From: a virus
Taxonomy: Duplodnaviria; Caudoviricetes
Strand: one strand, 5' to 3'
Length of the DNA stretch: 64,000 nt
IMG/VR virus record: IMGVR_UViG_3300025018_000148
Location: 7,094-71,093 of that record
Part shown: positions 1-64,000 of the stretch, piece by piece
Layout of the letters: each line of letters begins with the position of its first letter
Numbering within the stretch: position 1 is the first letter of the stretch
Made by a program: the position numbers and the translations under genes
The notes under the pieces: generated by a model
What the model saw: only the letters and a program-made list of their open reading frames with translations
The model's database searches: none
What the model was told of the DNA's origin: nothing

Positions 1-2
1 AC

Positions 3-338
3 ACCGTTGATTATTGGGTAGGGCAGTCGGTCGTGCCCGAATTGTGGGTGGAGAAGGATGCGTTGATTGACGTGATTCGCACCGCTTCCCGAGGGTATGA
101 CGTGACCACGTTCTCTTCCCGAGGCTACCCCAGCGACTCCGCCCTCTATGAGGCGGCTCAGCGGATCAAAGCGAGGTATCGCGAGGAAGGGCAACAGACC
201 AAGGTTCGCCACAAAGGGTTGGACAAAACCGTGCGTGTCGTGGTGGGCAACTTCGGATCTCGTGCGACTGCCTTCGATGCGGTGGACATCACGAACCCTC
301 CCGAGTGGCAGATCTTTCGCCCCCACTACCAACCTTGA
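3..338 (+). CDS. 5'-partial ORF; N-terminal part resembles phage Toprim/TopoVI-A-like family, apparently chimeric C-terminus
   Basis: Frame is open from base 3: TVDYWVGQSVVPELWVEKDAL...SRGYPSDSALYEAAQRI matches the DxWxxQ..vEvWvEKDAL..RGYxS family motif; the expected downstream GDxDPSG motif is absent. Confidence 0.55.
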   Translation, partial: TVDYWVGQSVVPELWVEKDALIDVIRTASRGYDVTTFSSRGYPSDSALYEAAQRIKARYREEGQQTKVRHKGLDKTVRVVVGNFGSRATAFDAVDITNPPEWQIFRPHYQP

Positions 339-371
339 TTTCGTTCAACCTCACACCTAGCTATACCTACC

Positions 372-1949
372 ATGAAATTCGATGTCGCAAATACCGCAGT
401 CTACAATCGGGGCTCCGCTCCATTGACCTTCCTTGTTGAACTGGTCAACATTGTTCGGGGTCTGCCCGACGAGATCGTCAGTCCCGAATACAAGTCCTCC
501 TCCGAGGAGGACATCTTCGCTTTCCTGCAACGAGGTGTCCCTGCCGCGTATCAGATCGACTCGGCCCGCCCCATTGAACGGAAGGCGTGGCTTTGCGAGG
601 TGCTCCGGGTTCTCGGGGGCTTTGAATCCTCGTGGAATTGGTTGGAGGGACGGGACACCACCAACCCCGCTTCGTTCACCCCCTGCACCACGGAAGCCGG
701 GATCTTCCAGTGCTCCGGGAACTCGACCTATTTCGATCTGTCCCTCAAGGATACCGTGGCGAAGTATGCGAGGCAGGCGAACATTAACATCGAAAAGCTT
801 TCCGCCGACAAGGTCTGCGAATTGTTTCAGGTGCTCTCGAAGCAGAGTCACGCTTTCGCCGTCGAATACGTGTGCCGCTTGCTGCGGTTCACGATTCGCC
901 ACCACGGTCCAATCAAACGTGGTGAGATCCTGCCGTGGCTTCGTGAGGGTGCCTACAAAGAGTTCCTCCGCAATCTTGAGGAACCGGCTACCATTCCCGT
1001 TCCGGTGCCTCCCTCCAAACCCGAGCCGATTCGGATCGTTCTCGATCCCGGTCACGGGGGGCATGACTCCGGAGCCCTCGGCTCCCTCATGCTCGGAGGC
1101 AAGGCAACCGAGTTCACCGAGAAGGACATCGTGCTACGGGTCAGCAACGAGTTGCTCAGGATCTTGAGCACGGACTCTCGATTCTCGGCGACTGCCACCC
1201 GGACGACGGACAAGTTCTTGACCCTTGGTGACCGCTCCCGGCGTGCCAACGAGCGCAACGCCGCTCTGCTGAGCATTCACGCCAACTCGGGAGGCGGCAC
1301 CGGGCACGAGGTCTACACCTACTTCGGTCAGTCCCCTTCCGACCCAATCGCCACCTCCCTCTACGATGCCTACGACTCGGCTTTCCCCGAGCTTGTGGGT
1401 CGCCCGCATTTGGGGGACGGGGACCCTGACAAGGAAGCCAGTTTTGCCGTGCTCCGGAACACCAAGGGGCCTGCGGTCCTCTACGAACTGGGGTTCATGG
1501 ATCGCCGGGAAGACCTCGCGCTCATGGTGGACACCGAGTTCCCCGCCCGCGCCGCCATCGCGCTCTATCTGGGGCTCCTGAGAGCGTGGAATCTCGGTGC
1601 CCCTGTCGAGCCCCCTGTCGAGCCCCCTGTCGAGCCCCCTGTCGAGCCTCCTGTGCCTCCTGTGCCTCCTGTGCCGCCTGCGCCGCCTGCGCCCCCTGTC
1701 GAGCCCCCTGTGCCCCCTGCGCCTCCTGTCGAGCCTCCTGTCGAGCCTCCTGTCGAGCCTCCTGTGCCTTCGGAGAGCCCCACGAGCGAGGAGAAGACGA
1801 GGATCGCCGCATGGCTCCTCCGAGGGGCCTTGGATCGTGAGGCAAAACTCCCGGCTCTGCTGGAAGACCAGACCATCGGCACGTTCTACGCCATGTGCCG
1901 GGAAGCGGCTGCTCTCCGGGATGCAGCCCGTATTCTTCAAGAGGCATGA
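372..1949 (+). CDS. Endolysin: lysozyme/SLT-like N-terminal domain + N-acetylmuramoyl-L-alanine amidase (Amidase_3) + Pro-rich linker
   Basis: IVLDPGHGGHDSGA, TEKDI, LLSIHANS and VLYELGF are Amidase_3 zinc/catalytic motifs; the N-terminal FESSWNW...EAGIFQ resembles a lysozyme-like fold. Confidence 0.85.
   Translation: MKFDVANTAVYNRGSAPLTFLVELVNIVRGLPDEIVSPEYKSSSEEDIFAFLQRGVPAAYQIDSARPIERKAWLCEVLRVLGGFESSWNWLEGRDTTNPASFTPCTTEAGIFQCSGNSTYFDLSLKDTVAKYARQANINIEKLSADKVCELFQVLSKQSHAFAVEYVCRLLRFTIRHHGPIKRGEILPWLREGAYKEFLRNLEEPATIPVPVPPSKPEPIRIVLDPGHGGHDSGALGSLMLGGKATEFTEKDIVLRVSNELLRILSTDSRFSATATRTTDKFLTLGDRSRRANERNAALLSIHANSGGGTGHEVYTYFGQSPSDPIATSLYDAYDSAFPELVGRPHLGDGDPDKEASFAVLRNTKGPAVLYELGFMDRREDLALMVDTEFPARAAIALYLGLLRAWNLGAPVEPPVEPPVEPPVEPPVPPVPPVPPAPPAPPVEPPVPPAPPVEPPVEPPVEPPVPSESPTSEEKTRIAAWLLRGALDREAKLPALLEDQTIGTFYAMCREAAALRDAARILQEA
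1601..1769 (+). repeat. Tandem 12-bp/9-bp repeats encoding a (VEPP)n/(VPP)n linker
   Basis: Repeated cctgtcgagccc/cctgtcgagcct units in the endolysin 3' part. Confidence 0.9.
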
Positions 1950-2419
1950 GGAAGCGAAAGGGAGTGTATTGGAAGTGGGTGTCCACCGGACCCTACGAGA
2001 CCGACGTTCTCGTGGTGCTCGGCGGAGATACCTGCAATGCGACCGAGATCTTTCGAACCGAGATGGAGAAGGCGGGTTTCGAACTCCCGCCTTTCCCCGA
2101 AGCTATGATTGATGATACAACCACCAATGGTAGGTTCTTCAACTTTCATGGCATTCGGGACTGCGGGATCTGGTTCCCCAAAATCCCTGACAATGTCCGG
2201 GAGATAGGGACGGTCGCTCACGAGAGCGTCCATGTCGCCAACCACACCCTCGCCCGATGTGGAGTTCACTATTCGGTGGAGGGCATGGAAGGAGCGGAGT
2301 CACCGAATGACGAACCGTGGGCTTACTTTGTTGGGTTCCTTGTTCGTTCCATCCTATCCTTTGCCAACGAGGTGCGAGCGGACCTCACTAAGAAAAAACC
2401 TGCGACCAAAAAATCCTAA
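1946..2419 (+). CDS. Hypothetical protein with HExxH motif (metallopeptidase-like)
   Basis: ATGA overlap with the endolysin stop; AHESVHVANH followed by NDEPWAY. Confidence 0.6.
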   Translation: MRKRKGVYWKWVSTGPYETDVLVVLGGDTCNATEIFRTEMEKAGFELPPFPEAMIDDTTTNGRFFNFHGIRDCGIWFPKIPDNVREIGTVAHESVHVANHTLARCGVHYSVEGMEGAESPNDEPWAYFVGFLVRSILSFANEVRADLTKKKPATKKS

Positions 2420-2431
2420 CCTCAACATATC

Positions 2432-2947
2432 ATGCCCCGAGTAACCCGAGTAGCCAAAGCACGCAAATCCCAAGGGACTTGTTCCAAGTGCGGAACCAAG
2501 ATCAAGGCCGGAGACCCCTACCTCTGGTGGAAGTTCAAAGTCGGCGGCAGAAGGAACCGTTGTGCGGCTCCGGCTTGCGCTCCACGAGCTTCCGATCTGA
2601 CCCAGTCCGAGTTTCTCGGGCAGTTGTATGACCTCCAAGAGCAGGTCTCGGGGTGTCGCTCCGGCGACGAGCTTCAGGAACTCGCCGATCAGGTGCGGGA
2701 TCTTGGCTCCGAGCAGGAGGACAAGCTCTCCAACATGCCCGACAGCCTCCAGTATTCGCCCTCCGGGGAGATGCTTCAGGAACGCGCCGACTACTGCTTG
2801 GAGTGGGTGGACGAATTGGAGAGCCACGCGCACGAGTTCGAGGAGCTTCAGGAAGCCATGGACGCAGCGGAAGACGAGGAAGCGGTTCTCGAAGCGGAAG
2901 AAGCCATTGAGAACTGGGCGTCCTCGATCCCCGACTACCCCGGATGA
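2432..2947 (+). CDS. Hypothetical protein: basic Zn-finger-like N-terminus + very acidic helical C-terminus
   Basis: CSKC...C..PAC motif; D/E-rich tail; A/C-rich leader before ATG. Confidence 0.7.
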   Translation: MPRVTRVAKARKSQGTCSKCGTKIKAGDPYLWWKFKVGGRRNRCAAPACAPRASDLTQSEFLGQLYDLQEQVSGCRSGDELQELADQVRDLGSEQEDKLSNMPDSLQYSPSGEMLQERADYCLEWVDELESHAHEFEELQEAMDAAEDEEAVLEAEEAIENWASSIPDYPG

Positions 2948-3177
2948 GTCTCGAACTTACACAGGAAGTGTCCCTCGCAAAGTTGATGGACGTGACACCG
3001 GTCGGGGGGTTCTTTCTCACGACCCGTGACGCTCGTTACATCACAAGGTATGCGGGGAGAAAGAGGTTGAAGATCCGGGTGCAATCGGTCAAGTTCTTCC
3101 ACCACTCCTCGGACGAACTTGTCTCGGGCAACGTGGTCACCGTGCTGGAACGAATCCCGAAAGACGATGAAGCCTGA
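2944..3177 (+). CDS. Hypothetical protein
   Basis: ATGA-coupled ORF, 77 aa. Confidence 0.6.
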   Translation: MSLELTQEVSLAKLMDVTPVGGFFLTTRDARYITRYAGRKRLKIRVQSVKFFHHSSDELVSGNVVTVLERIPKDDEA

Positions 3178-3475
3178 TGTCTGCAACAACCTACTCCACG
3201 AGACTCTCGCCAAGGTATTGATGAACGCGGCGCACGTAAACCCCGAGATTACCGGGTTCATCACCTTGGAGTTTGTCCGGCAATTGGAGATCCTCGTGTT
3301 CATGACGACCGGGAATTCCTTCAACCCTCCCATGCACAAGAACTCGTGCTTCCTTCCGGTGGTCCCGGATGGAAGCACGGCGAGGATTCTTTTCAGAGTC
3401 AGCCCCAGCCCTCGCATCGCTCTGGCTGCGTGGGAGGTCACTTCCAAACAATCCAGAGTAGCTCTGCAAAACTAA
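3167..3475 (+). CDS. Hypothetical protein
   Basis: ATG at 3167 overlaps the end of the previous gene and fills the gap. Confidence 0.5.
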   Translation: MKPDVCNNLLHETLAKVLMNAAHVNPEITGFITLEFVRQLEILVFMTTGNSFNPPMHKNSCFLPVVPDGSTARILFRVSPSPRIALAAWEVTSKQSRVALQN

Positions 3476-3481
3476 CCCGGT

Positions 3482-3730
3482 ATGAAATACGTTATCTTCG
3501 ATCAAATGGGGCAAGAGCGAGTGGTGGTCTTCGATGAAGAGATCTCTCACGCTTGCGTCGTTCACCCTGAAAACGGGGAGCCTGTCGCTGCGGGATTCTT
3601 CTACGTCGATTTCGATGGGAGCGTGGTTCTCGACAAACGTCCCGCGCAGAGTCTCGCCGACCTTGGACCTCGCCCCCAAGACGCTTCCAGCATCTCCCTG
3701 TTGCTCAAGGGATTCTCGTCTCTTGAGTGA
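3482..3730 (+). CDS. Small phage hypothetical protein (MKY...H...PVxAGF family)
   Basis: 82-aa ORF with typical codon usage; pattern recognisable in small phage proteins. Confidence 0.65.
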   Translation: MKYVIFDQMGQERVVVFDEEISHACVVHPENGEPVAAGFFYVDFDGSVVLDKRPAQSLADLGPRPQDASSISLLLKGFSSLE

Positions 3731-3772
3731 ACCAACCTTGCTCTCTTCCACGAATTCAATACCTAAACTATT

Positions 3773-4570
3773 ATGGATAGACTCGAAATACCCGCAACTC
3801 TTTCGTGGGAAGAAATCTCGCCCAAGCTTCCGGAGTGGGCGGTGAAGTTCAACGATGAGCAGAGAGCCTTGGTCCCCGAGATCCTTGACGCCTTGGTCGC
3901 GAATTGGGTCCGGGACGACTGGTTCACCACCCTCGATTTCCGCTATCTCCCGGACACGGTGGGGGACGGAGGGACACCCTACGGCAATGTCGTCCAGTCG
4001 GTTCTCGAATCCCCCCTCGTTTGGTATCACCCGGACGGGGTTCTCAAACAGCCTTTGCTCGACATCGTGGTGGAGAATACCAGATACTTGTTCTCCAACT
4101 TCATTCAGCGGCAGGCTCGCAAAGCCCCGTATTCTTTCAACACCGATTCCTTGAACACCATGCTGCGACTGCCGGGGTGGAAGGAGCTTGTGGATTTCCC
4201 CCACGAGGACCGATACCCGGAGCAGCACGGGAAGGAGCCCATTGCCCCCTACATTCTTAAAGACGAGGGCGAGAGGGTCAAGTTGGTGCCTTCCGACCGG
4301 TATGAAGCCGCCCGTTGGTGGGATCGGATTGTCGTGCAACCGGGGTGGCTGTCCGTGGAAGTCCCTCGGCCCCTGTCTTCTGCCTACTGCTACGGGTCGC
4401 ACCCACAAACCCCCGAGAACTGGCGTGGGGAATGGAAGTGGTTGAACGCCCGCGAGACGATTGGGGAGACAACCTACATTCGTTTCGACGAAGGCTACTT
4501 CCGGGGGCGCTTCGTCGTTCGGACGGACTTCATGGAATTCAAGATCCGGCGCTTCCGGACCCGCATTTAA
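3773..4570 (+). CDS. Degenerate, internally deleted paralogue of the major capsid protein
   Basis: Collinear matches to MCP 31135-32304: PDTVG/PDEMG, QSVLESPLV/QTALESPPV, IVVENT/ILTQNT, YEAA/YETA, GEWKWLN/GDWKWLN, GYFRGRF/GYFRGIF. Confidence 0.8.
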   Translation: MDRLEIPATLSWEEISPKLPEWAVKFNDEQRALVPEILDALVANWVRDDWFTTLDFRYLPDTVGDGGTPYGNVVQSVLESPLVWYHPDGVLKQPLLDIVVENTRYLFSNFIQRQARKAPYSFNTDSLNTMLRLPGWKELVDFPHEDRYPEQHGKEPIAPYILKDEGERVKLVPSDRYEAARWWDRIVVQPGWLSVEVPRPLSSAYCYGSHPQTPENWRGEWKWLNARETIGETTYIRFDEGYFRGRFVVRTDFMEFKIRRFRTRI

Positions 4571-4597
4571 CTTCTACCCTATCAACCTAACATACTA

Positions 4598-5905
4598 ATG
4601 GAACTGACCATACACCCACCTATCGACAAACTGGACGAGTATGTCCTGCAACAGCTAGAGGAGTCTGATCTCTCCGAGGAACAGAGAGCCTTGGCTCGGG
4701 AGATCATCACCACCCGCGACAACTTCCTCGTCACCGGGAATGCGGGGGTGGGTAAGAGCCACCTCCTCAATTGGCTTCGCCGGTTCATCAACCTCTCGGT
4801 GACTGCGTCTACCGGGATCGCTGCGATCCAGATCAAGGGGAGCACGATTCATGCGTTCGCCGGTCTCGGTATCGGCAAGCAGACCGCAGCGCAGATCGTG
4901 AACAGCCTTGCGGAGAAGGCGTTCAAATACAACGACCGCACCCTTCGTCGCCTTCAAGAATGTGAGCGTCTTGTCATCGACGAGGTCTCCATGCTGGATG
5001 CCGACATGCTCGATCTGCTGGAGCAGGTGCTCATGCTGGCTCGGGGCCGGGAAGAATCCTTCGGAGGCGTCCAGATGATCTTCATCGGGGACTTCCTGCA
5101 ACTGCCCCCTGTCACGAAGAAGGGACCCCCGAAGTTCGCGTTCACGGCGGAGTCGTGGCAGAATGCCGGGGTCAACGTCCGCCTGCTCACCAAGGTTTTT
5201 CGGCAACAGGACGAACACTTTTCCGCGATCCTCAACAAGATTCGTTTCGGAGAGACGGACGACGAGGTGTTCCAGTTCTTGAAGGCGCGGCACAAGGCAG
5301 TGGACACCGACCCGGCGCATCCTCCTTGCATCCTTCACACCCACAATGCCGGGTGTGAGGAGAAGAATTTGACCGAACTCGCCCGCCTGCCGGGGGAGGA
5401 AGTCATCCTCGAAGCGACCGAGTCGAGCAAGCATCCGAACTTCGCCAGTCAGATTGACAAAGAATGTTTGGCTCCTCAAAAGCTGCACCTCAAACTCGGA
5501 GCACGGGTCATGCTTCTCGCGAACTACAACCTGTCTCGGGGTCTTGCGAACGGGTCCCTCGGGGTGGTGCAGCAGATCTCTACGACGGAGGTCGAGGTCC
5601 TGTTCGACAACGGGGAGACCTGCAATGTCATCGAGTCCGATTACGAACTCATCCGTGGGGACGAAGTCGTCGCCACCCGGAAGCAGTTTCCTCTGCGCCT
5701 TGCGTGGGCGATCACGATCCACAAGAGTCAGGGGATGACCATCCCCAAGGTCGAGGCGCACCTCGCCGGGTGCTTCGCCAAGGGACAGTCCTACGTGGCG
5801 CTCTCGCGGGCCAAGACTGCGGAGGGTCTGTTCCTTCGGGGTGGCAGCGCCAACATCGAGGCGCACCCCAAAGCGGTTAAATTCTACCAAGAGCACTGCC
5901 GATGA
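4598..5905 (+). CDS. Pif1/RecD-like SF1B DNA helicase
   Basis: GNAGVGKS Walker A, ASTGIAA, IDEVSM, GDFLQLPPV, VFRQ, QFPLRLAWAITIHKSQG, YVALSR. Confidence 0.92.
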   Translation: MELTIHPPIDKLDEYVLQQLEESDLSEEQRALAREIITTRDNFLVTGNAGVGKSHLLNWLRRFINLSVTASTGIAAIQIKGSTIHAFAGLGIGKQTAAQIVNSLAEKAFKYNDRTLRRLQECERLVIDEVSMLDADMLDLLEQVLMLARGREESFGGVQMIFIGDFLQLPPVTKKGPPKFAFTAESWQNAGVNVRLLTKVFRQQDEHFSAILNKIRFGETDDEVFQFLKARHKAVDTDPAHPPCILHTHNAGCEEKNLTELARLPGEEVILEATESSKHPNFASQIDKECLAPQKLHLKLGARVMLLANYNLSRGLANGSLGVVQQISTTEVEVLFDNGETCNVIESDYELIRGDEVVATRKQFPLRLAWAITIHKSQGMTIPKVEAHLAGCFAKGQSYVALSRAKTAEGLFLRGGSANIEAHPKAVKFYQEHCR

Positions 5906-6126
5906 TCGCAGTGTCCCGGAGAGACCTTCGCACTCGGCAGGGGCGGCGAGAGGAGATCCTCGAACAAATCCAACAGCACGGAGGGTTCTCGATTTTTTGG
6001 ATCGCGGATAACCGGGTGCGAGCGAGCGTGGCTCAGAAGATGCAAGACTCCGGGGAGATCGTGACCGATACCAAGACCTGCGGTTTCCCGTGGATTAAAG
6101 TGACGCTTGCAACCCGAACTAAATGA
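5902..6126 (+). CDS. Hypothetical protein
   Basis: ATGA-coupled to the helicase. Confidence 0.6.
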   Translation: MIAVSRRDLRTRQGRREEILEQIQQHGGFSIFWIADNRVRASVAQKMQDSGEIVTDTKTCGFPWIKVTLATRTK

Positions 6127-6326
6127 GACCCCTTTCCATCCGACTTCGAAGACTCTGGTATGCTTGGTTCGCAAGACGCGATTACGGGAGAGAGCTTTCC
6201 CGGAGAGCAGAAGTCGAACAAGAGTTGTGGAACGTATACCATGGGAAGCGGGAAACTTTCACCAAAGAAGAGTGCCGGAAGTTGGCACTTAAACTCGGAG
6301 TCCCTGAACGACTTCGGGGCAGATAA
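6123..6326 (+). CDS. Hypothetical protein
   Basis: ATGA-coupled 67-aa ORF. Confidence 0.55.
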   Translation: MRPLSIRLRRLWYAWFARRDYGRELSRRAEVEQELWNVYHGKRETFTKEECRKLALKLGVPERLRGR

Positions 6327-6368
6327 ACTTTCTCAGCAGTCGTTGAGAACAACCCAAAATAGTATATT

Positions 6369-6998
6369 ATGCAAACTGAAATCCAGTCCGGCAGTCCCGG
6401 ACAACACCCCATCACGCGAGTTGATGCCCCCGGCAAAGGCGGCGCGTCTCACGCTTACGTCATTCTCGGGCTCGCCTTGGTGAGTCAGAACCCCTCCTAC
6501 GACCTTCTCCCCCTGCAATTCCAGCCGCAGCGCCGGGGCATCGGGCTCCTCTTTCAACAGGGGGCACCGGGGGGTAGCGAGGACGACCCGCAGTCGAATG
6601 GGATTCATAGCGAGGATCTCCTTGCCATCCTGATTGACCGGCACGAGGGCTTCGCCCAAGGTCCGTTCAACTGTCCCGAGAACGACGAGGTGGTGGCGCA
6701 TCTCAAGGCGGCTCTCGCCCTGCTCGATTCCCGCCGTGCCCGTCGCCAGCAGGCAGGGGTCTTGGGTCAGCAGGTCGCCGATCCCCGACCGGCAGGGGAA
6801 GCTCCTACCCCGGCAGTCGATGACTGGCGGGTCGGCGACTTTCTCAAGTATGCGGGTTCCGAGTATGAGATCGCGGAAAAACCCTCTGAGGGTTTCGTCG
6901 GGATCTTTGATGAGCGTCCGCATTCCGACCACATCGATTTCGTCAAGATTGACAACGTCGTCTTCTCTCGCGTGGGGGAGCCCGAAGGGAGCTCTTGA
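6369..6998 (+). CDS. tad1: Tad1-like (Thoeris anti-defence) signal-sponge domain with ~75-aa C-terminal extension
   Basis: GKGGASHAYVI...LFQQG...NGIHSEDLLAILIDRHEGFAQGPFNCPEN...HLKAALALLDSRRARRQQAGVLG follows the Tad1 pattern GPGGAxHxY..FQxG..GV.xxDLL.I..DRL..FQ.GPF..REN..A..H.E.AL.....R...R....V.G as recalled. Confidence 0.78.
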   Translation: MQTEIQSGSPGQHPITRVDAPGKGGASHAYVILGLALVSQNPSYDLLPLQFQPQRRGIGLLFQQGAPGGSEDDPQSNGIHSEDLLAILIDRHEGFAQGPFNCPENDEVVAHLKAALALLDSRRARRQQAGVLGQQVADPRPAGEAPTPAVDDWRVGDFLKYAGSEYEIAEKPSEGFVGIFDERPHSDHIDFVKIDNVVFSRVGEPEGSS

Positions 6999-7390
6999 CC
7001 GATTCCGGGGAGGGCTCCAGCCCTTCCAGCGAAGAATCCTCGACTGGTTCGCCGACCCCGGCTCCCCTCGATTCCTCTTCCTCCACGGACCCCGTCGAGA
7101 CCTCACCTTCGATCTCGAACACGTCCGATGGAAGTTCCGAAACGAGCGAGAGCCCGACCCAGACGACTGGGAATCCTCCGGTCTCGGATACCTCACTCGA
7201 CTCTTCTTCGGGGAGCACGGAGCCCGCGAATACCGGAAGCGGCAACTCGCCCGTCGAGCCCCCTCTGGCTGTCGAGGAGATGACGACAAAGGAACTCTAT
7301 GACGAAGCGGTCAGCCGGGACATTCCCGGTCGCTCGTCCATGAGCAAGGAAGAGCTTCAAACGGCAGTGACCAAGGCGCGTAAAGCGTAA
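6995..7390 (+). CDS. Ser/Thr/Pro-rich disordered protein with C-terminal Rho-termination-factor N-terminal-like (Rho_N) domain
   Basis: TTGA overlap with the tad1 stop; C-terminus MTTKELYDEAVSRDIPGRSSMSKEELQTAV is the Rho_N-like motif. Confidence 0.65.
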   Translation: MTDSGEGSSPSSEESSTGSPTPAPLDSSSSTDPVETSPSISNTSDGSSETSESPTQTTGNPPVSDTSLDSSSGSTEPANTGSGNSPVEPPLAVEEMTTKELYDEAVSRDIPGRSSMSKEELQTAVTKARKA

Positions 7391-7415
7391 CTGCCCGCCC
7401 CAGCCCCGCACGAAG

Positions 7416-7456
7416 GAGGCTCTGCTGGTTTCGACCGGCAGAGCCTCTATTCTTTC
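7416..7456 (+). terminator. Intrinsic terminator where the + and - blocks converge
   Basis: gaggctctgctggt-TTCG-accggcagagcctc followed by tattctttt. Confidence 0.75.
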
Positions 7457-8061
7457 CCGGCGTCCTTGCTCAGCCAACAGTGGGCGGGGTAGTCGTGAGT
7501 GGGGTCCACGACCTCCTTGAGGATCTCGTCCGGGAGGCAGACTTTGAGCTTCAGGACGCAGCCACATACCTTGCAGTTCCGGAGTTCCTTCTCCCGGTGA
7601 ACCTTGGCATCCCGGTCGAGGAACTCAGCGAGCCACCGTAGGACGCCCTGACAGCCGTAGCAGCCCTTCACGTCCACGTTCAGGGGGCAGGCGGCGCAGA
7701 TGTCCGCCCGAGCCCGTATCGTCGCAGCAGGAGCCACGGAGAAGCCTTTCTTGACCACCCACGCCCGAACTGTCCGGAAGAAGCGCAGGAGATCCACGAT
7801 CCGGATACGGCGCTCCTCGGGGGTCTTGACTCCCGGCTCCCGGCAGAAGCGTTCCTCAATCTCGGGAATCGAACAGAGTTCCAGTTGAACCTCCTCCCAC
7901 CATCCGGAGGAGAGGTCGAAGCCATTGGCTCTGCGATGCTGGTAGATTCGGGACTTGAGATCGGCAGGAGTCAGGGCTCGAATGAGGAACCCCGACTCCT
8001 GCTGGGTGTAGGTCCAACCTCCCGGAGGAGTGGTGCTGACATCTGCGAGAATCATGGACAT
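7447..8061 (-). CDS. Cys-rich (multiple CxxC) hypothetical protein
   Basis: ICAACPLN, CYGC, CKVCGCVLKLKVC, HCW; start refined to ATG at 8061. Confidence 0.75.
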   Translation of the reverse strand: MSMILADVSTTPPGGWTYTQQESGFLIRALTPADLKSRIYQHRRANGFDLSSGWWEEVQLELCSIPEIEERFCREPGVKTPEERRIRIVDLLRFFRTVRAWVVKKGFSVAPAATIRARADICAACPLNVDVKGCYGCQGVLRWLAEFLDRDAKVHREKELRNCKVCGCVLKLKVCLPDEILKEVVDPTHDYPAHCWLSKDAGKE

Positions 8062-8100
8062 AAAAAAGGGAGCCGGGGCGCATGGCGTCACCCCGGCTCC
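8062..8100 (-). terminator. Intrinsic terminator
   Basis: Minus strand GGAGCCGGGG-loop-CCCCGGCTCC-CTTTTTT immediately downstream of the 8414-8112 gene. Confidence 0.75.
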
Positions 8101-8111
8101 CACCGAGCGGG

Positions 8112-8414
8112 TCAGTTGTCGGGGAGTTTGTAGACGGAGATGTCCACGTCGGGGGTGGTGGAACCGGTCGTGGTCGTCTTCAGCGGCACGTCGTCCGTGA
8201 TCCCGTCCACGACGAAGCGGGCAGCAGCCGTGGCGGACACGTCGTTCCCTGCGGTGTCTTTGAGCGTGATCCCATGTTGGGAGACCACGATGGTTCCCAA
8301 ACCGAAACTGGCTGCATCCGAACCAATGACGATAAGGTGTTTGCCGCGTTGAGCGGGAGTGAACAGGGTCACCCCCGCTCCGTTGCCTGTGATTGTTCCT
8401 TTGACTGCACTCAT
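8112..8414 (-). CDS. Small beta-rich protein, possible virion decoration/accessory protein
   Basis: 100 aa, Thr/Gly/Val-rich, followed by a terminator; start refined to ATG 8414. Confidence 0.6.
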   Translation of the reverse strand: MSAVKGTITGNGAGVTLFTPAQRGKHLIVIGSDAASFGLGTIVVSQHGITLKDTAGNDVSATAAARFVVDGITDDVPLKTTTTGSTTPDVDISVYKLPDN

Positions 8415-8426
8415 ACTAGTATGTTG

Positions 8427-8470
8427 GGTTTGGTTGGTTTGGTTTGGTTTGGTTTGGTTTGGTTTGGTTT
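8427..8470 (-). repeat. Pentanucleotide microsatellite (AAACC)n in the 5' leader
   Basis: 7 perfect ggttt copies at 8436-8470 plus ggttt/ggtt at 8427-8435. Confidence 0.95.
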
Positions 8471-8528
8471 CCTTTTCTTGTTGCAACAAGGAGACTAACA
8501 ATAATCTAAGGGGTCTTCCCGGTCAAGA

Positions 8529-11500
8529 TCAGAAGTTGTCGTCCTCGGAGAGTTGCTGCACCGGGGGGACCAGTTGCAGGGCTTCCCGGAACAATGCGAT
8601 CCGGTCTTGATTGAGTTCTCGTCCGTTCTGGGTGGCAATGGTGTAAGTCTCCTTGGTCGGCATGTAGCGCCGGTATTGGTTGGAGAGGATGTCGGCAATC
8701 GCGTCATCTCCGAGTTTGCTCGATTGAAGTTCCCGGACAACGTCCCCCTTGGTCATGGTCCCCAGACGAATCGCGGCAACAGCCTTCCGACGAATCCTCA
8801 AGTATGCGTCCTTCATCTTATCGTTCGCCCGCACATACGAGGAAATGATCTCATCGTTGCTCTGGGTCCCCGGCGATTTGAAGACACGAGTGAACTCGGA
8901 AGCCGCCTGCCGCTGATCGTATTTGAATGCTCTCGCACCCCAAGAAAGATTGGACTCGGAGTTGGTCGAGGACTTTTTGATACCGAAGGCTGCGGACACG
9001 AACTCGTTGGCGAAGTTGTAGCTCCGACCGGCTTGGGACACTTCCTCGTTCCACCCCTTCATGATGCGACGGATCGAAGCGAGGGACCCCGGTTCGAGGG
9101 CGCTCTCGTAGATGTGTTGAAGGGAGAGTTTGGCTTTGCGAAGAAGCGGGTCGGTTGTGTCATAGACATTGCCCCCCGATTTTTCCACGCCCCGAGCGAT
9201 GTCAATCAAAGCCCCGAAGAAGATCTGCTCCTTGGCGACCGGGTCGATCAACTCGGAGAGGGTTTCCGTAATGGTCTCAGGGACTCCCGAGTCGGGGTCT
9301 TTCATGCCCCGGATGAAGGCACGAACCGGGCGAGCCCAAACATCGTAGGGGTTCATATAGGAGAGGTTGAAGTAATCAATGTCGCCATTGGCTTCCCTCC
9401 CCATCATGACGAAAGTGGAGTTGGTCTCCCAGTAGGGAAGTTGCTGGCGGAGATCTTCTTCGTCTTCCTCGTCCCAACCCGACTGGGCTCGGGCGAGAGC
9501 CACGATGCCGTAGAGTCCTGCCGTAGCGAGAGCGAAGCCGGTGAGCCGCGAAACCCCGGCAGCGACCAGGGCACCATTGTTGGTCTTCAGACCTTCAGCG
9601 ACGTGCGACAGACCCGTGCGGAGGATTCCCGCAGAGGTCCGGTAAACTTCGGCGGGGAAGGTGATGTATGGCGCAAGGAAAGGCATGAGTCGGATCGCTC
9701 TCACCAGTTCGGGAGCTTGCGAGTAAGTGGGCATGGTTGCCCGAACAATCTTGGCGGCTTCTTCCTCGATCTCGGAGCGAGTTGCGTTCGGGCGAAACTT
9801 CTCCACTCGCTTCAACTCGTTCTCGAAGTTCACGATTTTCCAGAAGTCGTCTTGCGACCCATAGAATCTTGTGGCGGATTCGAAACCTTTTCCGACGAGT
9901 CGAGAGAGCAGGGTCTTTTCCATCATCTTCTCGACGAACGTCACCGCTTTCTTCTTCGAGGAGAACCCTTGGGTCAGTTCAGAGATCAACGACTCGGTCA
10001 CCGATTCGCCGATCACGTTCAACTCGACCAAACGGATGATCCTTTCGCGGATAGCCTTGGGTCCCCGGTTGCTGAGATTCACGAAGTCATCGACGATGGC
10101 AGTCTTGATCTGCCACGGAGATCTCCAACCGAGGTTGCCGTTGGCGACGGTAGGGATGATGTTCCCCCAGAAGTTTCTCCACGCCGACTGCCACGACAAC
10201 ACGGTCTTGGTCGCCATCGAATACCCGGTCAAGCTCTGGAAGAACTTCAGCCACGCCGGACGGGACTGGTCAGACATGGTCTGAGCAAGAGCATCCCGGA
10301 GAGCCGGGGGTCCGTAGAGTCCGGACAGAGGAGTGAACCGGACATCCGGGGTATTGTTGAACCGACCCGTCATGCCGTTGTTCGTGAGGAGCGGCACCAA
10401 CCGGTTTCCTTGCCCATCATACTGGGAGTTCTCAGATACCCAGCCCTCCTTGACTCCGAGATCCCGGATCTCTTGGAAGAATTTCTGGGTGGCGAGGAAC
10501 TGGGTCACGGCTCCCAGAGACTTGGCGGCATTGATGATCGGATCGTCATACTCGCCCCACAGTTCGCGGATCTCCGGAGGGATCGTGCCCCGTTGCATGA
10601 GCGTGTTGACCTCCTTCGACACGGTCGCGCCTTGGAGGATGTTCTTGACGCCGAAGTCGGCGACAGAGAGATAGTCGTGGAACTTCTCCCGGACCATGTC
10701 GTCGGTCACTGCCGCTTGCGCCTGAGCGAGAGCCGCAGGTCCGGTGGCGGCACCCGAGGCAATGAGCTTTGCCTGCTCTTCCGCGATCAATTCCGCACGG
10801 ATGAAGTTGAGCGACTTGTTGCGGATCGTGGAGGCTTCGGCATCCTCCGAGAGCAGCCAGTCCACGTAGTTGTCCTGATCGAAGATCTTGTAGGAACGGT
10901 GCAACCAGAGCCCCTCATTCTCGTGGATGGTTGCCTTCAGATCTCCGGAGATCAGACCGTCGCGTTGGAGTTCTTTCGAGAGCAGGTCGATCTGTTGGCG
11001 CATGTCCCGAAGCACATCCACAAGATCTTTAGGGAGTTGGTTGTTCAGGATGTCATCCTGCCGCACCCGAGCTTGTTGGCGAATGCGGGCGCGAGCTTGC
11101 TTCTCGTAGTTCTCGGCCCGCAGCTTGTAGGCTTTGACATCGAGATCGAACTGCTCCTTCGCAGTCTCCCGGAGCTTGGCAGCTTGGTCGGCGAGGGAGC
11201 GATTGCCGGTAGTCGTCGCTCGGGTATCAAGGCTCTTCGCTCTCTGGCGAGCCTTGAGGTAATCCGACTTGGCTTGGGCGAGTCCGCTCTTCCGGATCTG
11301 CCGGGAGAAATCTTCGTCGGCGAGAGTCAGCCGGTTGTCGGTGTTACCGAGAGCCTCGTTCACGAGAGCCGTGGGCCATTTATCCTCGGGGCCGAAGTGC
11401 TTCTTCATCAAGCTCCGGACCTCCGCATGGAAGAACTCAGCACGCTTCATGGAGGCGTTCACCCGCCCCCGAGATTTCTCAAGCTGCTCGAACAGGCGAC

Positions 11501-14500
11501 GATCCCAGCGGAAGGCCGCAGAGAACCACCCCCCTTGATTGTATCCCTTGGTCTTCCCGGAGTTGTAGAGCGGGACACGTTGTTGTCTCCCCCACGGAGA
11601 GGCGTCCAGAGGGACCGACCTCGTTTGCCCGGTTTCGATCTCCCGCCCTAGCAGGGCATTGTATACGGTGGTGGGAGTGGGGGCTCCTTCGGAAGGGTTG
11701 AACGGGATCTCTCCCCGGTCAATGTGGAGCTTCCGATTCTCCATGACCCAGAGAGCCTTGGACACCCGATCCATGAAGGAGTGCAGAGCCGGATCGCGTC
11801 GAACGCGAACCCATTCCCTGAGCCTGCGGAGCACGGAGCGAAGGTAGAAGGTAGCCCGTCGAAACACGCCGGGATTCATGGACAGGAAGCCAAGGGTCTC
11901 CTCGGTCGTGTGCCCCGTCCTGAGCCTTTCATAGGTCATCCGGAGTGCTTCGTGCCCCAGACGATAAAGTCGCGTCTGACGCTGCGCAGGCGTCAAGCGT
12001 GGGTCGTTGCCGGTGAAGTCGATCAAAGCCTGTTGGTAGTCCCGGTCGCTGGGATACGCCGACCGATGAAGGTAGTTGCGGGCGACATCGAGTCGCTCGT
12101 CAAGTGACATCTGGTTGGCATGTGCGATCACCTCGGCGTCCCCAAGTTCTTGGGTGGCACCAAGGTGGACAGTCTCGTGAATGAAGATCTTCTCAATGGC
12201 GTGGGCGGCATCCTGCGGATACATGCCCTCCGTCATTTCCGAAAGCATGTCGGGGTTGAAGATGAGTTGCCTTCCCACGGTGCGGGCGGGAACGGGGACG
12301 GTGCGGTCGAGTCGGGTAGGCACGTTGGGATACCGAATGCGAGCCCGCTCAAGAAGCGCATTGGTCACTTCCGACCATTCCCCGCCACGAGTATACTGAG
12401 TCTGTTGGGGAGAATCACCGGTCGGGCTTGCATTGAGAGGCGTGTTCTTTCCGCGAGCAGAATGAAGATTGCCTCGGGTGCGAAGAAAAGTGTCCGTGGC
12501 TTCGATGAAGAGATACTCTTCTTTCGCAGTCATGGATCTCGTGGTGTCCCCGTCTTCTTGGGTGACGATCCATACTTCGGAATTCGTTCTCTCGTTGTAG
12601 TCGAGGAGCATGTCGATCCGGTCACTCACTGCTTGCTGGCGGGCGTCACGCATCTCTCCGGCGATCCGTTCAAGAGCATCTTTGTTCCTGATCGAGTCTT
12701 CGTCGAAGTTGTCGGTCACGGAGGAATACACCGATCCGTAGTCCCACTGCCCATCTTCGTAGGTAGCCCAAACAATGTCGCCGTCCGGAGTCTTGAAGAG
12801 ATTGGTTCCGGGGATGGAGGAAGTTTCGAAATCTCCGTCGTCGCGGACACGGACCAAGGTCAAGGGCTTCTTGTCCTCAAGGTATGCTTCCGACTCCTGC
12901 ACGGAATCCGTGTTGAACATCTCCTCCCTCACCTCTGCCACGGTGCGAGCCGTGGGATTGGAGGTAGGACTGGCGTCCAAGGGTGTGGTGTTTCGGTTCG
13001 CGATCTCCGGGAACACATCGACCGGGAGAAGGGTGGTGACCCCGGTCGTGTTGCCGGTGAATCGGAAAGTCTTCCCGGTCGAGGACACGTTGGAGACGAT
13101 CCCGAGTCTCTCGGCAGAGACGAGGGCAAGCATTCTTGCGGCATTCTCTTGAGGATCGGTTTCGTCAATGGGAAGGAAGGTGGCAGAGCGCACTTGGCGA
13201 CCCCGGCTATTCTTGGTGTCTTCCAGAAGTCGCAGCACCTTGTCGAAAGCCATGCGCTGCGTTCCGCTCATCATCGCTTTTTGACGATTACGCTCATCCA
13301 TGAGTTCCCCGAAGGTGACTCCGGTCAGGAAATCGTTGATCGATTTGAAGGGTTCAGGTGCAGTTTCCGGAGTCACCTCGGGAGCCGGGTTCGTGACAGA
13401 GTGGATCTCGATGGCATCGAGCCCCGAAGTGTAGAAGCTAACCCCGCTGGGTCCCTCTCCTCGCTGCAACTCCATCACTCGGGCCGGACGTTTGGCGAAG
13501 GTGACGGTGGCACGGAGGTTGCCATCCTTGAGCTTGTTGACCGCGACTCGCGCAGGGCGCTCTCCGTCCGGGTCCACGTAGCGGTCTTTCAACGCATCCC
13601 GAAGGTCGGAGGACACGTTCGTCACCGAGCCGGTCAAAGTGATCTCACTGCGATCCTCGGTCTGCCTGAAGCGGGCATTGGTGGCACCCGTAAGACCGAA
13701 AGAATATTCTTGAGCCTCGGGCTCTTGAACGGTATCGGGCTCGGGGGTCACCTCGGCTTCGGTCTCCGGGGCTTCGAAAGAAGCAAGCTCGTTGCGGTCG
13801 AGGAGGTCTTCGATGGTCTCCGGTTCGAAGTCCTCCTCGGAGTCAGCGGTAGCTTCTTCCTTCGTCAGGAACAGGACATCGATGGCAACAGCCTCTCCTT
13901 TTTCATTCACGATGAAATTTTGCGGAGTCACTTCCTCCATCAGGATAACCCCATCGGGGGTCTGCCACACGGTCCCGGAACGATTCCACTCGCTCCAACC
14001 CTGTTTCTCAAGCAGGTTCCTCAGTTCGAGGGGGCTCTCGGGGTGACGACCTTCGACGAACGGTTGAGAGGTAACCATTCGCCCATCTGGAAGAAGTCCC
14101 TCGACTCGAATGTCATCCCCCCACATGACATTCTGAGCTTCGAGACGAACCAAGTATTTGCGGAGGTTCCGCGACTTGCCGTAGTCGGGGCGACGGAGGA
14201 CTTTCCAGACCCGACCGGTCGAGTAATCGTTCCAGACTTCGTGCTCCTCGCCACTGGTGTAGTCGGGCTTGTCGGGGTCCATTCCAGCCGGAAGCCCCGG
14301 CAAGATCTTCAGCCCTCCTCGCTGGGCTTCTGAGGACCTCCGAAGCGGCGATTCGACTCCTCCGCCTGCTTCTTCATTTGTTCGGCGGAGACTCTCGACG
14401 ACTTCGGTCGGGCGGGGATTGTCACTCCCCGAATTACTCTTGAGCCAGTCTCGGAAGAAGCGGGGGGACGCTGGGGAGGTGCTGCCGTCCGCAAGGATTC

Positions 14501-17500
14501 GACTGCTCTCTTCGCCCAACTCTTGTTTGACTCCCCAAGATTCCTGCGAGGCAAGCTGCGGGAGAACACTGGGGTCAGGGAACTTTTGTTTGATGGATTC
14601 GACGGTGGTGTCGAATCCGAAGGGGAGGATGGGTTCTTTTGCATTGTTGGGGTTCCCTCTGTTGGATTTGGTGTTGACGGTGGTGAAGGTCGAGACATCG
14701 AAGAGCGCGTCTTGGTCAGCGGCAATCGAGATCTCGACCGCAGTGTCGAAGTTGATGATGGGGAAAGAAACGTCGAGCACAAAGCGGTTGGTGTCGATGT
14801 CGAACCACCCTCCGAGTTGCGCTCCCGGAATGTCGAACATATCTGCGTGCTGCTCTAAGTAAGCTTCGAGATCCGCATCCGAGAAGTCCTCGTTCACGAA
14901 CGCCCCCGTCGCTTTCGAGGGTGCGACGAGGTAGCCAATCGTGGCGAAACTTCCGTCCGGTCCCACGGTGAATCCGTCCTTCGATTCCCGGATGATCGCC
15001 GCGAGAGCGGAGGAATTGGATTTGAAGTCTTGGAATCTCGATGGGGCGGGCGGGTTGGTTTCAGAATCCGATACCACAGATTCTTGGGTTTGTCCAGCAG
15101 AACTTTCCGGGCTTCCGGTTCCCTCGGGGGCTACCGAAGGAAGTCTTGGACGGCTTTGCGTTGGGCTGCTTCCGGAAGGAGTTGCAGTCTCAGCCTTTCT
15201 TTGAGAGGCAGTTTGCGAAGAACGTCTTTCCACTCGGGAGAGGTCTGCGAGGACTTCGTCGAGGAGTTCTTCGACTCGTTGCCTGACGTTGGGGTTTTTG
15301 GTTTCATTGTAGATTTGTTCCCTCAGATTGTTTAGTTCATCGACGGCGGCACCAAGTTCCTCGGGAGTCGCTTCGACATCCTCGTCCGTGGTGAGCTTCA
15401 GTAGGTTGGGTTTGTTGATCAGGTGCCGGGTGAGAGACTGTTCGAAGATACGAGCGTCCCGCTCATACTGCTCGGCAGTGTATTCTTGCTGCTGGTTGAA
15501 ACGGTCAATTCCCTCGCGAACTTCCGCCCGCACTTCCGGGATGTCCTGCACCTCTTCGAAGCGGGGATACTCGATGGCGATCTCGGCTCCTTGTCGAGCC
15601 CGCAATTCGAGACCAACTGTGATGGCGTCGTCCCCTTCGATGGTGAACTCCTTGCCGGTCTCCCGGTCTTTCAGGGTCATCGACGGGGTGTCTCCGGTGA
15701 AGTCGGACGCCACGAAGCCGGACACGGTGGAACGCTTTCCTCCGGGGGTCGAGGCGAAACGGTTCGTCACGACTGCGCCATCTTTCCTCACGAATGCCGT
15801 TCTTGGCGTTCTCGTGCGGCTGGAGACCGGGGTAGCCAGTTTCCGCCCTCCCACCTCGGAGATGATCTGGGCGGCTTGTGCGTCGTCCTGCTCGGCGCTT
15901 TCGTCCAAGGACACCGAGAACTCGCTTTCGGAGAATTTCTGGTCCGGGTTTTTCCCGACGATGATGGGAGGAGCCGTGGGTCCCCGGTCGAGGAGGACCG
16001 TCCCGTCTTCTTCGATGACCAAGGTTCCCGTCTCCCCCTCAACACGCACCGGTCGTCCCTCAACTGCGCGGAAAGTGGGCTCGGCCTTGGTGGGGGTGAC
16101 CGGCGTGACTCCCCCGGCAGCGGGCACGTCTGTTGCGGTCCCGGAAGAAGGAGTCTCGACACCATCAACAATCTCGGTTGTTACTTCACGTTCACGAGCT
16201 TCTTCGATGACTTGCTCAAAGGACACCGGAGTGTTCTTGTATCGGTCGTTGATCGTGCTGACAACCTTGGTTCTCGCTTCCGTGGCGTCCATGCCCTCGG
16301 CGACCAGTTCAGCAACAGCCCGGTTGCCGGTGGCAACCGGGTCATACTCGGCACCCGGAGTGACCGTCGCGTTCAACAGGTTCGAGATCTCGTCCCGTCG
16401 CGCCTTCAACTTCGTCGTGTCCGTGTTCGGTTCGGCTTGATCGATCTGCTGTTCGATCTGGTCGAGTTCGTCGATCAAAGAAGTGACACGAGCTTCCGCT
16501 GCATCGAACACCCGGTTGCCTGCCACTTCGACTTCCCGGACGTTGGCTTTTTCAAGAGCGTCGGCAGTCTGAGTCAGACCGGCTTCCCGGAGTTCCTCGA
16601 CCTTGCGTCTCCGAGCATCCATTTCGGGGGACCGCAGAATCGCTTCGTTGGTGCGGGCAGCAAAAGACTCGAAGGCATTGGTGGGGAGTTCCACGGCTCC
16701 CCCGATGACGGCACCGGCAGTCCCGGCGAAGAGGGTGTTCTTCCACCAGTCCTCCCACGTCATGTCCGGGTTGCTGATAAGGGCATCGAGACCCCCGTTG
16801 ATCCCTTCGTCCAAGGCTTCCTCCAGACCTTCCGAGAGACCCCCTGCGGTGACGCGACCTGCAAAGGCCAAAGTATTTGCGGCACCGTCACTCAGTTCGG
16901 TCTTGAACTCTTTCGCGGCATACTTCTTGATTTGATCGGAAAGAGTCTTCCGAGCCGCAGGATTGTTGGCGACTGTGTTGAGACGAGCGATACCCTCGAT
17001 CCCTCGAAGACCGAAGACGCTCGTGATCGCAGCGGTGATGACTCCCGTCCGGGTTGCATCGAGCAGACCTCGTTGTCTCGCCTCGGCTTCGAGTTCTTCC
17101 CCGGCGAGACCCTGCGCGGCGAGTTCGCTCCGATGTCGTTCGTAGTTCTCGTAGAAAGCGGGACCGGCAGAAGAGGCTCCGGCAAGGGCGATTGCCATGG
17201 GTTTCTGGAGCAGGTCGAGATACTCACCCGTAGCCAGTTTCTTGGTCGGACTCTTTGCGAGGAGACTCTTGGCAAGTTGCGCAGATACCTGCTTCTTCAC
17301 CCCCTTCTTGGCGGCTTGAGCAGCCACCTGTTTTGCGACGGTCACGGTTCCCCCGGACAGCATGGTGGTGGCAATCTGAACGAAGGCATTGGCAGCGGGG
17401 TCGATCAACTTCCCGGCTCCCTCCAGCCCTCCGAGCAATTCGATTCGGGCACTGGCGCTTTGCTTGGCTGCGGAAGTCTCACCGAGAAACCCCATGGAGG

Positions 17501-18410
17501 TGTCCTCGACAATTCCCCCGAGGCGATCCGCCCCAACTTTCTTGAGCCCTTGCCCTGCGAGAATCCCCAGATACCCGGCACCCTCGGCACCGGAGAGGAG
17601 TCCACTTCCGAAAGCCTCGAATCCCTTCTCCCAATCTCCACGGTTGGATTTCTGAAAGGCTTCGATGACATCCCCATTGGTGGCTTCCGGATTGGTAGCC
17701 GCGTATTCTTTGGCAAAACCTCTGAAGGAAGTGAGACCTTTGAAACTTCCAATATGTTCTTTTGCGAGATCCTCCCGAACACGAGTGAACCCGGCAAGGA
17801 CACGGGCTTTCTCCTCGTTGCGGGCTTCGGAGTTGTTCACGACTTCAAGAAACTTCTCCCGATCATAGTATAGCTTCGGGTTCACGAACAACTTGCCTTG
17901 CACGACTCCGTAGTCACGCTTCCCTTGCAAGGCTTCGTCCGCTCGGCGGGCTTCCTCCACCACTCCGGTTCTCCCCGCCTGTTTGTTGGCTCCCTTGGTG
18001 GCGAGGTAGATCCGGTCATCGGCAGCTTGCAACTCAGCGGACAAGTAGTCCTCGTCGTCTCCGAGGGTTCGGAACTTCAGGTTGTTGATCTCACGCTTCT
18101 CCCGCTCCGCAGCACGGACTTCCTCCAATGCGGCGAAGATGGGAGCAAGGTTGTCCTCCTTCTCTTCCTCCGCCATCTGAGAGAGGATCTCTTCAGGAGC
18201 CATGGGCTCTATCCCGAGGGCTTGCTGTCGCGCCTGCTTGACTCGAATGTCATGCCGGAGCTTGTCCTCAAGATTCCACTCTCCCGTGGAGTTCTTTTGA
18301 TCGAGGACATAATTCTCCCACTTTCGAATAGCATCGAGCCGGGTGTCGGCGTCTCCTTCTTGAAAGCGGGGGTCGTTCAGGACTTCGTCCAGCGGGATGA
18401 GGTCAGCCAT
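8529..18410 (-). CDS. Giant (3293 aa) internal virion/DNA-ejection polyvalent protein
   Basis: Last large gene of the tail module; Gly/Ala hydrophobic N-terminal region; kinase-like domain (GEEHEV..RVWK..RLEAQN..VTSQPFVEG..TPQNF..IDV); HETVH zincin motif; helical C-terminal region typical of podovirus internal proteins. Confidence 0.8.
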   Translation of the reverse strand: MADLIPLDEVLNDPRFQEGDADTRLDAIRKWENYVLDQKNSTGEWNLEDKLRHDIRVKQARQQALGIEPMAPEEILSQMAEEEKEDNLAPIFAALEEVRAAEREKREINNLKFRTLGDDEDYLSAELQAADDRIYLATKGANKQAGRTGVVEEARRADEALQGKRDYGVVQGKLFVNPKLYYDREKFLEVVNNSEARNEEKARVLAGFTRVREDLAKEHIGSFKGLTSFRGFAKEYAATNPEATNGDVIEAFQKSNRGDWEKGFEAFGSGLLSGAEGAGYLGILAGQGLKKVGADRLGGIVEDTSMGFLGETSAAKQSASARIELLGGLEGAGKLIDPAANAFVQIATTMLSGGTVTVAKQVAAQAAKKGVKKQVSAQLAKSLLAKSPTKKLATGEYLDLLQKPMAIALAGASSAGPAFYENYERHRSELAAQGLAGEELEAEARQRGLLDATRTGVITAAITSVFGLRGIEGIARLNTVANNPAARKTLSDQIKKYAAKEFKTELSDGAANTLAFAGRVTAGGLSEGLEEALDEGINGGLDALISNPDMTWEDWWKNTLFAGTAGAVIGGAVELPTNAFESFAARTNEAILRSPEMDARRRKVEELREAGLTQTADALEKANVREVEVAGNRVFDAAEARVTSLIDELDQIEQQIDQAEPNTDTTKLKARRDEISNLLNATVTPGAEYDPVATGNRAVAELVAEGMDATEARTKVVSTINDRYKNTPVSFEQVIEEAREREVTTEIVDGVETPSSGTATDVPAAGGVTPVTPTKAEPTFRAVEGRPVRVEGETGTLVIEEDGTVLLDRGPTAPPIIVGKNPDQKFSESEFSVSLDESAEQDDAQAAQIISEVGGRKLATPVSSRTRTPRTAFVRKDGAVVTNRFASTPGGKRSTVSGFVASDFTGDTPSMTLKDRETGKEFTIEGDDAITVGLELRARQGAEIAIEYPRFEEVQDIPEVRAEVREGIDRFNQQQEYTAEQYERDARIFEQSLTRHLINKPNLLKLTTDEDVEATPEELGAAVDELNNLREQIYNETKNPNVRQRVEELLDEVLADLSRVERRSSQTASQRKAETATPSGSSPTQSRPRLPSVAPEGTGSPESSAGQTQESVVSDSETNPPAPSRFQDFKSNSSALAAIIRESKDGFTVGPDGSFATIGYLVAPSKATGAFVNEDFSDADLEAYLEQHADMFDIPGAQLGGWFDIDTNRFVLDVSFPIINFDTAVEISIAADQDALFDVSTFTTVNTKSNRGNPNNAKEPILPFGFDTTVESIKQKFPDPSVLPQLASQESWGVKQELGEESSRILADGSTSPASPRFFRDWLKSNSGSDNPRPTEVVESLRRTNEEAGGGVESPLRRSSEAQRGGLKILPGLPAGMDPDKPDYTSGEEHEVWNDYSTGRVWKVLRRPDYGKSRNLRKYLVRLEAQNVMWGDDIRVEGLLPDGRMVTSQPFVEGRHPESPLELRNLLEKQGWSEWNRSGTVWQTPDGVILMEEVTPQNFIVNEKGEAVAIDVLFLTKEEATADSEEDFEPETIEDLLDRNELASFEAPETEAEVTPEPDTVQEPEAQEYSFGLTGATNARFRQTEDRSEITLTGSVTNVSSDLRDALKDRYVDPDGERPARVAVNKLKDGNLRATVTFAKRPARVMELQRGEGPSGVSFYTSGLDAIEIHSVTNPAPEVTPETAPEPFKSINDFLTGVTFGELMDERNRQKAMMSGTQRMAFDKVLRLLEDTKNSRGRQVRSATFLPIDETDPQENAARMLALVSAERLGIVSNVSSTGKTFRFTGNTTGVTTLLPVDVFPEIANRNTTPLDASPTSNPTARTVAEVREEMFNTDSVQESEAYLEDKKPLTLVRVRDDGDFETSSIPGTNLFKTPDGDIVWATYEDGQWDYGSVYSSVTDNFDEDSIRNKDALERIAGEMRDARQQAVSDRIDMLLDYNERTNSEVWIVTQEDGDTTRSMTAKEEYLFIEATDTFLRTRGNLHSARGKNTPLNASPTGDSPQQTQYTRGGEWSEVTNALLERARIRYPNVPTRLDRTVPVPARTVGRQLIFNPDMLSEMTEGMYPQDAAHAIEKIFIHETVHLGATQELGDAEVIAHANQMSLDERLDVARNYLHRSAYPSDRDYQQALIDFTGNDPRLTPAQRQTRLYRLGHEALRMTYERLRTGHTTEETLGFLSMNPGVFRRATFYLRSVLRRLREWVRVRRDPALHSFMDRVSKALWVMENRKLHIDRGEIPFNPSEGAPTPTTVYNALLGREIETGQTRSVPLDASPWGRQQRVPLYNSGKTKGYNQGGWFSAAFRWDRRLFEQLEKSRGRVNASMKRAEFFHAEVRSLMKKHFGPEDKWPTALVNEALGNTDNRLTLADEDFSRQIRKSGLAQAKSDYLKARQRAKSLDTRATTTGNRSLADQAAKLRETAKEQFDLDVKAYKLRAENYEKQARARIRQQARVRQDDILNNQLPKDLVDVLRDMRQQIDLLSKELQRDGLISGDLKATIHENEGLWLHRSYKIFDQDNYVDWLLSEDAEASTIRNKSLNFIRAELIAEEQAKLIASGAATGPAALAQAQAAVTDDMVREKFHDYLSVADFGVKNILQGATVSKEVNTLMQRGTIPPEIRELWGEYDDPIINAAKSLGAVTQFLATQKFFQEIRDLGVKEGWVSENSQYDGQGNRLVPLLTNNGMTGRFNNTPDVRFTPLSGLYGPPALRDALAQTMSDQSRPAWLKFFQSLTGYSMATKTVLSWQSAWRNFWGNIIPTVANGNLGWRSPWQIKTAIVDDFVNLSNRGPKAIRERIIRLVELNVIGESVTESLISELTQGFSSKKKAVTFVEKMMEKTLLSRLVGKGFESATRFYGSQDDFWKIVNFENELKRVEKFRPNATRSEIEEEAAKIVRATMPTYSQAPELVRAIRLMPFLAPYITFPAEVYRTSAGILRTGLSHVAEGLKTNNGALVAAGVSRLTGFALATAGLYGIVALARAQSGWDEEDEEDLRQQLPYWETNSTFVMMGREANGDIDYFNLSYMNPYDVWARPVRAFIRGMKDPDSGVPETITETLSELIDPVAKEQIFFGALIDIARGVEKSGGNVYDTTDPLLRKAKLSLQHIYESALEPGSLASIRRIMKGWNEEVSQAGRSYNFANEFVSAAFGIKKSSTNSESNLSWGARAFKYDQRQAASEFTRVFKSPGTQSNDEIISSYVRANDKMKDAYLRIRRKAVAAIRLGTMTKGDVVRELQSSKLGDDAIADILSNQYRRYMPTKETYTIATQNGRELNQDRIALFREALQLVPPVQQLSEDDNF

Positions 18411-18414
18411 GGGA

Positions 18415-19443
18415 TTACTCGAAAAAGCGGTCGGACTCTCGGATGTCCTTCCGGATGATTTTGGTGGTGTCTTTCAAGCCCCCGGCTCCGGTGGTTTCCG
18501 AAGGCAGATCACCCAGTTCACGTTGCAGCTTGTCGATGGAATCGGCAACCAACTTCTTGCGCTCGGGGGTCGCCGACTCATTGAGCGGGTCGTTCAACTC
18601 CTCCTGATATTTCATGAGTCCCTGAAGACGGGTCCGCTTCTCGGCGACAGACTTGTCTTCGAGTTCTTTTTGGGCGAGGGCTTGTTTCCTTTCGCCCATG
18701 TAAACCGAAAGTTTCTTGGGGTCTACGCGCCCCTTGTCGTCCACGAGTCCTTCTTCGAGAACGTTCCCATCGGCATCGGTGACCCCGAAGATCTTCGACT
18801 CCGAAATCCCTTCCGCGAGAAGAGCGTTGACCTCGGAAGCCGTCTGCGATTCTGAGATGACCCGGCGAAGAGCTTGCTTCGGGGTAGCGGTTTTGGAATA
18901 CTTGTCGTAAAGCTCCCGTTGTGCCGGAGACATTTGTTCATAGGCATCCTCAAGTTCTTCCTGATCCCGGAAGCCCTTCTCATCCTCCCGGAGAATGCCT
19001 TCCTGTTTGCGACGAACCCGGAAGTCACGGTTCCCCTCCCTGCGCCGACGTTGAAGTTCCATCTCGGCACCACGATCTGCCTCGGCATCGGCAAAGACCC
19101 CTCCCTGCACTTCGAGGAAATTCGACACGGCAGCATCAAGCGATGCGTTGGGGTTGCGTGCAAGAATGTCCTGCACCTTCGTCATATACTCGGGGTCGTT
19201 AGCGGGGTCCAGTTGGGTCAACTGGGACATGGCAAGTTGACCCTGTTGGAGAGTTTGCTCCTCACGACGAAGCTTGTTGAATCGACTCCGAGTCTCAAGT
19301 AGTTGGCTCTCGGTGTTGGCCCGGTCGGCGGTGAGGCGATTCGCTTGCTCAAAGCTGACTGCGTTCCTCCCAAATACGGAAGGAGCCGAACGCCCTCCGA
19401 CGTTCGGAACCCCCTCAAGAAGTTCATCTAGTAGGTCCGCCAT
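18415..19443 (-). CDS. Probable internal virion (ejection) protein
   Basis: Helical, charged 342-aa protein directly upstream of the giant internal protein. Confidence 0.55.
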   Translation of the reverse strand: MADLLDELLEGVPNVGGRSAPSVFGRNAVSFEQANRLTADRANTESQLLETRSRFNKLRREEQTLQQGQLAMSQLTQLDPANDPEYMTKVQDILARNPNASLDAAVSNFLEVQGGVFADAEADRGAEMELQRRRREGNRDFRVRRKQEGILREDEKGFRDQEELEDAYEQMSPAQRELYDKYSKTATPKQALRRVISESQTASEVNALLAEGISESKIFGVTDADGNVLEEGLVDDKGRVDPKKLSVYMGERKQALAQKELEDKSVAEKRTRLQGLMKYQEELNDPLNESATPERKKLVADSIDKLQRELGDLPSETTGAGGLKDTTKIIRKDIRESDRFFE

Positions 19444-19446
19444 GTG

Positions 19447-20439
19447 TTAGCCTCCAAGAATACGGGTGATTCGGTTACGGGGTTTGATACCTTCCCGAAT
19501 GTCGGGCAAGGTTGCCGACTTGAAACGGCGACCTTCGGGGTCGAGGGACTCGGTTCGGACTCCGGCCCGCGCACGATTCTGAAGACGACTCATTGCTTCT
19601 TCCCTGCCGAACTCCGCTTCCTCCCTCTGGAAGATTCGGAAGTCGCTTCCCTCGGAGTAAAGTTTCTTTTCCTCTTCGTCGAGGTCTGCGAGTTTGAGCG
19701 TTCCGGCTTCGACCGCATCATAGAGTTCGAGAGAACGAGTGGTTCGATTCACCCCTTCACGAAGCGCCATGGACTCGGGGGAGAGAACCTCGGCTCCCGA
19801 AGCGGTCGGGGTAGGTGCCGGAGTCCGGGGACCCGAAGAGCCCCTGCCAATGACGTTCCCTGAAGCGTCACGAATGATCCGGTCGCCGGTCTCCGGGTCG
19901 GTCTCGGTTTTGACCGGCGCGAGACCGGGGGAGCTTGCGACATCGTTGGAGGTTCTGGTGGAGAAAACCGGGTTGACCCCGGTCCCTCCCATCTGGCGAT
20001 ACCGGCGATCCACGACCCCTCTCGCCTCTCCTTCATACCTGCCTCCATCGTCCGCTCCGGCGATCACCACGGGTGCAGACCCTCCCGTCCCAGTGGTAGG
20101 AGCACGCCGACTGTCAAGAAGACGTGACCCCGCATAGTTGAAGTCGTGATTGGCGGAAGGAATGCCGGTCATTTGAATCCCGGCAGCACGACCTTGGTTG
20201 AGAAGTTCAATGGCTTCCTGTCCGGCAGCGGTGTCCCCTTTCCGAAGTCGGCGATTGAGTCCCCGGAAAGTTCTTTTGTAGAGATTGCGCTCTACCCGTT
20301 GATCGTCTGCGAGACGAGACACCGCATCCCGGCGCTCCAGCAAGGAGGGCGAGTCCACGGTCAAGGCTCCCTCGGCTCCGAAGGATCTGGTGGAGGGGCT
20401 GACTGCCAGTGCCCCCGGTTCTCCGAATCGTCTTGCCAT
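19447..20439 (-). CDS. Probable internal virion (ejection/pilot) protein
   Basis: Start refined to ATG 20439, 4 nt after the upstream stop; Gly/Arg-rich; position in the ejection cluster. Confidence 0.55.
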   Translation of the reverse strand: MARRFGEPGALAVSPSTRSFGAEGALTVDSPSLLERRDAVSRLADDQRVERNLYKRTFRGLNRRLRKGDTAAGQEAIELLNQGRAAGIQMTGIPSANHDFNYAGSRLLDSRRAPTTGTGGSAPVVIAGADDGGRYEGEARGVVDRRYRQMGGTGVNPVFSTRTSNDVASSPGLAPVKTETDPETGDRIIRDASGNVIGRGSSGPRTPAPTPTASGAEVLSPESMALREGVNRTTRSLELYDAVEAGTLKLADLDEEEKKLYSEGSDFRIFQREEAEFGREEAMSRLQNRARAGVRTESLDPEGRRFKSATLPDIREGIKPRNRITRILGG

Positions 20440-20443
20440 GGTA

Positions 20444-21397
20444 TCACATGATGTTGTCGATGCCTCCCACCCCCGGACCCCACGGTTGGAAGTCCAGTTG
20501 CTCTTGCGCACCACCTTGGTAGTGGGAAGCTTCTTCGTTCAAAAGATTGATGCCTGCTCCAAAGTATTCACGAGCCTTGCCCATGGAGGAGTTCTCTTCG
20601 AAGTCGAGAGCATACATCCCCAGTTTGAGCGCGGACAGATTGCCGGGGAAAAGCCAGTCCTCCTCTGCGACCACCGGCACGGCACGACGCTTGCAGAGCG
20701 CGAGCACGGATTGGGCTCCGAGATCGAGAACCCGATAGGCTCGGAAGAGCGGCTTCTTCATGAAGGCTTCCGCTCGAAGCAGCACTGTCGAACTTGCGGT
20801 GTGGGACAGAGTGACGGGTCCGGCAGTGATCGGCTTTTGGATACCCTTGACCCCCGAGTATACGATGCTTGTAGCGACAGTCGTCCCGGCGAGGGTGACT
20901 TCTTCGCCGGGGGTCCCGGAAGAATCAACCACCCAGTTCCCGTTGGAGTCATACCCAAGGACCCGCACTTTCTTGTTCTCGTCCACGGAGGCGACGGCGG
21001 AGAAGGTCAGGGTGGAAGCGGTCGAAGGGAAACTCGCTTGCACTCCGAAAGACCCAAGATCCATGAGGGTTCGAAACACGCTCCCTTGGGCATCGACTTC
21101 CCCGACACCGTCGTAGGCAAACTGATAGCGATCCCCTTGAACGACGGCGGGAGTCTTGTCGAGGTTTGCATTGATGACCGACTCCAGATAATAGGGGAGG
21201 AAGAAAGTTTTGTCTTCCGACACATCGATCCGATACGTGGCTCGGCTCCCCACCCACTTCTCCATGGTGTGATACCGCTCAATGACTTCATTCAACCTGA
21301 CGAGGAACGCCGGATCGGACGTGTCGTTCGGGAAGAATTCGTGGGCGAATCGCTCTCGGGCGTCCGCGACAGTGCTGTTGGTGAGACCGAGATCCAT
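20444..21397 (-). CDS. Probable head-tail adaptor/tail tubular protein
   Basis: 317 aa; helical N- and C-termini flanking a beta-rich core; position in the tail module. Confidence 0.45.
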   Translation of the reverse strand: MDLGLTNSTVADARERFAHEFFPNDTSDPAFLVRLNEVIERYHTMEKWVGSRATYRIDVSEDKTFFLPYYLESVINANLDKTPAVVQGDRYQFAYDGVGEVDAQGSVFRTLMDLGSFGVQASFPSTASTLTFSAVASVDENKKVRVLGYDSNGNWVVDSSGTPGEEVTLAGTTVATSIVYSGVKGIQKPITAGPVTLSHTASSTVLLRAEAFMKKPLFRAYRVLDLGAQSVLALCKRRAVPVVAEEDWLFPGNLSALKLGMYALDFEENSSMGKAREYFGAGINLLNEEASHYQGGAQEQLDFQPWGPGVGGIDNIM

Positions 21398-21431
21398 GAT
21401 GTTCAGATACTACCGTGTCGAAAGAGATAAA

Positions 21432-22814
21432 TCAAGAAGAAGGAGCGTGGACCCACACGGGTCCAAAATTTTCCCGGTTCCCCTGCGTCGGAGCGTCTTG
21501 TGCCGGAACTCCGGTGTGGATACATCGCTCCCAAGCAAAGTGCCAATCGAAGGTCCCCGAGATTATGAGGCTGGGGTCGGTGGAAGGAACCCACACTGAC
21601 TCATACCCTGCCACGTTGATGCCAGTGGATGCGCCGTAGGTTTGGTCAAAGATGGAACTGGCGTCCGGACCATAAGGATACGTGCGGACATCGAAGTCGA
21701 ACTCCGGCAAAGACCTATAATAGTATGAGGGGTTCCCGGAGTAAAAGCCAGCCGCTTCCAACTGGCAGATGTCTTTGTGCACTTGGCAAAGCTCGAAGTC
21801 TCCGTAGAAACCTTGAATCTCCAAAAGCGCAGACGCACTCGACCCGAAGTCAATCTCGGAGGTGTCGGAACTGCTTTGATCGTAGTAACATTCGAAATGC
21901 CAATATCCAAAATGGGAAAGGTAAACAAGCTGGGCTCGCAGCCAAACCGACAAACTGCTTCTCTTCGCCCCGGTATAAGAGTCCCAGTAGGTAATGAGGG
22001 GAACGTCTTCTTCCAGAGTCTCCGAGTAATAGGTGACTCCGGTGTCAATCTCCCCCGAGCTATCGGCTCCCTCGTCATGGACCCAATGCAGGAACGCATA
22101 CGGGGTGTTGCCCTGTGGATCTCCGTTTCTCGCACCTCTTCCTCCGAAAGGATTTCTTGCGTTGTTATCGTGGTCTTGACACAGCTTCCACGCCCATCCA
22201 GCATGTCGGTGCCCCAGACGAAACTCCTCCGGGTCCCCATATACCGGGGAACTCCATGGCACCCCTTCCGGGTCCCACGAACGATTCTGGGTATTGAATT
22301 CCCAAGCAATGCGATCAAGGTATTCTGGAGAAGGTTCTAATTCTAGGGGATACTCTCCACCGTTGCCCTCTGGAGGATTCTCCAACATTTCCATCGACTC
22401 CGTGGCAGGCACATAACTGGGACTGTAAGTGTAGCTGAAAACTTGATCCTCGATGTCCGCAGAATGACTCTCCGACCCGACCTCGTTCGAGAACGAAAAG
22501 TCCAGAGAGTGCCGGGTCTGTTGCCAGAATTGAATCATCTCTTGAGGAATCCGTGTGAAGTCCCCCTTAAAGAAGTAGGGAGAGTTTTCCAGAACTGCCT
22601 CCGTCACCAATTCGGTCCCTCTGCCGTAGCGGTATAGAGTGGACGAAGGGTTCACAGCAATCGCGCCCCGAAGCTGGGTGTGTGCGCTGCATGGGTGAAT
22701 CGCCTTCCTCGTCTCCCCCGAGGTAAACCGATAGGGGTGTGGTGAAACAGGACGCGCTCCGTAGACCGGCCCCGCCCCATACATGGGAATGAAATCTCGA
22801 AACTTGCTTGCCAT
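21432..22814 (-). CDS. Putative virion tail protein
   Basis: 460 aa, aromatic-rich; coupled operon in the tail module. Confidence 0.55.
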   Translation of the reverse strand: MASKFRDFIPMYGAGPVYGARPVSPHPYRFTSGETRKAIHPCSAHTQLRGAIAVNPSSTLYRYGRGTELVTEAVLENSPYFFKGDFTRIPQEMIQFWQQTRHSLDFSFSNEVGSESHSADIEDQVFSYTYSPSYVPATESMEMLENPPEGNGGEYPLELEPSPEYLDRIAWEFNTQNRSWDPEGVPWSSPVYGDPEEFRLGHRHAGWAWKLCQDHDNNARNPFGGRGARNGDPQGNTPYAFLHWVHDEGADSSGEIDTGVTYYSETLEEDVPLITYWDSYTGAKRSSLSVWLRAQLVYLSHFGYWHFECYYDQSSSDTSEIDFGSSASALLEIQGFYGDFELCQVHKDICQLEAAGFYSGNPSYYYRSLPEFDFDVRTYPYGPDASSIFDQTYGASTGINVAGYESVWVPSTDPSLIISGTFDWHFAWERCIHTGVPAQDAPTQGNRENFGPVWVHAPSS

Positions 22815-23668
22815 TATGCCAAAGGAACCAGCACCGGAACTGCGATGCGGGAGTTGTTAATATCAGGATTGTGAATACCCCAGATCATCACGGACTGAGG
22901 CGAACGATTCAGATGCTTACCCCAGATAGTTGCGGTGATCTGCGCACCATAGTCCCCCGAGCCGATGACTCCGGGAAAGAACTCCCATAGGGGAAAGAAT
23001 GCCTCGGTCACTTCCTCGATGAAACCAACCGTTGCCGTCTTGAAAGTCTTCGGGTGCTCGGTCCACTTATTGCCACTCTTCAACTCCACGGTGGGTGTGT
23101 CAGAAGCGATGTTGGAGAGCTTCAAATATACGAAGGTATTCGCGGAGATGTCGAGGGGGTCGTCGAGGTTGTCGATGGTCACCTCGGTATCGAGATCCCC
23201 GAAGCTCCAGTAAATCTTTCCGGGGTAGGTGAGGAAGTAATCTTCCGCTTCCCCGTCGAACCTGATGGACCAAGGAACTCGGGGAAGCACAGTCTCATCA
23301 CTGGCAAGCGTCATGCCCGCCTTGGATTCTCTGGCTCCCTGCACGGTATACATTCCTCGGAAACCCGAGATTCTTGCTCCACCAGAAGAGGAGAAAATAG
23401 TCTTGTCCTGACTGGAGGCGATCTCCCCCTGCACGACTTCCAGCAATGCGGCGAAACGGGCTTCCGGACCTTGTGCCCCTGACAAAGCAGCTTCATAATT
23501 GTCGGCGATCTCGCTGAACACCGACTTGGCTTCCGGAAAAGCAGGAGCCTCTTCGGAGACTCCGTTCAATCCAACCGGACGAGTCGCCCCCAACTTGCCA
23601 GTCGTCAGCCCCCCGGTTTTTAATCCTCCGGTCAACAGCCCGCCACCCGCTTGTTTCTTGATCGCCAT
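22814..23668 (-). CDS. Putative virion tail protein
   Basis: 284 aa, coupled to both neighbours. Confidence 0.55.
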   Translation of the reverse strand: MAIKKQAGGGLLTGGLKTGGLTTGKLGATRPVGLNGVSEEAPAFPEAKSVFSEIADNYEAALSGAQGPEARFAALLEVVQGEIASSQDKTIFSSSGGARISGFRGMYTVQGARESKAGMTLASDETVLPRVPWSIRFDGEAEDYFLTYPGKIYWSFGDLDTEVTIDNLDDPLDISANTFVYLKLSNIASDTPTVELKSGNKWTEHPKTFKTATVGFIEEVTEAFFPLWEFFPGVIGSGDYGAQITATIWGKHLNRSPQSVMIWGIHNPDINNSRIAVPVLVPLA

Positions 23669-23669
23669 A

Positions 23670-25787
23670 TCAGGAAGGTTTGCTCACTAGAACTCTCTCG
23701 GCTTTGAAGCCACCCCGGTAAGGGGTCTGCGTGTAGGAGGCTACAATAGCTGCGGGCCAATCCACATAGTTGGTCGCAGGAAAAGTCTTGGTAGTGGTAG
23801 TGTAAACATACTTGGGGTGGTTGGTCCCGATTACCTCCGTGATCGTGATGGATGGGTGCAAGCAACTGGGGATCGAGAAACCGCGAGTCAGGGGGAAATC
23901 GAAGGACATGCCCTCGGGCATCATCGCGGCATTGGCACTGACCGCAATTGGGGTCTTGCTCCAAGACTCGGTGATAACCGCATTGCAAGGACCTGAGTAT
24001 CCCTCTTTGAGGGTGTAGTCATACCCGAATCGATCAAGATACTCCACCCCGTCCCGATGCGCCTCGACTGCAAAAAACTGAATCGACCGGAGAACCGCAG
24101 GCCAAGAGTAGTTTACCACAGATTGATAGCTTCGGGTGTTGCCTACCAAACCCGTGGACTTCCTTGTGGTCTTGATCGAGAAGAACGGATTGATCGGCGT
24201 GATCTCCGAGTAGTTCCCGTTCGCATCCACGTCAGACCCGGCAGTTCCGGCAGGCACGATCTCCTGCCGCTCCCGCAACACGAGCCCGGTCTCGGGGTCG
24301 AGAGACCAACCTTCCAACGGATTGATGGTCAGCTTCAGGAAGGTGTCTCCCTTCTGGTGGATCACCTGATTGTTCCCCGAAGGACCGACGTTGGAAGACA
24401 TGGTTGCCCCGACCCCGTCGATGGGGCTCCCGCCCACTGCGGGAAGACCGGCGCTATTTTGCACCGGCTGACTCGACACCGTCATCTCCCGCCTGCGGAT
24501 GAATTGATTGGGGATGTTGGCGTTGTGGTCTAGGCTCTTCGCAGCGAAGGCGGGACCGGGGAAAGCATCATAGGTTCGAACCAGTGCCAGTGACGCCGGA
24601 TTGTCTACCGGGTTGTCCATGGTCTCGTCGGTCAACAGGAGCGACGTGAAGCCATTCACCGGGCAACTCTCGTATTCTGGAGTCGCAACCCAATCTTCAC
24701 GAGGATGGGGGATTCTCCAGACAAGCCGCAGGTGTGCCGAAGTTCCATAGGGGCGGGTCACACGATACCCGAAGGATCTCAGGAAGGAGAACTCCTCCTC
24801 GTCCGTCAAATTGGGGATGCGGTCATAAGCGACCTCCAGCTTGACGTAGATGGAGTCGAGGCTGTCGTTGAAGCGGGTCACTCGCTTGAAAGCATACACG
24901 GAGTCGATGTCATCGGGGTCGGAAAGAGGAACCTCCAGAGTGGGGAGTGCCGACCGCAGCACGACATACTCCCGGATGGTCCTCGGGTAGTCCTCGTTCG
25001 CTTGGTAGGGGTAATCGTAGGAGGCATTGTAGGCATCCTGTTGTGCCATCGAAGGGACAGCATCATACTTGCGCTGCACCAGAATGTATAGTGACTCGAT
25101 GATCTGGTCCCCCACATTCACCTCGCTCTCCTCGAAAAGACGGGCGTTCTGGTAGATGAGATCTGCGGACTCCTTCACCAGTGGTTGAAAATCCTGACGG
25201 GGGAGAATCAAGGTCCTCGTGAATCTGGGGTTGGTCCTCAGACCCCCGTAAGGAAAAGTTTTTTCGATGTTGTGGATCAACTGCTCCGCGAGAGACGGCA
25301 CCCGGTCATAGATTCTCCGGACTGCAATGAACAAGGAATCGAGCTTATCATTCCCGGTTGTTACTTCAGTTTCAAATACGAGCTTTGCTCCCTTGAAGCG
25401 GAGAAACTCTGTGGGGGTAGCATCCCCTTCGTCGAGGGGGTGCTTGGTTCCCTTCTCCACCGGCTCGTAGTTGCTCCGACGAAGCAGGAAAACACAATCA
25501 TACCGGGGGGCATTGGTGAGCCCGTTGTAGGGGAATGAAACGTCCCAGTTATGCTTCGCCTGATCCTCCCGGTCAGCCGCATAGAACCACCTCTCCATCC
25601 CCTCGGCATCGTGGGGCTCCACGAAGACCAACTCGTGATTCGGGTAGTCCTTGCCGGGGTAGGGCGTCCCATACTCAGGACTCCTATACTTGGGCAGCTT
25701 GCGGTCAACGACAATGTAGAACAACACGTCTCCCGCTTTCGGGGAGACGTGGGTGAAAACCGGGAACCTATGTTGGGCTTCAGCCAT
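23670..25787 (-). CDS. Putative tail protein with internal ~80-aa repeats
   Basis: Three copies of PY.....PR....L.R.........D.L.S.YI.V.R.YD.VP. Confidence 0.6.
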   Translation of the reverse strand: MAEAQHRFPVFTHVSPKAGDVLFYIVVDRKLPKYRSPEYGTPYPGKDYPNHELVFVEPHDAEGMERWFYAADREDQAKHNWDVSFPYNGLTNAPRYDCVFLLRRSNYEPVEKGTKHPLDEGDATPTEFLRFKGAKLVFETEVTTGNDKLDSLFIAVRRIYDRVPSLAEQLIHNIEKTFPYGGLRTNPRFTRTLILPRQDFQPLVKESADLIYQNARLFEESEVNVGDQIIESLYILVQRKYDAVPSMAQQDAYNASYDYPYQANEDYPRTIREYVVLRSALPTLEVPLSDPDDIDSVYAFKRVTRFNDSLDSIYVKLEVAYDRIPNLTDEEEFSFLRSFGYRVTRPYGTSAHLRLVWRIPHPREDWVATPEYESCPVNGFTSLLLTDETMDNPVDNPASLALVRTYDAFPGPAFAAKSLDHNANIPNQFIRRREMTVSSQPVQNSAGLPAVGGSPIDGVGATMSSNVGPSGNNQVIHQKGDTFLKLTINPLEGWSLDPETGLVLRERQEIVPAGTAGSDVDANGNYSEITPINPFFSIKTTRKSTGLVGNTRSYQSVVNYSWPAVLRSIQFFAVEAHRDGVEYLDRFGYDYTLKEGYSGPCNAVITESWSKTPIAVSANAAMMPEGMSFDFPLTRGFSIPSCLHPSITITEVIGTNHPKYVYTTTTKTFPATNYVDWPAAIVASYTQTPYRGGFKAERVLVSKPS

Positions 25788-26203
25788 TATTCAGCTTCGA
25801 GGGAGTCGAGGTTCTTGAGACGCTTGGACATCTGTTCCTTCTCGTATTCGAGAGTTTGGCACCGCTTCCGAAGTTTCCGGTTGTCCTCTTCGAGAGCTTC
25901 GATTTCTTTTTCAAGTTTTTCGAGCCGTGCGTTGAGATTCTTTTCAATGGTCTCGATCCGGGTGATGAGCTTGTCCCGCTCTTCGAGAAGCTGTTTGTTC
26001 CAGTCGAGAGTTCGATTCACGATCTCCATGTGCCCGGAGATCTCCACGCCCTTCGCTTCGGCACGAGTCTTCCTGCGGTTCAAAAGCGCCACGAGGAAAC
26101 CTCCACTGAGGAGACCCCCCACTGCGGTGGCGATAGCGACAATAGCTTCGGGTGGCAAGCTGCTCATGTCCGGGTTATTCAGGAATGCAGGTGGAGTCAT
26201 CAT
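25787..26203 (-). CDS. Membrane-anchored coiled-coil protein (lysis/spanin- or holin-associated)
   Basis: TM segment IVAIATAVGGLLSGGFLVALL followed by a heptad coiled coil; start refined. Confidence 0.6.
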   Translation of the reverse strand: MMTPPAFLNNPDMSSLPPEAIVAIATAVGGLLSGGFLVALLNRRKTRAEAKGVEISGHMEIVNRTLDWNKQLLEERDKLITRIETIEKNLNARLEKLEKEIEALEEDNRKLRKRCQTLEYEKEQMSKRLKNLDSLEAE

Positions 26204-26516
26204 CGAAATGCTCGCGGACCCTTTCATTGAAAGTCCGAATGACTCGCCGATGATGACTAAGCAAAAGGGTGGAGCCAAAGGCGTAGCACACGGCTTCACA
26301 AGTAGGGAGAAGCATAGCGTCGAAGAACCACACCCAGTCCCAGTGGTCAAGAAGATAGGTGCTGATTCTCTGAAGGGCATTAAAGATGAGTCCTGCTCCG
26401 AACCATAGGAAAGAGACCGGTGTCTCCAGGAACTTGAGAGCCACCATGCCATACACGAAGACCGCGAAGAACGCAGCGAAGATAGCGACAATATGTAAAA
26501 CGTGGGGCGCATTCAT
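26175..26516 (-). CDS. Small multi-pass membrane protein
   Basis: About three hydrophobic segments in 113 aa. Confidence 0.6.
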   Translation of the reverse strand: MNAPHVLHIVAIFAAFFAVFVYGMVALKFLETPVSFLWFGAGLIFNALQRISTYLLDHWDWVWFFDAMLLPTCEAVCYAFGSTLLLSHHRRVIRTFNERVREHFDDDSTCIPE

Positions 26517-26562
26517 TAGGGTAGTGTTGAGAGGGGCAGGTTATCCTACCCCTCTCATTGAA

Positions 26563-26805
26563 TCATTTGTTCGCGGAAAAGTCGATCATTCTCGTGGCAC
26601 GAACCTGTCCGATAAAGGACCAGATGATGCCGATAGCGGTCACGATCTCGTCCCAGTTCTCGAACACCATTGCGACAAGCCCTGAGACGGCTTCCGTGTT
26701 GACTTCCCACCCGAACAGAGCGGAAAGAATGTTGGCGATAATGCCGATGGCGGCAATCAGGAGTCCCTGAATCCGGCGACTTTCAAGTGGTCTTTTGGTA
26801 TCCAT
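26563..26805 (-). CDS. Holin-like protein
   Basis: MDTKRPLESRRIQGLLIAAIGII...VTAIGIIWSFIGQVRAT pattern with 2-3 TM segments; A/C leader before ATG 26805. Confidence 0.65.
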   Translation of the reverse strand: MDTKRPLESRRIQGLLIAAIGIIANILSALFGWEVNTEAVSGLVAMVFENWDEIVTAIGIIWSFIGQVRATRMIDFSANK

Positions 26806-26847
26806 AGTAGTTTGGGGTTGTTGCGTATAATTGATCGAGTCTTTCAA

Positions 26848-27462
26848 TCAAAGGCTTGCCGGGGATTTCCACCTCCCCGGATAGGTATTCTCGGCCCACG
26901 CGAGATCCCGGTCAAATCGTTCCCTCACCAAGGCATCGGTCTCGGCATCGTAATATTCTGTGAAATCCCTGCGGTCGGTCTTGTTGAAAGCCCCGAGTCT
27001 AGGCTCCTTGATGCCGATCTCCCGGCACGCTTCGCTGAACCCCGCTTCGAAGTCCTCGTATAGGTAGACTCTCTTGGTGATGCTTTGCCAATTCGTGTCG
27101 CACACCATCCACAACTGGTTGCTCCATTCCCGGTCGAGAGGATCGTCTGCAACCGGACCAAGCATCCAGTCCCGGAAACTGAGCCGCGAGGCTGCGACAA
27201 CGTGTGGGGAACGTTCGTCCGGGTAATACTGCTTCCTGAACTCGTAGCTCGACACCATGCGATCCCAAGGATTGCGAATGAACGCGAAAGAAAACATCTC
27301 GTTCCACAGATCGACTCCAAGCCGATCCCGATAGATGGTCGCTTGGTCGTGATCCTTGACAAACGGCTGACAGTCCTCCCACTCGGCGAGAGCCTCGCAG
27401 ACAGACGTGCCCCCCGCCTTGTTGACGTGGATAAAGGCAAAGTTCTTTCGGAGAGAAATCAT
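26848..27462 (-). CDS. Sulfotransferase family 2 protein
   Basis: FAFIHVNKAGGTSV (5'-PSB loop) and FAFIRNPWDRMVSSY (3'-PB); ATGA overlap with the upstream gene's stop. Confidence 0.85.
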   Translation of the reverse strand: MISLRKNFAFIHVNKAGGTSVCEALAEWEDCQPFVKDHDQATIYRDRLGVDLWNEMFSFAFIRNPWDRMVSSYEFRKQYYPDERSPHVVAASRLSFRDWMLGPVADDPLDREWSNQLWMVCDTNWQSITKRVYLYEDFEAGFSEACREIGIKEPRLGAFNKTDRRDFTEYYDAETDALVRERFDRDLAWAENTYPGRWKSPASL

Positions 27463-28349
27463 GCACGTAGAGAGGGGTTGGAACGCAGGACTGTGCGAGC
27501 CCGTGCCGCAGCACGTTGCGCGGAAATTTTCAGGGCCCCCACATCCATTCGGCGGGAGGGCTCCCCGATGTGTTGATGGAAGGACCTGACGGCATTGTGA
27601 GGTATGACAAATCGCCACTTGCCCCAGTTATGCAGGGGAGAAAAATAATCCGTCGTGAAGACCCCCGGCACCATGTCGAGGCACCCTTGCTCGTAGAAGC
27701 CTCCTGCTCCTGACAAGTAGGCATTCGTCCACCAAGCACAGAATTCTTTCGACCGGGTCAACAACATCCCGGCATTGAATTCCCCATCACGATGCTGCAA
27801 CAACCCTCCCCCACGATCTTGAGGCATGATGATGTCGCGTCTACCCCAGTAAAAGGGGGACAGCACAACGTCGGCGAAAAAATTTCTCCCGAGGTTTGCT
27901 CGGAAAGTCATGTCGCAATCCACGAGAAGAACCCCGTCTCGGAAGTCTTCGGGTAGCTCGCCCACTCGTTCTGACAAAGCTCTCAACTTCCATAGGATAG
28001 GGAGCGGTTGCCAGTATTCAGAGTGCTTGGCGACTCTGTCCAAAGACACCTCTTGCGAAATATCCCAAACTTCATGCACCACACAATTCTCGACGAAAAG
28101 TTCCTCGGCAATGGCGAGCACTTCCTCCGGGTGGTCCGTATAAACGTGGATCGTTTTTCCCGGAAAGGTTACCCGGACAGAAGGAAGAAACTCCCGCATC
28201 TCGTGGATGAGTTCCCCCATACACACTGTCACGATCTCGGCCAACCCCATGGGTAGGTTCGATCCAACCCTCGGAGGCACCGGGGCGGATCGCGGTCTCG
28301 CGGACGGCGGAGCCGGTCGAGATGTTGATACTGGAGTCACTTCGATCAT
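27459..28349 (-). CDS. GT-A glycosyltransferase-like (nucleotide-diphospho-sugar transferase)
   Basis: IHVYTD, LLVDCDM (DxD), FNAGMLL, YEQG, HN motifs; ATGA-coupled to the tail fibre stop. Confidence 0.7.
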   Translation of the reverse strand: MIEVTPVSTSRPAPPSARPRSAPVPPRVGSNLPMGLAEIVTVCMGELIHEMREFLPSVRVTFPGKTIHVYTDHPEEVLAIAEELFVENCVVHEVWDISQEVSLDRVAKHSEYWQPLPILWKLRALSERVGELPEDFRDGVLLVDCDMTFRANLGRNFFADVVLSPFYWGRRDIIMPQDRGGGLLQHRDGEFNAGMLLTRSKEFCAWWTNAYLSGAGGFYEQGCLDMVPGVFTTDYFSPLHNWGKWRFVIPHNAVRSFHQHIGEPSRRMDVGALKISAQRAAARARTVLRSNPSLRA

Positions 28350-30844
28350 GCTGGGTCGTAGACAACTTCGAACTGCATCACAAAAACTTCGCTCACCGAG
28401 GACCCAGCAGCCCCAGATCCCCCGTAATCTTGGCTACCGTCCGCGAGGATCTCGTAAAAGATTGTGTCCCCCGCTACGAAAGCCCGATCATACTCGGCAC
28501 GAGCATACTTCCTTGTCGCCGTGAGAGTGCTGGAGGTGTTGACGGAGACAGGCGACCCCACCCCAATACTCTCGTGAACCAATTGAAATACTGCGGGGTA
28601 TGTCCCGGCTCCCGATACGTAAGCGGAGCAACCCCTGACACGCCCCGGACGCGAAGCGACGAACCCCAACTTCAGCCCGGTGCCAAGCGTGCCTGAGAGA
28701 GCCCTCTCCAACACGATCAACCCTGCCACGGCAGAGACCCCCGGCGTCTGGAGAACCACGGTGGTGGCAGTAGCAAGGTTTCCCGCATCGAGCCGGATCA
28801 ACTTCGTGTTATCCACGGGGTCCTGCACCAAGGTTTGCGTGTCATCGACCGGGAGGGAGGCACTTCCGGGAGCACCAAAGTATCCTACCACCGTCCAATA
28901 TGAACCGTTGAACTTGGTGAGAAGTTCCTTCTTCGGATCATCGAGAACGATGTCCGCCTCATCCCAAGTCCGGTATCCGTTGGCACCCGTGCTGTGTGTC
29001 ACCGTGATTACCCGAGCGGCATCCGCACATCGAATGAGACAGAACTGCCCCGAGGAAGCGCCGGTCATCGCGACCAACGCATCCGAAGCAGCCGCCCCCT
29101 CCGTGTCGAGGACCATGTTGTTCTTCGCGTAGGCGACACTGCCGGATGCAATCGCCGTGCTTGCACTCGGATTAAGGAGAATATTGTTGAAGGTCTGGGC
29201 TCCCGTGGATTCCACAGACCCGTCTGCTTTCAACGCCCCCGAAGCAGCCCCGAGAGCATCCTCCCAATAGTAGTCATTACTCGGATCAACATAATCATTG
29301 GGGAGGACCGTCGTGGTTCCGCTCCCTGTCGCAGTCCCCGACTTGAGTTCATAAATCTTGAGATCGCCAGAGGAAGCTTCGACGAACGCATAGACCACCG
29401 GGAGAGTTGGGGTGAGCCCACTCCACGAGATCTCCTGAAGACAATTGGCAGTTGCACCGAGAACCGTGTCGAGATCCTTTCGCAGCACAATCGTTTCCTC
29501 GCTGGACGCCACCCCCGGAATGTCGAGAGCCACGGCTTCCCAGTAGTAGTCGTTGGTGGGGTCCGAGTAATCGTGGGGAAGCACGGTCACGGTCCCGTTC
29601 GCAACAGCCGTCCCGGACTTCAGTTCATAGAATAGAAGCTCCCCGGAAGAGGCTTCGATGAACGCATACAAGACGGGAAGGGTAGGAGTTTGCCCGCTCC
29701 ACGAGATGTCTTGCAGGCAGTTTGTCGTGGCTCCGAGCACGGTGTCGAGTTCCTTCCGGAACAGGATGACCCGATCCGTGAAGGAGCTTTCCGAAGCGGA
29801 CGCGCCGATGTTGCCCCGCGCCCGCTCCTTCTCGTCCTCCGTGAGAGCCTGCGCCTGATCGTAGAGAACCGCTCCCTCAAGATTGCTAGAACTAATCGCT
29901 CCGATGTTGTCTCGGGCTTGCGCCTTCTGCGTGTCGTTCAACGTCTGAGGACCGGAATACAGGACCGCTCCATCCAAGGAGAGCCCGCTGATTCCGAGGT
30001 TGTCCAAAGCCTGCTCCTTTTGAGGCGTCGTCAAAGTTTGCGCCTGATCGTAGCGAAGCGCCCCATCGAGAGATAGCTCATTGATCCCCAAGTTTGTGAG
30101 GGCTTGGAGTTTCTGCCCGCTCGTCAGAGATTGCGAAGAGTAAAGCAACGCAGCCCCCAAGGAAGACAGGGTTCCGGCTCCGATATTGCTTCGCGCCTGC
30201 GCCTGCTGTCCCGCATCGAGAGACTGGGCTGCGTCGTATCGCACGGCTCCGGTGAGATCGGCAGGGAAAGACCCCGGCTTCCCTGTCACGTCATCCCATG
30301 CAACAGCCTCGGCGAGTTCCGCCACGTCCACCTTGCCGTTACCGTTGGTGTCGTAGATCTCTTTGAGCATGTATTGGGCACCCCCGGCAGACCCGGAGTT
30401 GTTGTCCGCATACATGATGATCGCTGCGGAACCGAGAACGGTCTCGGCTCCCGAGGTGTCGTTGAAAGCGGTCAGGACCATCCAGAGCGTCCGTTGCTCG
30501 TCGTCACCCATGTCATACTCCATCTCCCCGGCAGCGACGTTGAACTCGGCATTGTAGCCGGTGCGATTGTTCCACGCCGTAAGGGTGACCGTGTCGGTCA
30601 CATCGACCGCAAGAACGTTGGTGTCCACCATCGCGGGGGTGTCGTCGGTCTGACTCTCCCGAATGATAAGATTAATTCGTTCGAAACCCGCAAGATCTAG
30701 GGGTCGATCAAAACGAAAGGCCCCCAAGAAAAGTTGGAGGCTGTTCCCGGAGATCACCGTGGGAATTTTGCGGGTGTCGGCATCGATCAAAAATTGCCCG
30801 CCGTTTTTCCCGGTGTCGGTCTGAAGCCAGATGGTTTTAGCCAT
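28346..30844 (-). CDS. Tail fibre / receptor-binding protein
   Basis: Five GAVxYxxxQxLxxxQxxQARxNIG repeats, then two tandem ~85-aa near-identical domains and a beta-rich C-terminus. Confidence 0.8.
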   Translation of the reverse strand: MAKTIWLQTDTGKNGGQFLIDADTRKIPTVISGNSLQLFLGAFRFDRPLDLAGFERINLIIRESQTDDTPAMVDTNVLAVDVTDTVTLTAWNNRTGYNAEFNVAAGEMEYDMGDDEQRTLWMVLTAFNDTSGAETVLGSAAIIMYADNNSGSAGGAQYMLKEIYDTNGNGKVDVAELAEAVAWDDVTGKPGSFPADLTGAVRYDAAQSLDAGQQAQARSNIGAGTLSSLGAALLYSSQSLTSGQKLQALTNLGINELSLDGALRYDQAQTLTTPQKEQALDNLGISGLSLDGAVLYSGPQTLNDTQKAQARDNIGAISSSNLEGAVLYDQAQALTEDEKERARGNIGASASESSFTDRVILFRKELDTVLGATTNCLQDISWSGQTPTLPVLYAFIEASSGELLFYELKSGTAVANGTVTVLPHDYSDPTNDYYWEAVALDIPGVASSEETIVLRKDLDTVLGATANCLQEISWSGLTPTLPVVYAFVEASSGDLKIYELKSGTATGSGTTTVLPNDYVDPSNDYYWEDALGAASGALKADGSVESTGAQTFNNILLNPSASTAIASGSVAYAKNNMVLDTEGAAASDALVAMTGASSGQFCLIRCADAARVITVTHSTGANGYRTWDEADIVLDDPKKELLTKFNGSYWTVVGYFGAPGSASLPVDDTQTLVQDPVDNTKLIRLDAGNLATATTVVLQTPGVSAVAGLIVLERALSGTLGTGLKLGFVASRPGRVRGCSAYVSGAGTYPAVFQLVHESIGVGSPVSVNTSSTLTATRKYARAEYDRAFVAGDTIFYEILADGSQDYGGSGAAGSSVSEVFVMQFEVVYDPA

Positions 30845-31037
30845 GACGTTTGAAGTGGTCGTCTACTACATCGAGTAGTGTTTTCCTCGGGAGGACCTCG
30901 TGTCCGTCCAAAGCTTCGAGTTCGGCATAGCCCCCCTCGGTAATTCGAATGGTTGCCATGAGATCCACCGTGTCCTCTCCCGAATTAGGGATCTTCAGAC
31001 CCTCCGGAAGTTTGAACCTCAACTTCTCTGTTCTCAT
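30837..31037 (-). CDS. Hypothetical protein
   Basis: 66-aa ORF overlapping the tail fibre start. Confidence 0.55.
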   Translation of the reverse strand: MRTEKLRFKLPEGLKIPNSGEDTVDLMATIRITEGGYAELEALDGHEVLPRKTLLDVVDDHFKRHG

Positions 31038-31050
31038 GACCTTGCCTAGT

Positions 31051-31094
31051 AAGGAAAGAGCCCCCTGCCAGAGTGGTTCTCCGTCAGGGGGCTC
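31051..31094 (-). terminator. Intrinsic terminator after MCP
   Basis: gagccccctg...cagggggctc stem followed by TTTCCTT on the minus strand. Confidence 0.7.
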
Positions 31095-31134
31095 CCCATG
31101 TTACGCTTTGTTGCCCCAAGCGAAAGTGGTCTCG

Positions 31135-32304
31135 TTAAGCCACGGGGTTGTGGTTTTCGTCGATGAAGACGTTCTGGACGTTGGCCCGCTTGTGGCGAAG
31201 CACATATCCGAACTCCGGATGGATCGGTTCAGACCCGGACGAGAAGATCCCACGGAAGTAGCCCCAAGACTTGTCGGGGTTTTCGACCCGATCTGGGATG
31301 TTGAGCCACTTCCAATCCCCCATGTATTTCTGAGCCTCGAACTCGGTCTCGCCACCGGGAGTGGTGATCGAAGCCGGGATGAGAGAACGAAACACCGAGC
31401 GGAGGAAGATGATGGTGTCCTCGTAGGTAGCGGTCTCGTAATCCGGATTCTCGACAGCCCTCGACCCCTTGGTCGTGGCGACAAGAATCAGCGGCGGGAC
31501 CTCGACCCACACACCCCCGGTGAAGTTCCAGCGGGGCGGGAAGTCGTCGATGAGATGGTAGAACCCGTTGTAGGCGCGGCTGACACCGAGAGGAGCAAGA
31601 AGCTCGGGAGCACGAGAAGTGTTCCGAATATCCTCACGGATCTCGTAGTCCTTGCGGACGATAGCCTTGTCCGTTTCGGGCGACATGATCGCGACGAACT
31701 GCGGGCGACCATCGACGTAATCGACAGAGCCGTCATCACGAGCCGCACCCTGACGAGTGAGCTTGAGGTGGAACCGTTCGAGGATGTCGCCGGTCAGACG
31801 ACCAGTGGGTTCCGTGGTCGGGAAGGAGCCACTGGCTTCCGGGAAACCGTCAGCGCAGATGACCTTGTGCTCCGAGAGGCGCACATACTCGCTCCGGTGA
31901 CGCTCCTGCCAAAGCCAACCGGTGTTCTGGGTCAGGATGCTGTAACAGTTCTCAAGCTGCTTGCGCCGCTTGAACGTGAAACGCAGGTCGTTGATACAAA
32001 CCGGAGGCGATTCGAGAGCCGTCTGCTGGAGGTTGTAGTTCCGAAGGGTTTGAGCGAATTCGATCTGTTCGGCAGTAGGCACACAGTTGGAGCCAGTGCC
32101 ATCGTTGAAGGTGACCGTTTGCCACGTCGGAGAGTTCGCAGGGATCGTGCGCTCGTAAGTGAGCACCGAAATCTGCTCGCCCATCTCGTCGGGCCAAGTC
32201 CCCTTCTCGACAAGATCGATCCAGACAGTAGTGTGAAGCGTGCGGTCGTGGATGTCCTCGGAGATCCGTCCCGATTCGCTTACCAAAAGATCGTTGATGT
32301 CCAT
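31135..32304 (-). CDS. Major capsid protein
   Basis: 389 aa; downstream of portal and scaffold; own long leader, candidate promoter and terminator. Confidence 0.8.
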   Translation of the reverse strand: MDINDLLVSESGRISEDIHDRTLHTTVWIDLVEKGTWPDEMGEQISVLTYERTIPANSPTWQTVTFNDGTGSNCVPTAEQIEFAQTLRNYNLQQTALESPPVCINDLRFTFKRRKQLENCYSILTQNTGWLWQERHRSEYVRLSEHKVICADGFPEASGSFPTTEPTGRLTGDILERFHLKLTRQGAARDDGSVDYVDGRPQFVAIMSPETDKAIVRKDYEIREDIRNTSRAPELLAPLGVSRAYNGFYHLIDDFPPRWNFTGGVWVEVPPLILVATTKGSRAVENPDYETATYEDTIIFLRSVFRSLIPASITTPGGETEFEAQKYMGDWKWLNIPDRVENPDKSWGYFRGIFSSGSEPIHPEFGYVLRHKRANVQNVFIDENHNPVA

Positions 32305-32484
32305 GATGGGAAAGTAGAATAAAGGGTGTGGTGAGCCAGAAATTCACAACCTCCCTCTTGGGGGCTGTTTTCTGTCGGTCCCGGCGAGCCAGTTCGGGGA
32401 AGGAAGCTCTGAGGTGTTGGATAGAACGAGACGTGGTTCGAGCAACCACCGGGATGCTAAGCGACATCTCGGGAACGCACCTGA

Positions 32485-32514
32485 ACCCTACCGCATAATA
32501 CGCGAGGGCGTCAA
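32485..32514 (-). promoter_or_regulatory. Candidate sigma70-type promoter for MCP
   Basis: TTGACG-N18-TAGGGT preceded by an A-tract. Confidence 0.4.
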
Positions 32515-32541
32515 GGATTTTTTGGTTGTGTGAGGATCTTT

Positions 32542-33366
32542 TTACCCCGGAAAGGCAATGACCTGTGCCCCGAGATTGCCGGTCAACGGTCCCGGTTGCC
32601 CAAGCTCGGTAAGCTCAAAGCACTTCAACCCCAGCAGAGAAAGCTGCTCGACAATCATTGCGGTCGTGCATCCGAGGTTGGGTCCGGGGTGCGCCTCGAC
32701 AATGACGAACCCCTTCTTCGGGAGCCCCCGCAAAGTCTTCTCCGCCCCGGCAATGACCTCCATCTCAAACCCCTCCACATCGATCTTGATGGCTTGCGGG
32801 GGATCGACATGAGCATACTGCGGGGGCAGATTACCAAATAGCTCGTCGAGAGAGACCACCTGAACTCGTTCAACCACGGCGTCCTTCTCTTCCTCCCGCC
32901 GAAAGGAGGACATTCCGGGGGTCTTGGTCCACCGAAGCTCGGTAATCCCCGCCTCCTTGCCCGCAGCCTTCGATAACACCCAGTCCAAAGGCATTCCGTG
33001 ATGGGCGAAGTTGATCCGGCAAAGCTCCCTCATTCGCCCCTCCGGTTCCAAGGCGATCACGGGAGCCCCGGTGATGCGGTGGGCGAAGATAGACATCGCT
33101 CCGATGTTGGCCCCCACATCCACGAAAACCATGCCCGAACGCAGATGCCTTTTTATCGCCTCGAACACCGGTCGCTCGTAAAACCCGAAGTGGAGCAAAC
33201 TGTGGGACAACCACCCCTCGGTCATCCACAAATCGAACCTCAGATACTCCGTGCCAGTGAGGTAGTATCTCATCCCCGAATGGGGGTCAAGATAGCAGGG
33301 GACGGTCTGAGGAACGAGATGCAGCAAGGCGTTGCCCGAAAAAAGTTTTGGTTCAGGCAACGCCAT
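32542..33366 (-). CDS. FkbM-family SAM-dependent methyltransferase
   Basis: VFVDVGANIG, IALEPE, IKIDVEGFEMEVIAGA. Confidence 0.92.
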   Translation of the reverse strand: MALPEPKLFSGNALLHLVPQTVPCYLDPHSGMRYYLTGTEYLRFDLWMTEGWLSHSLLHFGFYERPVFEAIKRHLRSGMVFVDVGANIGAMSIFAHRITGAPVIALEPEGRMRELCRINFAHHGMPLDWVLSKAAGKEAGITELRWTKTPGMSSFRREEEKDAVVERVQVVSLDELFGNLPPQYAHVDPPQAIKIDVEGFEMEVIAGAEKTLRGLPKKGFVIVEAHPGPNLGCTTAMIVEQLSLLGLKCFELTELGQPGPLTGNLGAQVIAFPG

Positions 33367-33383
33367 ATATGCTTGCTTACGAA

Positions 33384-34667
33384 TTACCCGAAGGTGATGT
33401 CACCGCTCGCGAATCTTTCGTCCACACTTTCGAGGAACGTCGATCCCGGTTTGTAGTCCTTGTCGGACTTGCCGGGGGCGGGGTCTTTCCCGCTCACTCC
33501 GACTCCCTTGCCCTTGCCGGGGGCGGAACCAGTCAGACGAGCAACGGACTTCTCAAGCTCTCCGATGCGCTTGGTGTAGCCCGCACGCTCCGCAGCGTGC
33601 TTCTTGACCAGAGCCGGGACGAGATGAGTAGCGAAGGCTGCGAAAGCCTGCGTTCCAAGAGCGGCAATCGCGAGGTTGGCCCCCCGACCTTTCTTGAAGA
33701 CCTCGGCGAATTCGGGAAGCACCTCTCCGTCTTCCCCAACAATGCCGGGGATCTTGGTGGTGATGTTCTTCCAGACGGTGTCGGCGGCAGCTTCGAGAGC
33801 CTGTTGGTCTTCCTTGCTGCGGGCACCTTTTTCGGCGAGTCCCTTCCGGTCGAGATCCTTCTTCATCTCGGCGGCATTCTTCCGGAACTCGGCATCCTTC
33901 TCGAAGATCTCGTCCGCACGACTCACGAGACCATAGAGCTTGTGCTTGAGGAAGTCCGGCATGTCGTCGGTGATTTCGGACAACTTCTTGGCACGAGCGG
34001 ACAGGTTGGTCTCCGCCAGAGCCTCGAAAATCTCGTTCTCCAGTTCGGAGTCCCCGTCAGAGATCGCTTTGACCTCCTTCTCAACACGAGCCATGGGAGC
34101 ACGAACCTCCTGTTGATACTGCTCGGAGTTCGTGACCGACACCGCAGCGATGATCTTGTCCTGCTCAGCGAGTTTGGCTTCGAGTTCCTTGACCCTTTCG
34201 GAGGAGACCTCGGGGGCGCTCTCCCGCAATGTCTTGATCTCGGCCTTGAGAGACAGGTTCTCCTTCTCCGCAGCACGAAGCTCCTTCCAACGGGCTTCCG
34301 ACTTGGCTCCCTGCTTCTTGACTTCTTCGGGGACTTCCTCCTCGTCATCGTCGTCCTCGGTGGATTCCTCCTTCGAAGCTTTCTTCTTCTCGGGTTCCTC
34401 CTCTTCGAGCTTGGTCAGGTCGTCGAGGGACGGTTCGACAATCTCCTCGATCTCTTCGACCTCCTCGGATTTCGACGGGGTCACCTTGGCAGGAGTCTCT
34501 TTGCCGGGAGTCTCCTCGGATTTCGACGGGGTCACCTTGGCAGGAGTCTCTTTGCCGGGAGTCTCCTTGCCGGGGATTTCTTCGTGTTCGGGGGCGTCAA
34601 GGACCGTGCCACCTTCCGCAATGCGGGCGTCCAGCAGATCCATGAGTCCTAAGCGTTGTGTGGACAT
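33384..34667 (-). CDS. Capsid scaffolding protein
   Basis: Acidic disordered N-terminus, long coiled coil, between portal and MCP. Confidence 0.7.
   Translation of the reverse strand: MSTQRLGLMDLLDARIAEGGTVLDAPEHEEIPGKETPGKETPAKVTPSKSEETPGKETPAKVTPSKSEEVEEIEEIVEPSLDDLTKLEEEEPEKKKASKEESTEDDDDEEEVPEEVKKQGAKSEARWKELRAAEKENLSLKAEIKTLRESAPEVSSERVKELEAKLAEQDKIIAAVSVTNSEQYQQEVRAPMARVEKEVKAISDGDSELENEIFEALAETNLSARAKKLSEITDDMPDFLKHKLYGLVSRADEIFEKDAEFRKNAAEMKKDLDRKGLAEKGARSKEDQQALEAAADTVWKNITTKIPGIVGEDGEVLPEFAEVFKKGRGANLAIAALGTQAFAAFATHLVPALVKKHAAERAGYTKRIGELEKSVARLTGSAPGKGKGVGVSGKDPAPGKSDKDYKPGSTFLESVDERFASGDITFG
34461..34562 (-). repeat. Perfect 51-bp tandem duplication in the scaffold gene
   Basis: Two identical units 34461-34511 and 34512-34562 (TPGKETPAKVTPSKSEE). 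Confidence 0.95.
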
Positions 34668-34696
34668 GGTATATTAGGGTATCTTGGGGTTGAGAT

Positions 34697-35065
34697 TCAA
34701 ACTTCCTTCTGGCTTTCCGCTTTCCTCGAAACGCGGGCGTCTCCGGTCCACTCTTCCAGAGTGTCTTCTCCAGAGTCTTCTTTCGAATGCCGCAACGACA
34801 GAAGATTTTCAACAGTCAGGTGTTGCCCCGAGTTGATGCACTGAATGAAGGCAAGTTTGGCTTGTAGCTCGATGACGTTGGCAAGACCAAGATTCTGCGG
34901 GGTTTGCTCCGGAATGGCAAATTCCCGAAGCACGTCGATCAAGAGTTCCCCGGTTGGAGTCCGGAGAAACGTGTCGAGAATGTTGGCATGGGACTTGTCC
35001 CGGTGCCACCGGGTCGTCTTGGGAAGCCGATCCGGGTCGATAGCGTGAATAGAATTGTCTGGCAT
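34697..35065 (-). CDS. Hypothetical protein between portal and scaffold
   Basis: ORF in the head module; start refined to ATG 35065. Confidence 0.6.
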   Translation of the reverse strand: MPDNSIHAIDPDRLPKTTRWHRDKSHANILDTFLRTPTGELLIDVLREFAIPEQTPQNLGLANVIELQAKLAFIQCINSGQHLTVENLLSLRHSKEDSGEDTLEEWTGDARVSRKAESQKEV

Positions 35066-35104
35066 TGGTTGGGGCAACTAGGGGTGGGTAACAATATAGG
35101 GTTC

Positions 35105-37363
35105 TCACAATCCTGACTGCCCCGCACCAGAGGTGCGGAAGTCGAAAGGACTGATCGCACTCGCCGCTTTCGCGTCTGCAAGACGAGCATCCGTGTTGGC
35201 TTTGAGAAGTTTTGCCTGAATCTCGGCATCCGTCTTCTGCTGGATGATCTGGAGATTTTGCATGTGGAGTTCCGCCTTGCGTCGGAGTTCCTGTTGGTGA
35301 GCTTCTTCCTTGGGATCGGCAGCACCTTGGGGTGCGCCTTCCTCCGCCGCTTTTTGTCGGGCAGCTTCGAGCTTGCGGAATCCGTTGGTGATGATCTCCC
35401 CGGACTGCTGGAGGATCTGCCGGAATCGAGACACGTCGTTCTGGGACGAGTAGTTCGCTTCTTCCTCGTTGAGATGCTGGACACAGTGCTCGTGCAGAAC
35501 GAACAACCCTTCGACAACTTCCTCCATGGGGAGTCCCTCCGACACTTGCTGGATGACCTGCGCCATGATAGCGGTGTGCTCTTCGAGGTGCGTAATGTGC
35601 ATCTCGTTCGACTGCACCGGAACGGACACGCCATCGAGAAGCCACTGGGTCTCAAGATATGCGATCTTGGCGGCATCGGGTTTACGGACAACCTCGGGTC
35701 TGGAGATATACTCGTCCGCAGCATCGTAGGACCCAAGAATGTGGGCGGCACGATTCCGAGTCAAAGCCTTCCGACCGGTCTCGTCGAAGCCGGGGGAGAT
35801 CTCGGTCAATTGCCTGAAGGCTTCTTCCCGAGCCACGGCGCTCCCTGCTCCCACGGGACGGGTGATCCGGATTGTCCGGATCTTGAGTTTGTAAAGCGCC
35901 TCCAATGGAATCCCTTCTTCCTCAAGTTCTTTGTGCAAGGCTACGATCTCCCTGCCCCCCGGCATTCTTTCGTCCCACCCTTCTTGGATGATCCGTCGAA
36001 TCATCTCGATGATAAGCTTCTCGAACTGCTCGACGAACAGCAGCAGGTTCTTCACGGTCATCCCGGTCGCGTTCGAGATTCGGGCAGACGCTTCGAAGCG
36101 AGACATCTCGCGGGAGTCGTCAGGGAGCGCGAGGGAAGCGGTATAACCTCCTGCCTTCTCCCGAATCAGCGACTTCATCTGGTTGATGACCGGAAGAGTG
36201 TTCTGGGCGAAGTTGCCCAAGCCCCGCTCGATCACCTCGGCATCGGGGTGGAGCACTGTGAAAGGCCCCCGGAAGGATAACTGGGCTTTCCCGAGTGCCG
36301 AAGCATTCTTGGGACGAACGAGCAGAGACGAAGCGAGCATTGCTCCGTCGATGTGGTGACCATACATGCGATTGTTGGTCTGAACCGCAGAGAAGATCTT
36401 TTTCCCAAGCCCTCGGATGCCGTGGAACTTCCCTCCCGAACCAACATTGAAAATGAACGACACGAAAGCCTCGCCCATCCTCTCATACTGGTTCTTCTTC
36501 TCGAAGAGGAACTTGTCCACCCCGTCGTCGGAGGTCAAGATATACTGGGTGACAGAACCATCAAACTCGGTGACCCAGCAGTAGAGCACCTCGACGACCT
36601 TGGCCCGCGCCGACATGCAAAGATCGTTGGACTTGGCTTCCGTGACCCAATCTTCCCACGACTTATAGTTCCCGTTGTTGCCGGTCTTCGAAGCTTTGAG
36701 AATCGCCTTCTTGACCGAAGCCTCGTCCCACCCCATCTCCTTCGCGCCACCGTTGCGGATCTTGCTATACAATTCCGTAACCGTGAACTTCTCGCGAGCA
36801 AACGCGACCTCCACCTCGTCTTCCGAGGAGTCGGTATCTCGGGGAATGTAGAACTGCCCGAGGCGGCGAACATCAAAACGCCAATCGATGTGATCCCGGA
36901 AAGTGGCGAACGACACCCCCTCAGACACAAAGTATGTTGCGTTCAAAAGGTAGCGTTGCAGGAAGAGACCCCATCGGCGGATCAGCTTGGAAACCTTGTC
37001 ACACACCTTGCGGGCATTCTCGTTCCGCTCGGTCGGCGTCTCACCGAACTCGGTCTCGGCAGTGAAGAGCACCTCGACACTCTGGAGCATGTCGATGTAA
37101 GCCCCAAGAGCTTTCTCCAGAAGGTCCTCCCCCTCCCCGAAGTTGACGTTACACCGATAGGACTGGTTAGCTCGCTTGAGTTCCCCCCGATCATACGGAG
37201 GTTCCCCATCAAACATGAGTTGCTGCTTGGCCCGATCTCGGGAGGCTTCCTTGTCCGCCCGCTCCAAAATCTTGAAGTAGGTTCGAGCAGCCTTGGCGTC
37301 CGAGAACCGGGACTCCGGGGGCTCCTCGGTCTTGGCGTCCAATGATGCGGGCTCGTCTGACAT
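35105..37363 (-). CDS. Portal (head-tail connector) protein
   Basis: 752 aa; downstream of TerL; Gln/Ala-rich coiled-coil C-terminus typical of podovirus portals. Confidence 0.8.
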   Translation of the reverse strand: MSDEPASLDAKTEEPPESRFSDAKAARTYFKILERADKEASRDRAKQQLMFDGEPPYDRGELKRANQSYRCNVNFGEGEDLLEKALGAYIDMLQSVEVLFTAETEFGETPTERNENARKVCDKVSKLIRRWGLFLQRYLLNATYFVSEGVSFATFRDHIDWRFDVRRLGQFYIPRDTDSSEDEVEVAFAREKFTVTELYSKIRNGGAKEMGWDEASVKKAILKASKTGNNGNYKSWEDWVTEAKSNDLCMSARAKVVEVLYCWVTEFDGSVTQYILTSDDGVDKFLFEKKNQYERMGEAFVSFIFNVGSGGKFHGIRGLGKKIFSAVQTNNRMYGHHIDGAMLASSLLVRPKNASALGKAQLSFRGPFTVLHPDAEVIERGLGNFAQNTLPVINQMKSLIREKAGGYTASLALPDDSREMSRFEASARISNATGMTVKNLLLFVEQFEKLIIEMIRRIIQEGWDERMPGGREIVALHKELEEEGIPLEALYKLKIRTIRITRPVGAGSAVAREEAFRQLTEISPGFDETGRKALTRNRAAHILGSYDAADEYISRPEVVRKPDAAKIAYLETQWLLDGVSVPVQSNEMHITHLEEHTAIMAQVIQQVSEGLPMEEVVEGLFVLHEHCVQHLNEEEANYSSQNDVSRFRQILQQSGEIITNGFRKLEAARQKAAEEGAPQGAADPKEEAHQQELRRKAELHMQNLQIIQQKTDAEIQAKLLKANTDARLADAKAASAISPFDFRTSGAGQSGL

Positions 37364-37389
37364 GGGGGTGGGCTAGGCTGGGAGTTTCG

Positions 37390-38535
37390 TTAGGCCGGTT
37401 CGAGTTGCTTCTCCAGCTTTGTGAGCTTGCTTCTCAAGGTCGTCCTCTCTTTCTTGAGGGACTTGACCTCCTCTTCAAGACTCTTGATCAACCCCCTATA
37501 CTGGGAGATCACTTCGTCCTTCTTGGCGAGCTTGCTCTCGTAGGCTTGAATCTGGGTCTCCGTGCCGGGAACTTCCCTCGAACTCTGAAGCTCTTCCACC
37601 TTGGTGTGAAGCTTGTCGTTGAGGTCACGAAGCTGGGAGATCTCCCGCTTGAACTCGTGGCGCTCTTCCGTGACCTGCCGCAGTTCCCCGGAGAGCCGGT
37701 CGATCTCCTCCTGCTGTTTTTCGAGATCCTTCCTCCGCTTCTCGATGGCAAGCTCGTCGGGGGAAAGGAAGGTCTTCTTCAGGAGGACGAAACCCAACGA
37801 CCCGTCGCGACACCCGTGAATGACTGCGACCTCCCGGTCGTTGGCAGTCTTCTTCGCATTCTTGCGGATGCTGCTCTCATACGTGGGGGACTGCTTGCCT
37901 TCGATCAACTCGGAACGGTTGCGCTCGAACTCGACAGAAGCCCAAACGGTAGCGAGAACCTTCGACTGCCGCGCCTGCTTGACGATCTCTCCCCGGAGAT
38001 AGTGCTCAAAGGAGATGTCCCCAAGAAAGCGGAGGAGGGTGGACGAGAAATTGAAGTCTGCGGGGTAGACCCCGAAGCGCATGAACTGTCCCTTGTCGGC
38101 GAACTGCCCTTCGATGAACTTGCCGTCGTTGTCACGGGCGCGTTCGAAGGCGGGTTCGATACACCCAAGAAACGGGAGCGCCGCGTTCTCCTTATACTCC
38201 GCTTCGACCATGTCGAGCCATCTTCGCTGGGTGGGGTAGGCGTCCTCCATCCAGATCCACGGGAGGTTCTTCTCGGCAGCGATTTCCGCAGCTTGCCGGA
38301 ACATCTGGTTCCGTCCCCGCATGAGGTCCGAGACTTCTCGGTTGGCAACGGTCACTTTGACCTCCCGGAAAAGTCGGGAGATCCTTTCGCCGAACCTCTG
38401 TCCTTCCTCAAGAACTGTGGGGCAGGTGAGCACGACGACATCGTGGTTGGCATTGGGACCGATTTTTTCGAACAGCTTGGCAATCTGCTCGAAGAGTGGG
38501 GCGTTCTTCGCGTGGATGGGGATGATGACGAGCAT
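37390..38535 (-). CDS. Glycosyltransferase-like domain fused to a C-terminal coiled coil
   Basis: LVIIPIH start, WIWMEDAYP..WLD...EY...PFLG..GVYP..VIHG pattern resembles GT-A folds; last ~110 aa are heptads. Confidence 0.45.
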   Translation of the reverse strand: MLVIIPIHAKNAPLFEQIAKLFEKIGPNANHDVVVLTCPTVLEEGQRFGERISRLFREVKVTVANREVSDLMRGRNQMFRQAAEIAAEKNLPWIWMEDAYPTQRRWLDMVEAEYKENAALPFLGCIEPAFERARDNDGKFIEGQFADKGQFMRFGVYPADFNFSSTLLRFLGDISFEHYLRGEIVKQARQSKVLATVWASVEFERNRSELIEGKQSPTYESSIRKNAKKTANDREVAVIHGCRDGSLGFVLLKKTFLSPDELAIEKRRKDLEKQQEEIDRLSGELRQVTEERHEFKREISQLRDLNDKLHTKVEELQSSREVPGTETQIQAYESKLAKKDEVISQYRGLIKSLEEEVKSLKKERTTLRSKLTKLEKQLEPA

Positions 38536-38547
38536 TTTAGTGGTTGG

Positions 38548-40368
38548 TTAGGACATGGACAAGAATCCGAAGTTGGACTCCCCAAAGAAATCATCTTCGG
38601 CAGAAGAAGTCAACTCTTGATGATGATTCATTCGGTTGCCCTCGGCACAGAATCTATCCCAAGATTTGTCGGGTGCCACCTCAAGTTGTTCCCCCTCCAC
38701 CGAGGTCAACTCCAGCCTTTCCCGGCAAAGATCCAGCAAACCGAATGCAGCGTCCGCCACGTCGGGGGACATGCCCGCCCGACCCTTCATCTTCTTCTTC
38801 GGCTCCACCTCGATGATCTCGTAGTCCCCCTTCTTCCGGGTGGTATACACGCGAGCGCAGGCTTCCCGGACAATGCTGGTAGTCATTCCTTTCAACTGCC
38901 CTGTCCGGATTAACTCTACCCCGGCATACCAGATCTCTGAAACTTTGTTAGAGTAGGCTTCCTTTCCGGTTCGGCTGTCGGAGGAAGAAACGGCCCGGTC
39001 AGACGGGGCTCCCCCGAAATAGCATTTGTGGAAACCGACTCCCCAGACTTTCGACAGGATCGATCCAAAAGGCCCCCCGCCCCCGGTGGAGTCGATCCCG
39101 GCATTCTCGATGGTCACCCCCGCTTTCAGACACAGGTCCTTATATTGTTGAGCGATCTGGTAATCCAAGGGCTCATCCTTGGTAACGTCCTCCGCGAGGA
39201 GATACTCCTCGGGGTCGTATAGTAGCACCTTGCGATCTCGGGTGTCCAGTCCGCATTTGCCCATCACAACCATGGCCCGATCCCCGTCGCTGGAGAACGC
39301 CGTGTCAAGGAAAGCAACTCTGGTGGGCACTTCTTTCCAATACACGTTGCGCTCGTCCGCCTCATGAAGGGCGATTTCGGCTTCGGAGTAGATCCCGGAA
39401 GCGGAACCGGTGGGGCACCAATACCCTCTATACATACGCCAGTATGATAGGGAATTTTCTCCGAGCTTCGCCTTCTGCTCTTCGAGTTTTTCCCGAGAGA
39501 GCAGGTAAGGATAAAGAATCTTCTCTGCGATGACGTTGGGAGACTTCTCTCCGTCGAAACGGATGCAATACCCATCCTCGGTCTCCCACTCTTCGTCGAG
39601 GGCAGTGACCGAGTTCCAACCATACTTGGGCTTGGCAAAGATTCCGAAGGCGTCGAAACGGGAGTTGGGGTTTCCGATCCCGATCAACTGGAAATACGGA
39701 TTGCTGGAAAGGTTGGCGCGAGCCGCCTCCAGAATTGCGCGACTGAGTTCCGGAAGCTCGTCCGCCACAAGAATGACCCGGCGTCTCTTGAACCCGATCA
39801 TCTTCCCGATAGAGTCCTGCTCCTTCTTCTTCTCCCCCGCGAGCAGGGTGATCCCGGAAGTGTCCATCGTTTTCCCGGTCTCGGGATTCACATACCGGAT
39901 GACCCCCATAGAGTCCACAAGATTGCCGGGTAGACCGGGGACGGCGTTCCAATACTCGCAAATGCGCCCCCAGATCCGAAGCTTGGAATCCTTGAGGGTG
40001 GTTGACGTGACGAGAACCTTCGTATTCTCGGGGTCGGCGAGGTAGTTGACGATAGCCCACAACGCATAGAAGTCGGACTTGCCGGATGAAGCACACCCCG
40101 CGACCGCTAGGTAATCATACTTGCAGGAGTATTCGAGCATCCGGAGAGCCCACGGATGCCAGTCGAAACGCATTCTGGACCCCTCCGTATTCCAGAGCAC
40201 GTCCACGACATTGATGAAATGCTGCTCCTTCCCGAGACCCCCTTCTTCCACCGGGATGCCTAACAGAAACGCCCCAAGCTCCACCGTCAGATCGTTGGTC
40301 CCCGCAGGCCAATGACGCCCATACCGGGTGGAACCCTCTTGATCTTCAGAAGGGCTCGTTATCCTCAT
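38548..40368 (-). CDS. terL: Terminase large subunit
   Basis: GCASSGKS Walker A, ILVADE Walker B, GIGNP motif, RNase H-like FLDTAF and SPDVADA. Confidence 0.92.
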   Translation of the reverse strand: MRITSPSEDQEGSTRYGRHWPAGTNDLTVELGAFLLGIPVEEGGLGKEQHFINVVDVLWNTEGSRMRFDWHPWALRMLEYSCKYDYLAVAGCASSGKSDFYALWAIVNYLADPENTKVLVTSTTLKDSKLRIWGRICEYWNAVPGLPGNLVDSMGVIRYVNPETGKTMDTSGITLLAGEKKKEQDSIGKMIGFKRRRVILVADELPELSRAILEAARANLSSNPYFQLIGIGNPNSRFDAFGIFAKPKYGWNSVTALDEEWETEDGYCIRFDGEKSPNVIAEKILYPYLLSREKLEEQKAKLGENSLSYWRMYRGYWCPTGSASGIYSEAEIALHEADERNVYWKEVPTRVAFLDTAFSSDGDRAMVVMGKCGLDTRDRKVLLYDPEEYLLAEDVTKDEPLDYQIAQQYKDLCLKAGVTIENAGIDSTGGGGPFGSILSKVWGVGFHKCYFGGAPSDRAVSSSDSRTGKEAYSNKVSEIWYAGVELIRTGQLKGMTTSIVREACARVYTTRKKGDYEIIEVEPKKKMKGRAGMSPDVADAAFGLLDLCRERLELTSVEGEQLEVAPDKSWDRFCAEGNRMNHHQELTSSAEDDFFGESNFGFLSMS

Positions 40369-40915
40369 CTATGTCTTGCTCCCGCCATTTAACTGGTCGG
40401 TAGATTACATCCTCGGGCTCTTCTTGTCCACCCCCTTCCCACTCGTCTCGGGTCCGGGTCTTTTCGCTATTACCCTTCATGATGTTCTCAATAGCCTCCA
40501 ACACCTGAACATTTCCATCCTCGTATCCCTTCAAGGCGTCGATTCGGTCAAGGTGCATCGAGCCCGCCTTCCTGCCTCGCGTAATGTGATACCCGGTGCC
40601 GATGCAGATCTCCTCGAAATGTTCGAATGTCAGGGTGAAGGGAATCCGTCTGCGGCGAGCCTTGTTCTTGATAGCACTATATATTGCCTTGATGGGGTTG
40701 TTGGCCCGCCACAAACGAATGCGGCAATTGGCACACTTCAGGGATCTCCCCGACCGGCAGGCTTTTTCCGAAGGGTTCCGACAAAAAGCTACTTGGCAAA
40801 GATCTTTATGCTTCTTTTTCTTGGACAAGATTGCGACCCACTTCTCCCTCCCCTCGTCGTCGGTGACGAGTTCATACATTCCCGGAAAATAGGAGGGTAG
40901 ATCTCCGTAGCCCAT
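40346..40915 (-). CDS. HNH-like endonuclease
   Basis: CxxxxC/CxxC zinc ligands and LDRIDALKGYEDGNVQVLEAIENIMKG. Confidence 0.7.
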   Translation of the reverse strand: MGYGDLPSYFPGMYELVTDDEGREKWVAILSKKKKHKDLCQVAFCRNPSEKACRSGRSLKCANCRIRLWRANNPIKAIYSAIKNKARRRRIPFTLTFEHFEEICIGTGYHITRGRKAGSMHLDRIDALKGYEDGNVQVLEAIENIMKGNSEKTRTRDEWEGGGQEEPEDVIYRPVKWREQDIDEDNEPF

Positions 40916-43110
40916 TATTTGCTTCCTTTCCCTTTCTTGCCCTTAATCCTTGGGATCTCGATCACCCACTTCGCCTTGTTGCCCTCACCGGTTTTACGGG
41001 ACAACCAAGGGACCCCTTGCTTGTGCAGCGCCCCCATGAGCTTGCCGAATTGGATCACCGAATACCCGCGCACCAGAGGAAGCACTTCAGAATCCGGACC
41101 CTGCATCTCCATGAGCAAGGCAGAGGAGTTCCCTTCCCACTGGTCCTGCTTGACCGACAAAGCCATCTGCTCCCTCCAGAGATCGATGACCTCGGCGAGG
41201 CGATACTGACTGGAAGACTCCCGAGCCGTCTCGACAAGGTCCGGGTGTTTGTAGGGGAAGATCCCGTAGCGGGTGTCCTCGGGAGTCAAGACCCGCTCGT
41301 CAGGCACGAACACGTCCACCAACCACCGCAGGAAGAAAGGCAACTCCTTCCGGACCAATGCCGCCTGCTCCACGTTTTCAAGGAACCGGGCTTGCCAAGC
41401 ATCGTTGATCCTAAACATTGCCACCTTGTCCTGAATGTTGATGTCCAGATCCGGGATGATGCTAACAGAGTCGGGGTCCTCGTTACAGGACATAATCATG
41501 AGACCATACCAAGGAATGATGCGGGCATCCTTGAACTTCGGTTGGCAGTCCACCTCCGGTGTGGCGACGTGCTTCTTCACTGCCTCCGAAAACTTTTTGT
41601 GCTGGGTCATAGTGGAAGCCGACTCGTTGTCGTCCACATACCAGACCACCGACTCCGCGAGTTCCTTGGTGAAGTCCCTGCCTCCAACCAAAAACTTGCC
41701 CGCATCCGTGGCGCTTCCGAAAATCTCCCGGAGAAGGAACGTGTTCAGAAAGGACTTCCCTTTCCCGGTCGGACCTACCAACACAAGACAGTGACTCGAC
41801 ACCGGTCTCGAATGAAGGAAGCTCACATACTTTCGTCTAAGCTCTACGAGAAAGTATTCCCGTGGGTGAATCTCGTCGCTCTCGTGCCGATGGAAAAAAT
41901 TCTTCACGAACTCATACATCCACGGAAAATTGTCGGGGTCCCCCGATCCCTCGGCTCCCGGTTGCATCGGATGTTTCTGATTGATGTTGAGATACCTCTC
42001 CCCGTTCCAGTCCACGAACTTCTCCTTGGTGTGGGTGAACGGTGCGGCGGCATCGATCCGATTATATGCTTGGATAGCGTATAGAACCTTCTCCGCCTCG
42101 GAAGCAGTCTCCTTCGGCTTCTTGGAAGCGGTGAGACCTCGTTCAACTTTCAAATACAACAGAGCATCTTCGCGACGAACCCCGACCCAGTTGCCCCGGT
42201 GGTTCATTCGCCAATACCCCACCCCGTCGAAGTAACACCCTTCGGTAGCCTCTCCGATTTTCTTCTCCTGAAACTTCTCCACGAACTCCCTCCCAAGAAG
42301 CTCGTCCCAAAACATATTGCCCTTCTCGGATCGAGAGGAGAAAGAATGAATGCCCCACTCTGCCACAATCCCCGACTTATCCTTCTCTTTGCCGTCCCCG
42401 CAAATCGGGAGCCAGAACAAAGGAATACGAGCACCCAGTTCGAGATCCGCCCCGAAGAGCCTCCCCGGATACTGCTTCTCGATCTCGGCTTGGATGAGAT
42501 CCAAAGGAAGATCCTCGTAGGCGGAGGAGATCTTCTTGGTCCGGGTGATCGCCTCCACCTGTAACTGCTGAGTGATGAACCTCGGGACCAGCATCGCGTC
42601 CTCGACAGCTTGCCAATCTGTCCCGAGTTCCCAAAGCATATTGAGGTCGTAGGAAGCGGTGTCGAGACCGGGGGCCAATTTGACCGCTTTGACTCGGGCG
42701 GCAAAACCCCGCATGAACTTCTCTGCGACCTCCGGACAATCCACCCACACCTTCTCCTCGAACTCCCACACGGCTCGAATGCCCCCCGAGAACGTCCGGC
42801 TGAAATGTGTGGGTCGCTCCTCGGGGCCAAGGGTCTCGACCCGCCGAAGGAATTCCTCCGATGTGATGTCGGCGTCATAGTCCGCCACCCACCCGTAGAG
42901 GCAGGAGGGGGGATTGTCAGACTCGACACGGTGATGTGGATTGGACGATTCAACAAGAGTAAAGAATACGTGCTTGGTGTCTTCCTGAAGCTGCCACTTC
43001 CGCAGCTTGGCTTTGACAGAGAATGCCGGACGCTTCGACTTGGTCTCCCACGGAGGCTTCTCCATCACCCGCAGGTCATGAGAAGAAAGATTGAGTGCGG
43101 CTCGGAACAT
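40915..43110 (-). CDS. Primase-helicase (AEP/Prim-Pol N-terminus + D5-like/SF3 NTPase)
   Basis: VADYD and SRTFSGGIRAVW primase-like motifs; LVGPTGKGKS Walker A; YVDDNE Walker B. Confidence 0.8.
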   Translation of the reverse strand: MFRAALNLSSHDLRVMEKPPWETKSKRPAFSVKAKLRKWQLQEDTKHVFFTLVESSNPHHRVESDNPPSCLYGWVADYDADITSEEFLRRVETLGPEERPTHFSRTFSGGIRAVWEFEEKVWVDCPEVAEKFMRGFAARVKAVKLAPGLDTASYDLNMLWELGTDWQAVEDAMLVPRFITQQLQVEAITRTKKISSAYEDLPLDLIQAEIEKQYPGRLFGADLELGARIPLFWLPICGDGKEKDKSGIVAEWGIHSFSSRSEKGNMFWDELLGREFVEKFQEKKIGEATEGCYFDGVGYWRMNHRGNWVGVRREDALLYLKVERGLTASKKPKETASEAEKVLYAIQAYNRIDAAAPFTHTKEKFVDWNGERYLNINQKHPMQPGAEGSGDPDNFPWMYEFVKNFFHRHESDEIHPREYFLVELRRKYVSFLHSRPVSSHCLVLVGPTGKGKSFLNTFLLREIFGSATDAGKFLVGGRDFTKELAESVVWYVDDNESASTMTQHKKFSEAVKKHVATPEVDCQPKFKDARIIPWYGLMIMSCNEDPDSVSIIPDLDINIQDKVAMFRINDAWQARFLENVEQAALVRKELPFFLRWLVDVFVPDERVLTPEDTRYGIFPYKHPDLVETARESSSQYRLAEVIDLWREQMALSVKQDQWEGNSSALLMEMQGPDSEVLPLVRGYSVIQFGKLMGALHKQGVPWLSRKTGEGNKAKWVIEIPRIKGKKGKGSK

Positions 43111-43113
43111 GGG

Positions 43114-44910
43114 TCAATCTTTTTGATAGAAGTCAATAATCTTTGCTTCCGCAGCCAAGGGAAGATCCGGAGCCCAAGGAACCGGTTTCCTCATGATCTC
43201 GCCCATCTGGACACGACGCTCCTCGGCTTCGTCCTCACGGACAAGACTGAGGTATTCGTCATATACCCGCAGGACGATGGGGAAGCCCTCGTCCTCCAAC
43301 TCAAGATACTTGTCCATGAACACGTCTCTCGCGATTGCCTGAACCACGTTCTCGCAAAGCAATCCTCCGTAGAGGTGCTTGTTCATGAAGCCTTTCTCCG
43401 CACACACAATCGCCTGAAGGTTCGAGTTGCCCCGGACATTGCGATAGATTTGGGTCCGACCGTTCGGCAAGGGAATGATGAAGGTGCCGCTGCCGCCTTT
43501 GGTGATCGAAGCACGACGGAGGTTGGTTTCCAGTTCCTTCCAGAAATCCTTCACCCGCTTGTTCTTCTTCTGATACACCTTATACACGAGCCTCTTCGCT
43601 TCGGCGGGAGTCAACTCCACCCCATACTTGAGGGCTACCTCCATGAACTTCTTCCAGCCGGAACCGTATCCCAACTGGAGGACCATGACCTTCCAAAGCT
43701 GCCGGTCGGCGCTGCCCCACTCGCCTTTGTGACCCAAGGTTCCCAGACCAAAGGCGACATAGGGGTCCTCCCCGGCTCTCAGACGCTCCAAGAACTCCTC
43801 GTCCTCCACAAGCCACGCCAGAACCCTTGGCTCGATCTGGGAGAAGTCTGCCCACAGGAAACGGTATCCGGGAGGCGGGACGATGTGACTTCGAAGGTCA
43901 ACCCCGAAGATCTCCGCCTTGTGCAGATTGAGGGCATTGAACCCGTCTCCGCCCGCATCCCGCCCCGTATGCGCCCCACAATACTTGAGTCCGTAGGGCA
44001 TCCACGCGAAGTCCCCGTCGTCGGGGAACACGATCCGGTCCTGCAAGGTCAGAAGCTTCTGGAGAAGCGTGTTGGCGGAAGCCCAATTCTGCATCGCTTC
44101 GATGAAGGGATACTTCTCCCCGTATTCCTCGATCCACGCAGCCGCATCCTGTGAATCCTTGGAGCGGCTCGAAGGGACCGGCAACCCATTCTTCCGGCAC
44201 TCCTCCGCCATGAGAACGTCGGAGAGCGGCGTTTTGTTTTTCTTCGTGGGGGCATCCCACCAAGGAATGTCCTCCACCATCTCGAACATCTTGCGGTTCA
44301 AATGCCGGATCGACTTGTCAAGCTTGACCGCATCGATGGGGAGACCCCGATTCTTCATCTCGAAGGTCAGATCGGAAATCTTTCTCTCCGCCTCGGGCCA
44401 ACCCGGACTGAGTTCCCTCCAAAGTTTAGGGAGCCAACGGGAGTCATCGAGACAGTATTCCACCAACTCTCCCTGCTCCTCGGGGGTGAGATCCTTCCAC
44501 CGCTTGCCGTTCATCCGGTCGCGGACGGACTTGTCCATCTCGACCTCGAAAACAAAATGGAGCGCAGTAGCCAGATCCCTCGCAATCCCATGGTAAGCCA
44601 CAAGATCCGCAGTGCAATACCAACGCTCCGGCTCGGGAGCATCGATGATCCCCTTCTTCTGCAAAAACCGATAGAGAGTTTGGTCGAACCCCTTGTTGTG
44701 GGATAACCAATCATACTTTTGCAAGCAATTAAAATCGAAGTCACTCGGGTGCCCGCAAAATTCCTTGCCATCTTCAGTGACCACGGACACGAGATACGCA
44801 TCGAATTCCGGGTGATTAATATACCCCAAGATTCCTTGCTCCTTAATAGAGCAGTGCTTCTCCTTGTAGTAGCTCTCAAAGTCAATCGCAACAACCAACT
44901 TTTCGTTCAT
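43114..44910 (-). CDS. polA: Family A DNA polymerase with 3'-5' exonuclease
   Basis: AIDFESY exonuclease I; ADFSQIEPRVL motif A; RQLWKVMVLQLGYG motif B; VYDE motif C. Confidence 0.92.
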   Translation of the reverse strand: MNEKLVVAIDFESYYKEKHCSIKEQGILGYINHPEFDAYLVSVVTEDGKEFCGHPSDFDFNCLQKYDWLSHNKGFDQTLYRFLQKKGIIDAPEPERWYCTADLVAYHGIARDLATALHFVFEVEMDKSVRDRMNGKRWKDLTPEEQGELVEYCLDDSRWLPKLWRELSPGWPEAERKISDLTFEMKNRGLPIDAVKLDKSIRHLNRKMFEMVEDIPWWDAPTKKNKTPLSDVLMAEECRKNGLPVPSSRSKDSQDAAAWIEEYGEKYPFIEAMQNWASANTLLQKLLTLQDRIVFPDDGDFAWMPYGLKYCGAHTGRDAGGDGFNALNLHKAEIFGVDLRSHIVPPPGYRFLWADFSQIEPRVLAWLVEDEEFLERLRAGEDPYVAFGLGTLGHKGEWGSADRQLWKVMVLQLGYGSGWKKFMEVALKYGVELTPAEAKRLVYKVYQKKNKRVKDFWKELETNLRRASITKGGSGTFIIPLPNGRTQIYRNVRGNSNLQAIVCAEKGFMNKHLYGGLLCENVVQAIARDVFMDKYLELEDEGFPIVLRVYDEYLSLVREDEAEERRVQMGEIMRKPVPWAPDLPLAAEAKIIDFYQKD

Positions 44911-44933
44911 GTTATGGGTCCATGTTCAAGGTT

Positions 44934-44970
44934 AAAAAACCCCTCCCGGAAGGGCAACTTCCGGGAGGGG
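44934..44970 (-). terminator. Intrinsic terminator after the SSB-like gene
   Basis: cccctcccggaag/cttccgggagggg 13-bp stem with a T-tract on the minus strand. Confidence 0.75.
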
Positions 44971-44995
44971 TAAAGGAAACGCCGGACTGGGAGGA

Positions 44996-45847
44996 TTACT
45001 CCTCCTCACCCGACGACGTAGCCAACGAGAAGTCGTCGTCAGCCTGCTCCGCGAGGAAGTCGTAGGTCTCCTTGTCGGTGACCACGCCAACGAGCTTCGA
45101 GGTAGGAACATACCACGTATTGTCGTCGTTCGACTTCTTGACGGACTTGAGCGTCCAGAGACCGGTGAAGAGCCCCCCGGCGCTCTGGAGCTTGCCCATG
45201 CCGTGCGTGATGATCGCCTTGGCGAAGGCATTGTAGGCACCCCCGGCGACAGTGAAGATGACACGCGCCCAATGAGCGCCATCATATTCGAGCGGGAACC
45301 GATGAAGCTCCGACTTGTCGAGCTTGGCGGGAGCCTGAATCAGCAGGACGACGTGAGCGAGCGGCTGGTAATACCGCTCCTCCTCGACCGCTTCCTCGGA
45401 CCACTTGGTCGTGCCGCCCGCAGCAGCCACCTCCGCCTTCGTGGAGACCACGTTGGGAGTCTCGCCCCCTTGGTAATCGACCTTCTGCTGGTAGAGCTTG
45501 GTGATGTCGAGGACGACAAAGTTGAGCTTGTCGTCCCGCGTGGCGAGCACGAGTTCCTTCTCCAGCACGAAGGAACCGATGGGCATGTCCTCCTCCGTGC
45601 AGAGCTTGGAGGCGGGGTTGACGATGTTGAGACGGGGGAGAATGACATCGTTCTCGTCGATCTCGCCATGGACACCCTTTGCGGCGGAGGCGGGGCGGGA
45701 GAGTTCCTGCTTCTGCTGTTTCGCCGGGGGGTTCTTCGCCGAAGCGGACTCGGACGCTTTCGCGGGAGCCTTCTTTGCCGGAGCCGCCTTTTTGGTTGCG
45801 GCTTTCTTCGGTTTGTCGTCCTCGTCATAGAAGTTGAGCTTGCCCAT
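44996..45847 (-). CDS. Putative ssDNA-binding protein with basic PAKK-rich N-terminus
   Basis: DVILPRLNIVNP motif, beta-rich core, acidic C-tail DDDFS...EEE; between nuclease and polymerase. Confidence 0.5.
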   Translation of the reverse strand: MGKLNFYDEDDKPKKAATKKAAPAKKAPAKASESASAKNPPAKQQKQELSRPASAAKGVHGEIDENDVILPRLNIVNPASKLCTEEDMPIGSFVLEKELVLATRDDKLNFVVLDITKLYQQKVDYQGGETPNVVSTKAEVAAAGGTTKWSEEAVEEERYYQPLAHVVLLIQAPAKLDKSELHRFPLEYDGAHWARVIFTVAGGAYNAFAKAIITHGMGKLQSAGGLFTGLWTLKSVKKSNDDNTWYVPTSKLVGVVTDKETYDFLAEQADDDFSLATSSGEEE

Positions 45848-45875
45848 AGTATTTTAGGTATTGGTTTGTTTTTTG

Positions 45876-48539
45876 TTATTTGTTTTGTTGTCTGTCAATC
45901 TGAAGGAATTGGATCGTGTGATCCCCTCCAGAGAGAATATCATTCTCGATCAACTCTTCGAGAAAAGCTTCTAAATTGTCTTCTTTGCTGCCATGCGGAG
46001 CAGCCTCACGAATCTTGTCTTCGAGAGCCGTGATATGCACGGACCCCACACACTCGATGAAATCCGGCAAGGTGACTCCATACCCCTCCGCCACATTGAA
46101 CGCGGCAACGGCATTGGAGACAACCCGCTTCGTCTTCTTGGTCATCTTCTTGAATCCGGGGATGTCCAGCCCTTCGTCGAAGGCAAGCTCGTTCGCCTTC
46201 GCCTTGACGGATTCGATCCATGCTTCCAGCACCGGCACCATCATCCGGGCTTTGCCGATCTCCTCGGGGGTGTCCATGAGGGAGGCGTCGAGATACTCCG
46301 GGAGGACGAGCCCGTCCTCCATACGATCCCGATAGATGAGGAGAACCTTGTCGTTGAGAGCCTGACAAGTCTCCTTGCGACCGCACCACTCACAGACGTG
46401 GGGAGTCGGATTGAATTCCTTCCCGGCAAGCTTCTTTGCCTTGGAGATGACGAGGTTGATGCGGAGATGGAGATCGTGCATCGTCCCCGAAGATTCCTGC
46501 CCCTCCTCCTCCCACCACTCGGGAATCTCGACATTCTCGTCCCGCAGGAATGCGGCCATGGTGATTGTGTTCTGCCGGGGGACGAGGAAATAGAAATACA
46601 CGATCTCCACTTTGGGGAACCTCTGGAAGACCCCCAAAGTATACGCCCACGCTTGACTGTTGATCTCCGCATCATCGACCGGCGTCCAACCGCACTTGTA
46701 GTCGTGGGCGACCGCAACATTGCCGTAGACGGCAAGACGATCCATGGTGCCGAAGGTCTGGTGATTCGAGAGATCGATCTGAAGGCGGATCTCGTTGAAC
46801 TTCTCACCCTCCGAGACTCCGAACATCTCCTCGTTGGAGTAGACCTTGTTCATCATCTGCCACGCGAGCATCTGCTCGCCCTCGTCCTGAAGGGACTCGG
46901 GGTCCTCCCGTTCGAGAGCATGGTGAATCCGGGTCCCCGCGACAGTCATCTCGTGCAACTCCGCATCCTCCTTCTCCTTCCGGTTCTCGTAGGAAGGGCA
47001 CGTCTCAAAATACTTGAGGGAGGAAGGTCCGTATTCGGCGTGCGCCGGTTGCGCGTCCAGCAATTCGAACTCAGGTTCGAGAACCTCTTCCTGCTTTTTG
47101 ACGGGAGCTTTCTTGGAGGGGCTCTTTTTCGCAGGGGTCTTTTTGGTCGGCGCGGCTTGCTTGGCGGGGGCTTTCTTCGGGGGCATAGCGTTCTCGTTCG
47201 GTTGGTGCAGAGTCTCCAGATTCTTTAGCTTGCGATCCAAGGCTTCTCGAACTTGCTCTTCGACGGTGCCTGCCGCAAACAGAATGCGTTGAAGAGTATC
47301 AGTCTTTGCTCCCGCTCTGTCAACTCTTCCTAGCACTTGTTTGATAGTCTTCTCATTCCAAGCCGGAGAAATGAGTGCCAACCGGGGAGCATTGCCGATT
47401 TTATCGTGCAAGGAGATCGCGACTCCCCCCGCCTCGACGTTCAAGATTATGATGTTGTCCCGTCCGGACTGGAAAGCTTCGATGGCGGATTGCCGCTCTT
47501 CGGGGGACTGCTGGACCTTGGTGTCCGGGTCGGTCCCCCACACAATCGGACAATTGCCTCCGAGCCGGGAGTTGAGAGCCTTGACACTGGCGTTGAAATT
47601 CAAGAATATGGGGACGTGCCACCCTTCGGCAATCGCCTCGGTCACCATCTCGGCCATGAGTGGAATCTTGAGCAACTCGACTCTCTGCCGCGCACGGAGC
47701 ATGGCGATCAGAATCTCCGCCTCCGGAGACACCTTGTCCTCCGCTTCTTTGGCTTCGAGTTCCTCGATCTCCGCTTCCATCTCCGCATAGATCCTCTCAA
47801 TCTCCCCGTCGTCACCGAAGTCCACCGGGGTTGTGATGATATGACCGTTGGAGAAGAACTCCCGGAGTTCGTGCCGGTGGACCTTGTAGCCATGACCGGG
47901 GTAAAGCTCCCGGTTCAATTGCTGGAGAATCTCCTCCGCCTTCTCTTCGTTCTGGGTGAACTGCCATCTCTTCCACCGGTCCTTCCGGCACCCGTGGCGC
48001 TTCGCCCATGCGACATAGTCGTAATACCGGTGGAGCCCCAGCACATACCCCACGGTCTTCAATTCAGTGGGGTCCTTGGCGACCGTCGCAGACACGAGCA
48101 TGTTCATGATGTCCGTGTTATCCCCCGCATACTTGAGCATTCTCGAACTGAGCGACTTGGCTTCCTTGCACTTGTGGACCTCGTCCCAGATGATGAGTCC
48201 GATCTGCTCGTTCCAGACGAAATCCCTTTGCTCCGGGTCCCCCTTCTTGGGAGGATCTCCCACCCAAGCTCCGCAGATGGTGTTGCCCCGGCGAATCAAA
48301 TCATAGTTGATGATCCCAAGATACTCTACCCCCTGCTCATTGAACGTGGCTTCCCAGTCGGGGATGACCGACAGGGGGCAGATCACGAGAGGACGCCTGC
48401 CCACATTGCGGGAGATCTCAACACTCATGAGCGTCTTCCCCGTCCCCGTGTCGGAGGCATTCAACGCAGACCCTTTCTCCAGAAGGAGGTGGGTGAGGTG
48501 ATCGATGGCGACCTGCTGCGGTGGATAGGGAGTGAGCAT
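45876..48539 (-). CDS. SNF2-like SF2 helicase fused to a PD-(D/E)XK (DUF2800/Cas4-like) exonuclease
   Basis: DTGTGKT, WDEVH, SAT and QVLGRVDR, then GPSSL..CP, GTRIH, GTMD..DYKCG, CEWC..C. Confidence 0.85.
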   Translation of the reverse strand: MLTPYPPQQVAIDHLTHLLLEKGSALNASDTGTGKTLMSVEISRNVGRRPLVICPLSVIPDWEATFNEQGVEYLGIINYDLIRRGNTICGAWVGDPPKKGDPEQRDFVWNEQIGLIIWDEVHKCKEAKSLSSRMLKYAGDNTDIMNMLVSATVAKDPTELKTVGYVLGLHRYYDYVAWAKRHGCRKDRWKRWQFTQNEEKAEEILQQLNRELYPGHGYKVHRHELREFFSNGHIITTPVDFGDDGEIERIYAEMEAEIEELEAKEAEDKVSPEAEILIAMLRARQRVELLKIPLMAEMVTEAIAEGWHVPIFLNFNASVKALNSRLGGNCPIVWGTDPDTKVQQSPEERQSAIEAFQSGRDNIIILNVEAGGVAISLHDKIGNAPRLALISPAWNEKTIKQVLGRVDRAGAKTDTLQRILFAAGTVEEQVREALDRKLKNLETLHQPNENAMPPKKAPAKQAAPTKKTPAKKSPSKKAPVKKQEEVLEPEFELLDAQPAHAEYGPSSLKYFETCPSYENRKEKEDAELHEMTVAGTRIHHALEREDPESLQDEGEQMLAWQMMNKVYSNEEMFGVSEGEKFNEIRLQIDLSNHQTFGTMDRLAVYGNVAVAHDYKCGWTPVDDAEINSQAWAYTLGVFQRFPKVEIVYFYFLVPRQNTITMAAFLRDENVEIPEWWEEEGQESSGTMHDLHLRINLVISKAKKLAGKEFNPTPHVCEWCGRKETCQALNDKVLLIYRDRMEDGLVLPEYLDASLMDTPEEIGKARMMVPVLEAWIESVKAKANELAFDEGLDIPGFKKMTKKTKRVVSNAVAAFNVAEGYGVTLPDFIECVGSVHITALEDKIREAAPHGSKEDNLEAFLEELIENDILSGGDHTIQFLQIDRQQNK

Positions 48540-48557
48540 CGGTGAAAACTTTGTCGC

Positions 48558-48863
48558 TCATTTGCGAGCGATTTTGAACGACAAACGATTTTGAGGATCA
48601 CGAATGTCCGACAAATCCGGCTCCCGGTGTATCCGACCTTCCTGCGCTTTGAAGCTCCCCGCCAATCGGAGATACTCTTCCCGGTGTCGGGCTTCGTAGA
48701 CCGTCCTCGTGCTGGTCACCAGAAGCCGGTAGATCCTGTCGAGTTCCTCGGAAGTCACATACCCCGGAACACGACCCGGAGAGGGCAGCACGGGGGTCTC
48801 CACGACCTGCCGACACCCGGCAACAAAAGCGGCAACGCCGATGAGGAAGCGACGACGGTTCAT
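48558..48863 (-). CDS. Tat-signal lipoprotein-like peptide carrying an MCP-derived segment
   Basis: MNRRRFLIGVAAFVAGC (RRxFL + lipobox); LDRIYRLLVTSTRTVYEARHREEYLRLA is 11/28 identical, ungapped, to MCP 117-144. Confidence 0.75.
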   Translation of the reverse strand: MNRRRFLIGVAAFVAGCRQVVETPVLPSPGRVPGYVTSEELDRIYRLLVTSTRTVYEARHREEYLRLAGSFKAQEGRIHREPDLSDIRDPQNRLSFKIARK

Positions 48864-49225
48864 GACTTGGGCTGTTGCTTCTCGATTCGCTGGATCTCCC
48901 GGTCAAGATACCTCCGGGCCTTCTTCAGATCTTCGAGAGGGTTTCCTTTTTCGTCGGCACGCCAAATATACTTGATGGCGTTTCCGAGGCAAAAGTTCAT
49001 GTGCTCGGTGATCTGAATACACTCCACTCCGGAAGGGTGCTTCCGATAGTGGGGAGGCAGGTTGACCAAGTCAACTTCCGGAAGTTGGTCCGGAGCTTCG
49101 GAGGCATCCCCCGAGACCATCCACGTCCACTTCCCATGCCCTTCGCAGGCGGGATCATTGCACTGCCCCATAACATTCGTGGGACCTTGGCACCGGGGAC
49201 AGAGATAGTCAGATGCGCTTCCCAT
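48860..49225 (-). CDS. DUF3310 (SaV-like) protein with N-terminal CxxC
   Basis: VNLPPHYRKHPSGVECIQI...FCLGNAIKYIWRA..K..EDLKKARRYL. Confidence 0.85.
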   Translation of the reverse strand: MGSASDYLCPRCQGPTNVMGQCNDPACEGHGKWTWMVSGDASEAPDQLPEVDLVNLPPHYRKHPSGVECIQITEHMNFCLGNAIKYIWRADEKGNPLEDLKKARRYLDREIQRIEKQQPKS

Positions 49226-50294
49226 GGAGAATACTCTTGAGGTTGTGGGCAACGATCTCCGGGGAGAGCGAGTTGAGGACGGAGCACTGAAGCTCCACGG
49301 CACACTTCTTTCCGGGAGGGAAAGGATTGCCTCCCACAGGAAGGTAGTTGCAGAACCGGCAGGGTCCCATGCCTTTCATGGCTTGGACCGTCTTCTGGTC
49401 CCCTTGGGTGAGCGAAGGATCGAAAGCTCCGGAGAGCACGAGAGCGGGGATGTCGAGGGCTCCGGCGACGTGCATGAAGAGGGAGTCGGGGACAAGCATC
49501 ACGTCACAGGTCTTGGCAACCGCGACCGACATTCGAACGGACAACCCCTTCTCGGAAAGATTGACCAGATTGTCCGCTTTCCCCCACGCAACATCAATGT
49601 CACCGGGAGCCCCGAACAGGTAAATCTCGTCGGCGACTTTGTTCCGGAGGAGATGCGCCATGACCTCCACCGTCCGTTTGCGATGATAGGTCCGGTTCTC
49701 CGCCGATGCCCGCACTTGCACCCCGACCCGGATCTTCCCCGACTCCTTGGGGAAGCTGTCCTCCGCCCACGCCATCTCGTCGGCGGTGAGCACGTAGAGA
49801 ACCTTGCGGTCGTCGAGACGGTCGAGTCCACAAGCCCGAGCGAACCGGGTCGCGTAGGTGTAACCGGCAAGCTCCTTGTCAGGATGCTCCAAGACCCCTT
49901 CGAGGAAGAAGTAGTGGTTGCCCGGCTGCTGGTAGTCCTCAAACTTTACGGGGTATCCAACCGTGTCCACAACCCCATTGAGGATGGGTGCATACCGGGG
50001 GTGGCACACCACCTTGACCGCAACCCCCGGATACCTGAGTCTCAAAGCTTTCACGGTGGGGGTGAGAAGGAGCAGGTCCCCGAAAGATCCGGGGCGGACG
50101 AGATATATTGTATCCCCGGAAAGGATGTTCGAAGGGAGAACTCCCGAAACGACTTTCCTCTGGAGGTTCTCCACCTCTCCCACCGCATTCTGGGTGAGGG
50201 CTTGCGCCAACGGCATGGGTCCGAGGATATACTCTCCGGAGTCCACTCCCAGCCGGGAGAACCACCATGCTTGATTGCAATTCACTTTATACAT
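49209..50294 (-). CDS. GT9-family (heptosyltransferase-like) glycosyltransferase
   Basis: GSFGDLLLLTPTVKALR, VPDSLFMHVAGALDIPALVL, PCRFC...C. Confidence 0.85.
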   Translation of the reverse strand: MYKVNCNQAWWFSRLGVDSGEYILGPMPLAQALTQNAVGEVENLQRKVVSGVLPSNILSGDTIYLVRPGSFGDLLLLTPTVKALRLRYPGVAVKVVCHPRYAPILNGVVDTVGYPVKFEDYQQPGNHYFFLEGVLEHPDKELAGYTYATRFARACGLDRLDDRKVLYVLTADEMAWAEDSFPKESGKIRVGVQVRASAENRTYHRKRTVEVMAHLLRNKVADEIYLFGAPGDIDVAWGKADNLVNLSEKGLSVRMSVAVAKTCDVMLVPDSLFMHVAGALDIPALVLSGAFDPSLTQGDQKTVQAMKGMGPCRFCNYLPVGGNPFPPGKKCAVELQCSVLNSLSPEIVAHNLKSILHGKRI

Positions 50295-50320
50295 ACTTCA
50301 GATACTTGGGGTTAAACTCG

Positions 50321-51160
50321 TCAGCTTCCGACAACATTTCCGTCCTCCGTCCAACGGAACTCGCCGACAGGGAGGGGCTTCCCACACTGACAGCAATAAG
50401 TGAGCCCGTAGAATGACGGATCACTTGCATAGGTCTCGGCGATCACCGGAGCAATGTTCGTTGTCGCCCCGCAGGTCGTGTGAACGTAGGAGCGACGAAG
50501 GGGGCGAACAAACCCCCGCTTCGCCAGTTCTTCCTTCGAGAGGACGAGAAACTTCACGCTCTGCCCGTCTGCCCTGCGCTCATGGAGTCGGGGATCGTCG
50601 GGGTCGGTAGTGAACGGGGGTTCGACCGGGGGCTTCTCCCACGTCATCCCACCATAAGGAGGGTCGAGTTTCGTGGGGGCGAACTTGTTGAGCCATTTTC
50701 GCGCTCCCCGAAAGGCCGCAGTGGTCTCGACTCCGGTCGTCCCGATCATGGAGATAAGCTCCGCAGCTTCCGCCACGGCTCTTTCCAAGGTGTGCCCGGT
50801 ATTGCACTGGACCTGCGTGCTGCGGTCGTCGTAGCACGTCTTCATGAGTCCGTCCTTCTCGTGGGTGACCTCGAACCGCTGCCCGAAGAGATGCTCCTCA
50901 CACCAGTCTTGGATGCACTCAACAATCTGAGCCTTGGAAACCCCTTGATTCCACTCCAGACACTCGGGGGAAACCCGAGCCGTGAAGATCTTGATGTCGT
51001 GGGTGTTCTCGCGCAAGATACGATGCACATCGCGGACCATCTCGACAACCGGGTCCCCGATGTGAAGAGGGTGCTTCCACCCATCATAATGCGCCAAAGT
51101 TCCGTCGAGATCGAAACCGATCCAACCCCTCTTCTTGATTCCGTGCGTATCAGTGCCCAT
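50321..51160 (-). CDS. HAD-superfamily phosphatase-like domain fused to a C-terminal Zn-binding domain
   Basis: IGFDLDGTLA motif I, IFTAR, YDD; C-terminal HTTCG...YCCQC. Confidence 0.75.
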   Translation of the reverse strand: MGTDTHGIKKRGWIGFDLDGTLAHYDGWKHPLHIGDPVVEMVRDVHRILRENTHDIKIFTARVSPECLEWNQGVSKAQIVECIQDWCEEHLFGQRFEVTHEKDGLMKTCYDDRSTQVQCNTGHTLERAVAEAAELISMIGTTGVETTAAFRGARKWLNKFAPTKLDPPYGGMTWEKPPVEPPFTTDPDDPRLHERRADGQSVKFLVLSKEELAKRGFVRPLRRSYVHTTCGATTNIAPVIAETYASDPSFYGLTYCCQCGKPLPVGEFRWTEDGNVVGS

Positions 51161-51401
51161 GCTTCTTTGCTCCTCGTAAAATTTGCTTCACTTCGGGGTC
51201 AGACATGACCCGGAGATGGATGCCATCTTCAAGTTCCTGCACGACCATGTTCTGCCCCTCATGACTGGCTGTCGCGGCGAAGACATCCTCGGCAGAGAGG
51301 ACGATGTGCTTCAACCCCTGCTTGTGCATGAGGATCATCAAAAGCTTGTGCCACTGCCCTGAAAAGGCTTCGGCGACTGCGGGGTCAGGATTTATACTCA
51401 T
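51150..51401 (-). CDS. Hypothetical protein
   Basis: 83 aa from ATG 51401, overlapping both neighbours. Confidence 0.6.
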   Translation of the reverse strand: MSINPDPAVAEAFSGQWHKLLMILMHKQGLKHIVLSAEDVFAATASHEGQNMVVQELEDGIHLRVMSDPEVKQILRGAKKHGH

Positions 51402-51618
51402 ATTGTGGGAGGTGTTGGCTGAGAGCGATCCAAGGAGACTCCCCGAGGACCTTTGTGTGAATGTCATGAGAGATGTTGTGAGCCTCGGCAATCAGGATCT
51501 CGTCAATGGTCCAACGACGGGAGGCTTGCGCCACCACCGGGGAAGATTCGAGAATGGGACGGACCCCCGCCACAAAAGCGAGAGCCATCCCGAGGAAAGC
51601 TCTTCGAGAGGACCTCAT
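51385..51618 (-). CDS. Tat-signal peptide carrying an MCP N-terminus-derived segment
   Basis: MRSSRRAFLGMALAFVAGV...VAQA; TIDEILIAEAHNISHDIHTKVLGESPWIAL is 12/30 identical, ungapped, to MCP 2-31; ATGA-coupled. Confidence 0.75.
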   Translation of the reverse strand: MRSSRRAFLGMALAFVAGVRPILESSPVVAQASRRWTIDEILIAEAHNISHDIHTKVLGESPWIALSQHLPQYEYKS

Positions 51619-52073
51619 TTCGGCCAACCCTCCCTTCGGGGAGCGAACCAACGGACGGCTCGATGCGCCGACCTCGCTCGCCACAGAGGGACCCCCTCCC
51701 GCAACATGAGGTTGAGGAAGATGTCATCCGCCTCCTTCCGGGTGAAAGGACGCTGGAAAGTCACACCCTCTTCGGTCTCCCCATAATGGAAGGAGCCTTT
51801 GCCGGTGGTCTGGTAAAGATAGTCGTGGATCAGGGGTGCGATCAAAGACAGTTCAAACGACCCTATCAAAGGCCAAAGAATCCGGGGGACAGAAGCCAGA
51901 TCGAATTCGAAATCCTTCGGGATCTCGAAGTGGACCATCTCGTCCTCGAAGTCCAGCTTCACCCGGTATTCCTCGACCAAAAGCCACACACCCCGGTGGG
52001 CAATATAGGTCACCCACACCGGGGGAAGAACGGACTTCTCGGGTCCGTGACGGGTTACGAGCAGGGAAGCCAT
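51615..52073 (-). CDS. DUF1353 family protein
   Basis: IPKDFEFDLASVPRILW...APLIHDYLY...RKEADDIF. Confidence 0.85.
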   Translation of the reverse strand: MASLLVTRHGPEKSVLPPVWVTYIAHRGVWLLVEEYRVKLDFEDEMVHFEIPKDFEFDLASVPRILWPLIGSFELSLIAPLIHDYLYQTTGKGSFHYGETEEGVTFQRPFTRKEADDIFLNLMLREGVPLWRARSAHRAVRWFAPRREGWPK

Positions 52074-52079
52074 GGCAGA

Positions 52080-52856
52080 TCAGAGTTGTTTCTCGAAGAG
52101 GTATGGGCTGACACAATCGAGTTCCCCGTTCACAAAATGCCCGATGTAGCCGTAAACGGTCTTGTAAACCCCCGAGAGAAAATCTGCCGGGAGGTTGAAA
52201 CGCTCCGGAGCGGGGTTCTCCCCGGAGTGGCAGGTGTCGAAGAGAACCTTCAGAATGACCCCCCAGAGTTGCTCGGAGGACTCTTTCTTGCCGTCAGATT
52301 GGAACACGGCGATGATCTCATCCTTACCGACTCCCTTCGAGAGGGCGAAGATGACCCGGTCCTCCTTGTGCAAGGCTCCGGCAGGAACATCAAGAGCCGC
52401 CCCGGTGGGCTCGGGAGCGGTCGTCGAGGTCGCCGTGGGACTGAGATGCTCGCGAAGCTTCATGATCTCCTCTCTGAGGGAGATGTTCTCCTGCTCCAGA
52501 TGAACTTTGTCCTTGAGCAGCATCTCAACGTCCTGCTTCAACTCGCTGGCAGTGTCCACGAGCCCGGTGACCAGACCTCCCGGATTCTCCTCGGTGAAGG
52601 GGACCCCAAGAATGTTGGCAATGATGTCCCGGTAATCGTAGTGCGCCGCTTCGATGGACTGCCGAAAATAGAGCGAGTAGTCGAAGGGGTCATTGCGGAC
52701 GACGAGACGACCCTCCTCGGTCCAGAATTCCTCGACACGGCGAACCGGGTCGTGTTTGCCGCGACCCTCTCCGACCGTGGTGAGGTTGGTGAAGATGAGC
52801 GTGACGGCTTCCGCCCGGTTATGCGGGCCTGCTTGATCGGTGACGTTGCGTTCCAT
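52080..52856 (-). CDS. Hypothetical protein with a central coiled coil
   Basis: 258-aa ORF with normal codon usage. Confidence 0.65.
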   Translation of the reverse strand: MERNVTDQAGPHNRAEAVTLIFTNLTTVGEGRGKHDPVRRVEEFWTEEGRLVVRNDPFDYSLYFRQSIEAAHYDYRDIIANILGVPFTEENPGGLVTGLVDTASELKQDVEMLLKDKVHLEQENISLREEIMKLREHLSPTATSTTAPEPTGAALDVPAGALHKEDRVIFALSKGVGKDEIIAVFQSDGKKESSEQLWGVILKVLFDTCHSGENPAPERFNLPADFLSGVYKTVYGYIGHFVNGELDCVSPYLFEKQL

Positions 52857-52869
52857 GGGATACTTGGGG

Positions 52870-53406
52870 TTATCTGAGCCGCCCGGTTACTGCGGCGTGA
52901 AAAATCAACAGAGCGTCGGCATTCGCAAGCGTGACCTGCTCGGAGGGGAATCGCTCCTGAGCCTTCTCCTTGAGGTGGTTCTTCCACGCACGCTCGCCGA
53001 TCAAAGACTTCTGCCCGGTGACGATCATCGCGGCAGTCATCCACTTGAGCGGAGCCACTTCGCGAACCTCGAAGCCCTCGAAAACGAAAGCGCACTCCAG
53101 ATGCCCCGTGACACGACCGAAAGAGAACATCGACTTGGCGGAAACCGCACCCTCCTCTTCTTCCTCCTCCCCCTTGCGCTTGGTGGAGGTCTTCATGCCC
53201 GCCATGTATCCCGTGTTGCGCTCCAAGAATGCGAGCCTCTTCGGATAGGCATAGGGAGGGAACTCCTCGTGAACGTGTAAGAAAAGCCGTTTCAATCCCT
53301 CAAGCTTCTCGGGATACTTGGTCCAATGATACCTTTCCTTCGAGGTCCCCCACACGAGAGCCCCCGCCTTGCCGGGATCAGCAGCAATGACCAACCGCTC
53401 AGGCAT
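52870..53406 (-). CDS. ruvC: RuvC-like Holliday junction resolvase
   Basis: IAADPGKAG, FLE, SMFSFG, VAPLKW, ADALLI. Confidence 0.8.
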   Translation of the reverse strand: MPERLVIAADPGKAGALVWGTSKERYHWTKYPEKLEGLKRLFLHVHEEFPPYAYPKRLAFLERNTGYMAGMKTSTKRKGEEEEEEGAVSAKSMFSFGRVTGHLECAFVFEGFEVREVAPLKWMTAAMIVTGQKSLIGERAWKNHLKEKAQERFPSEQVTLANADALLIFHAAVTGRLR

Positions 53407-53608
53407 TCTTCAGTTCCTCCCTTGCGGTTGCTAGTTCTTCCTCGGTGATCCGGACCTTGGCTCCACGCTCCGTGGCGAGCCTCGTGATCGTTGCCCCCAC
53501 GGAGCCCAATCCCAGCCGATTCTTCAGGGCAACCAATGTTGCCTTGGTGAGTTCGGGGAGGTAGGCGTTCAGGCGAGTCGGGTTCTCAATCTCCGGTTTT
53601 CGGGACAT
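53399..53608 (-). CDS. Small ribbon-helix-helix-like DNA-binding protein
   Basis: RLNAYLPELTKATLVALKNRLGLGSVGATITRL; start refined to ATG 53608. Confidence 0.55.
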   Translation of the reverse strand: MSRKPEIENPTRLNAYLPELTKATLVALKNRLGLGSVGATITRLATERGAKVRITEEELATAREELKNA

Positions 53609-53615
53609 GGGAGGA

Positions 53616-53644
53616 TTTCTACACCGAAAACCGATTTTCGGCAA
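53616..53644 (-). promoter_or_regulatory. Candidate promoter with a palindromic operator in the spacer; leaderless mRNA
   Basis: TTGCCG-N17-TAGAAA-N7-ATG; ccgaaaa-ccga-ttttcgg palindrome at 53624-53641. Confidence 0.55.
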
Positions 53645-53647
53645 GCA

Positions 53648-53687
53648 CAAAAACAAAACCCCGCCCCAGCGACAGGCTGGGGCGGGG
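53648..53687 (-). terminator. Intrinsic terminator downstream of the integrase
   Basis: ccccgccccagc/gctggggcgggg 12-bp stem then TTTTGTTTTT on the minus strand. Confidence 0.75.
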
Positions 53688-53743
53688 CGAAGCAAGTGCC
53701 GGAAAACCGCTCGTAAACCGGGCACCAACAGAACCACCGAAAG

Positions 53744-54871
53744 CTACCGATGACCGGGGAGAATGTCAAGCCAAGCTTTCGCCTGCTCGGTCGTGACCAG
53801 AGCTTTATACTCCGACTCCAACACCTCCTCGGAATGCCCGGTCTCCTTCGACACCGTGGTTCGATCATATAGTTGAGTCATCGAAGAGACGAATCCCTTC
53901 CGGAGCCCGTTATCCACCCACACCACCCCCGCGAGTTTTGCGCAGGCGCGAAGACGCCGGTTGGGGTTCGTGTTGGTGACGAGCTTCTCCGCAAAGTTCC
54001 TGCGGTAGCCGGGGGACTTGTCCCAGATCCATTGCAACCAAGAATGTAGGGTGTCGGAAACGGTGACCGCACGACGTTGGTCCGTCTTCGTGATCTCGGA
54101 CGAGAGCGGGATCTGGGGTTGCCCGTCGAGGACGGCGATGATGTGCGACATCCGCAACTGCCGGATCTCCGACTGCCGCATTCCGGCGAAGGCCCCGAGC
54201 ACGAGCAGATATAGGACATCGATGTCGCGAGTCTTGGCAGCGGCTCCCAAGAGGGCTCCCAAAACCTCGGGGGTGAAAGGCACAGGATCTTTAGGAGGCA
54301 CCCGAGAAGGCCGGACATCCCGGACGGGGTTGTCCCCCTTCACCCGGAACCCGTGACCGCAAGCCCAATCAAAGAACCCCACAAGGATGGTCCTCTTATT
54401 GTTGCGGGTCTTGGAATTCTTGTAGAGCCGGAGGAACAACTGGATGTCGTTCAAAGCAACCCCCGCCACCGTGTTGTCGGCGAAATCAGCGAACTGCTCC
54501 AACAGACTGCGCTTCCCGCGAACCGTGGACTCGGGCAAACCCCGCTCACGCTCGGTCGAACAGAACCCCGAAATGGCGTCCTCCCACCGGACAGGCTTCA
54601 CGCCGCGAACCTCGCTCACATACCTTTGCACGGCTGCGAGCACCCCCAAACCTTCTGAAACCTCCCCCAAGAGGAGCCTTGCCGCGTGGTATTCCTCGAC
54701 CTCCTGCGGCGTGAGGGGTCGCTGAACATTCTTCAGATACACGAGAATGCTGTCCTTCTGCTTCTGGACTTCCGAGTCCTTCACGATCCGGCGTATGGTC
54801 TCCCCCGCCACAGAGTAGCGGAGTTCCTTGAAGCCGGGTTTGTTGTCGTAGATCTTGACGGGGCTGCTCAT
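53744..54871 (-). CDS. int: Tyrosine recombinase (phage integrase)
   Basis: FAGMRQSEI (R), ITKT (K), NGLR (HxxR variant), TGHS, EYKAL (Y nucleophile). Confidence 0.9.
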   Translation of the reverse strand: MSSPVKIYDNKPGFKELRYSVAGETIRRIVKDSEVQKQKDSILVYLKNVQRPLTPQEVEEYHAARLLLGEVSEGLGVLAAVQRYVSEVRGVKPVRWEDAISGFCSTERERGLPESTVRGKRSLLEQFADFADNTVAGVALNDIQLFLRLYKNSKTRNNKRTILVGFFDWACGHGFRVKGDNPVRDVRPSRVPPKDPVPFTPEVLGALLGAAAKTRDIDVLYLLVLGAFAGMRQSEIRQLRMSHIIAVLDGQPQIPLSSEITKTDQRRAVTVSDTLHSWLQWIWDKSPGYRRNFAEKLVTNTNPNRRLRACAKLAGVVWVDNGLRKGFVSSMTQLYDRTTVSKETGHSEEVLESEYKALVTTEQAKAWLDILPGHR

Positions 54872-54878
54872 GAGCTAG

Positions 54879-54906
54879 AGACTAGCATAGTTGAGGGCTT
54901 GTGCAA
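54879..54906 (-). promoter_or_regulatory. Candidate integrase promoter (leaderless)
   Basis: TTGCAC-N16-TAGTCT with extended TGn, 7 nt before ATG. Confidence 0.55.
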
Positions 54907-54909
54907 GAG

Positions 54910-54945
54910 AAAAAAAACGCCCTCCTGAGAAATCAGGAGGGCGTT
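54910..54945 (-). terminator. Intrinsic terminator after the repressor-like gene
   Basis: aacgccctcctga-gaaa-tcaggagggcgtt with a flanking A/T tract. Confidence 0.8.
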
Positions 54946-54977
54946 CCGCCGTGGTTGTTGCGAGGTGGCGTGACAAA

Positions 54978-55556
54978 TCAATCAAAGGACATCTTCGTGC
55001 CATTGCCGGTCGAGGAATCCGGGGCAGGCGTCTCCTTGGAAGCCTCCTGCTTCACGGGGGCAGCTTTCTTGGCGGGAGCCGCCTTGGATGACTCCTTCTT
55101 CACCGGAACAGCTTTCTTGGCCGGAGCAGCTTTCTTCACCGGAGCCTTGGGAGTCTCCTTCTTCGCAAGGGCGGCTTTCTTGGCCGGAGCCTGCTTCTTG
55201 GCGAGCTTCGCATCAACCGGCTTCATGAGAGCCTCGGACACCTTGTCGGTGCCATCAAAGAGCGCGTCGAGGAAAGCCCGCCCCTTGGCAGTGACCTCGA
55301 AGACGATGGTGCGATCCTCGCCTTTCTTGGCCTTGATAAGACCGAGGTCCTTGAGCTTCGTGGTCACCCCGGCGACCGAGGCGTCGTGAAACCCGAGATC
55401 CCGGCACAACTGCCCGAGATACGCGGGGTTCCCCGCAAGGTTGCGCTCGTAGATCGCGATAAAGATCTGAGCGGTGGTGAGTCCGACCGGACCCGAGGTC
55501 CTCGTGAGGAAGTCACGAAGGGCGGAAAGGAGTTGCTTCACAGGGGCAAGTTTCAT
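54978..55556 (-). CDS. MarR-like winged-HTH regulator (repressor candidate) with histone-H1-like tail
   Basis: LTTAQIFIAI...LGQLCRDLG..ASVAGVTTKLKDLGLI...DRTIVFEVTAKGR; PAKK-rich C-terminus. Confidence 0.75.
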   Translation of the reverse strand: MKLAPVKQLLSALRDFLTRTSGPVGLTTAQIFIAIYERNLAGNPAYLGQLCRDLGFHDASVAGVTTKLKDLGLIKAKKGEDRTIVFEVTAKGRAFLDALFDGTDKVSEALMKPVDAKLAKKQAPAKKAALAKKETPKAPVKKAAPAKKAVPVKKESSKAAPAKKAAPVKQEASKETPAPDSSTGNGTKMSFD

Positions 55557-55632
55557 TGGATTGGATTAGTGGTTTAACAATATTTGGTCTAACGGAACCC
55601 CAAATTACCTTACCCCCAGTATACATCAACAG

Positions 55633-55666
55633 AAAAAAAATCCCGGCAGTCGCCTGCCGGGATTTT
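55633..55666. terminator. Probable bidirectional terminator
   Basis: aaaatcccggcag-tcgc-ctgccgggatttt with A and T tracts. Confidence 0.75.
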
Positions 55667-55694
55667 CAAAAGAGAGCTTGCGGGTCCGGGAGGG

Positions 55695-56111
55695 TCACTC
55701 CCGGTGACCGGAGCCGCTCTGGTGCCGTTGTCGGAGATGAAGGAGCATCCGAATACCGGGCTCGTTCACGGCGAGGTCGGCGCAGTCATGGGCAGGTCGG
55801 TAGCGAGACACGTTGACCGGCGTTCGGAGCAGACGCTCGACCCGAAGACGATAGAGGGCATCCGAAGATTCCTTGGCACGAAGGTCCGCGATACTCTGAA
55901 ACACCGGGGTCGTCTCACTGACGACGTAGACCGTGGCATCGGTCTCGGTCTTCAGGGAGAACAGTCCCACGGCAGGCGAAAGCGTCGGAGCTTTCAGGAC
56001 CAGTTCGGCAGAGGTGTCACGGTCCCCCGAGAAGGAGACCACCGGCAGGGCGAAGAGCCCGACCAACGCGAGAGTCGCGAAGGCGAGCAGGGATGTGGAT
56101 TTGGATTTCAT
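55695..56111 (-). CDS. Signal-peptide/membrane-anchored hypothetical protein
   Basis: MKSKSTSLLAFATLALVGLFALPVVSFS N-terminus; terminator downstream. Confidence 0.55.
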   Translation of the reverse strand: MKSKSTSLLAFATLALVGLFALPVVSFSGDRDTSAELVLKAPTLSPAVGLFSLKTETDATVYVVSETTPVFQSIADLRAKESSDALYRLRVERLLRTPVNVSRYRPAHDCADLAVNEPGIRMLLHLRQRHQSGSGHRE

Positions 56112-56206
56112 AGGTGTGTGCTCGAAGAGCACCCTAAAGTATCCGAAGCCCCATTTCTGGCAAGGAGAAAATGTGGGATTCCTTCGGATGTATCGGATCG
56201 AGCAAT

Positions 56207-56468
56207 GGAGATTCCGAGGGACAGGGAGATGCCGGGATCTCATCTCCGCGCCTCCCGCCCTTACCGTTCAAGGGATTCCGCCTCGAACAGGGAGATTGGG
56301 GAGATGTTTTGGTAAAGATCAGTCAGCATACAGTAATTTCGTGGAAAGAAGTGAAATTACTGTATGCTACCCTCTTAATTCTATTTTTATCTCCCTATCT
56401 CCATCATCTCCTCAACTCATTAAACATCACTAAGTTACAAATGAGGAGATGAATAGGGAGATGGAGAT
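56207..56468. repeat. Intergenic iteron/inverted-repeat locus (origin or att candidate)
   Basis: 11 GGAGAT/ATCTCC hexamers; perfect 16-bp IR 56325-56340/56353-56368; imperfect IR 56389-56414/56442-56468; AT-rich core. Confidence 0.7.
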
Positions 56469-56512
56469 GGGTCTTTTAGCTCCCCGGTCAAACCGACACA
56501 AACCCCTTTTCT

Positions 56513-57136
56513 TCAGGAGATCCGGGTTCTCACCTCCACGGAGAACTTCATTCCCCGGATCTCTTTGGTCACCGTCACCAGAGTGTGTGGGGCGGCTTCC
56601 TTCAGGCTTTTCGCCGACACGTTGCGGTATCCGTCCCGGTAGCCTTTCCTTGCGTATCCGTTCCTCGTATTCTCGGGGATGTTCTCCCGGCCTTTGAGGC
56701 ACACGAGCTTCTGGTCCAGAGCAAGATTGCCGACGACTTCATGGGGGATCACGAGGATGGTCCGCAAAGACGCGCTCATCTTTTCCCAGACTTCCCGGAC
56801 GGTCGAGGCTCCCTTCACGCGATGCAACGCCACCGCATACAATAGGGGGACCTCCGCTTCCCTGTCCTTCAGTCTCCTCCACTCATATAGTGGGAGCTTG
56901 CTGGTGTGGTAGAGACTCTTGATCTCGTAGTAGAACCCGTTTCCGAATGCGTCGAAGACAATGTCGTGAGTTCCCGTGTTTTTGATGGGGTTGACACCAA
57001 GGATTGCCGGGATCACCTCCTCGACTACCTTGCCGTATTCGTTTCGCGCCTGTCCGTTCGAGGTGATCTCCCGATCCGGGACTGTGAGAGGGAACAACTC
57101 CTCTTGGATTGCTCGGGGTGGTGGTGCGACGGTCAT
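56513..57136 (-). CDS. PD-(D/E)XK restriction-endonuclease-like nuclease
   Basis: YGKVVEEVI...FDAF...YYEIKS; start refined to ATG 57136. Confidence 0.6.
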   Translation of the reverse strand: MTVAPPPRAIQEELFPLTVPDREITSNGQARNEYGKVVEEVIPAILGVNPIKNTGTHDIVFDAFGNGFYYEIKSLYHTSKLPLYEWRRLKDREAEVPLLYAVALHRVKGASTVREVWEKMSASLRTILVIPHEVVGNLALDQKLVCLKGRENIPENTRNGYARKGYRDGYRNVSAKSLKEAAPHTLVTVTKEIRGMKFSVEVRTRIS

Positions 57137-57345
57137 GTGAAGAGATTGAATTCGGGGTCGTCCCAGTCGTGGAAATATCCGAGGTCGTGGTCGAGTCGGT
57201 TGATGGAGGAGGCAGCATAGTCGGAGGTGAAGGTGTCGTTCTTCTCCGGTAACCGGTTGCCCCGGTCTCTGACGGTCCTTAGAACCCCGAGAATGTTGCC
57301 AAGCTTTCTGCGGAGGTGTTCGACTTGCTTGGTCTTCCGTCGCAA
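57133..57345 (-). CDS. Hypothetical protein
   Basis: Coupled small ORF. Confidence 0.45.
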   Translation of the reverse strand: MRRKTKQVEHLRRKLGNILGVLRTVRDRGNRLPEKNDTFTSDYAASSINRLDHDLGYFHDWDDPEFNLFT

Positions 57346-57375
57346 GAAACTCTCCCACGCAAGTTCTTTGGTCTC

Positions 57376-57534
57376 TTAGGCGAAACGCCTCTTCCCTGAC
57401 AGGCTGACCCAGCGATCCTTCGCAAAGGGGGTCTTCACCCAAACTCCTTTGGGGGTGCTCCTGAGCACTGGGAAAGATTCGAGGTAGACTGAGTTTCCGC
57501 AGTCCCAATACCTGTAAAGTTTAGTGGGGGTCAT
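57376..57534 (-). CDS. Hypothetical protein
   Basis: MTPTKLYRY...TPKGVWV; ATGA-coupled. Confidence 0.5.
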   Translation of the reverse strand: MTPTKLYRYWDCGNSVYLESFPVLRSTPKGVWVKTPFAKDRWVSLSGKRRFA

Positions 57535-57758
57535 GAACGGGAGAGGATGAGATACGCAACTGCCATTCCGACACCGGCTCCCCACAGAATGAGAGAGACC
57601 ACGAAAGTGGCGAGGCTCAGGACCCGGCACAATTCGACCGGGAAGATCTGCCACAGGGGAGGATTCTTGAGGGGTCGAAGGTAGACCTCACGGAGGTTGT
57701 TCTCATACGCGATGATCAGGAGGGGGCGGGGGACGTGATCGGAGATGGGGAGCTTCAT
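57531..57758 (-). CDS. Small membrane protein
   Basis: C-terminal hydrophobic segment; A/C leader before ATG 57758. Confidence 0.5.
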   Translation of the reverse strand: MKLPISDHVPRPLLIIAYENNLREVYLRPLKNPPLWQIFPVELCRVLSLATFVVSLILWGAGVGMAVAYLILSRS

Positions 57759-57976
57759 AGTTGGGTGTGCGGTTGTTTGTCGATGTGGAATTGATCGTCG
57801 TAGAGCATTCGGATTCCGTTCTGAGCCAGCAGGTCCACAACATCCTTGAGCTTCAGGTTGGCGAGGGTTTCGATTGATGGTCCACCTCTCGCTTGGGTCA
57901 GGGCTCCCTCCAGTCTGCACCAGAAGTCACCTCGGCATTCTTGAGCGTGTAGCCCGTCAGGTCCGTCGTCAGTCAT
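57755..57976 (-). CDS. Hypothetical protein
   Basis: 73-aa ORF overlapping the next start. Confidence 0.5.
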   Translation of the reverse strand: MTDDGPDGLHAQECRGDFWCRLEGALTQARGGPSIETLANLKLKDVVDLLAQNGIRMLYDDQFHIDKQPHTQL

Positions 57977-58269
57977 ACCCGAATTCTAGCAGCAATATTC
58001 TTGGGGTCAAATTATTTTCTACACCGAGAAAAACTGGAAAACCGGAATTTTATACAACCTACCGATATATACTCTACTGTCGCCACGGTCCCCTGCCACC
58101 CCCACCCGTGCCGTGTCCTGCCCTCTGTCGTCGTCCTCCTGCCCTGCCCTCGGCCCCCTCATTCTGGTAGTGTTAGGGGGTCTGCTGCCCTGCCCTTGCC
58201 ACGGTCGAGCCCTTGTCCCTTGTCGTCAGGGTCCGCGAGTCCTCGACTCAGGGACAAAATCGATGTAAC

Positions 58270-59130
58270 CTATTCACCCTCAATTACTTGAGTCACGACA
58301 CTGGTCTCCCTCCTGACTGAGTCCTGACTAACCTGCGATAAGACGCCGATTTGAATGATTGACCTGCGACCCTCTCCGCCTGTCTTTTGACGTGTAGCAC
58401 GCCGATAGAGTTCATCGACTGTTTTGAGGTCCCCGACTTTGTGAATCGGGATCAACCCGCCCGATTCGTAGAACTTTGTTAGTGACCGTTCTGCTAGGGT
58501 TGCGACCTTCTCGTCGAATCCGTCCTCGGCTTCCGGGGAGCGGGCAGATGTGGTTTTGTTAGAGCGACTTACGGGCGGGGCTTTTGGCGGGATGTTAGGG
58601 GAGTTCTTGCTGGTATCGGTATCCGACTTTGTGATTCTGTTAGTCGGTTTCCCCGGCTTCCGGTCTCCCTCGCTGAAGTCCAACGTTTTACGAATGTTAG
58701 GGCGACCCTTTGTCTCCGGCTTCCGGACCTCCTCTCGCACCGGTTCAGGTTCGAGCAAAACCCTGATTTGAACGGACTCGGCGCGGAGGTGATCGAGTGC
58801 CAGAGAGTCGGTTTTTGTGCATCCGTCAGGGCGGTAGATCGCACCTCCGTTTCGCTGAGCTTCTGCAACAATGTTAGTCTTCCGTTTTGTGATTCTGTCA
58901 GGCGTTGCCCAGTCCTCCCTCGTCATCCGGGTTCGCACGAGATCCGGGGACAGTCCAAACTCACGGCAGCATTCCGGGAGGGATCGTTTCCCTTGTCTCC
59001 CTGCTTCGAGTTCTTGTCGTAGTGTCAGGATAGCCTTCTCCTGAAGTTCCTTCGCAGCTTGCGAAAGCTTCCGGCGCGTCTTGATGGGGCGTCCCGTTTC
59101 CTTGTCTCGTTTGATGGGCATCTCTAACAT
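58270..59130 (-). CDS. HTH protein, terminase small subunit candidate
   Basis: SLPECCREFGLSPDLVRTRMTREDW HTH-like segment; disordered middle; helical C-terminus DLKTVDELYRRAT...IIQIGVL; next to the strand switch. Confidence 0.4.
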   Translation of the reverse strand: MLEMPIKRDKETGRPIKTRRKLSQAAKELQEKAILTLRQELEAGRQGKRSLPECCREFGLSPDLVRTRMTREDWATPDRITKRKTNIVAEAQRNGGAIYRPDGCTKTDSLALDHLRAESVQIRVLLEPEPVREEVRKPETKGRPNIRKTLDFSEGDRKPGKPTNRITKSDTDTSKNSPNIPPKAPPVSRSNKTTSARSPEAEDGFDEKVATLAERSLTKFYESGGLIPIHKVGDLKTVDELYRRATRQKTGGEGRRSIIQIGVLSQVSQDSVRRETSVVTQVIEGE

Positions 59131-59244
59131 TACAACAATCCTTGCCCTCTGTCCACCCTGTCGAGGGACCTCCGGAAGTGCCGTAAAAGGGACACGGCAA
59201 AAAAGGACTTGATTCCCCCAGAATATTGGTTTAAAGGTTCCCTA

Positions 59245-59665
59245 CGCTGAAACGCGACCCGCCCCGACAGGCGGAGGGGTTCTGGTCCCAAAGGAGACCG
59301 GAAGCACCTGAGACCGAAAAGCCCGTGAGGGTGCGAGGGTCTCGAAAGCACCCCAGTTCTTTGACATCCTGACCCGCTCCACCAGGGACGCAAGGTGGAG
59401 ACCCTAACAGTGACCGAAACGGACGAGTGATCGCCGGTAGTAGAGATCCGAAAGCAGGCAGTCCCAGAACCCAGCTTTATGGGGAGGGAGACATCCGCGC
59501 CAAGTCAGGCGGGGAGGTTCGAGTAAGTGGCTTAGCTGTTAGGGTTCAGGTAATATTGTTTGTTACAGTGTTAGAGCAACCCTTGTCGTCCGTCCTTCGG
59601 GGCGGGCGGCAGGCGGGTGCAATCGATCCCGGAATTCAATCCGAGCCGGGATCGATCCCACCTGA
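59245..59665 (+). ncRNA. Candidate large structured non-coding RNA
   Basis: No credible ORF; perfect long-range helices 59277-85/59464-72, 59401-10/59536-45 and 59258-67/59597-606; local hairpins with UUCG/GAAA loops. Confidence 0.55.
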
Positions 59666-59692
59666 TACCAAAATCTAGCCTAACAAAACACT

Positions 59693-59791
59693 ATGAATCT
59701 TGAATATGTAATTGAAGACGCCTTCGAATTCCAGCCGGAGTCCTTCGACTCTGAAGTCCTCGAACTCCTCGCCGCCATCTCTCAGTCTTGA
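59693..59791 (+). CDS. 32-aa acidic peptide
   Basis: Preceded by the early leader motif (ctagcctaacaaaacactATG); MNLEYVIEDAFEFQPESFDSEVLELLAAISQS. Confidence 0.5.
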   Translation: MNLEYVIEDAFEFQPESFDSEVLELLAAISQS

Positions 59792-59895
59792 GATCCGGTG
59801 ATTCCCACCCTGCCCTGACAGTCCTTGTGGTTCTGTCAGGGCAGCAGGGAGTCTCTCGACTCCGATTAAATCTAACCTAACAAAACAATACCAGC

Positions 59896-60141
59896 ATGAG
59901 CAAAAAGCACTTCATCGCCCTCGCCGACGCACTTCGCACCTCTCGTCCGGAATGCCACTGGGACCCTAACAAAATCCTCCAGTGGCGTCTGGACGTTCAC
60001 CGAATCGCGGACTTCTGCCAGTCGCAGAACCCGCGATTCGACCGGGGCCTTTGGTTCGACTACATCGACGGGACCCGTGGTCCCTCCGGTGGCAGAATCG
60101 CCAATCCTCCCCTTGGCGTCCTCAACGTGATCGACGCCTGA
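59896..60141 (+). CDS. Early hypothetical protein (K.F..IA...NPRFDR family)
   Basis: Leader motif; MSKKHFIALADAL...QNPRFDRGLW. Confidence 0.75.
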   Translation: MSKKHFIALADALRTSRPECHWDPNKILQWRLDVHRIADFCQSQNPRFDRGLWFDYIDGTRGPSGGRIANPPLGVLNVIDA

Positions 60142-60238
60142 TGGCAGTTCCCACCCTGCCCTGGCAGAACCACAAAGTTTTGTCAGGGCAGCAGGGAGTT
60201 TCCCTCCATTTCAATCTAACCTACACTAACAAAACAAT

Positions 60239-60885
60239 ATGATTACCGAGCAAGATGCAATCGAGCAATACGTGGCAACCCGTATCTCTCAGCCGTTCAA
60301 TTGGACGAAGCTGACAATCGTCGAGTTGGTCCGGGCTGACCGGATCACCCTGACAAGTGCCTCAAAATCTCTGACCGACGAGGTCCGGGAATTCGAGTCT
60401 ATCGAGGACTGGCAAGACGCTTTCGGCGAGGACTTGTTCCCTCCCGCTCTACCTCTACGATCACTCCGGGATCACGATTTCCTGCCGCCCGTTCCACTGC
60501 CCGTTCCACTGCCCGTGGGACTCCGGTCAGGTCGGCTATGCTGTCCTGACAAAGCAAGAAATCGACTCCGAGTTCGGCGGTGACCGGGAGCGGGCGGAAG
60601 CCTGTCTCCGGTCCACCGTGAGCACCTACGACGACTACCTCACGGGGCGCGTCTACGGTTACACGATCTCAATCTCCGACGAGAACGAGGACGCCGACGA
60701 GGACCTCGACGAGATCGACGACTCCTGCTGGGGTTACTACCTCGGCGAAAAAGAGTCGGCACGGGACGACGACAGCTACCTCGCTCAAGAGGCGAGAAGC
60801 GTCATCGATCACCACCTCGCCACGGTCTCCCCGGACGGCAACCAAACACGACTCCGAACGGGACCTCGCCGGGTTCCAAAGCTGA
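60239..60885 (+). pseudogene. Doubly frameshifted early gene (PLYLYDHSG...WDSGQVG...VYGY...DSCWG family)
   Basis: Family motifs are continuous only after a frame change near 60440; the natural stop at 60883-85 is reached only after a second shift. Confidence 0.7.
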
Positions 60886-60978
60886 GCGTCTCCTGTCAGG
60901 TCATCCCCGCAATCGTGGGGGTGACTTGCAGGGAGATTCTAAGACGAAACTCCACTAACCTAACAAAACAATAATACT

Positions 60979-61344
60979 ATGACCAAGCTTACCATCACCC
61001 TTGAAGTGGACGACGACAAAATCGATGTCTGGGAATTGAATGATGAGATCCACGAGTTCTTCTCCCGCAAGCGGGCGGTGACCTCGGTGAAGATTGACGA
61101 GAATTGCGGGGGCGAGACCAACGTGGAGTTCTTCGCGAGGGTATCCGAAACCGCTCCGCGAGGAGGGGTCTTGACCCAGTGCTTTGCTCTCGACGCTATC
61201 GGGAAGCACGCCGACCGGGTTGCCGCGACTCCCGACGAGGACCTCGCCGCCCTCTTCGCGGAAAACGCCTTCATCTCGTGGCAGGCATGGAAAGCTGCCG
61301 CCCTCGACTGGGTGGAAGCTTTCAAGCTTCGCAGTCAACGCTGA
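60979..61344 (+). CDS. Early hypothetical protein
   Basis: Leader motif; stop abuts the repeat. Confidence 0.8.
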   Translation: MTKLTITLEVDDDKIDVWELNDEIHEFFSRKRAVTSVKIDENCGGETNVEFFARVSETAPRGGVLTQCFALDAIGKHADRVAATPDEDLAALFAENAFISWQAWKAAALDWVEAFKLRSQR

Positions 61345-61461
61345 GCGTCTCCTGTCAGGGCATCCCGGTGAAGTTACAACCAACTTTGCCGGGGTGTCTT
61401 GCAGGGAGATTCTGAGACCAGTCTCTCCGATCAAAAGCTAACCTAACAAAACAATAATATC

Positions 61462-61878
61462 ATGAAATTACCCGATCAGAACTGGAACCTTCCCGGCGAG
61501 GCGGAAGCCCTCGGCTTCGCGACGTTCAATAACGTCCCGCACCTCTGCGTTCACCTCCCGGATCAGAACTGCACGCTCACCGTCCGCACCTCGGATGGCA
61601 GGTTGGCGACTCTCGCCTTCTTGCAATACCGGCCCGGTGGTCCCCCGCAATGCGTCGATGTGGTCGCTCACAAGCGAGCGGACCACGAGGACAACATCCC
61701 TGAGCAGGATGTCAGGGTCTTCGGCAGGTCTCGCAAGTGTGGAGGTCTGACCGCTTATCACCACGACCCCAGTCAACCGGAGAAGGACGAAAGAGTCGTC
61801 TTCCCCAGCATCACCACGGTCATCTTCCCCGAGCCCGATCCCGAGTGGACCCCGGACAAGGAGCGGATTGCCTTGTGA
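61462..61878 (+). CDS. Early hypothetical protein
   Basis: Leader motif; stop abuts the repeat. Confidence 0.8.
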   Translation: MKLPDQNWNLPGEAEALGFATFNNVPHLCVHLPDQNCTLTVRTSDGRLATLAFLQYRPGGPPQCVDVVAHKRADHEDNIPEQDVRVFGRSRKCGGLTAYHHDPSQPEKDERVVFPSITTVIFPEPDPEWTPDKERIAL

Positions 61879-62011
61879 TTTCTCCCGTCAGGTCATCCCG
61901 GCAATTGCTGGGGTGCTCTGCGGGGAGCAATCCAAACGGACCTCCGATCAAAGCTGAAACGCGAAGCTCTGACGAGCAACGCGAAGTCTAACCTAACAAA
62001 ACAATAATACT

Positions 62012-62656
62012 ATGAGCAAACTACTTGATATATTCCTCGGTTCCCCGACTCACGTCGAGTTCCGGCAATCCCAGTTTCAGGAACTCTGCATCGAGGACCC
62101 CGAGAGGGCATTCTGGATTGCGGACGCCGCTGAGCAAGGGGAGGACGGCTCGACTCACGCGGGACACCTCGCCGACTGGCGGGAGTGGACTCCGGCATGG
62201 GTCGAGACCTACGTGGAAGGGCTCGAACGTCAGTTCGTCGCCAGCAACCCGGAACTGGCAGGCTTCACCACGGAAGCGTTCGAAGTCCTGCAAGAACTCC
62301 TCCTCGAACAAATCGGCGAGGAGATCGACGAACTCGAAGCTTGGCACGAGGCAAACGGCTCGCTCCACGAGGGGCTTTCGTCCCAAGTGCCGACTCCCGA
62401 CAAGGGGTTCGCAGAGTTCGGATGCGATGTCGCTGAGCACTTCTACCGTGAACTCAAAATCGGGGACCGTGGGACGTTCTACGAACCCGACTCGGAAGAG
62501 AACCTCGACTGCTACGTTTTTGACGTGACCGACGAGGAACGGCAGGGACTCGGCATCCGGTGGCAGAAAGCCTACCTCTTCATCGACTCCGCCCCTCAGA
62601 CGCCTCTCGTGACTGCGCAATCCTTCGCCGTCTCGGAAGAGGACCCGGACAATTGA
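62012..62656 (+). CDS. Early acidic hypothetical protein
   Basis: Leader motif; strongly D/E-rich. Confidence 0.8.
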   Translation: MSKLLDIFLGSPTHVEFRQSQFQELCIEDPERAFWIADAAEQGEDGSTHAGHLADWREWTPAWVETYVEGLERQFVASNPELAGFTTEAFEVLQELLLEQIGEEIDELEAWHEANGSLHEGLSSQVPTPDKGFAEFGCDVAEHFYRELKIGDRGTFYEPDSEENLDCYVFDVTDEERQGLGIRWQKAYLFIDSAPQTPLVTAQSFAVSEEDPDN

Positions 62657-62751
62657 CCGGTGATTCCCGACGCTCCATCCCAGACACCTCCGGGGTGGAG
62701 CGAGGGGAGTTTCCACTCCACTTCGATCAAACCTAACAAAACAATACTACT

Positions 62752-63051
62752 ATGAGCACGACATCCGATTCCAACGTCACGCCCTCCGTCGAGGACCGTC
62801 TCTCCGAGACGATCGCCAAGGCGATCTCCTATGCCACGAGAAGGGGTTCCACGGTGCTGGCAACGAAGCCCTATTCGAACCACCCTGACGATCACTACTT
62901 CTGCGTGGTGCTTCACAGGAACGTTCAAGGGGACTACGTGGTCCACACCTTCAACTCCCAGTTCGAGGGGCTCGACAACGGGGATTACAATGATTCCTTG
63001 GGGAATGCCTTGCGCGATTTCCAACGACGTGGCAGAATTCACGATCTCTGA
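62752..63051 (+). CDS. Early hypothetical protein (VHxFN...G...G.Y...L..A..DF family)
   Basis: Leader motif; recognisable small phage protein pattern. Confidence 0.8.
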   Translation: MSTTSDSNVTPSVEDRLSETIAKAISYATRRGSTVLATKPYSNHPDDHYFCVVLHRNVQGDYVVHTFNSQFEGLDNGDYNDSLGNALRDFQRRGRIHDL

Positions 63052-63150
63052 TCGTTCCCGTCAGGTCATCCCGGCAATTGCTGGGGTGCTCTGCGGGGAG
63101 CAATCCAAACGGACCTCCGATTCAAACTAACCTAACAAAACAATACTACT

Positions 63151-63732
63151 ATGAACGCAACATTCACTATTCTGGCAACCCTCTCTGGCGCGAGCTACCT
63201 CGTGCATCTCGACCAGTTCGATGGCTGGGACAACCTTGTCGAAAACCTGAAGCATGATGCGGAGGACGACCTCCGTGAAGCGTGGCAGGACCGGCAGGAC
63301 GAGGACTCCGAGGAGGAGTTCGACATCGACGAGGAGTTCGACATCGATCTCTTCGACCTCAAGGTCGATTGTGTGGACGACAAAAACTACGATCTCGGTT
63401 TCACCGGGACCAAGGTCACCGAGTCTTCCGATCTCTGGGAGTTCCTCGGGCTCGACGACGAGGAAGCGGATCTCGTCCGCTACTACTGCGAGGCGCACGG
63501 CTACGACTTCGATGACGGCACCCTGAGCAATGCGAGGGGCTGTTATGCGGGCACCTTCGATGACGAGGCTTCCTTCGCGGAGCACCTCGCCAACGAGACC
63601 GGGGCAGTCGATTTCAACCTCGCTTCGTGGATTGTGATCGACGGGCAGGCGGCATGGGATCGAACCCTCTGCTACGAATACAACTCGGTCGGCACGGACG
63701 ACGGCAAGGTTGCCATCTTCAACAACTGTTGA
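63151..63732 (+). CDS. ardA: ArdA-like antirestriction (DNA-mimic) protein
   Basis: Very acidic; C-terminus YAGTFDDEASFAEHLANETG...WIVIDGQAAWDR..C.EY.......AIF matches the ArdA C-terminal pattern. Confidence 0.7.
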   Translation: MNATFTILATLSGASYLVHLDQFDGWDNLVENLKHDAEDDLREAWQDRQDEDSEEEFDIDEEFDIDLFDLKVDCVDDKNYDLGFTGTKVTESSDLWEFLGLDDEEADLVRYYCEAHGYDFDDGTLSNARGCYAGTFDDEASFAEHLANETGAVDFNLASWIVIDGQAAWDRTLCYEYNSVGTDDGKVAIFNNC

Positions 63733-63837
63733 TTCCTCCTGTCAGGGCATCCCGGTAAAGTTACAACCAACTTTGCCGGGGTGTCTTGCAGGGAGCAATC
63801 GCTCCGAACAAAACTAACCTAACAAAACAATACTACT

Positions 63838-64000
63838 ATGAACAAAGACAAAATCGACGTGACATCCCTGCTCTCGCAGGAGGTTCGGGACCGGATCACC
63901 GTTGCGGTGGAGGAGCGACTGACCCAGTTGTTCCCCATCTTCGAGGTGATCCCTCAAGCCTTCGACGTGGTCCCCAAGATCACGGTGTCGCTCAACATCA
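63838..64000 (+). CDS. Early hypothetical protein, 3'-partial
   Basis: Leader motif + ATG; open to the window end. Confidence 0.65.
   Translation, partial: MNKDKIDVTSLLSQEVRDRITVAVEERLTQLFPIFEVIPQAFDVVPKITVSLNI

Follow-up and report, generated by a model that had tools for sequence, protein, structure and literature searches.

Why would a phage encode, as a separate small gene, a piece of its own head-shell protein behind what looks like a bacterial export signal? This is the question raised by a 77-codon open reading frame (ORF; hereafter small1) of an uncultured N4-like phage. The window analysed here is a stretch of 64,000 nucleotides, bases 7094-71093 of a 71,093-bp IMG/VR virus record rated as complete by CheckV. 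The original prediction was that the ORF carries a Tat signal peptide with an SRRxFL motif, shares the AFVAG pentapeptide with a second Tat gene, ends its leader in AxA, aligns ungapped with the N-terminal segment of the major capsid protein (MCP) at 12 of 30 positions, and is ATGA-coupled to a DUF1353 gene; two independent fusions of this kind were taken to argue against chance. The features to which we refer are as follows.

51385..51618, minus strand: small1, 77 aa (leader, loop, copy of the MCP N-terminal arm, short tail).
51629..51633, minus strand: Shine-Dalgarno-like GGAGG, 10 nt upstream of the small1 ATG.
51523..51618, minus strand: export-type leader of small1, residues 1-32 (basic n-region with RR-x-F-L, 13-residue uncharged core, basic residue, AxA).
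51415..51513, minus strand: copy of the MCP N-arm, residues 36-68 of small1.
51615..52073, minus strand: upstream DUF1353 gene (PF07087, E 1.3e-21), ATGA-coupled to small1.
51150..51401, minus strand: downstream 83-aa ORF, with no Pfam or PHROG hit; its ATG lies 17 nt inside the end of small1, in the same insert.
49209..51160, minus strand: rest of the lineage-specific insert, a 279-aa protein with weak phosphatase/kinase-family PHROG hits (phrog_1238 and phrog_415, E about 1e-5) and a GT9 (heptosyltransferase-family) gene (PF01075, E 1.2e-4, just under its cut-off).
48558..48863, minus strand: small2, the sister ORF of 101 aa, with an RR leader ending in a lipobox (V-A-G-C) and a copy of the MCP spine helix.
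32206..32304, minus strand: the original N-arm (residues 1-33) within the MCP gene 31135-32304.
3773..4570, plus strand: a third MCP-derived ORF (orf265, 265 aa) without a leader, residues 147-249 of which match MCP 258-356.

We first asked whether small1 is a gene. The ORF lies where it had been placed, and its start ATG overlaps the TGA of the DUF1353 gene as ATGA. A codon-usage log-odds score trained on ten long genes of the window was positive only in the small1 frame (+0.13 per codon overall and +0.37 for the mature part) and negative in the five other frames. One public gene call (P0002) starts at codon 11, but that internal ATG has no ribosome site, and two independent homologues begin with the twin-arginine N-terminus. 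Translation is thus likely, given the ribosome site, the ATGA coupling, the best coding frame and conserved homologues with the same N-terminus.

The MCP itself (389 aa) has no Pfam or PHROG family and no relative in GenBank phages, but has 324 metagenomic homologues. An AlphaFold2 model built on 53 of them (pLDDT 76.7) is an HK97 fold with a long spine helix at residues 113-143, and its top Foldseek neighbours are the coats of N4-like phages (DEV 9bgn, N4 9e99, Shigella B2 and Moo19; E about 1e-10). Residues 1-33 form the N-arm ahead of the first strand of the model and are predicted, at low confidence, as three short helices. The window also encodes a scaffold (33384-34667), a portal (35105-37363), a 3293-aa protein (8529-18410), a family A DNA polymerase, a helicase fused to DUF2800 and a tyrosine integrase. 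MCP relatives lie in metagenome-assembled genome (MAG) bins of Verrucomicrobiota and Planctomycetota, the likely host range.

The similarity between small1 and the MCP is not due to chance. Pairwise BLASTP gave 12/31 identities without gaps (ORF 38-68 against MCP 3-33; 30.0 bits, E 3e-6). To guard against selective comparison, the MCP was searched against all 377 six-frame ORFs of at least 60 aa in the window; the two leader-bearing ORFs were the two best non-self hits (E 0.002 and 0.004). In an all-against-all BLASTP of the window, small1 and small2, each against the MCP, were the only non-self, non-overlapping pairs at E <= 0.01. A profile HMM of 120 MCP homologues, from which the window's own MCP was excluded, hit small1 at model positions 5-36 (E 7.4e-6), small2 at positions 117-152 (E 1.3e-5) and orf265 at positions 259-356 (E 3e-9), whereas noise started at E about 3. 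Comparison with shuffled sequences, which had been named beforehand as a condition for rejecting the match, gave 20.4 bits for the real sequence against a maximum of 5.6 bits in 5000 shuffles. Profile-profile comparison (hhalign) returned probabilities of 92% for small1, 89% for small2 and 95% for orf265; small2 also matched MCP 115-144 by BLASTP (E 3e-6). The observation underlying the original prediction is therefore confirmed.

What kind of copy is this? Nothing in small1 matches beyond MCP residue 33. The AlphaFold2 model of small1 (overall pLDDT 62, and 72-88 in the arm copy) shows a leader helix at residues 4-24, a disordered linker, and helices at 38-57 and 62-69. The copy agrees with the MCP-family consensus at 10 of the 14 N-arm columns that are at least 80% conserved, but at only 5 of 19 variable columns (Fisher p 0.013); this test is partly biased, because detectable similarity must sit on conserved columns. 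It has lost the conserved G-R-I-G stretch. It is 12/33 identical to the phage's own N-arm, and thus no closer to it than to the arms of distant MCP subclades (8-17/33). It is therefore an old copy and not a recent duplicate.

The family is small but informative. A word-based search of 5.8 billion proteins returned only P0001 (ENA, 30.5-kb contig) and the window's own product, and a full HMMER scan of 1.8 billion representatives added only P0124 (Logan, 82 aa; E 5.6e-6). Only three family members exist among about 15 billion proteins. P0001 is 92% identical to small1, with differences that comprise a whole-codon deletion and substitutions concentrated in the c-region of the leader. P0124 is only 44% identical, yet it keeps an RR-x-F-F-L start, a 15-residue uncharged core and the arm copy. 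On its own, P0124 hit the MCP profile at positions 6-35 with 10.0 bits, against a maximum of 3.0 in 3000 shuffles, and it also preferred the conserved columns (8/14 against 3/19, p 0.017); P0124 was found through small1 and not through the MCP. Between small1 and P0124 the arm copy is the best conserved module (16/33, against 12/35 in the leader and 3/9 in the tail). This argues against debris and for constraint on both modules. Scans of IMG/VR and JGI metagenomes with the protein and with the three-member alignment found nothing further; a degenerate DNA pattern for the shared leader found one chance hit inside a tail-fibre-like gene of IMG/VR, and a pattern for the G-E-S-P-W motif found none. 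No match to small1 was found in GenBank phages, small2 has no homologue but itself, and a search of the ESM Atlas returned no usable lead (best score 0.88, below its own noise guide).

The leader resembles a twin-arginine signal by inspection. It has S-R-R-A-F-L-G at residues 4-10, a 13-residue uncharged core (mean Kyte-Doolittle hydropathy 2.3) containing A-F-V-A-G, an Arg after the core, and A-Q-A before residue 33. RR-x-F-(F)-L is also present in P0124 and RR-R-F-L in small2; the uncharged cores compared were of 13, 15 and 12 residues with mean hydropathy of 1.8-2.5, although P0124 lacks a clean AxA site. The core is too short for a stable membrane span, which favours a cleavable signal over an anchor. 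However, the curated Tat models (Pfam PF10518 and NCBIfam TIGR01409) gave no hit on small1, small2, P0001 or P0124 at E <= 10, and none anywhere in the 71-kb genome, whereas the controls scored in 12 of 14 genomes; these models are short, so that the test is of limited power. We therefore refer to an export-type, twin-arginine-like leader and leave the pathway open. The leader of small2 aligns with that of small1 at 14/31 positions, with identical spacing of F-L and A-F-V-A-G, and ends in a lipobox cysteine (V-A-G-C) where small1 has valine (V-A-G-V). This suggests one leader module used twice, and the two fusions are probably not fully independent, as had been supposed. The interpretation in the original prediction is thus supported only in part: the C-terminal half is a genuine relative of the MCP N-arm, a second leader-bearing ORF carries a different MCP piece and translation is likely, but the assignment of the leader to the Tat pathway is not established.

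Strong terminator-like hairpins follow the integrase and the winged-helix gene, at 53688-53658, 54947-54914 and 55667-55636, and none lies between about 53650 and the helicase gene. small1 is therefore in the operon that runs through a RuvC-like gene, DUF1353, small1, the 83-aa ORF, the 279-aa protein, the GT9-family gene, DUF3310, small2, and then the helicase and polymerase. In a related phage record (G025) the order is RuvC-like, DUF1353, DUF3310 and helicase, with only short gaps. small1 with three cargo genes, and small2, are thus two insertions flanking DUF3310. The genes inserted with small1 belong to cell-envelope sugar families. Six-frame scans with the MCP profile of 16 related phage records (13 rated at least 90% complete) and 4 MAG contigs found nothing beyond their MCP genes, and a pattern scan for RR leaders in those genomes found nothing convincing. 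The feature is therefore lineage-specific within this phage group. We considered whether the three MCP pieces are shards of one broken second MCP gene, but this is not supported: they lie at three separate loci and on two strands, and small1 and small2 flank a conserved backbone gene as separate insertions. A link between the leader and the conserved C-terminal motif of the scaffold, as if a scaffold-MCP junction had been copied, was sought by eye and dropped, as the scaffold-MCP gaps in relatives are 200-370 nt.

How might such a gene work? In our preferred reading, held tentatively (probability about 0.4), small1 is a selectively maintained accessory gene of a temperate phage whose hosts are probably Verrucomicrobiota or Planctomycetota, and would be translated within the replication operon. 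Its product would comprise a cleavable leader of 32 residues and a hydrophilic, helical peptide of 45 residues (net charge about -2) that still carries most of the family-invariant residues of the arm. The leader would take the peptide to or across the inner membrane, where it would act as a competitive mimic of the capsid arm towards whatever normally recognises that arm, together with the putative lipoprotein small2. Our analysis demonstrates the reality of the gene, its homology to the N-arm, the conservation of both modules and the lineage-specific insertion; export, binding, mimicry as the mode of action and the identity of the target are inferred. The main weakness is that the capsid never enters the periplasm and no periplasmic partner for a capsid arm is known. 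In addition, the copy does not track the phage's own arm and, having lost G-R-I-G, may no longer bind what the arm binds. An unlikely but more far-reaching possibility is that small1 and small2 are delivered to the periplasm as a mimic of the inner face of the shell (N-arm and spine helix) and capture proteins that normally rest against that face inside the virion. In N4-like phages these would be the ejection proteins, which work on DEV shows to be stored in the head and expelled into the cell envelope (PMC11445570), and their capture would jam DNA entry of related superinfecting phages. Alternatively, the leader might let the mimic drag a bound cytoplasmic capsid sensor to the Tat machinery. 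Either would be a new class of phage weapon built from pieces of the phage's own shell.

Other explanations must be weighed against this reading. Exaptation without mimicry, which we regard as less likely, would make small1 an exported accessory protein of the usual kind (for example, in superinfection exclusion or as a helper of the neighbouring envelope-sugar enzymes), for which the capsid arm merely supplied a ready-made helical peptide whose present partners have nothing to do with capsids. The shared insert with GT9 and phosphatase-like genes, the lipobox of the sister gene (phage lipoproteins such as Ltp act at the cell surface in exclusion; PMC3952083), and the age and separate signature of the copy (G-E-S-P-W, loss of G-R-I-G, no tracking of the phage's own arm) are consistent with this. 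By contrast, the residues retained in both small1 and P0124 are preferentially those invariant in true N-arms, and the retention of two further MCP pieces in the same genome is hard to explain if the capsid origin were irrelevant. An equally unlikely alternative places the mimic on the cytoplasmic side, with a leader that is not an export signal in practice or serves only as a membrane or Tat-receptor tether, and with the arm copy acting as a decoy for a host sensor of nascent capsid protein or modulating head assembly by binding the scaffold or a neighbouring MCP subunit. Host defences sense capsid protein or a short piece of it (CapRel, PMC9712102; the Gol region with Lit, reviewed in PMC3014915) and satellites redirect assembly with small competitors such as CpmB (PMC5644958). 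The failure of the Tat models on the leader and the location of the leaderless orf265 in another accessory region also fit, as does the position of small1 with the replication genes, upstream of the structural genes on the same strand, from which expression before the MCP may be inferred. However, the basic n-region and 12-15-residue core, with an AxA site or lipobox (not clean in P0124), are conserved in all members and point to real targeting to the membrane with the C terminus outside, and the gene call that drops the leader lacks a ribosome site.

Evolutionary debris, a chimeric junction left by illegitimate recombination and open by luck, appears more doubtful still. The ORF does lie exactly at the boundary of the insert, its family is tiny and it is absent from all related phages examined, but the 44%-identical homologue keeps the reading frame, leader and arm copy, the 92% homologue differs by a whole-codon deletion and by changes mostly in the c-region of the leader, coding statistics favour the frame, and the gene is translationally coupled on both sides. 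Chance resemblance, for which only the shortness of the aligned stretch (31-33 residues) and the 39% identity to the phage's own MCP speak, is rejected by the searches, profile, shuffles and distant homologue described above.

If these genes work as mimics, phages would be re-using short, conserved pieces of their own shell protein as separately expressed, export-tagged tools, which would add a new principle to phage-phage or phage-host conflict and give a direct handle on which parts of capsid proteins are 'seen' by other molecules. Even without a function, the finding shows that small phage ORFans can arise by capturing fragments of structural genes behind a targeting leader and then be kept by selection, which bears on how new phage genes are born. 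The case is also experimentally tractable, with a peptide of only 45 residues, a leader amenable to E. coli and the authentic arm as a control. Full-text literature searches found no description of phage genes that fuse an export leader to a piece of the phage's own capsid protein, and the nearest systems differ from small1 in the following respects.

Twin-arginine signal peptides and small Tat or Sec substrates share with small1 the basic n-region with S-R-R-x-F-L, the short and moderately hydrophobic core, the basic residue after the core and the AxA site, and small2 has the Tat-lipoprotein layout with a lipobox; here, however, the curated models do not score the leader, export is an inference, and the cargo is a 45-residue copy of a virion protein rather than a cofactor enzyme. 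Compared with the HK97-fold MCPs of N4-like phages (9bgn and 9e99 as fold neighbours), residues 36-68 are homologous to the arm and keep a similar helical pattern, but small1 has no E-loop, P domain or A domain and so cannot be a shell subunit, lacks the G-R-I-G stretch, is fused to a leader and is encoded in the replication operon. In the Gol region of T4 gp23 with the Lit protease and in capsid sensing by CapRel, a short piece or surface of the MCP is likewise the recognised element (PMC3014915, PMC9712102), but it is part of the full MCP and is sensed by the host, whereas here the phage itself encodes the piece as a separate, leader-tagged gene, and any sensor in its host would be hypothetical. 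Superinfection-exclusion lipoproteins and membrane proteins (Ltp of TP-J34, P22 SieA) are also small, phage-encoded, envelope-targeted accessory proteins, and Ltp is reported to target a virion protein that enters the envelope during DNA injection (PMC3952083, PMC10883804), to which the capture of ejection proteins would be loosely analogous. There is, however, no sequence or fold relation. small1 lacks the lipobox cysteine of the Ltp, Llp and Cor type and has no Pfam, PHROG or NCBIfam family, its expression from a prophage would be an assumption, and the exclusion proteins are not copies of virion proteins. A spanin (Rz/Rz1 type) reading was rejected, because an i-spanin has a full transmembrane anchor and a long periplasmic coiled coil, with its gene next to or inside that of its partner and near the lysis genes, whereas small1 has a 13-residue core and a 45-aa mature part, is separated from small2 by four genes in the replication operon and gave no PHROG spanin hit. 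Finally, the capsid-assembly competitors of satellites (SaPI1 CpmB and the coat-like Ccm) are small proteins that act by competing for a binding site in the head-assembly pathway (PMC5644958), but CpmB resembles the scaffold rather than the coat and has no leader, Ccm is a whole coat-like fold, and both are encoded by satellites and not by the phage itself.

Two further ORFs of the genome are derived from the major capsid protein (MCP):
3773-4570 (+), a third MCP-derived ORF of 265 aa, without a leader
48558-48863 (-), small2, sister gene of the leader-bearing ORF small1

In the 265-aa ORF, residues 147-249 match MCP 258-356 (HMM E 3e-9, hhalign probability 95%). Against one relative's MCP the tblastn alignment stretches over residues 47-245. 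No orthologue exists in the relatives examined. small2 is composed of an RR leader ending in lipobox V-A-G-C, a proline-rich linker, and then a copy of the MCP spine helix that keeps the R-x-R-x-E-Y-x-R-L residues. Judged by eye alone, its tail may continue the MCP match (E-P plus a K-[LI]-x-R motif at equal spacing, near MCP 165-185). A search of 5.8 billion proteins returned no homologue of small2 except itself. In P0124, the distant small1 homologue (Logan contig, 936 bp), two cysteines bracket the copy of the MCP N-terminal arm (N-arm) exactly, at the positions aligned with small1 residues 37 and 67. This would suit a disulfide in an oxidising compartment. small1 itself has no cysteine.

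The surroundings of small1 include the insert that carries it, terminator-like hairpins and a gene next to the integrase:
49209-51401 (-), remainder of the insert that carries small1
53658-53688, 54914-54947 and 55636-55667 (-), three strong terminator-like hairpins
54978-55556 (-), 192-aa protein with a weak winged-helix match

Besides small1, the insert holds an 83-aa ORF of no family, a 279-aa protein with weak PHROG hits (phrog_1238 'phosphoheptose isomerase' and phrog_415 'polynucleotide kinase', E about 1e-5) and a GT9 heptosyltransferase-family gene. Together these look like an envelope-sugar modification cassette; a GT9 homologue at 34% identity is present in G001, one of the related phages. 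The hairpins (13-15 bp stems followed by T runs) bracket the integrase and the winged-helix gene. The first of them lies inside the listed 112-aa ORF 53399-53737, whose real start is therefore probably further downstream. The 192-aa protein, encoded next to the integrase, combines the weak winged-helix match (PF13463) with a long Ala/Lys/Pro-rich, histone-H1-like C-terminal tail, and may be the lysogeny regulator.

Two further regions hold a scaffold-like gene and a 3293-aa ORF:
33384-34667 (-), scaffold-like protein
8529-18410 (-), 3293-aa ORF

The scaffold-like protein has homologues at 20-29% identity in 10 relatives (alignment A3). They share a conserved extreme C-terminal motif, G/S-F-L-D/E-A/S-I/V-E/D, a candidate coat-binding helix. 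In this phage an FkbM-like methyltransferase gene (32542-33366) is wedged between the scaffold and MCP genes. The 3293-aa ORF has no Pfam family at E <= 0.001. By its size and by the N4-like coat, it may be the virion RNA polymerase or ejection protein. The two ORFs upstream of it on the same strand (18415-19443 and 19447-20514) sit where the N4-like phage DEV has gp72 and gp73.

Follow-up and report, generated by a model that had tools for sequence, protein, structure and literature searches.

A candidate structured leader RNA with an anti-leader tract at the head of the early gene array of a temperate-looking 71-kb phage

In phages T7 and T3 the early region is headed by host promoters and a leader RNA, with the RNase III site R0.3 placed before the first early gene. 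Control of a kind related to that considered here, antisense and encoded in a leader, is known from the satellite phage P4, whose immunity RNA is leader-derived. The c4 RNA of phages P1 and P7, made from the front of an operon, blocks a gene further down in it by pairing around that gene's ribosome-binding site (PMC12197685), and phages N4 and LUZ7 have hairpin promoters for a virion RNA polymerase, found at their early genes, together with a giant virion protein (PMC4496689, PMC9163698). How does the gene-free head of the early gene array in the present phage compare with these systems? The region in question is a gap of 562 nt between a 286-aa gene on the minus strand (58270-59130) and, in divergent orientation, the first early leader and ORF on the plus strand (59693). 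We consider it best explained as the structured, untranslated 5′ leader, some 450 nt long, of a rightward early transcript that would act on start sites through an antisense tract, a reading whose chance of being right we put a little below even. As such it would be a new structured early leader, and it is a plausible, unproven RNA control element.

The stretch of DNA analysed, here called the window, comprises 64,000 nt, bases 7094-71093 of an IMG/VR virus record that has 71,093 bp and is rated complete by CheckV; positions given without further label are those of the window. The record is labelled linear in IMG/VR despite a terminal repeat: its ends (genome 1-192 and 70902-71093, the latter being window 63809-64000) match each other at 190 of 192 nt, indicating that the map is circular or terminally redundant and that its break lies inside the plus-strand early array. 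Owing to this end repeat the array of early cassettes is seen to run on across the record ends and to hold about 16 distinct leader copies. It begins at 59693, crosses the record ends on the plus strand and stops at about genome position 4837, some 9 kb in all; the roughly 16 small genes in it all have a G-poor leader of almost constant sequence and strong hairpins in front of them. Between 59130 and about 7447 nearly all of the remaining genes are read from the minus strand, and include those for a family A DNA polymerase, a helicase-nuclease, a primase-like protein, an integrase and a virion protein of 3293 aa; the phage, of 71 kb, is temperate-looking. The 3293-aa protein (8529-18410, minus strand) has as sole PHROG match 'virion structural protein', confined to its C-terminal fifth. 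Its central 1400 aa are without a PHROG match, no usable Atlas match was obtained, and among solved structures in the PDB, N4-type virion polymerases included, none matched the protein by sequence. A long G-free, A/C-rich leader was also observed at 45848-45895 (minus strand) ahead of a 283-aa gene; the few bases with which it reaches the ATG are also those of the early leaders, and start sites of this style thus occur outside the array too.

The initial annotation had described 59245-59665 as a candidate structured RNA of about 420 nt that contains no ORF and in which no intron, RNase P, tmRNA or hammerhead core was recognized. The statement on the ORF holds, as the stop-to-stop frames of the region translate into junk rich in arginine, serine and glycine, show neither the leader motif nor a start signal of the kind used by this phage, and have no credible homologues. 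For the longest plus-strand frame no homologue was found at E ≤ 0.01, and for the longest minus-strand frame an exhaustive HMMER search of 1.8 billion representatives gave nothing beyond weak matches, of low complexity and spread over several stretches, to long proteins that are unrelated. Likewise, the failure to recognize group I or II introns, RNase P, tmRNA or hammerhead cores was borne out by a comparison with Rfam, in which no catalogued family was matched. Rfam 15 gave no match at gathering thresholds anywhere in the window, GOLLD, ROOL, HEARO, riboswitches and C4 included, and with E relaxed up to 10 the only matches in 58900-60000 were two of microRNA noise, both on a downstream joint hairpin. 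ARAGORN found neither tRNA nor tmRNA. For the neighbouring 286-aa protein four relatives (at 65-71% and 98% identity) were found, only in ENA and Logan assemblies. A search of GenBank phages gave no match, profile scans of viral, metagenome and genome contigs and single-protein scans found no relative, and six DNA-pattern scans returned chance matches only, as checked by blastn and tblastx. Two IMG/VR records (G001 and G002) share a leader 14-mer and a replication gene with the phage but were set aside as unrelated in this region, G001 having 40% GC. The features of the gap are collected in Table 1.

Table 1. Coordinates of the features in and around the gap ahead of the early array (window positions)
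Feature	Position	Strand	Remarks
Candidate sigma70-type promoter of the 286-aa gene	59127-59155	-	-35 at 59155-59150, -10 at 59132-59127
P_H, candidate early promoter	59209-59237	+	diverged paralogue of P_L and P_R by alignment
Structured core, purine-rich	59245-59581	+	hairpins h1-h4 and a ~145-nt domain closed by helix d; z -3.2
Hairpin h1	59259-59274	+	overlapped by the 5′ arm of helix a (59258-59267)
Hairpin h2	59281-59302	+	7 + 2 bp, 3-nt loop; pair probability 0.98-0.99 in all contexts; competes with helix b
Hairpin h3	59304-59349	+	stem 59310-15/59338-43, internal loop, apical stem with GNRA cap; probability 0.90-0.95
Hairpin h4	59377-59400	+	7 bp, 59377-83/59394-400; probability 0.98-1.00
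Helix d domain	59401-59545	+	closed by a perfect 10-bp helix, 59401-10 with 59536-45
Anti-leader tract	59535-59577	+	AU-rich, between helix d and the UUCG hairpin
UUCG hairpin	59582-59613	+ only	14 bp, 4 G-U pairs; probability 0.92-0.96 in long contexts
Long hairpin	59614-59664	+	6 + 11 + 3 bp on a near-perfect DNA palindrome; probability 0.99-1.00
G-poor open leader	59665-59692	+	first copy of the motif preceding early genes; unpaired in the fold; reaches the ATG of the 32-aa ORF
First small early ORF, 32 aa	59693-59791	+	

The helices on which the original proposal was built are real as sequence features. All three long-range perfect helices, 59258-67 with 59597-606 (helix a, 10 bp), 59277-85 with 59464-72 (helix b, 9 bp) and helix d (59401-10 with 59536-45, 10 bp), are present; helices b and d cross on paper; and the three local stems, those of h3 and h4 and 59622-32/59646-56, are there as well. 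Moreover, the suspicion that such self-complementarity is unusual proved correct, since both the count of inverted repeats and the RNAfold z-score lie beyond shuffled sequences and the genome background. Four perfect inverted repeats of at least 9 nt occur in the 421 nt, compared with 0.33 expected from 2000 dinucleotide shuffles (P = 0.0005), and three of at least 10 nt compared with 0.07 expected, which not one of the 2000 shuffles attained. The folding energy, too, falls outside shuffled expectation, with a z of -6.2 for the plus strand and -4.7 for the minus strand, and 44 other 421-nt window-strands of the same genome have a mean z of about -0.8, a standard deviation of about 1.2 and a minimum of -3.0. 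Much of this overall score is supplied by the two 3′ hairpins, the strongest local value being -7.0 at 59550-59699; the 337-nt core alone has a z of -0.9 on the minus strand and on the plus strand (Table 1) stands at the edge of the genome background. On which strand would such a fold act? The plus-strand fold includes 17 G-U pairs, four of them in the 59582-59613 hairpin, which turn into A-C mismatches if the minus strand is folded. Special tetraloops of the GNRA or UUCG type cap three of the 12 plus-strand hairpins and none on the minus strand (shuffle mean 0.32, P = 0.012). The core has a composition of G.32, A.25, C.26 and U.17, and with 57.6% purine differs from the flanking genes. Taken together, the strand-biased z, the G-U pairs, the tetraloops and the purine skew point to a folded signal that is specific to the plus strand, and hence favour an RNA of the plus strand over a feature of the DNA or a transcript of the minus strand. 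Tandem repeats or iterons were not found in the region. One large imperfect palindrome was considered and rejected, as the repeat arms are not in mirrored order. Apart from a 25-mer and the final leader the region shares no sequence with the rest of the genome, and an origin by piecing together copies of the inter-gene joints was rejected on account of this uniqueness.

Two elements had been missed in the first reading, an antisense match at 59553-59577 and a promoter-like module at 59209-59237. The former, which is the 25-mer just mentioned and the sole segment of the core that recurs in the genome, is antisense to L002:1501-1525 over its whole length, forming 24 Watson-Crick pairs and one G-U pair without interruption (in-genome match E about 7e-6); the single difference is a transition and would still pair as G-U. 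The target belongs to a 116-aa ORF (L002:1524-1874), the first gene beyond the early array; it is the start region of that gene, and the match reaches into the ATG at L002:1524-1526. The tract is separated from its target, on the same strand, by some 9.1 kb in which all genes share this orientation. As the target start site is a variant of the common early leader, the tract would also pair with the early leaders: 59543-59575 is the best pairing partner of every one of them, the antisense match there being imperfect. Read on the minus strand, the 25-mer opens no ORF; the ATG is lost and a stop follows after two codons. By itself the tract is weakly folded (-9.8 kcal/mol, z -1.0) and the least structured piece of the region; its unpaired probability of 0.35-0.38 means that it is not especially accessible as predicted, and some folds pair it with the first leader and its AUG (probability 0.3-0.5). 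RNAduplex energies did not set the tract apart from the GC-rich background.

A further anti-leader was observed at L002:2430-2492 (genome about 5766-5828, plus strand), where a hairpin is formed from the last codons and the stop of a 160-aa gene. Its loop and stem contain an exact 11-nt anti-leader, then follow a 12-bp GC hairpin and a short U run (z -5.9), and the anti-leader is thereby placed directly ahead of the strong terminator with which the next plus-strand unit ends. This element looks like a 3′-end-derived small RNA aimed at the common early leader and, being a second anti-leader, suggests that the phage may use the device elsewhere.

In a standard scan no sigma70-type promoter was found in the gap. 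Strong sigma70-like promoters were found on either side of the early region: P_L (minus strand, near 58010; 57975-58062) and P_R (plus strand, genome 5253; L002:1885-1960) are paralogous, face outward, and have in common an upstream 12-mer that occurs twice in each. Lying only 6-9 nt from ATGs, they imply leaderless or near-leaderless messages. The promoter-like module in the gap, P_H, has the first four bases of the -35 intact, is identical to them over a 9-nt block of the spacer, resembles them in an A-rich pair upstream, and is tied for second-best non-self match to the P_L core genome-wide, about 5 standard deviations above the mean; its -10 is poor. Judged from its sequence, this candidate would set the 5′ end of the RNA at about 59244-59247, that is, at the left edge of the folded region. 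On the opposite strand, a relaxed scan gave the candidate promoter of the 286-aa gene (8 of 12 matches, A2 and T6 kept), at a distance of 5 nt from the second ATG of that ORF (59121), which would imply a leaderless start. The ORF probably starts at this second ATG, and its homologue P0003 starts at the second Met of the 286-aa ORF. Since the 286-aa gene has its own close promoter candidate, transcription through the core is not required for it.

Three further observations concern start signals. At 59119-59130 a -10-like hexamer of the minus strand overlaps the first ATG, and the same 8 bases read -10-like on the plus strand; because these bases are shared, two divergent promoters may compete. 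Between the divergent candidates, at 59172-59204, lie a 5-bp hairpin followed by an A run and a pair of A-rich motifs similar to those upstream of P_L and P_R, possibly operator or UP-like elements. Furthermore, a 13-nt motif lies on the minus strand at 52859-52871, 50301-50313 and 34679-34691, in each case 2-11 nt upstream of a gene's ATG; the motif has 5 matches compared with 0.3 expected. The spacers of P_L and P_H contain a related block, and the motif may serve this phage as a promoter or start-site signal of its own.

The main rival to a leader RNA is a control region that works at the level of DNA, with back-to-back promoters and protein sites, in which the palindrome 59616-59662 and the 25-mer would be operator or promoter elements, the twin 25-mers pointing outward, and repeats of such site motifs would have produced the long-range complementarity incidentally. 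The 25-mer and its twin at the far end of the array could then be a single DNA element employed in both orientations. The symmetric layout speaks for this, as the 25-mers flank the array in inverted orientation with the paralogous, outward-facing P_L and P_R beyond them, and so does the absence of G-U pairs from the three long-range helices and the palindrome, all of which are perfect Watson-Crick repeats. Short motifs, moreover, recur in both orientations, an immunity switch is to be expected in a phage with an integrase, and the 59614-59664 hairpin can form on either strand and may be a protein-binding palindrome instead. The strand bias weighs on the other side: the fold is clearly better on the plus strand, and G-U pairs, tetraloops and purine skew are irrelevant to DNA sites. 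In addition, no DNA-binding domain was detected in the 286-aa protein (albeit with a poor AF2 model, pLDDT 52), and the twin 25-mer ends inside an ATG in the manner of a translation leader. We therefore regard control at the DNA level as unlikely, while giving it serious weight.

Could the region be neutral or decaying spacer, left over from rearrangement at the edge of a recombination-prone array, with the hairpins and the reversed leader as relics? The array is full of repeats capable of recombination, the reversed copy of the leader has no ATG and opens no ORF, and the z-score of the core is only borderline against the genome background, all of which a relic would explain. A relic does not predict so many perfect repeats (P 0.0005), nor tetraloops confined to one strand, nor the purine skew. 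Furthermore, the region is not built from joint fragments, only the 25-mer and the final leader recurring, and an identity of 24/25 between two non-coding copies argues for constraint or a very recent origin. A relic thus seems to us rather improbable; if the region were only a folded spacer, it would be an ordinary early control region.

The idea with which the analysis began, a single autonomous non-coding RNA of about 420 nt with a tertiary fold made of the b/d pseudoknot and the closing helix a, possibly of a new ribozyme-like or scaffold class, has to be judged on the anatomy of the fold, and here a unitary object is not supported: the 421 nt are a composite. The last ~110 nt follow the two-hairpins-plus-leader plan of the array. 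In 59582-59692 two adjacent strong hairpins are succeeded by about 30 unpaired, G-poor nucleotides leading into the ATG, a plan common to every joint of the array, so that this segment is 'joint zero' in plan rather than a special RNA, although its sequence is unique. Upstream of this 3′ part the core folds in silico into five or six stable local hairpins. In every tested context five hairpins of the whole region have a probability above 0.9, namely 59281-302, 59304-349, 59377-400, 59582-613 and 59614-664, and h3 carries its special tetraloop at 59324-29. Helix d belongs to the minimum-energy fold and has a probability of 0.96-0.99 in RNAs ending near 59700, falling to 0.06-0.35 with added 3′ sequence; its 5′ arm resembles an early-gene leader and its 3′ arm is anti-leader.

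The pseudoknot and the switch that had been proposed for this RNA are conjectures resting on predicted folds, and they fared differently. The pseudoknot found no support, helix b having a probability of 0.00 and a cost of +10.3 kcal/mol when forced in nested folding, because the competing local hairpin h2 (59281-302) is very stable. The switch would set helix a against the UUCG hairpin, whose 3′ arm doubles as helix a partner. Only in the isolated RNA are the two states nearly isoenergetic (ddG 1.1 kcal/mol); with the downstream sequence included the balance is gone. Correspondingly, helix a, which is an alternative to two local hairpins, has a probability of 0.56-0.67 in the isolated leader and of at most 0.02 with a longer 3′ context. 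A classical antiterminator, also envisaged at the outset, or an attenuator is not indicated, as nothing terminator-like comes after the hairpins: there is no plus-strand terminator-like site in 58900-60300 and no U tract after 59613 or 59664. A switch of the attenuator or riboswitch type was therefore rejected, the alternative pairing being present but no intrinsic terminator preceding the first gene.

For an autonomous RNA, then, one can cite 1) the three perfect long-range helices, two of them crossing; 2) the GNRA and UUCG loops; 3) a composition like that of large structured RNAs, and 4) the lack of an Rfam match. Against these stand the penalty of 10 kcal/mol for helix b, which faces a hairpin of probability 0.99, the instability of helices a and d towards context, and a 3′ quarter that follows the array plan with no terminator to bound a separate transcript. 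We hold such an RNA to be improbable.

Least likely, and in our view very improbable, is an RNA of the minus strand that begins with the leader-like 25-mer (59577 to 59553) and either provides the 286-aa gene with a long 5′ UTR or is antisense to the early leader, since for all that the 25-mer is on this strand 24/25 identical to a genuine gene leader and the arrangement mirrors the other end of the array, the core is unstructured on the minus strand (z -0.9), no ORF follows the 25-mer with its stop after two codons, the 286-aa gene has its own promoter candidate, and a sigma70-like fit to the 25-mer gives at most 7 of 12 matches. An invertible segment was considered as well and rejected: the flanking pair 59122-41/59553-77 shares only an exact 8-mer, with several gaps beyond it, and the integrase gene is 4.3 kb away.

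How could a leader RNA of the preferred kind work? Transcription, we infer, starts near 59245 from P_H, which would be a weak copy of the phage's own host-type promoter. The RNA would then form the purine-rich core of stable local hairpins, some of them GNRA-capped, followed by the helix d domain, the weakly folded AU-rich tract, the two strong hairpins, and the open leader running into the first small ORF. Control at the RNA level is its most likely task: this leader, or a fragment freed from it by cutting within the two hairpins, would pair with the start sites, and the pairing would either mask these sites or yield double-stranded RNA for cleavage, while the folded body would serve to stabilize the antisense RNA.

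A more ambitious version, which we think unlikely and offer as speculation, makes the leader the hub of a timing circuit composed of RNA only, in which the tract is set against the roughly 16 early leaders and the post-array start, and a second anti-leader provides the shut-off. The 43-nt tract would pair with the G-poor leader of all of the roughly 16 cassettes, and perfectly with the post-array start; a leader-mimic, the 5′ arm of helix d, would cover part of the tract and so mask it; and the anti-leader hairpin at L002:2430-2492, made as the 3′ end of the next transcription unit, would later silence the whole early class. Such a circuit, if true, would give phages a novel means of turning off an entire class of early genes via one common leader. 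For the leader RNA itself the consequences would also be of interest. If real, it would be an uncatalogued structured leader RNA that uses the common translation leader as an address, one short antisense tract could control a set of swappable, probably anti-defence, early genes together with the gene that follows them, and the 25-nt match would offer a testable handle in a phage lineage with almost no annotated genes.

Set beside the described systems, the locus shares one or another trait with each. With N4 and LUZ7 it has in common hairpins at the head of the early genes and a giant (3293-aa) virion protein. N4-type promoters, however, are stems of 5-7 bp with 3-nt loops whose sequence is common to the copies, and no such repeated hairpin occurs here; promoters of this type are not supported, as neither a small-hairpin consensus in the gap nor a match to a virion polymerase by sequence was found. 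As with HK022 put and lambda nut, the locus may be a folded leader RNA of a phage early operon that affects expression downstream. The put and nut elements exert their effect on terminators and have a length of no more than about 70 nt, whereas here there is no terminator-like site and no sequence similarity to them was detected. The resemblance to T7 and T3 lies in several hundred gene-free bases at the head of an early operon transcribed, in the present phage presumably, by the polymerase of the host, in a terminal hairpin ahead of the first gene and in similar hairpins between the early genes. The T7 leader, in contrast, consists largely of successive promoters, and neither long-range helices nor an antisense tract are known from it, and cutting by RNase III would in the present phage be a matter of analogy.

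In its presumed logic the locus is analogous to c4 of P1 and P7. In contrast to c4 itself, it matches the C4 model (RF01695) neither in sequence nor in structure and is not a member of that family, and where c4 has 77 nt with two short loop sequences, a single 25-nt tract is embedded here in a leader of about 450 nt. As in P1 and P7, a candidate RNA, here at the head of the early array, is complementary to the start region of a gene further down on the same strand, and if the pairing is real, control of the P1 c4 type would be extended from one target to a whole gene class.

What the first reader, a model, noticed from the sequence alone, without database searches (positions are those of the whole stretch)
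59802..63795. Cassette-like early gene array punctuated by conserved bulged hairpins
Each early gene's stop is followed within a few nt by a (T/C)TCC...GGGAG-closed hairpin, then the leader motif, giving gene-sized modules. Stems keep G:T pairs and bulges (e.g. ctcc-tg-t-ca-gggcatcccgg / ccggggtgtct-tg-ca-g-ggag) while loops vary, pointing to selection on RNA or ssDNA structure. Analogies: T7 early RNase III sites, T4 PeSL elements and integron attC sites. It may be both an mRNA-processing code and a gene-shuffling platform for anti-defence genes.
Basis: partly seen in the sequence, partly recalled or inferred. Interest (0 to 1): 0.75.

Follow-up and report, generated by a model that had tools for sequence, protein, structure and literature searches.

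The report
Standard hairpin-and-leader joints between phage genes
An uncultured 71-kb phage separates about sixteen small, unrelated early genes with one repeated 90-100-base joint, made of a long RNA hairpin, a short second hairpin and a G-free leader that runs up to the next start codon; the joint most likely marks where the early message is cut or capped and keeps each start site open, which is a known kind of phage signal in an unusually uniform form without a Shine-Dalgarno sequence.

Summary
The contig is circular or terminally redundant. The array has 15 stop-to-start joints: 8 in the window and 7 in the 7 kb before it.

Each joint reads: stop codon (14 of 15 are TGA), then a long imperfect hairpin P1 with an invariant UCC...GGGAG base, then a short hairpin P2 (GGAG...CUCC), then a G-free leader (AACCUAACAAAACAAUA...) ending at the ATG.

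The fold is selected on the mRNA-sense strand:
- Mean energy is -32.4 kcal/mol on the + strand and -23.5 on the - strand.
- 16% of pairs are G·U.
- 7 pairs show compensatory changes; no shuffle out of 500 reached this.

The joints contain no sigma-70 promoter, no T-run terminator, no Shine-Dalgarno sequence and no Rfam ribozyme. In two other phages that carry a homologue of one array gene, hammerhead or twister ribozymes sit in the equivalent gaps.

Best reading: these are intercistronic RNA punctuation marks, built like RNase III cut-and-cap sites, joined to an unstructured leader for Shine-Dalgarno-independent translation. Cleavage itself is not shown.

The joints are mosaic, with an exact shared block of up to 66 nt, so they have recombined with each other. 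Cassette shuffling could not be tested because the relatives share none of the early genes. An integron-like mechanism is not supported.

This scan has met the same kind of element in many other phages. I class this one as a new variant of a known kind.

The parts
59616..59692 (+). Head of the array: a different hairpin (17-nt arms at 59616-59632 and 59646-59662) followed by a short form of the leader (CTAACAAAACACT) before the 32-codon g1
   Evidence: inverted repeat I4
59789..59898 (+). Joint 1 (g1 stop to g2 ATG): P1 59802-59851 (alpha type), P2 59848-59863, leader 59864-59895
60139..60241 (+). Joint 2 (g2 stop to g3 ATG): P1 60148-60198 (alpha type; its apex is the reverse complement of joint 1's apex), P2 60195-60207, leader 60208-60238
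   Evidence: (I1)
60883..60981 (+). Joint 3 (the TGA after the frameshifted g3, to g4 ATG): P1 60890-60935 (beta type), P2 60932-60953, leader 60954-60978
61342..61464 (+). Joint 4 (g4 stop to g5 ATG): P1 61349-61408 (beta type with the apical insert GAAGTTACAACCAACTTT), P2 61405-61428, leader 61429-61461
61876..62014 (+). Joint 5 (g5 stop to g6 ATG): P1 61882-61927 (gamma type), P2 61924-61945, then an extra small hairpin with the direct repeat AACGCGAAG, leader ending at 62011
62654..62754 (+). Joint 6 (g6 stop to g7 ATG): P1 62664-62709 (delta type, unrelated upper stem), P2 62706-62719, leader 62720-62751
63049..63153 (+). Joint 7 (g7 stop to g8 ATG): P1 63055-63100 (gamma type; shares a 66-nt exact block with joint 5), P2 63097-63118, leader 63119-63150
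63730..63840 (+). Joint 8 (g8 stop to g9 ATG): P1 63733-63795 (beta type with the apical insert; identical to joint 4's P1 at 59 of 60 positions), P2 63792-63805, leader 63806-63837
59693..64000 (+). The genes that the joints separate: g1 59693-59791, g2 59896-60141, g3 60239-60885 (frameshifted), g4 60979-61344, g5 61462-61878, g6 62012-62656, g7 62752-63051, g8 63151-63732, g9 63838 onward (cut by the window end). They are unrelated to one another, mostly very acidic, and have no Pfam family match above its curated cut-off. The array continues outside the window as g9-g16 with joints 9-15 (L001 624-4408).

Best explanation
The repeated unit is an RNA-level joint between cistrons of one long early transcript. 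It has three parts.

1. P1 is a hairpin of 19-27 bp with a conserved bulged U and mismatches. It starts 0-19 nt after the upstream stop codon.
2. P2 is a hairpin of 4-9 bp that follows P1 directly. Its 5' strand GGAG is shared with the base of P1. P1 and P2 can therefore stack into one quasi-continuous helix, or P1 can lengthen by pairing GGGAG with the upstream CUCC.
3. A G-free, A/C-rich leader of 25-35 nt has A at -3 and runs up to the ATG.

Inferred mechanism: the host double-strand RNase (RNase III type) cuts within or beside P1. Alternatively, single-strand RNases cut the open leader. Either way the upstream gene's mRNA ends in a hairpin that blocks 3' exonucleases. P1 and P2 lock up every G of the gap, so the leader stays single-stranded whatever genes lie on either side. 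This gives each cistron the same strong start site that needs no Shine-Dalgarno sequence.

Shown here: the layout, its confinement to the array, selection of the fold on the sense strand, the open leaders, and the absence of promoter, terminator and Shine-Dalgarno signals.

Inferred, not shown: a single transcript, cleavage, and which enzyme cuts.

A by-product is that 15 near-identical joints recombine with each other. This would let gene blocks be lost, duplicated or swapped.
For: Layout and number of copies.

Sense-strand fold:
- Mean energy is -32.4 kcal/mol on the + strand and -23.5 on the - strand. 13 of 15 hairpins are more stable on the + strand, and 47 of 291 pairs are G·U.
- On 11 alignable hairpins, 96.6% of cells are paired, 7 of 19 pairs change on both sides, no shuffle out of 500 reaches this, and structures slid by 1-3 columns pair at only about 50%.
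- At least five unrelated upper-stem sequences sit on the same invariant base.

P2 can form in 15 of 15 joints. Its fifth pair is C-G four times, U-A three times, A-U once and U·G once. The two folds are nearly equal in energy, -33.4 against -34.1 kcal/mol.

The hairpin family occurs only in the array and only on the + strand.

The joints hold no sigma-70-like promoter and no hairpin with a T-run. The same genome does have a TTGACC-16-TAAAAT promoter before g18 and a GC-rich hairpin followed by a partial T-run (ACCCTTTTCC) after it. The joints are therefore a different kind of signal.

Leaders:
- G makes up 2% of the 30 nt before the ATG, against 18% for the other genes of the phage. A stands at -3 in 14 of 15.
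- The predicted unpaired probability over -20..+5 is 0.83, against 0.50 for the other genes (Mann-Whitney p = 1e-7).
- Most genes of the phage lack a Shine-Dalgarno sequence. In bacteria of that kind, initiation is tuned by mRNA structure and by A at -3 (PMC6847099).

Anatomy of RNase III substrates (two helical turns, coaxial stacking of short helices, bulges that limit the cut and leave a protective 3' hairpin): PMC1540722.

Comparative support: homologues of g6 lie in arrays where the gaps hold four hammerhead-like ribozymes (L132) or a twister-P5 ribozyme plus short hairpins (L133). Clustered hammerheads that flank single phage genes were shown to cut in vitro (PMC3088659).
Against: There are no RNA data of any kind. 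The promoter of the array was not found: no sigma-70 match lies in 58800-59700. A single transcript is therefore an assumption.

The strict invariance of UCC/GGGAG/CUCC and of the 24-27-nt leader, beside freely varying upper stems, is more than RNase III or unstructured-leader translation would need. It hints at a sequence-specific partner that I could not identify.

The host is unknown, so whether it has RNase III, and what that enzyme prefers, is also unknown.

Nine relatives at 27-60% protein identity have no such joints. Five of them were read in full, and their gaps hold ordinary terminator-like hairpins with a T-run. The design is therefore not a feature of the lineage.
Confidence: 0.55

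Rival explanations
1. The hairpins are never cut by a specific enzyme. They act only as passive insulators: blocks to 3' exonucleases after random cuts, a limit on the length of unstructured RNA that Rho could load on, and a lock that keeps the G-rich part of the gap from pairing with the leader.
For: The leaders are unusually open. Every G of the gap lies in P1 or P2. The two-fold design keeps GGAG paired in either state. No sequence feature points to a particular nuclease.
Against: It does not explain the conserved bulge and mismatch positions or the invariant base sequence. Relatives of g6 use real self-cleaving elements at equivalent gaps, which suggests that cutting is itself the selected function.
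Confidence: 0.2
2. Each joint is a terminator-promoter unit of the PeSL type. P1 stops transcription of the upstream gene. The conserved 27-nt block, or the small P2 hairpin in the manner of phage N4 virion-polymerase promoters, starts a new transcript, so each gene is its own transcription unit read by an unrecognised polymerase or sigma factor.
For: The leader is far more conserved than translation alone needs. It is about as long as a single-subunit polymerase promoter. P2 is a 4-6 bp stem with a small loop that would be equally stable in DNA of either strand. The phage has a 3293-aa virion protein and a 71-kb genome, which are N4-like in size only. No promoter was found ahead of the array.
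Against: No sigma-70 pattern and no T-run occur in any joint, although the genome uses both elsewhere. Pfam, PHROGs, PDB sequences, simple motif patterns and the protein atlas found no RNA polymerase in the proteins searched: about 20 of the larger - strand and downstream proteins, including the giant one, plus the array proteins. The strand asymmetry of P1 points to RNA of the coding sense, not to template-strand DNA. In two genes the conserved block lies 6 nt closer to the ATG. The leader style CCTAA...ATAC also precedes genes inside the late operons.
Confidence: 0.1
3. The joints are primarily DNA elements: either a small mobile palindromic repeat, or recombination sites for gene cassettes handled as folded single strands by the phage tyrosine recombinase, as integron attC sites are.
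For: The genes between the joints are unrelated ORFans. The repeat includes the stop codon: TGATTCC occurs in 7 joints, and TGA is the stop in 14 of 15 joints against 19 of 33 genes elsewhere. The joints are mosaic, with an exact shared block of up to 66 nt. The apex of joint 1's hairpin is inverted in joint 2. A tyrosine recombinase is encoded 5 kb away.
Against: The G·U pairs would be A·C mismatches on the other strand, and the coding strand is the one that folds. No RYYYAAC/GTTRRRY pair closes the stem. The recombinase scores far below the integron-integrase and Xer cut-offs. The element is absent from the rest of the genome, from 621 kb of phage loci that carry a g3-family gene, and from 9 relatives, so there is no sign of mobility. 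Ordinary homologous recombination between copies explains the mosaics.
Confidence: 0.07
4. P1-P2 is a self-cleaving ribozyme of an undescribed class, taking the place that hammerhead and twister ribozymes hold in other phages.
For: The position is equivalent to that of the ribozymes in L132, L133 and L272. The base and junction nucleotides are invariant.
Against: There is no Rfam match even at loose thresholds. Apart from one bulged U, there are no conserved unpaired nucleotides, loops or junctions that could form an active site. Apical loops and P2 loops vary freely.
Confidence: 0.03

Closest known systems
RNase III processing signals of phage T7/T3 early mRNA (R0.3-R1.3) and the Bs-RNase III sites in Bacillus phage SP82 early mRNA (Panganiban and Whiteley 1983, cited in PMC4838370)
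   Same: Hairpins lie between the cistrons of an early operon. They span about two helical turns interrupted by a bulge or internal loop, have no T-run, and form a family of related copies. After a single cut the hairpin would stay on the upstream message as a 3' cap (PMC1540722).
   Different: There are 15 copies rather than 3-5. A second hairpin shares GGAG with the first. The base sequence is invariant. The hairpins are joined to a G-free leader without a Shine-Dalgarno sequence. Cleavage is untested and the host is unknown.
PeSL composite motifs of T4-type phages (PMC2839356, PMC4122927)
   Same: A repeated unit runs from the stop codon to the next ATG. It combines a stem-loop with expression signals, is concentrated next to ORFan accessory genes, and its copies recombine with each other.
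   Different: PeSLs contain a sigma-70 promoter with an AT-rich upstream element, a Shine-Dalgarno sequence and a terminator stem-loop. The joints here have none of these, their hairpins are much longer, and they are selected at the RNA level.
Clustered hammerhead ribozymes that flank single genes in prophages (Perreault et al. 2011, PMC3088659)
   Same: They punctuate a long phage transcript into gene-length pieces, with variable gene content between the marks. One flanked gene in that paper is ardA, and g8 here matches an anti-restriction family. A homologue of g6 sits in just such an array (L132).
   Different: The joints here have no ribozyme core. Any cutting would need a protein enzyme.
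Integron attC sites
   Same: Imperfect hairpins with bulged bases follow each promoter-less gene of an array. The base of the hairpin is conserved and the centre is variable.
   Different: There are no R/L core boxes and no integron integrase. The coding strand folds best. The conserved leader has no counterpart in integrons.

Membership tests
RNase III-type intercistronic processing signal (T7/SP82 kind) | Lies between cistrons on the sense strand of an early operon | tested here: met
   15 of 15 hairpins start 0-19 nt after a stop codon and lie 45-130 nt before the next ATG, all on the + strand. That the operon is a single transcript is inferred.
RNase III-type intercistronic processing signal (T7/SP82 kind) | About two turns of double-stranded RNA, often through coaxial stacking, with a bulge or internal loop | tested here: met
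   P1 has 17-25 predicted pairs (19-27 helix positions with its bulge and mismatch), and P2 follows it directly. The criterion is taken from PMC1540722.
RNase III-type intercistronic processing signal (T7/SP82 kind) | Cut by RNase III in vivo or in vitro | not testable with these tools
   No RNA data exist and the host is unknown.
PeSL (T4-type promoter-early stem-loop) | Sigma-70 early promoter within the unit | tested here: not met
   No promoter-like site was found in window 58800-64000. In L001 one of the two sites found is the real-looking promoter before g18, outside the joints; the other is a weak 9-of-12 match (TTAACC-17-TATGAT, L001 3530-3558) that overlaps joint 14 and runs into the ATG of g15.
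PeSL (T4-type promoter-early stem-loop) | Shine-Dalgarno sequence at the 3' end of the unit | tested here: not met
   The 30 nt before the ATG contain 2% G.
PeSL (T4-type promoter-early stem-loop) | Copies recombine and bracket ORFan indels between related phages | tested here: inconclusive
   Mosaic joints and a 66-nt exact repeat show exchange between copies. No relative shares the array.
Integron attC | Complementary RYYYAAC / GTTRRRY core sites close the hairpin | tested here: not met
   The stem is closed by YUCC/GGGAG. The string ACCTAAC in the leader fits RYYYAAC but has no partner in the unit.
Integron attC | Integron integrase next to the array | tested here: not met
   The only recombinase found scores 28 bits against a cut-off of 220 for the XerA/integron-integrase model, and does not match an integron-integrase equivalog.
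Self-cleaving ribozymes (hammerhead, twister and other Rfam classes) | Match to a family covariance model or its core | tested here: not met
   In window 58500-64000 and in L001 the only hits are chance miRNA-like matches far below their gathering scores.
Intrinsic terminator | GC-rich stem followed by a T-run | tested here: not met
   No + strand terminator-like site lies in the array.
Phage N4-type hairpin promoter | Short DNA hairpin (5-7 bp stem, 3-nt loop) read by a virion RNA polymerase | tested here: inconclusive
   P2 has a 4-6 bp stem and a loop of 4-6 nt or more. No polymerase domain was found in the 3293-aa virion protein, but a remote one cannot be excluded.

The most novel reading that the evidence does not exclude
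The joints are the recombination sites of a phage-borne, integron-like cassette system. The folded hairpin, with its invariant base and bulged bases, is recognised as single-stranded DNA by the phage's tyrosine recombinase, so that single early (anti-defence) genes are excised and inserted as units. The RNA-level features would then be a second use of the same sequence.
Probability: 0.04. Interest if true: 0.85.

Novelty: new variant of a known kind. Interest (0 to 1): 0.45.

Why it matters
Phage early operons carry the fast-evolving genes for host takeover and anti-defence. How such genes are expressed reliably when they are swapped in and out is only partly understood.

This phage shows an extreme, almost engineered answer: one standard joint that ends one gene's message and presents the next start codon in an open context free of G. 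It resembles the ribozyme or RNase-site insulators that synthetic biologists place between genes, and it works in a system that does not use Shine-Dalgarno sequences.

Three features are concrete and testable, and could show how cutting, mRNA stability and translation are linked in such hosts:
- the invariant CUCC-GGGAG-CUCC triplet, which gives two folds of equal energy;
- the nearly invariant leader;
- the fact that related arrays use hammerhead or twister ribozymes in the same place.

The element is not a new principle. T7, SP82, the T4 PeSLs and the prophage hammerhead clusters cover the idea, and this scan has already noted many similar cases.

Tried and rejected
Searches that found no relative of the joints:
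- DNA similarity of the array to GenBank phages: no match.
- Related loci through the neighbouring 286-aa protein and a scaffold-like protein: none.
- L011, a weak g15 relative: an unrelated phage with sigma-70 promoters and AGGAGG before each early gene.
- The covariance model of P1: no hit in 80 loci that carry the g3 family, and none in 9 relatives of the phage.
- tblastn of the 24 array and downstream proteins against 5 related genomes: no hit, so gene order cannot be compared.

The contigs that hold the best g6 and g3 homologues could therefore not be fetched.

Ideas and methods dropped:
- An 11-bp tandem duplication as the cause of the g3 frameshift: removing it does not restore the reading frame.
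- A loose regular expression for the joint: too unspecific.
- A crude gene finder used to survey hairpins in relatives: it missed most of the known joints in this genome, so it served only for reading single gaps.
- A virion RNA polymerase in the 3293-aa protein: no support.
- Read-through of TGA or an altered genetic code: rejected, because the long ORFs are intact under table 11.

Full report
**Where the array lies.** The window is bases 7094-71093 of a single 71,093-bp virus contig. The contig's ends overlap by 192 bp with 2 mismatches, so the genome unit is about 70.9 kb and is circular or terminally redundant. Most genes lie on the - strand: a 3293-aa virion protein, structural genes, an A-family DNA polymerase, helicases and a tyrosine recombinase. 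After a 560-bp gap that follows the - strand gene at 58270-59130, a + strand array of small genes starts at window 59693. It runs off the window end and continues in contig 1-4822, fetched as L001.

**The observation.** The motif CTAACAAAACA occurs 9 times on the + strand of the window, where shuffles give 0.31 matches, and 16 times in the whole array. Between g1 and g16 there are 15 gaps with one layout:
- a stop codon (TGA in 14 of 15, often as TGATTCC);
- a long imperfect hairpin P1, closed by YUCC...GGGAG;
- a spacer;
- CUCC;
- 6-10 nt (about 65 nt in joint 5, which holds an extra small hairpin);
- AACCUAACAAAACAAUA(A/C)UA(A/C)U and then ATG.

In joints 10 and 11 a second small ORF, coupled to the first, comes before the hairpin.

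**The fold is real and belongs to the sense strand.**
- P1 alone folds at a mean of -32.4 kcal/mol on the + strand and -23.5 on the - strand. 13 of 15 hairpins are more stable on the + strand, and 47 of 291 pairs are G·U.
- On 11 hairpins that can be aligned by sequence, 96.6% of cells pair and 7 of 19 pairs change on both sides. None of 500 shuffles reaches the observed values, and structures slid by 1-3 columns pair at about 50%.
- Four further hairpins (joints 1, 2, 6 and 10) have unrelated upper stems on the same invariant base.
- A covariance model of P1 finds the 11 training copies and joint 10 on the + strand, weak mirror hits on the - strand, and nothing else in the window.

**A second hairpin and two folds.** Directly 3' of P1, GGAG pairs with the downstream CUCC in all 15 joints (-3 to -10 kcal/mol). 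The fifth pair of this helix is C-G four times, U-A three times, A-U once and U·G once, and longer spacers form an inner helix. The same GGAG can instead pair with the upstream CUCC and lengthen P1. The two states are almost equal in energy, -33.4 against -34.1 kcal/mol, and the P1-plus-P2 state is the more stable in 8 of 15 joints. In that state the two helices abut without a gap. The upstream CUCC lies 0-10 nt after the stop codon, so a terminating ribosome would probably cover it. This last point is inference.

**What the joints are not.**
- The scans find no convincing sigma-70-like promoter and no hairpin with a T-run on the + strand in the array. The only promoter-like match that touches a joint is a weak 9-of-12 site at L001 3530-3558 that runs into the ATG of g15.
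- The same genome has a good TTGACC-16-TAAAAT promoter before g18. After g18 it has a perfect 12-bp GC-rich hairpin followed by ACCCTTTTCC.
- Rfam finds no ribozyme or other RNA family, even at loose thresholds.
- The recombinase is a generic tyrosine recombinase that scores far below the curated cut-offs.
- No RNA polymerase was found.

**The leader.**
- The 30 nt before each ATG hold 2% G, against 18% for other genes of the phage and 28% for the strand as a whole.
- A stands at -3 in 14 of 15 joints, and the second codon starts with A in 13 of 15.
- The predicted unpaired probability over -20..+5 is 0.83, against 0.50 for 32 other genes (p = 1e-7).
- Most genes of the phage lack a Shine-Dalgarno sequence and have A/C-rich leaders of the CCTAA...ATAC type.

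This matches what is known for bacteria that seldom use Shine-Dalgarno pairing, where mRNA structure and A at -3 tune initiation (PMC6847099). The host is unknown. An amidase, a SPOR-like domain and a heptosyltransferase-like gene suggest a Gram-negative bacterium.

**Comparison with other phages.** The array proteins are unrelated to one another, mostly very acidic, and have no Pfam match above a curated cut-off. g8 matches a PHROG annotated as an anti-restriction protein. g3 is a frameshifted member of a very large phage family.

The N-terminal domain of g6 has homologues. Two of them lie on IMG/VR contigs:
- In L132 four successive gaps hold a hammerhead-like element with the full CUGAUGA...GAAA...GUC core. 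Rfam scores two of them (E = 0.0017 and 0.03, below the gathering score). Each is followed by a small hairpin and an ACAAU-ATG leader.
- In L133 one gap holds a twister-P5 ribozyme above the gathering score, and three others hold a short conserved hairpin.

One of 18 loci of the g3 family also has a twister-P5. Clustered hammerheads that flank single prophage genes, ardA among them, were described and shown to cut in vitro (PMC3088659). So the same kind of gap in the same kind of array is filled by self-cutting RNAs in other phages. This is the best indirect support that the hairpins here mark processing sites. The anatomy fits the published criteria for RNase III substrates (PMC1540722) and resembles the T7 and SP82 cases (PMC4838370).

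**Exchange at the DNA level.** The joints are mosaic:
- Joints 4 and 8 share P1 (59 of 60 positions, with a 38-nt exact block) but differ in both flanks.
- Joints 3 and 4 share flanks, as do joints 8 and 9.
- Joints 5 and 7 share a 66-nt exact block.
- The apical insert GAAGTTACAACCAACTTT occurs in joints 4, 8 and 13.
- The apex of joint 2's hairpin is the reverse complement of joint 1's.

The copies have therefore exchanged segments. The nested direct repeats (joint 4 ... 5 ... 7 ... 8) could delete or duplicate gene blocks, as another note on this genome also says. This resembles the behaviour of PeSLs (PMC2839356, PMC4122927), but the defining promoter and Shine-Dalgarno sequence of PeSLs are absent.

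Whether genes are actually shuffled could not be tested. Relatives found through the capsid protein (60% identity) and a 606-aa protein (27-48% identity, mostly near 47%) have neither the hairpins nor the leader, and none of the 24 array and downstream proteins tested has a hit in the five relatives read in full. Their gaps contain ordinary hairpins with a T-run.

**What remains unexplained.** The UCC/GGGAG/CUCC triplet and the leader are nearly invariant while the upper stems drift. This is more constraint than RNase III or an unstructured leader requires, and it suggests a sequence-specific partner: a protein, or an RNA. One candidate lies ahead of the array. Window 59553-59580 is an inverted copy, identical at 24 of 25 positions, of the leader of g17, the first gene after the last joint. 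As RNA it would pair perfectly with the g17 start region (-40 kcal/mol). It would pair moderately with the joint leaders (mean -19.9, against -12.2 for shuffled versions), but hardly better than with other start regions of the phage, which average -16.5. I leave this as a lead.

**Verdict.** The RNA-level reading is well supported. Cleavage by an RNase III-type enzyme is the most likely mechanism but is unproven. The cassette-shuffling idea is plausible only as ordinary recombination between repeats, and the integron analogy fails. This scan has already reported hairpin-plus-leader punctuation in many other phage early operons, some of it also with two alternative folds. This is therefore a clean and extreme new variant of a known kind.

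Noticed in passing
window 60239-60974: g3 is broken. The first 70 or so codons are in the frame of the ATG at 60239. The conserved domain (PLYLYDHSG...WDSGQVG...DSCWG) is in the next frame from about 60441. That frame has no stop before the hairpin and reads through the whole joint, while the TGA at 60883 next to the hairpin is in the third frame. The domain belongs to a family of more than 4300 phage proteins of 190-245 aa with unknown function (phrog_6186). An 11-bp tandem duplication (CCGTTCCACTG twice, at 60489) lies inside the gene, but removing it does not restore the frame.
   Followed up: partly
window 59553-59580 and L001 4837-4861: A 25-nt inverted repeat, identical at 24 of 25 positions, brackets the whole array of joints. 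The right copy is the leader of g17, the first gene after the last joint. The left copy lies in the structured gap ahead of g1. It could be an antisense regulator of the g17 start site, a relic leader or a site for inversion.
   Followed up: partly
L132 9870-11445 (IMGVR_UViG_3300020042_006270): Four consecutive gaps between small genes, one of them a g6 homologue, each hold a hammerhead-like ribozyme with a complete core. Each is followed, after the GUC cut site, by a small hairpin (UGGCACAUGCCA) and a leader without a Shine-Dalgarno sequence. This is the same layout as the engineered ribozyme insulators used in synthetic operons. The first gene has a (CAAA)n leader.
   Followed up: partly
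L133 11875-11944; L272 1770-1834: Twister-P5 ribozymes above the Rfam gathering score lie in gaps of early-type gene arrays of two other uncultured phages. L133 also has three copies of a short hairpin (TCTCTCCATTGG...CTAATGGAGAGT) after other genes.
   Followed up: no
L001 5253-5280 and 5793-5820: There is a good sigma-70-type promoter (TTGACC-16-TAAAAT) 9 nt before the ATG of g18, and a perfect 12-bp GC-rich hairpin followed by ACCCTTTTCC after g18. An inverted copy of the leader core (GTTAGGTTAG) lies just before that hairpin. This marks a second transcription unit with ordinary signals right after the array.
   Followed up: partly
window 59825-59844 and 60156-60175: The apical loop and upper arm of hairpin 1 are the reverse complement of those of hairpin 2, while the bases of the two hairpins keep the same orientation. 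The hairpin tip has been flipped in place.
   Followed up: partly
L291 (IMGVR_UViG_3300033571_014509) 670-7045: Another phage of GC 0.55 that carries a g3-family gene has ten copies of a short palindrome (TTGTCCNGNCCGGACAA) near gene ends. Its leaders, such as AACCCTAAAACAAAATG and CCCTAACCCTAATAACAATATG, are very like the leader studied here. This suggests a host group that shares this leader style.
   Followed up: no
window 63151-63732: g8 (193 aa, 50 of them acidic) matches phrog_36653, annotated as an anti-restriction protein (E = 1.5e-6). It is the only array gene with a functional hint.
   Followed up: no
L001 1150-1357 and 1885-2037: Two small extra ORFs share a joint with the gene before them. 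One has 68 codons and starts in the overlap GTGATGA at the end of g10. The other has 50 codons, looks like a membrane peptide, and starts 1 nt after the stop of g11. The hairpin therefore follows the last gene of a translationally coupled pair, not every ORF.
   Followed up: no
L310 and L261 (IMG/VR loci with g3-family genes): These phages have repeated stop-to-start units with a TTGAC(C/G)...-10 promoter, an AGGAGA Shine-Dalgarno sequence and GTTAACC motifs. They are PeSL-like units in phages that are not T4-type.
   Followed up: no
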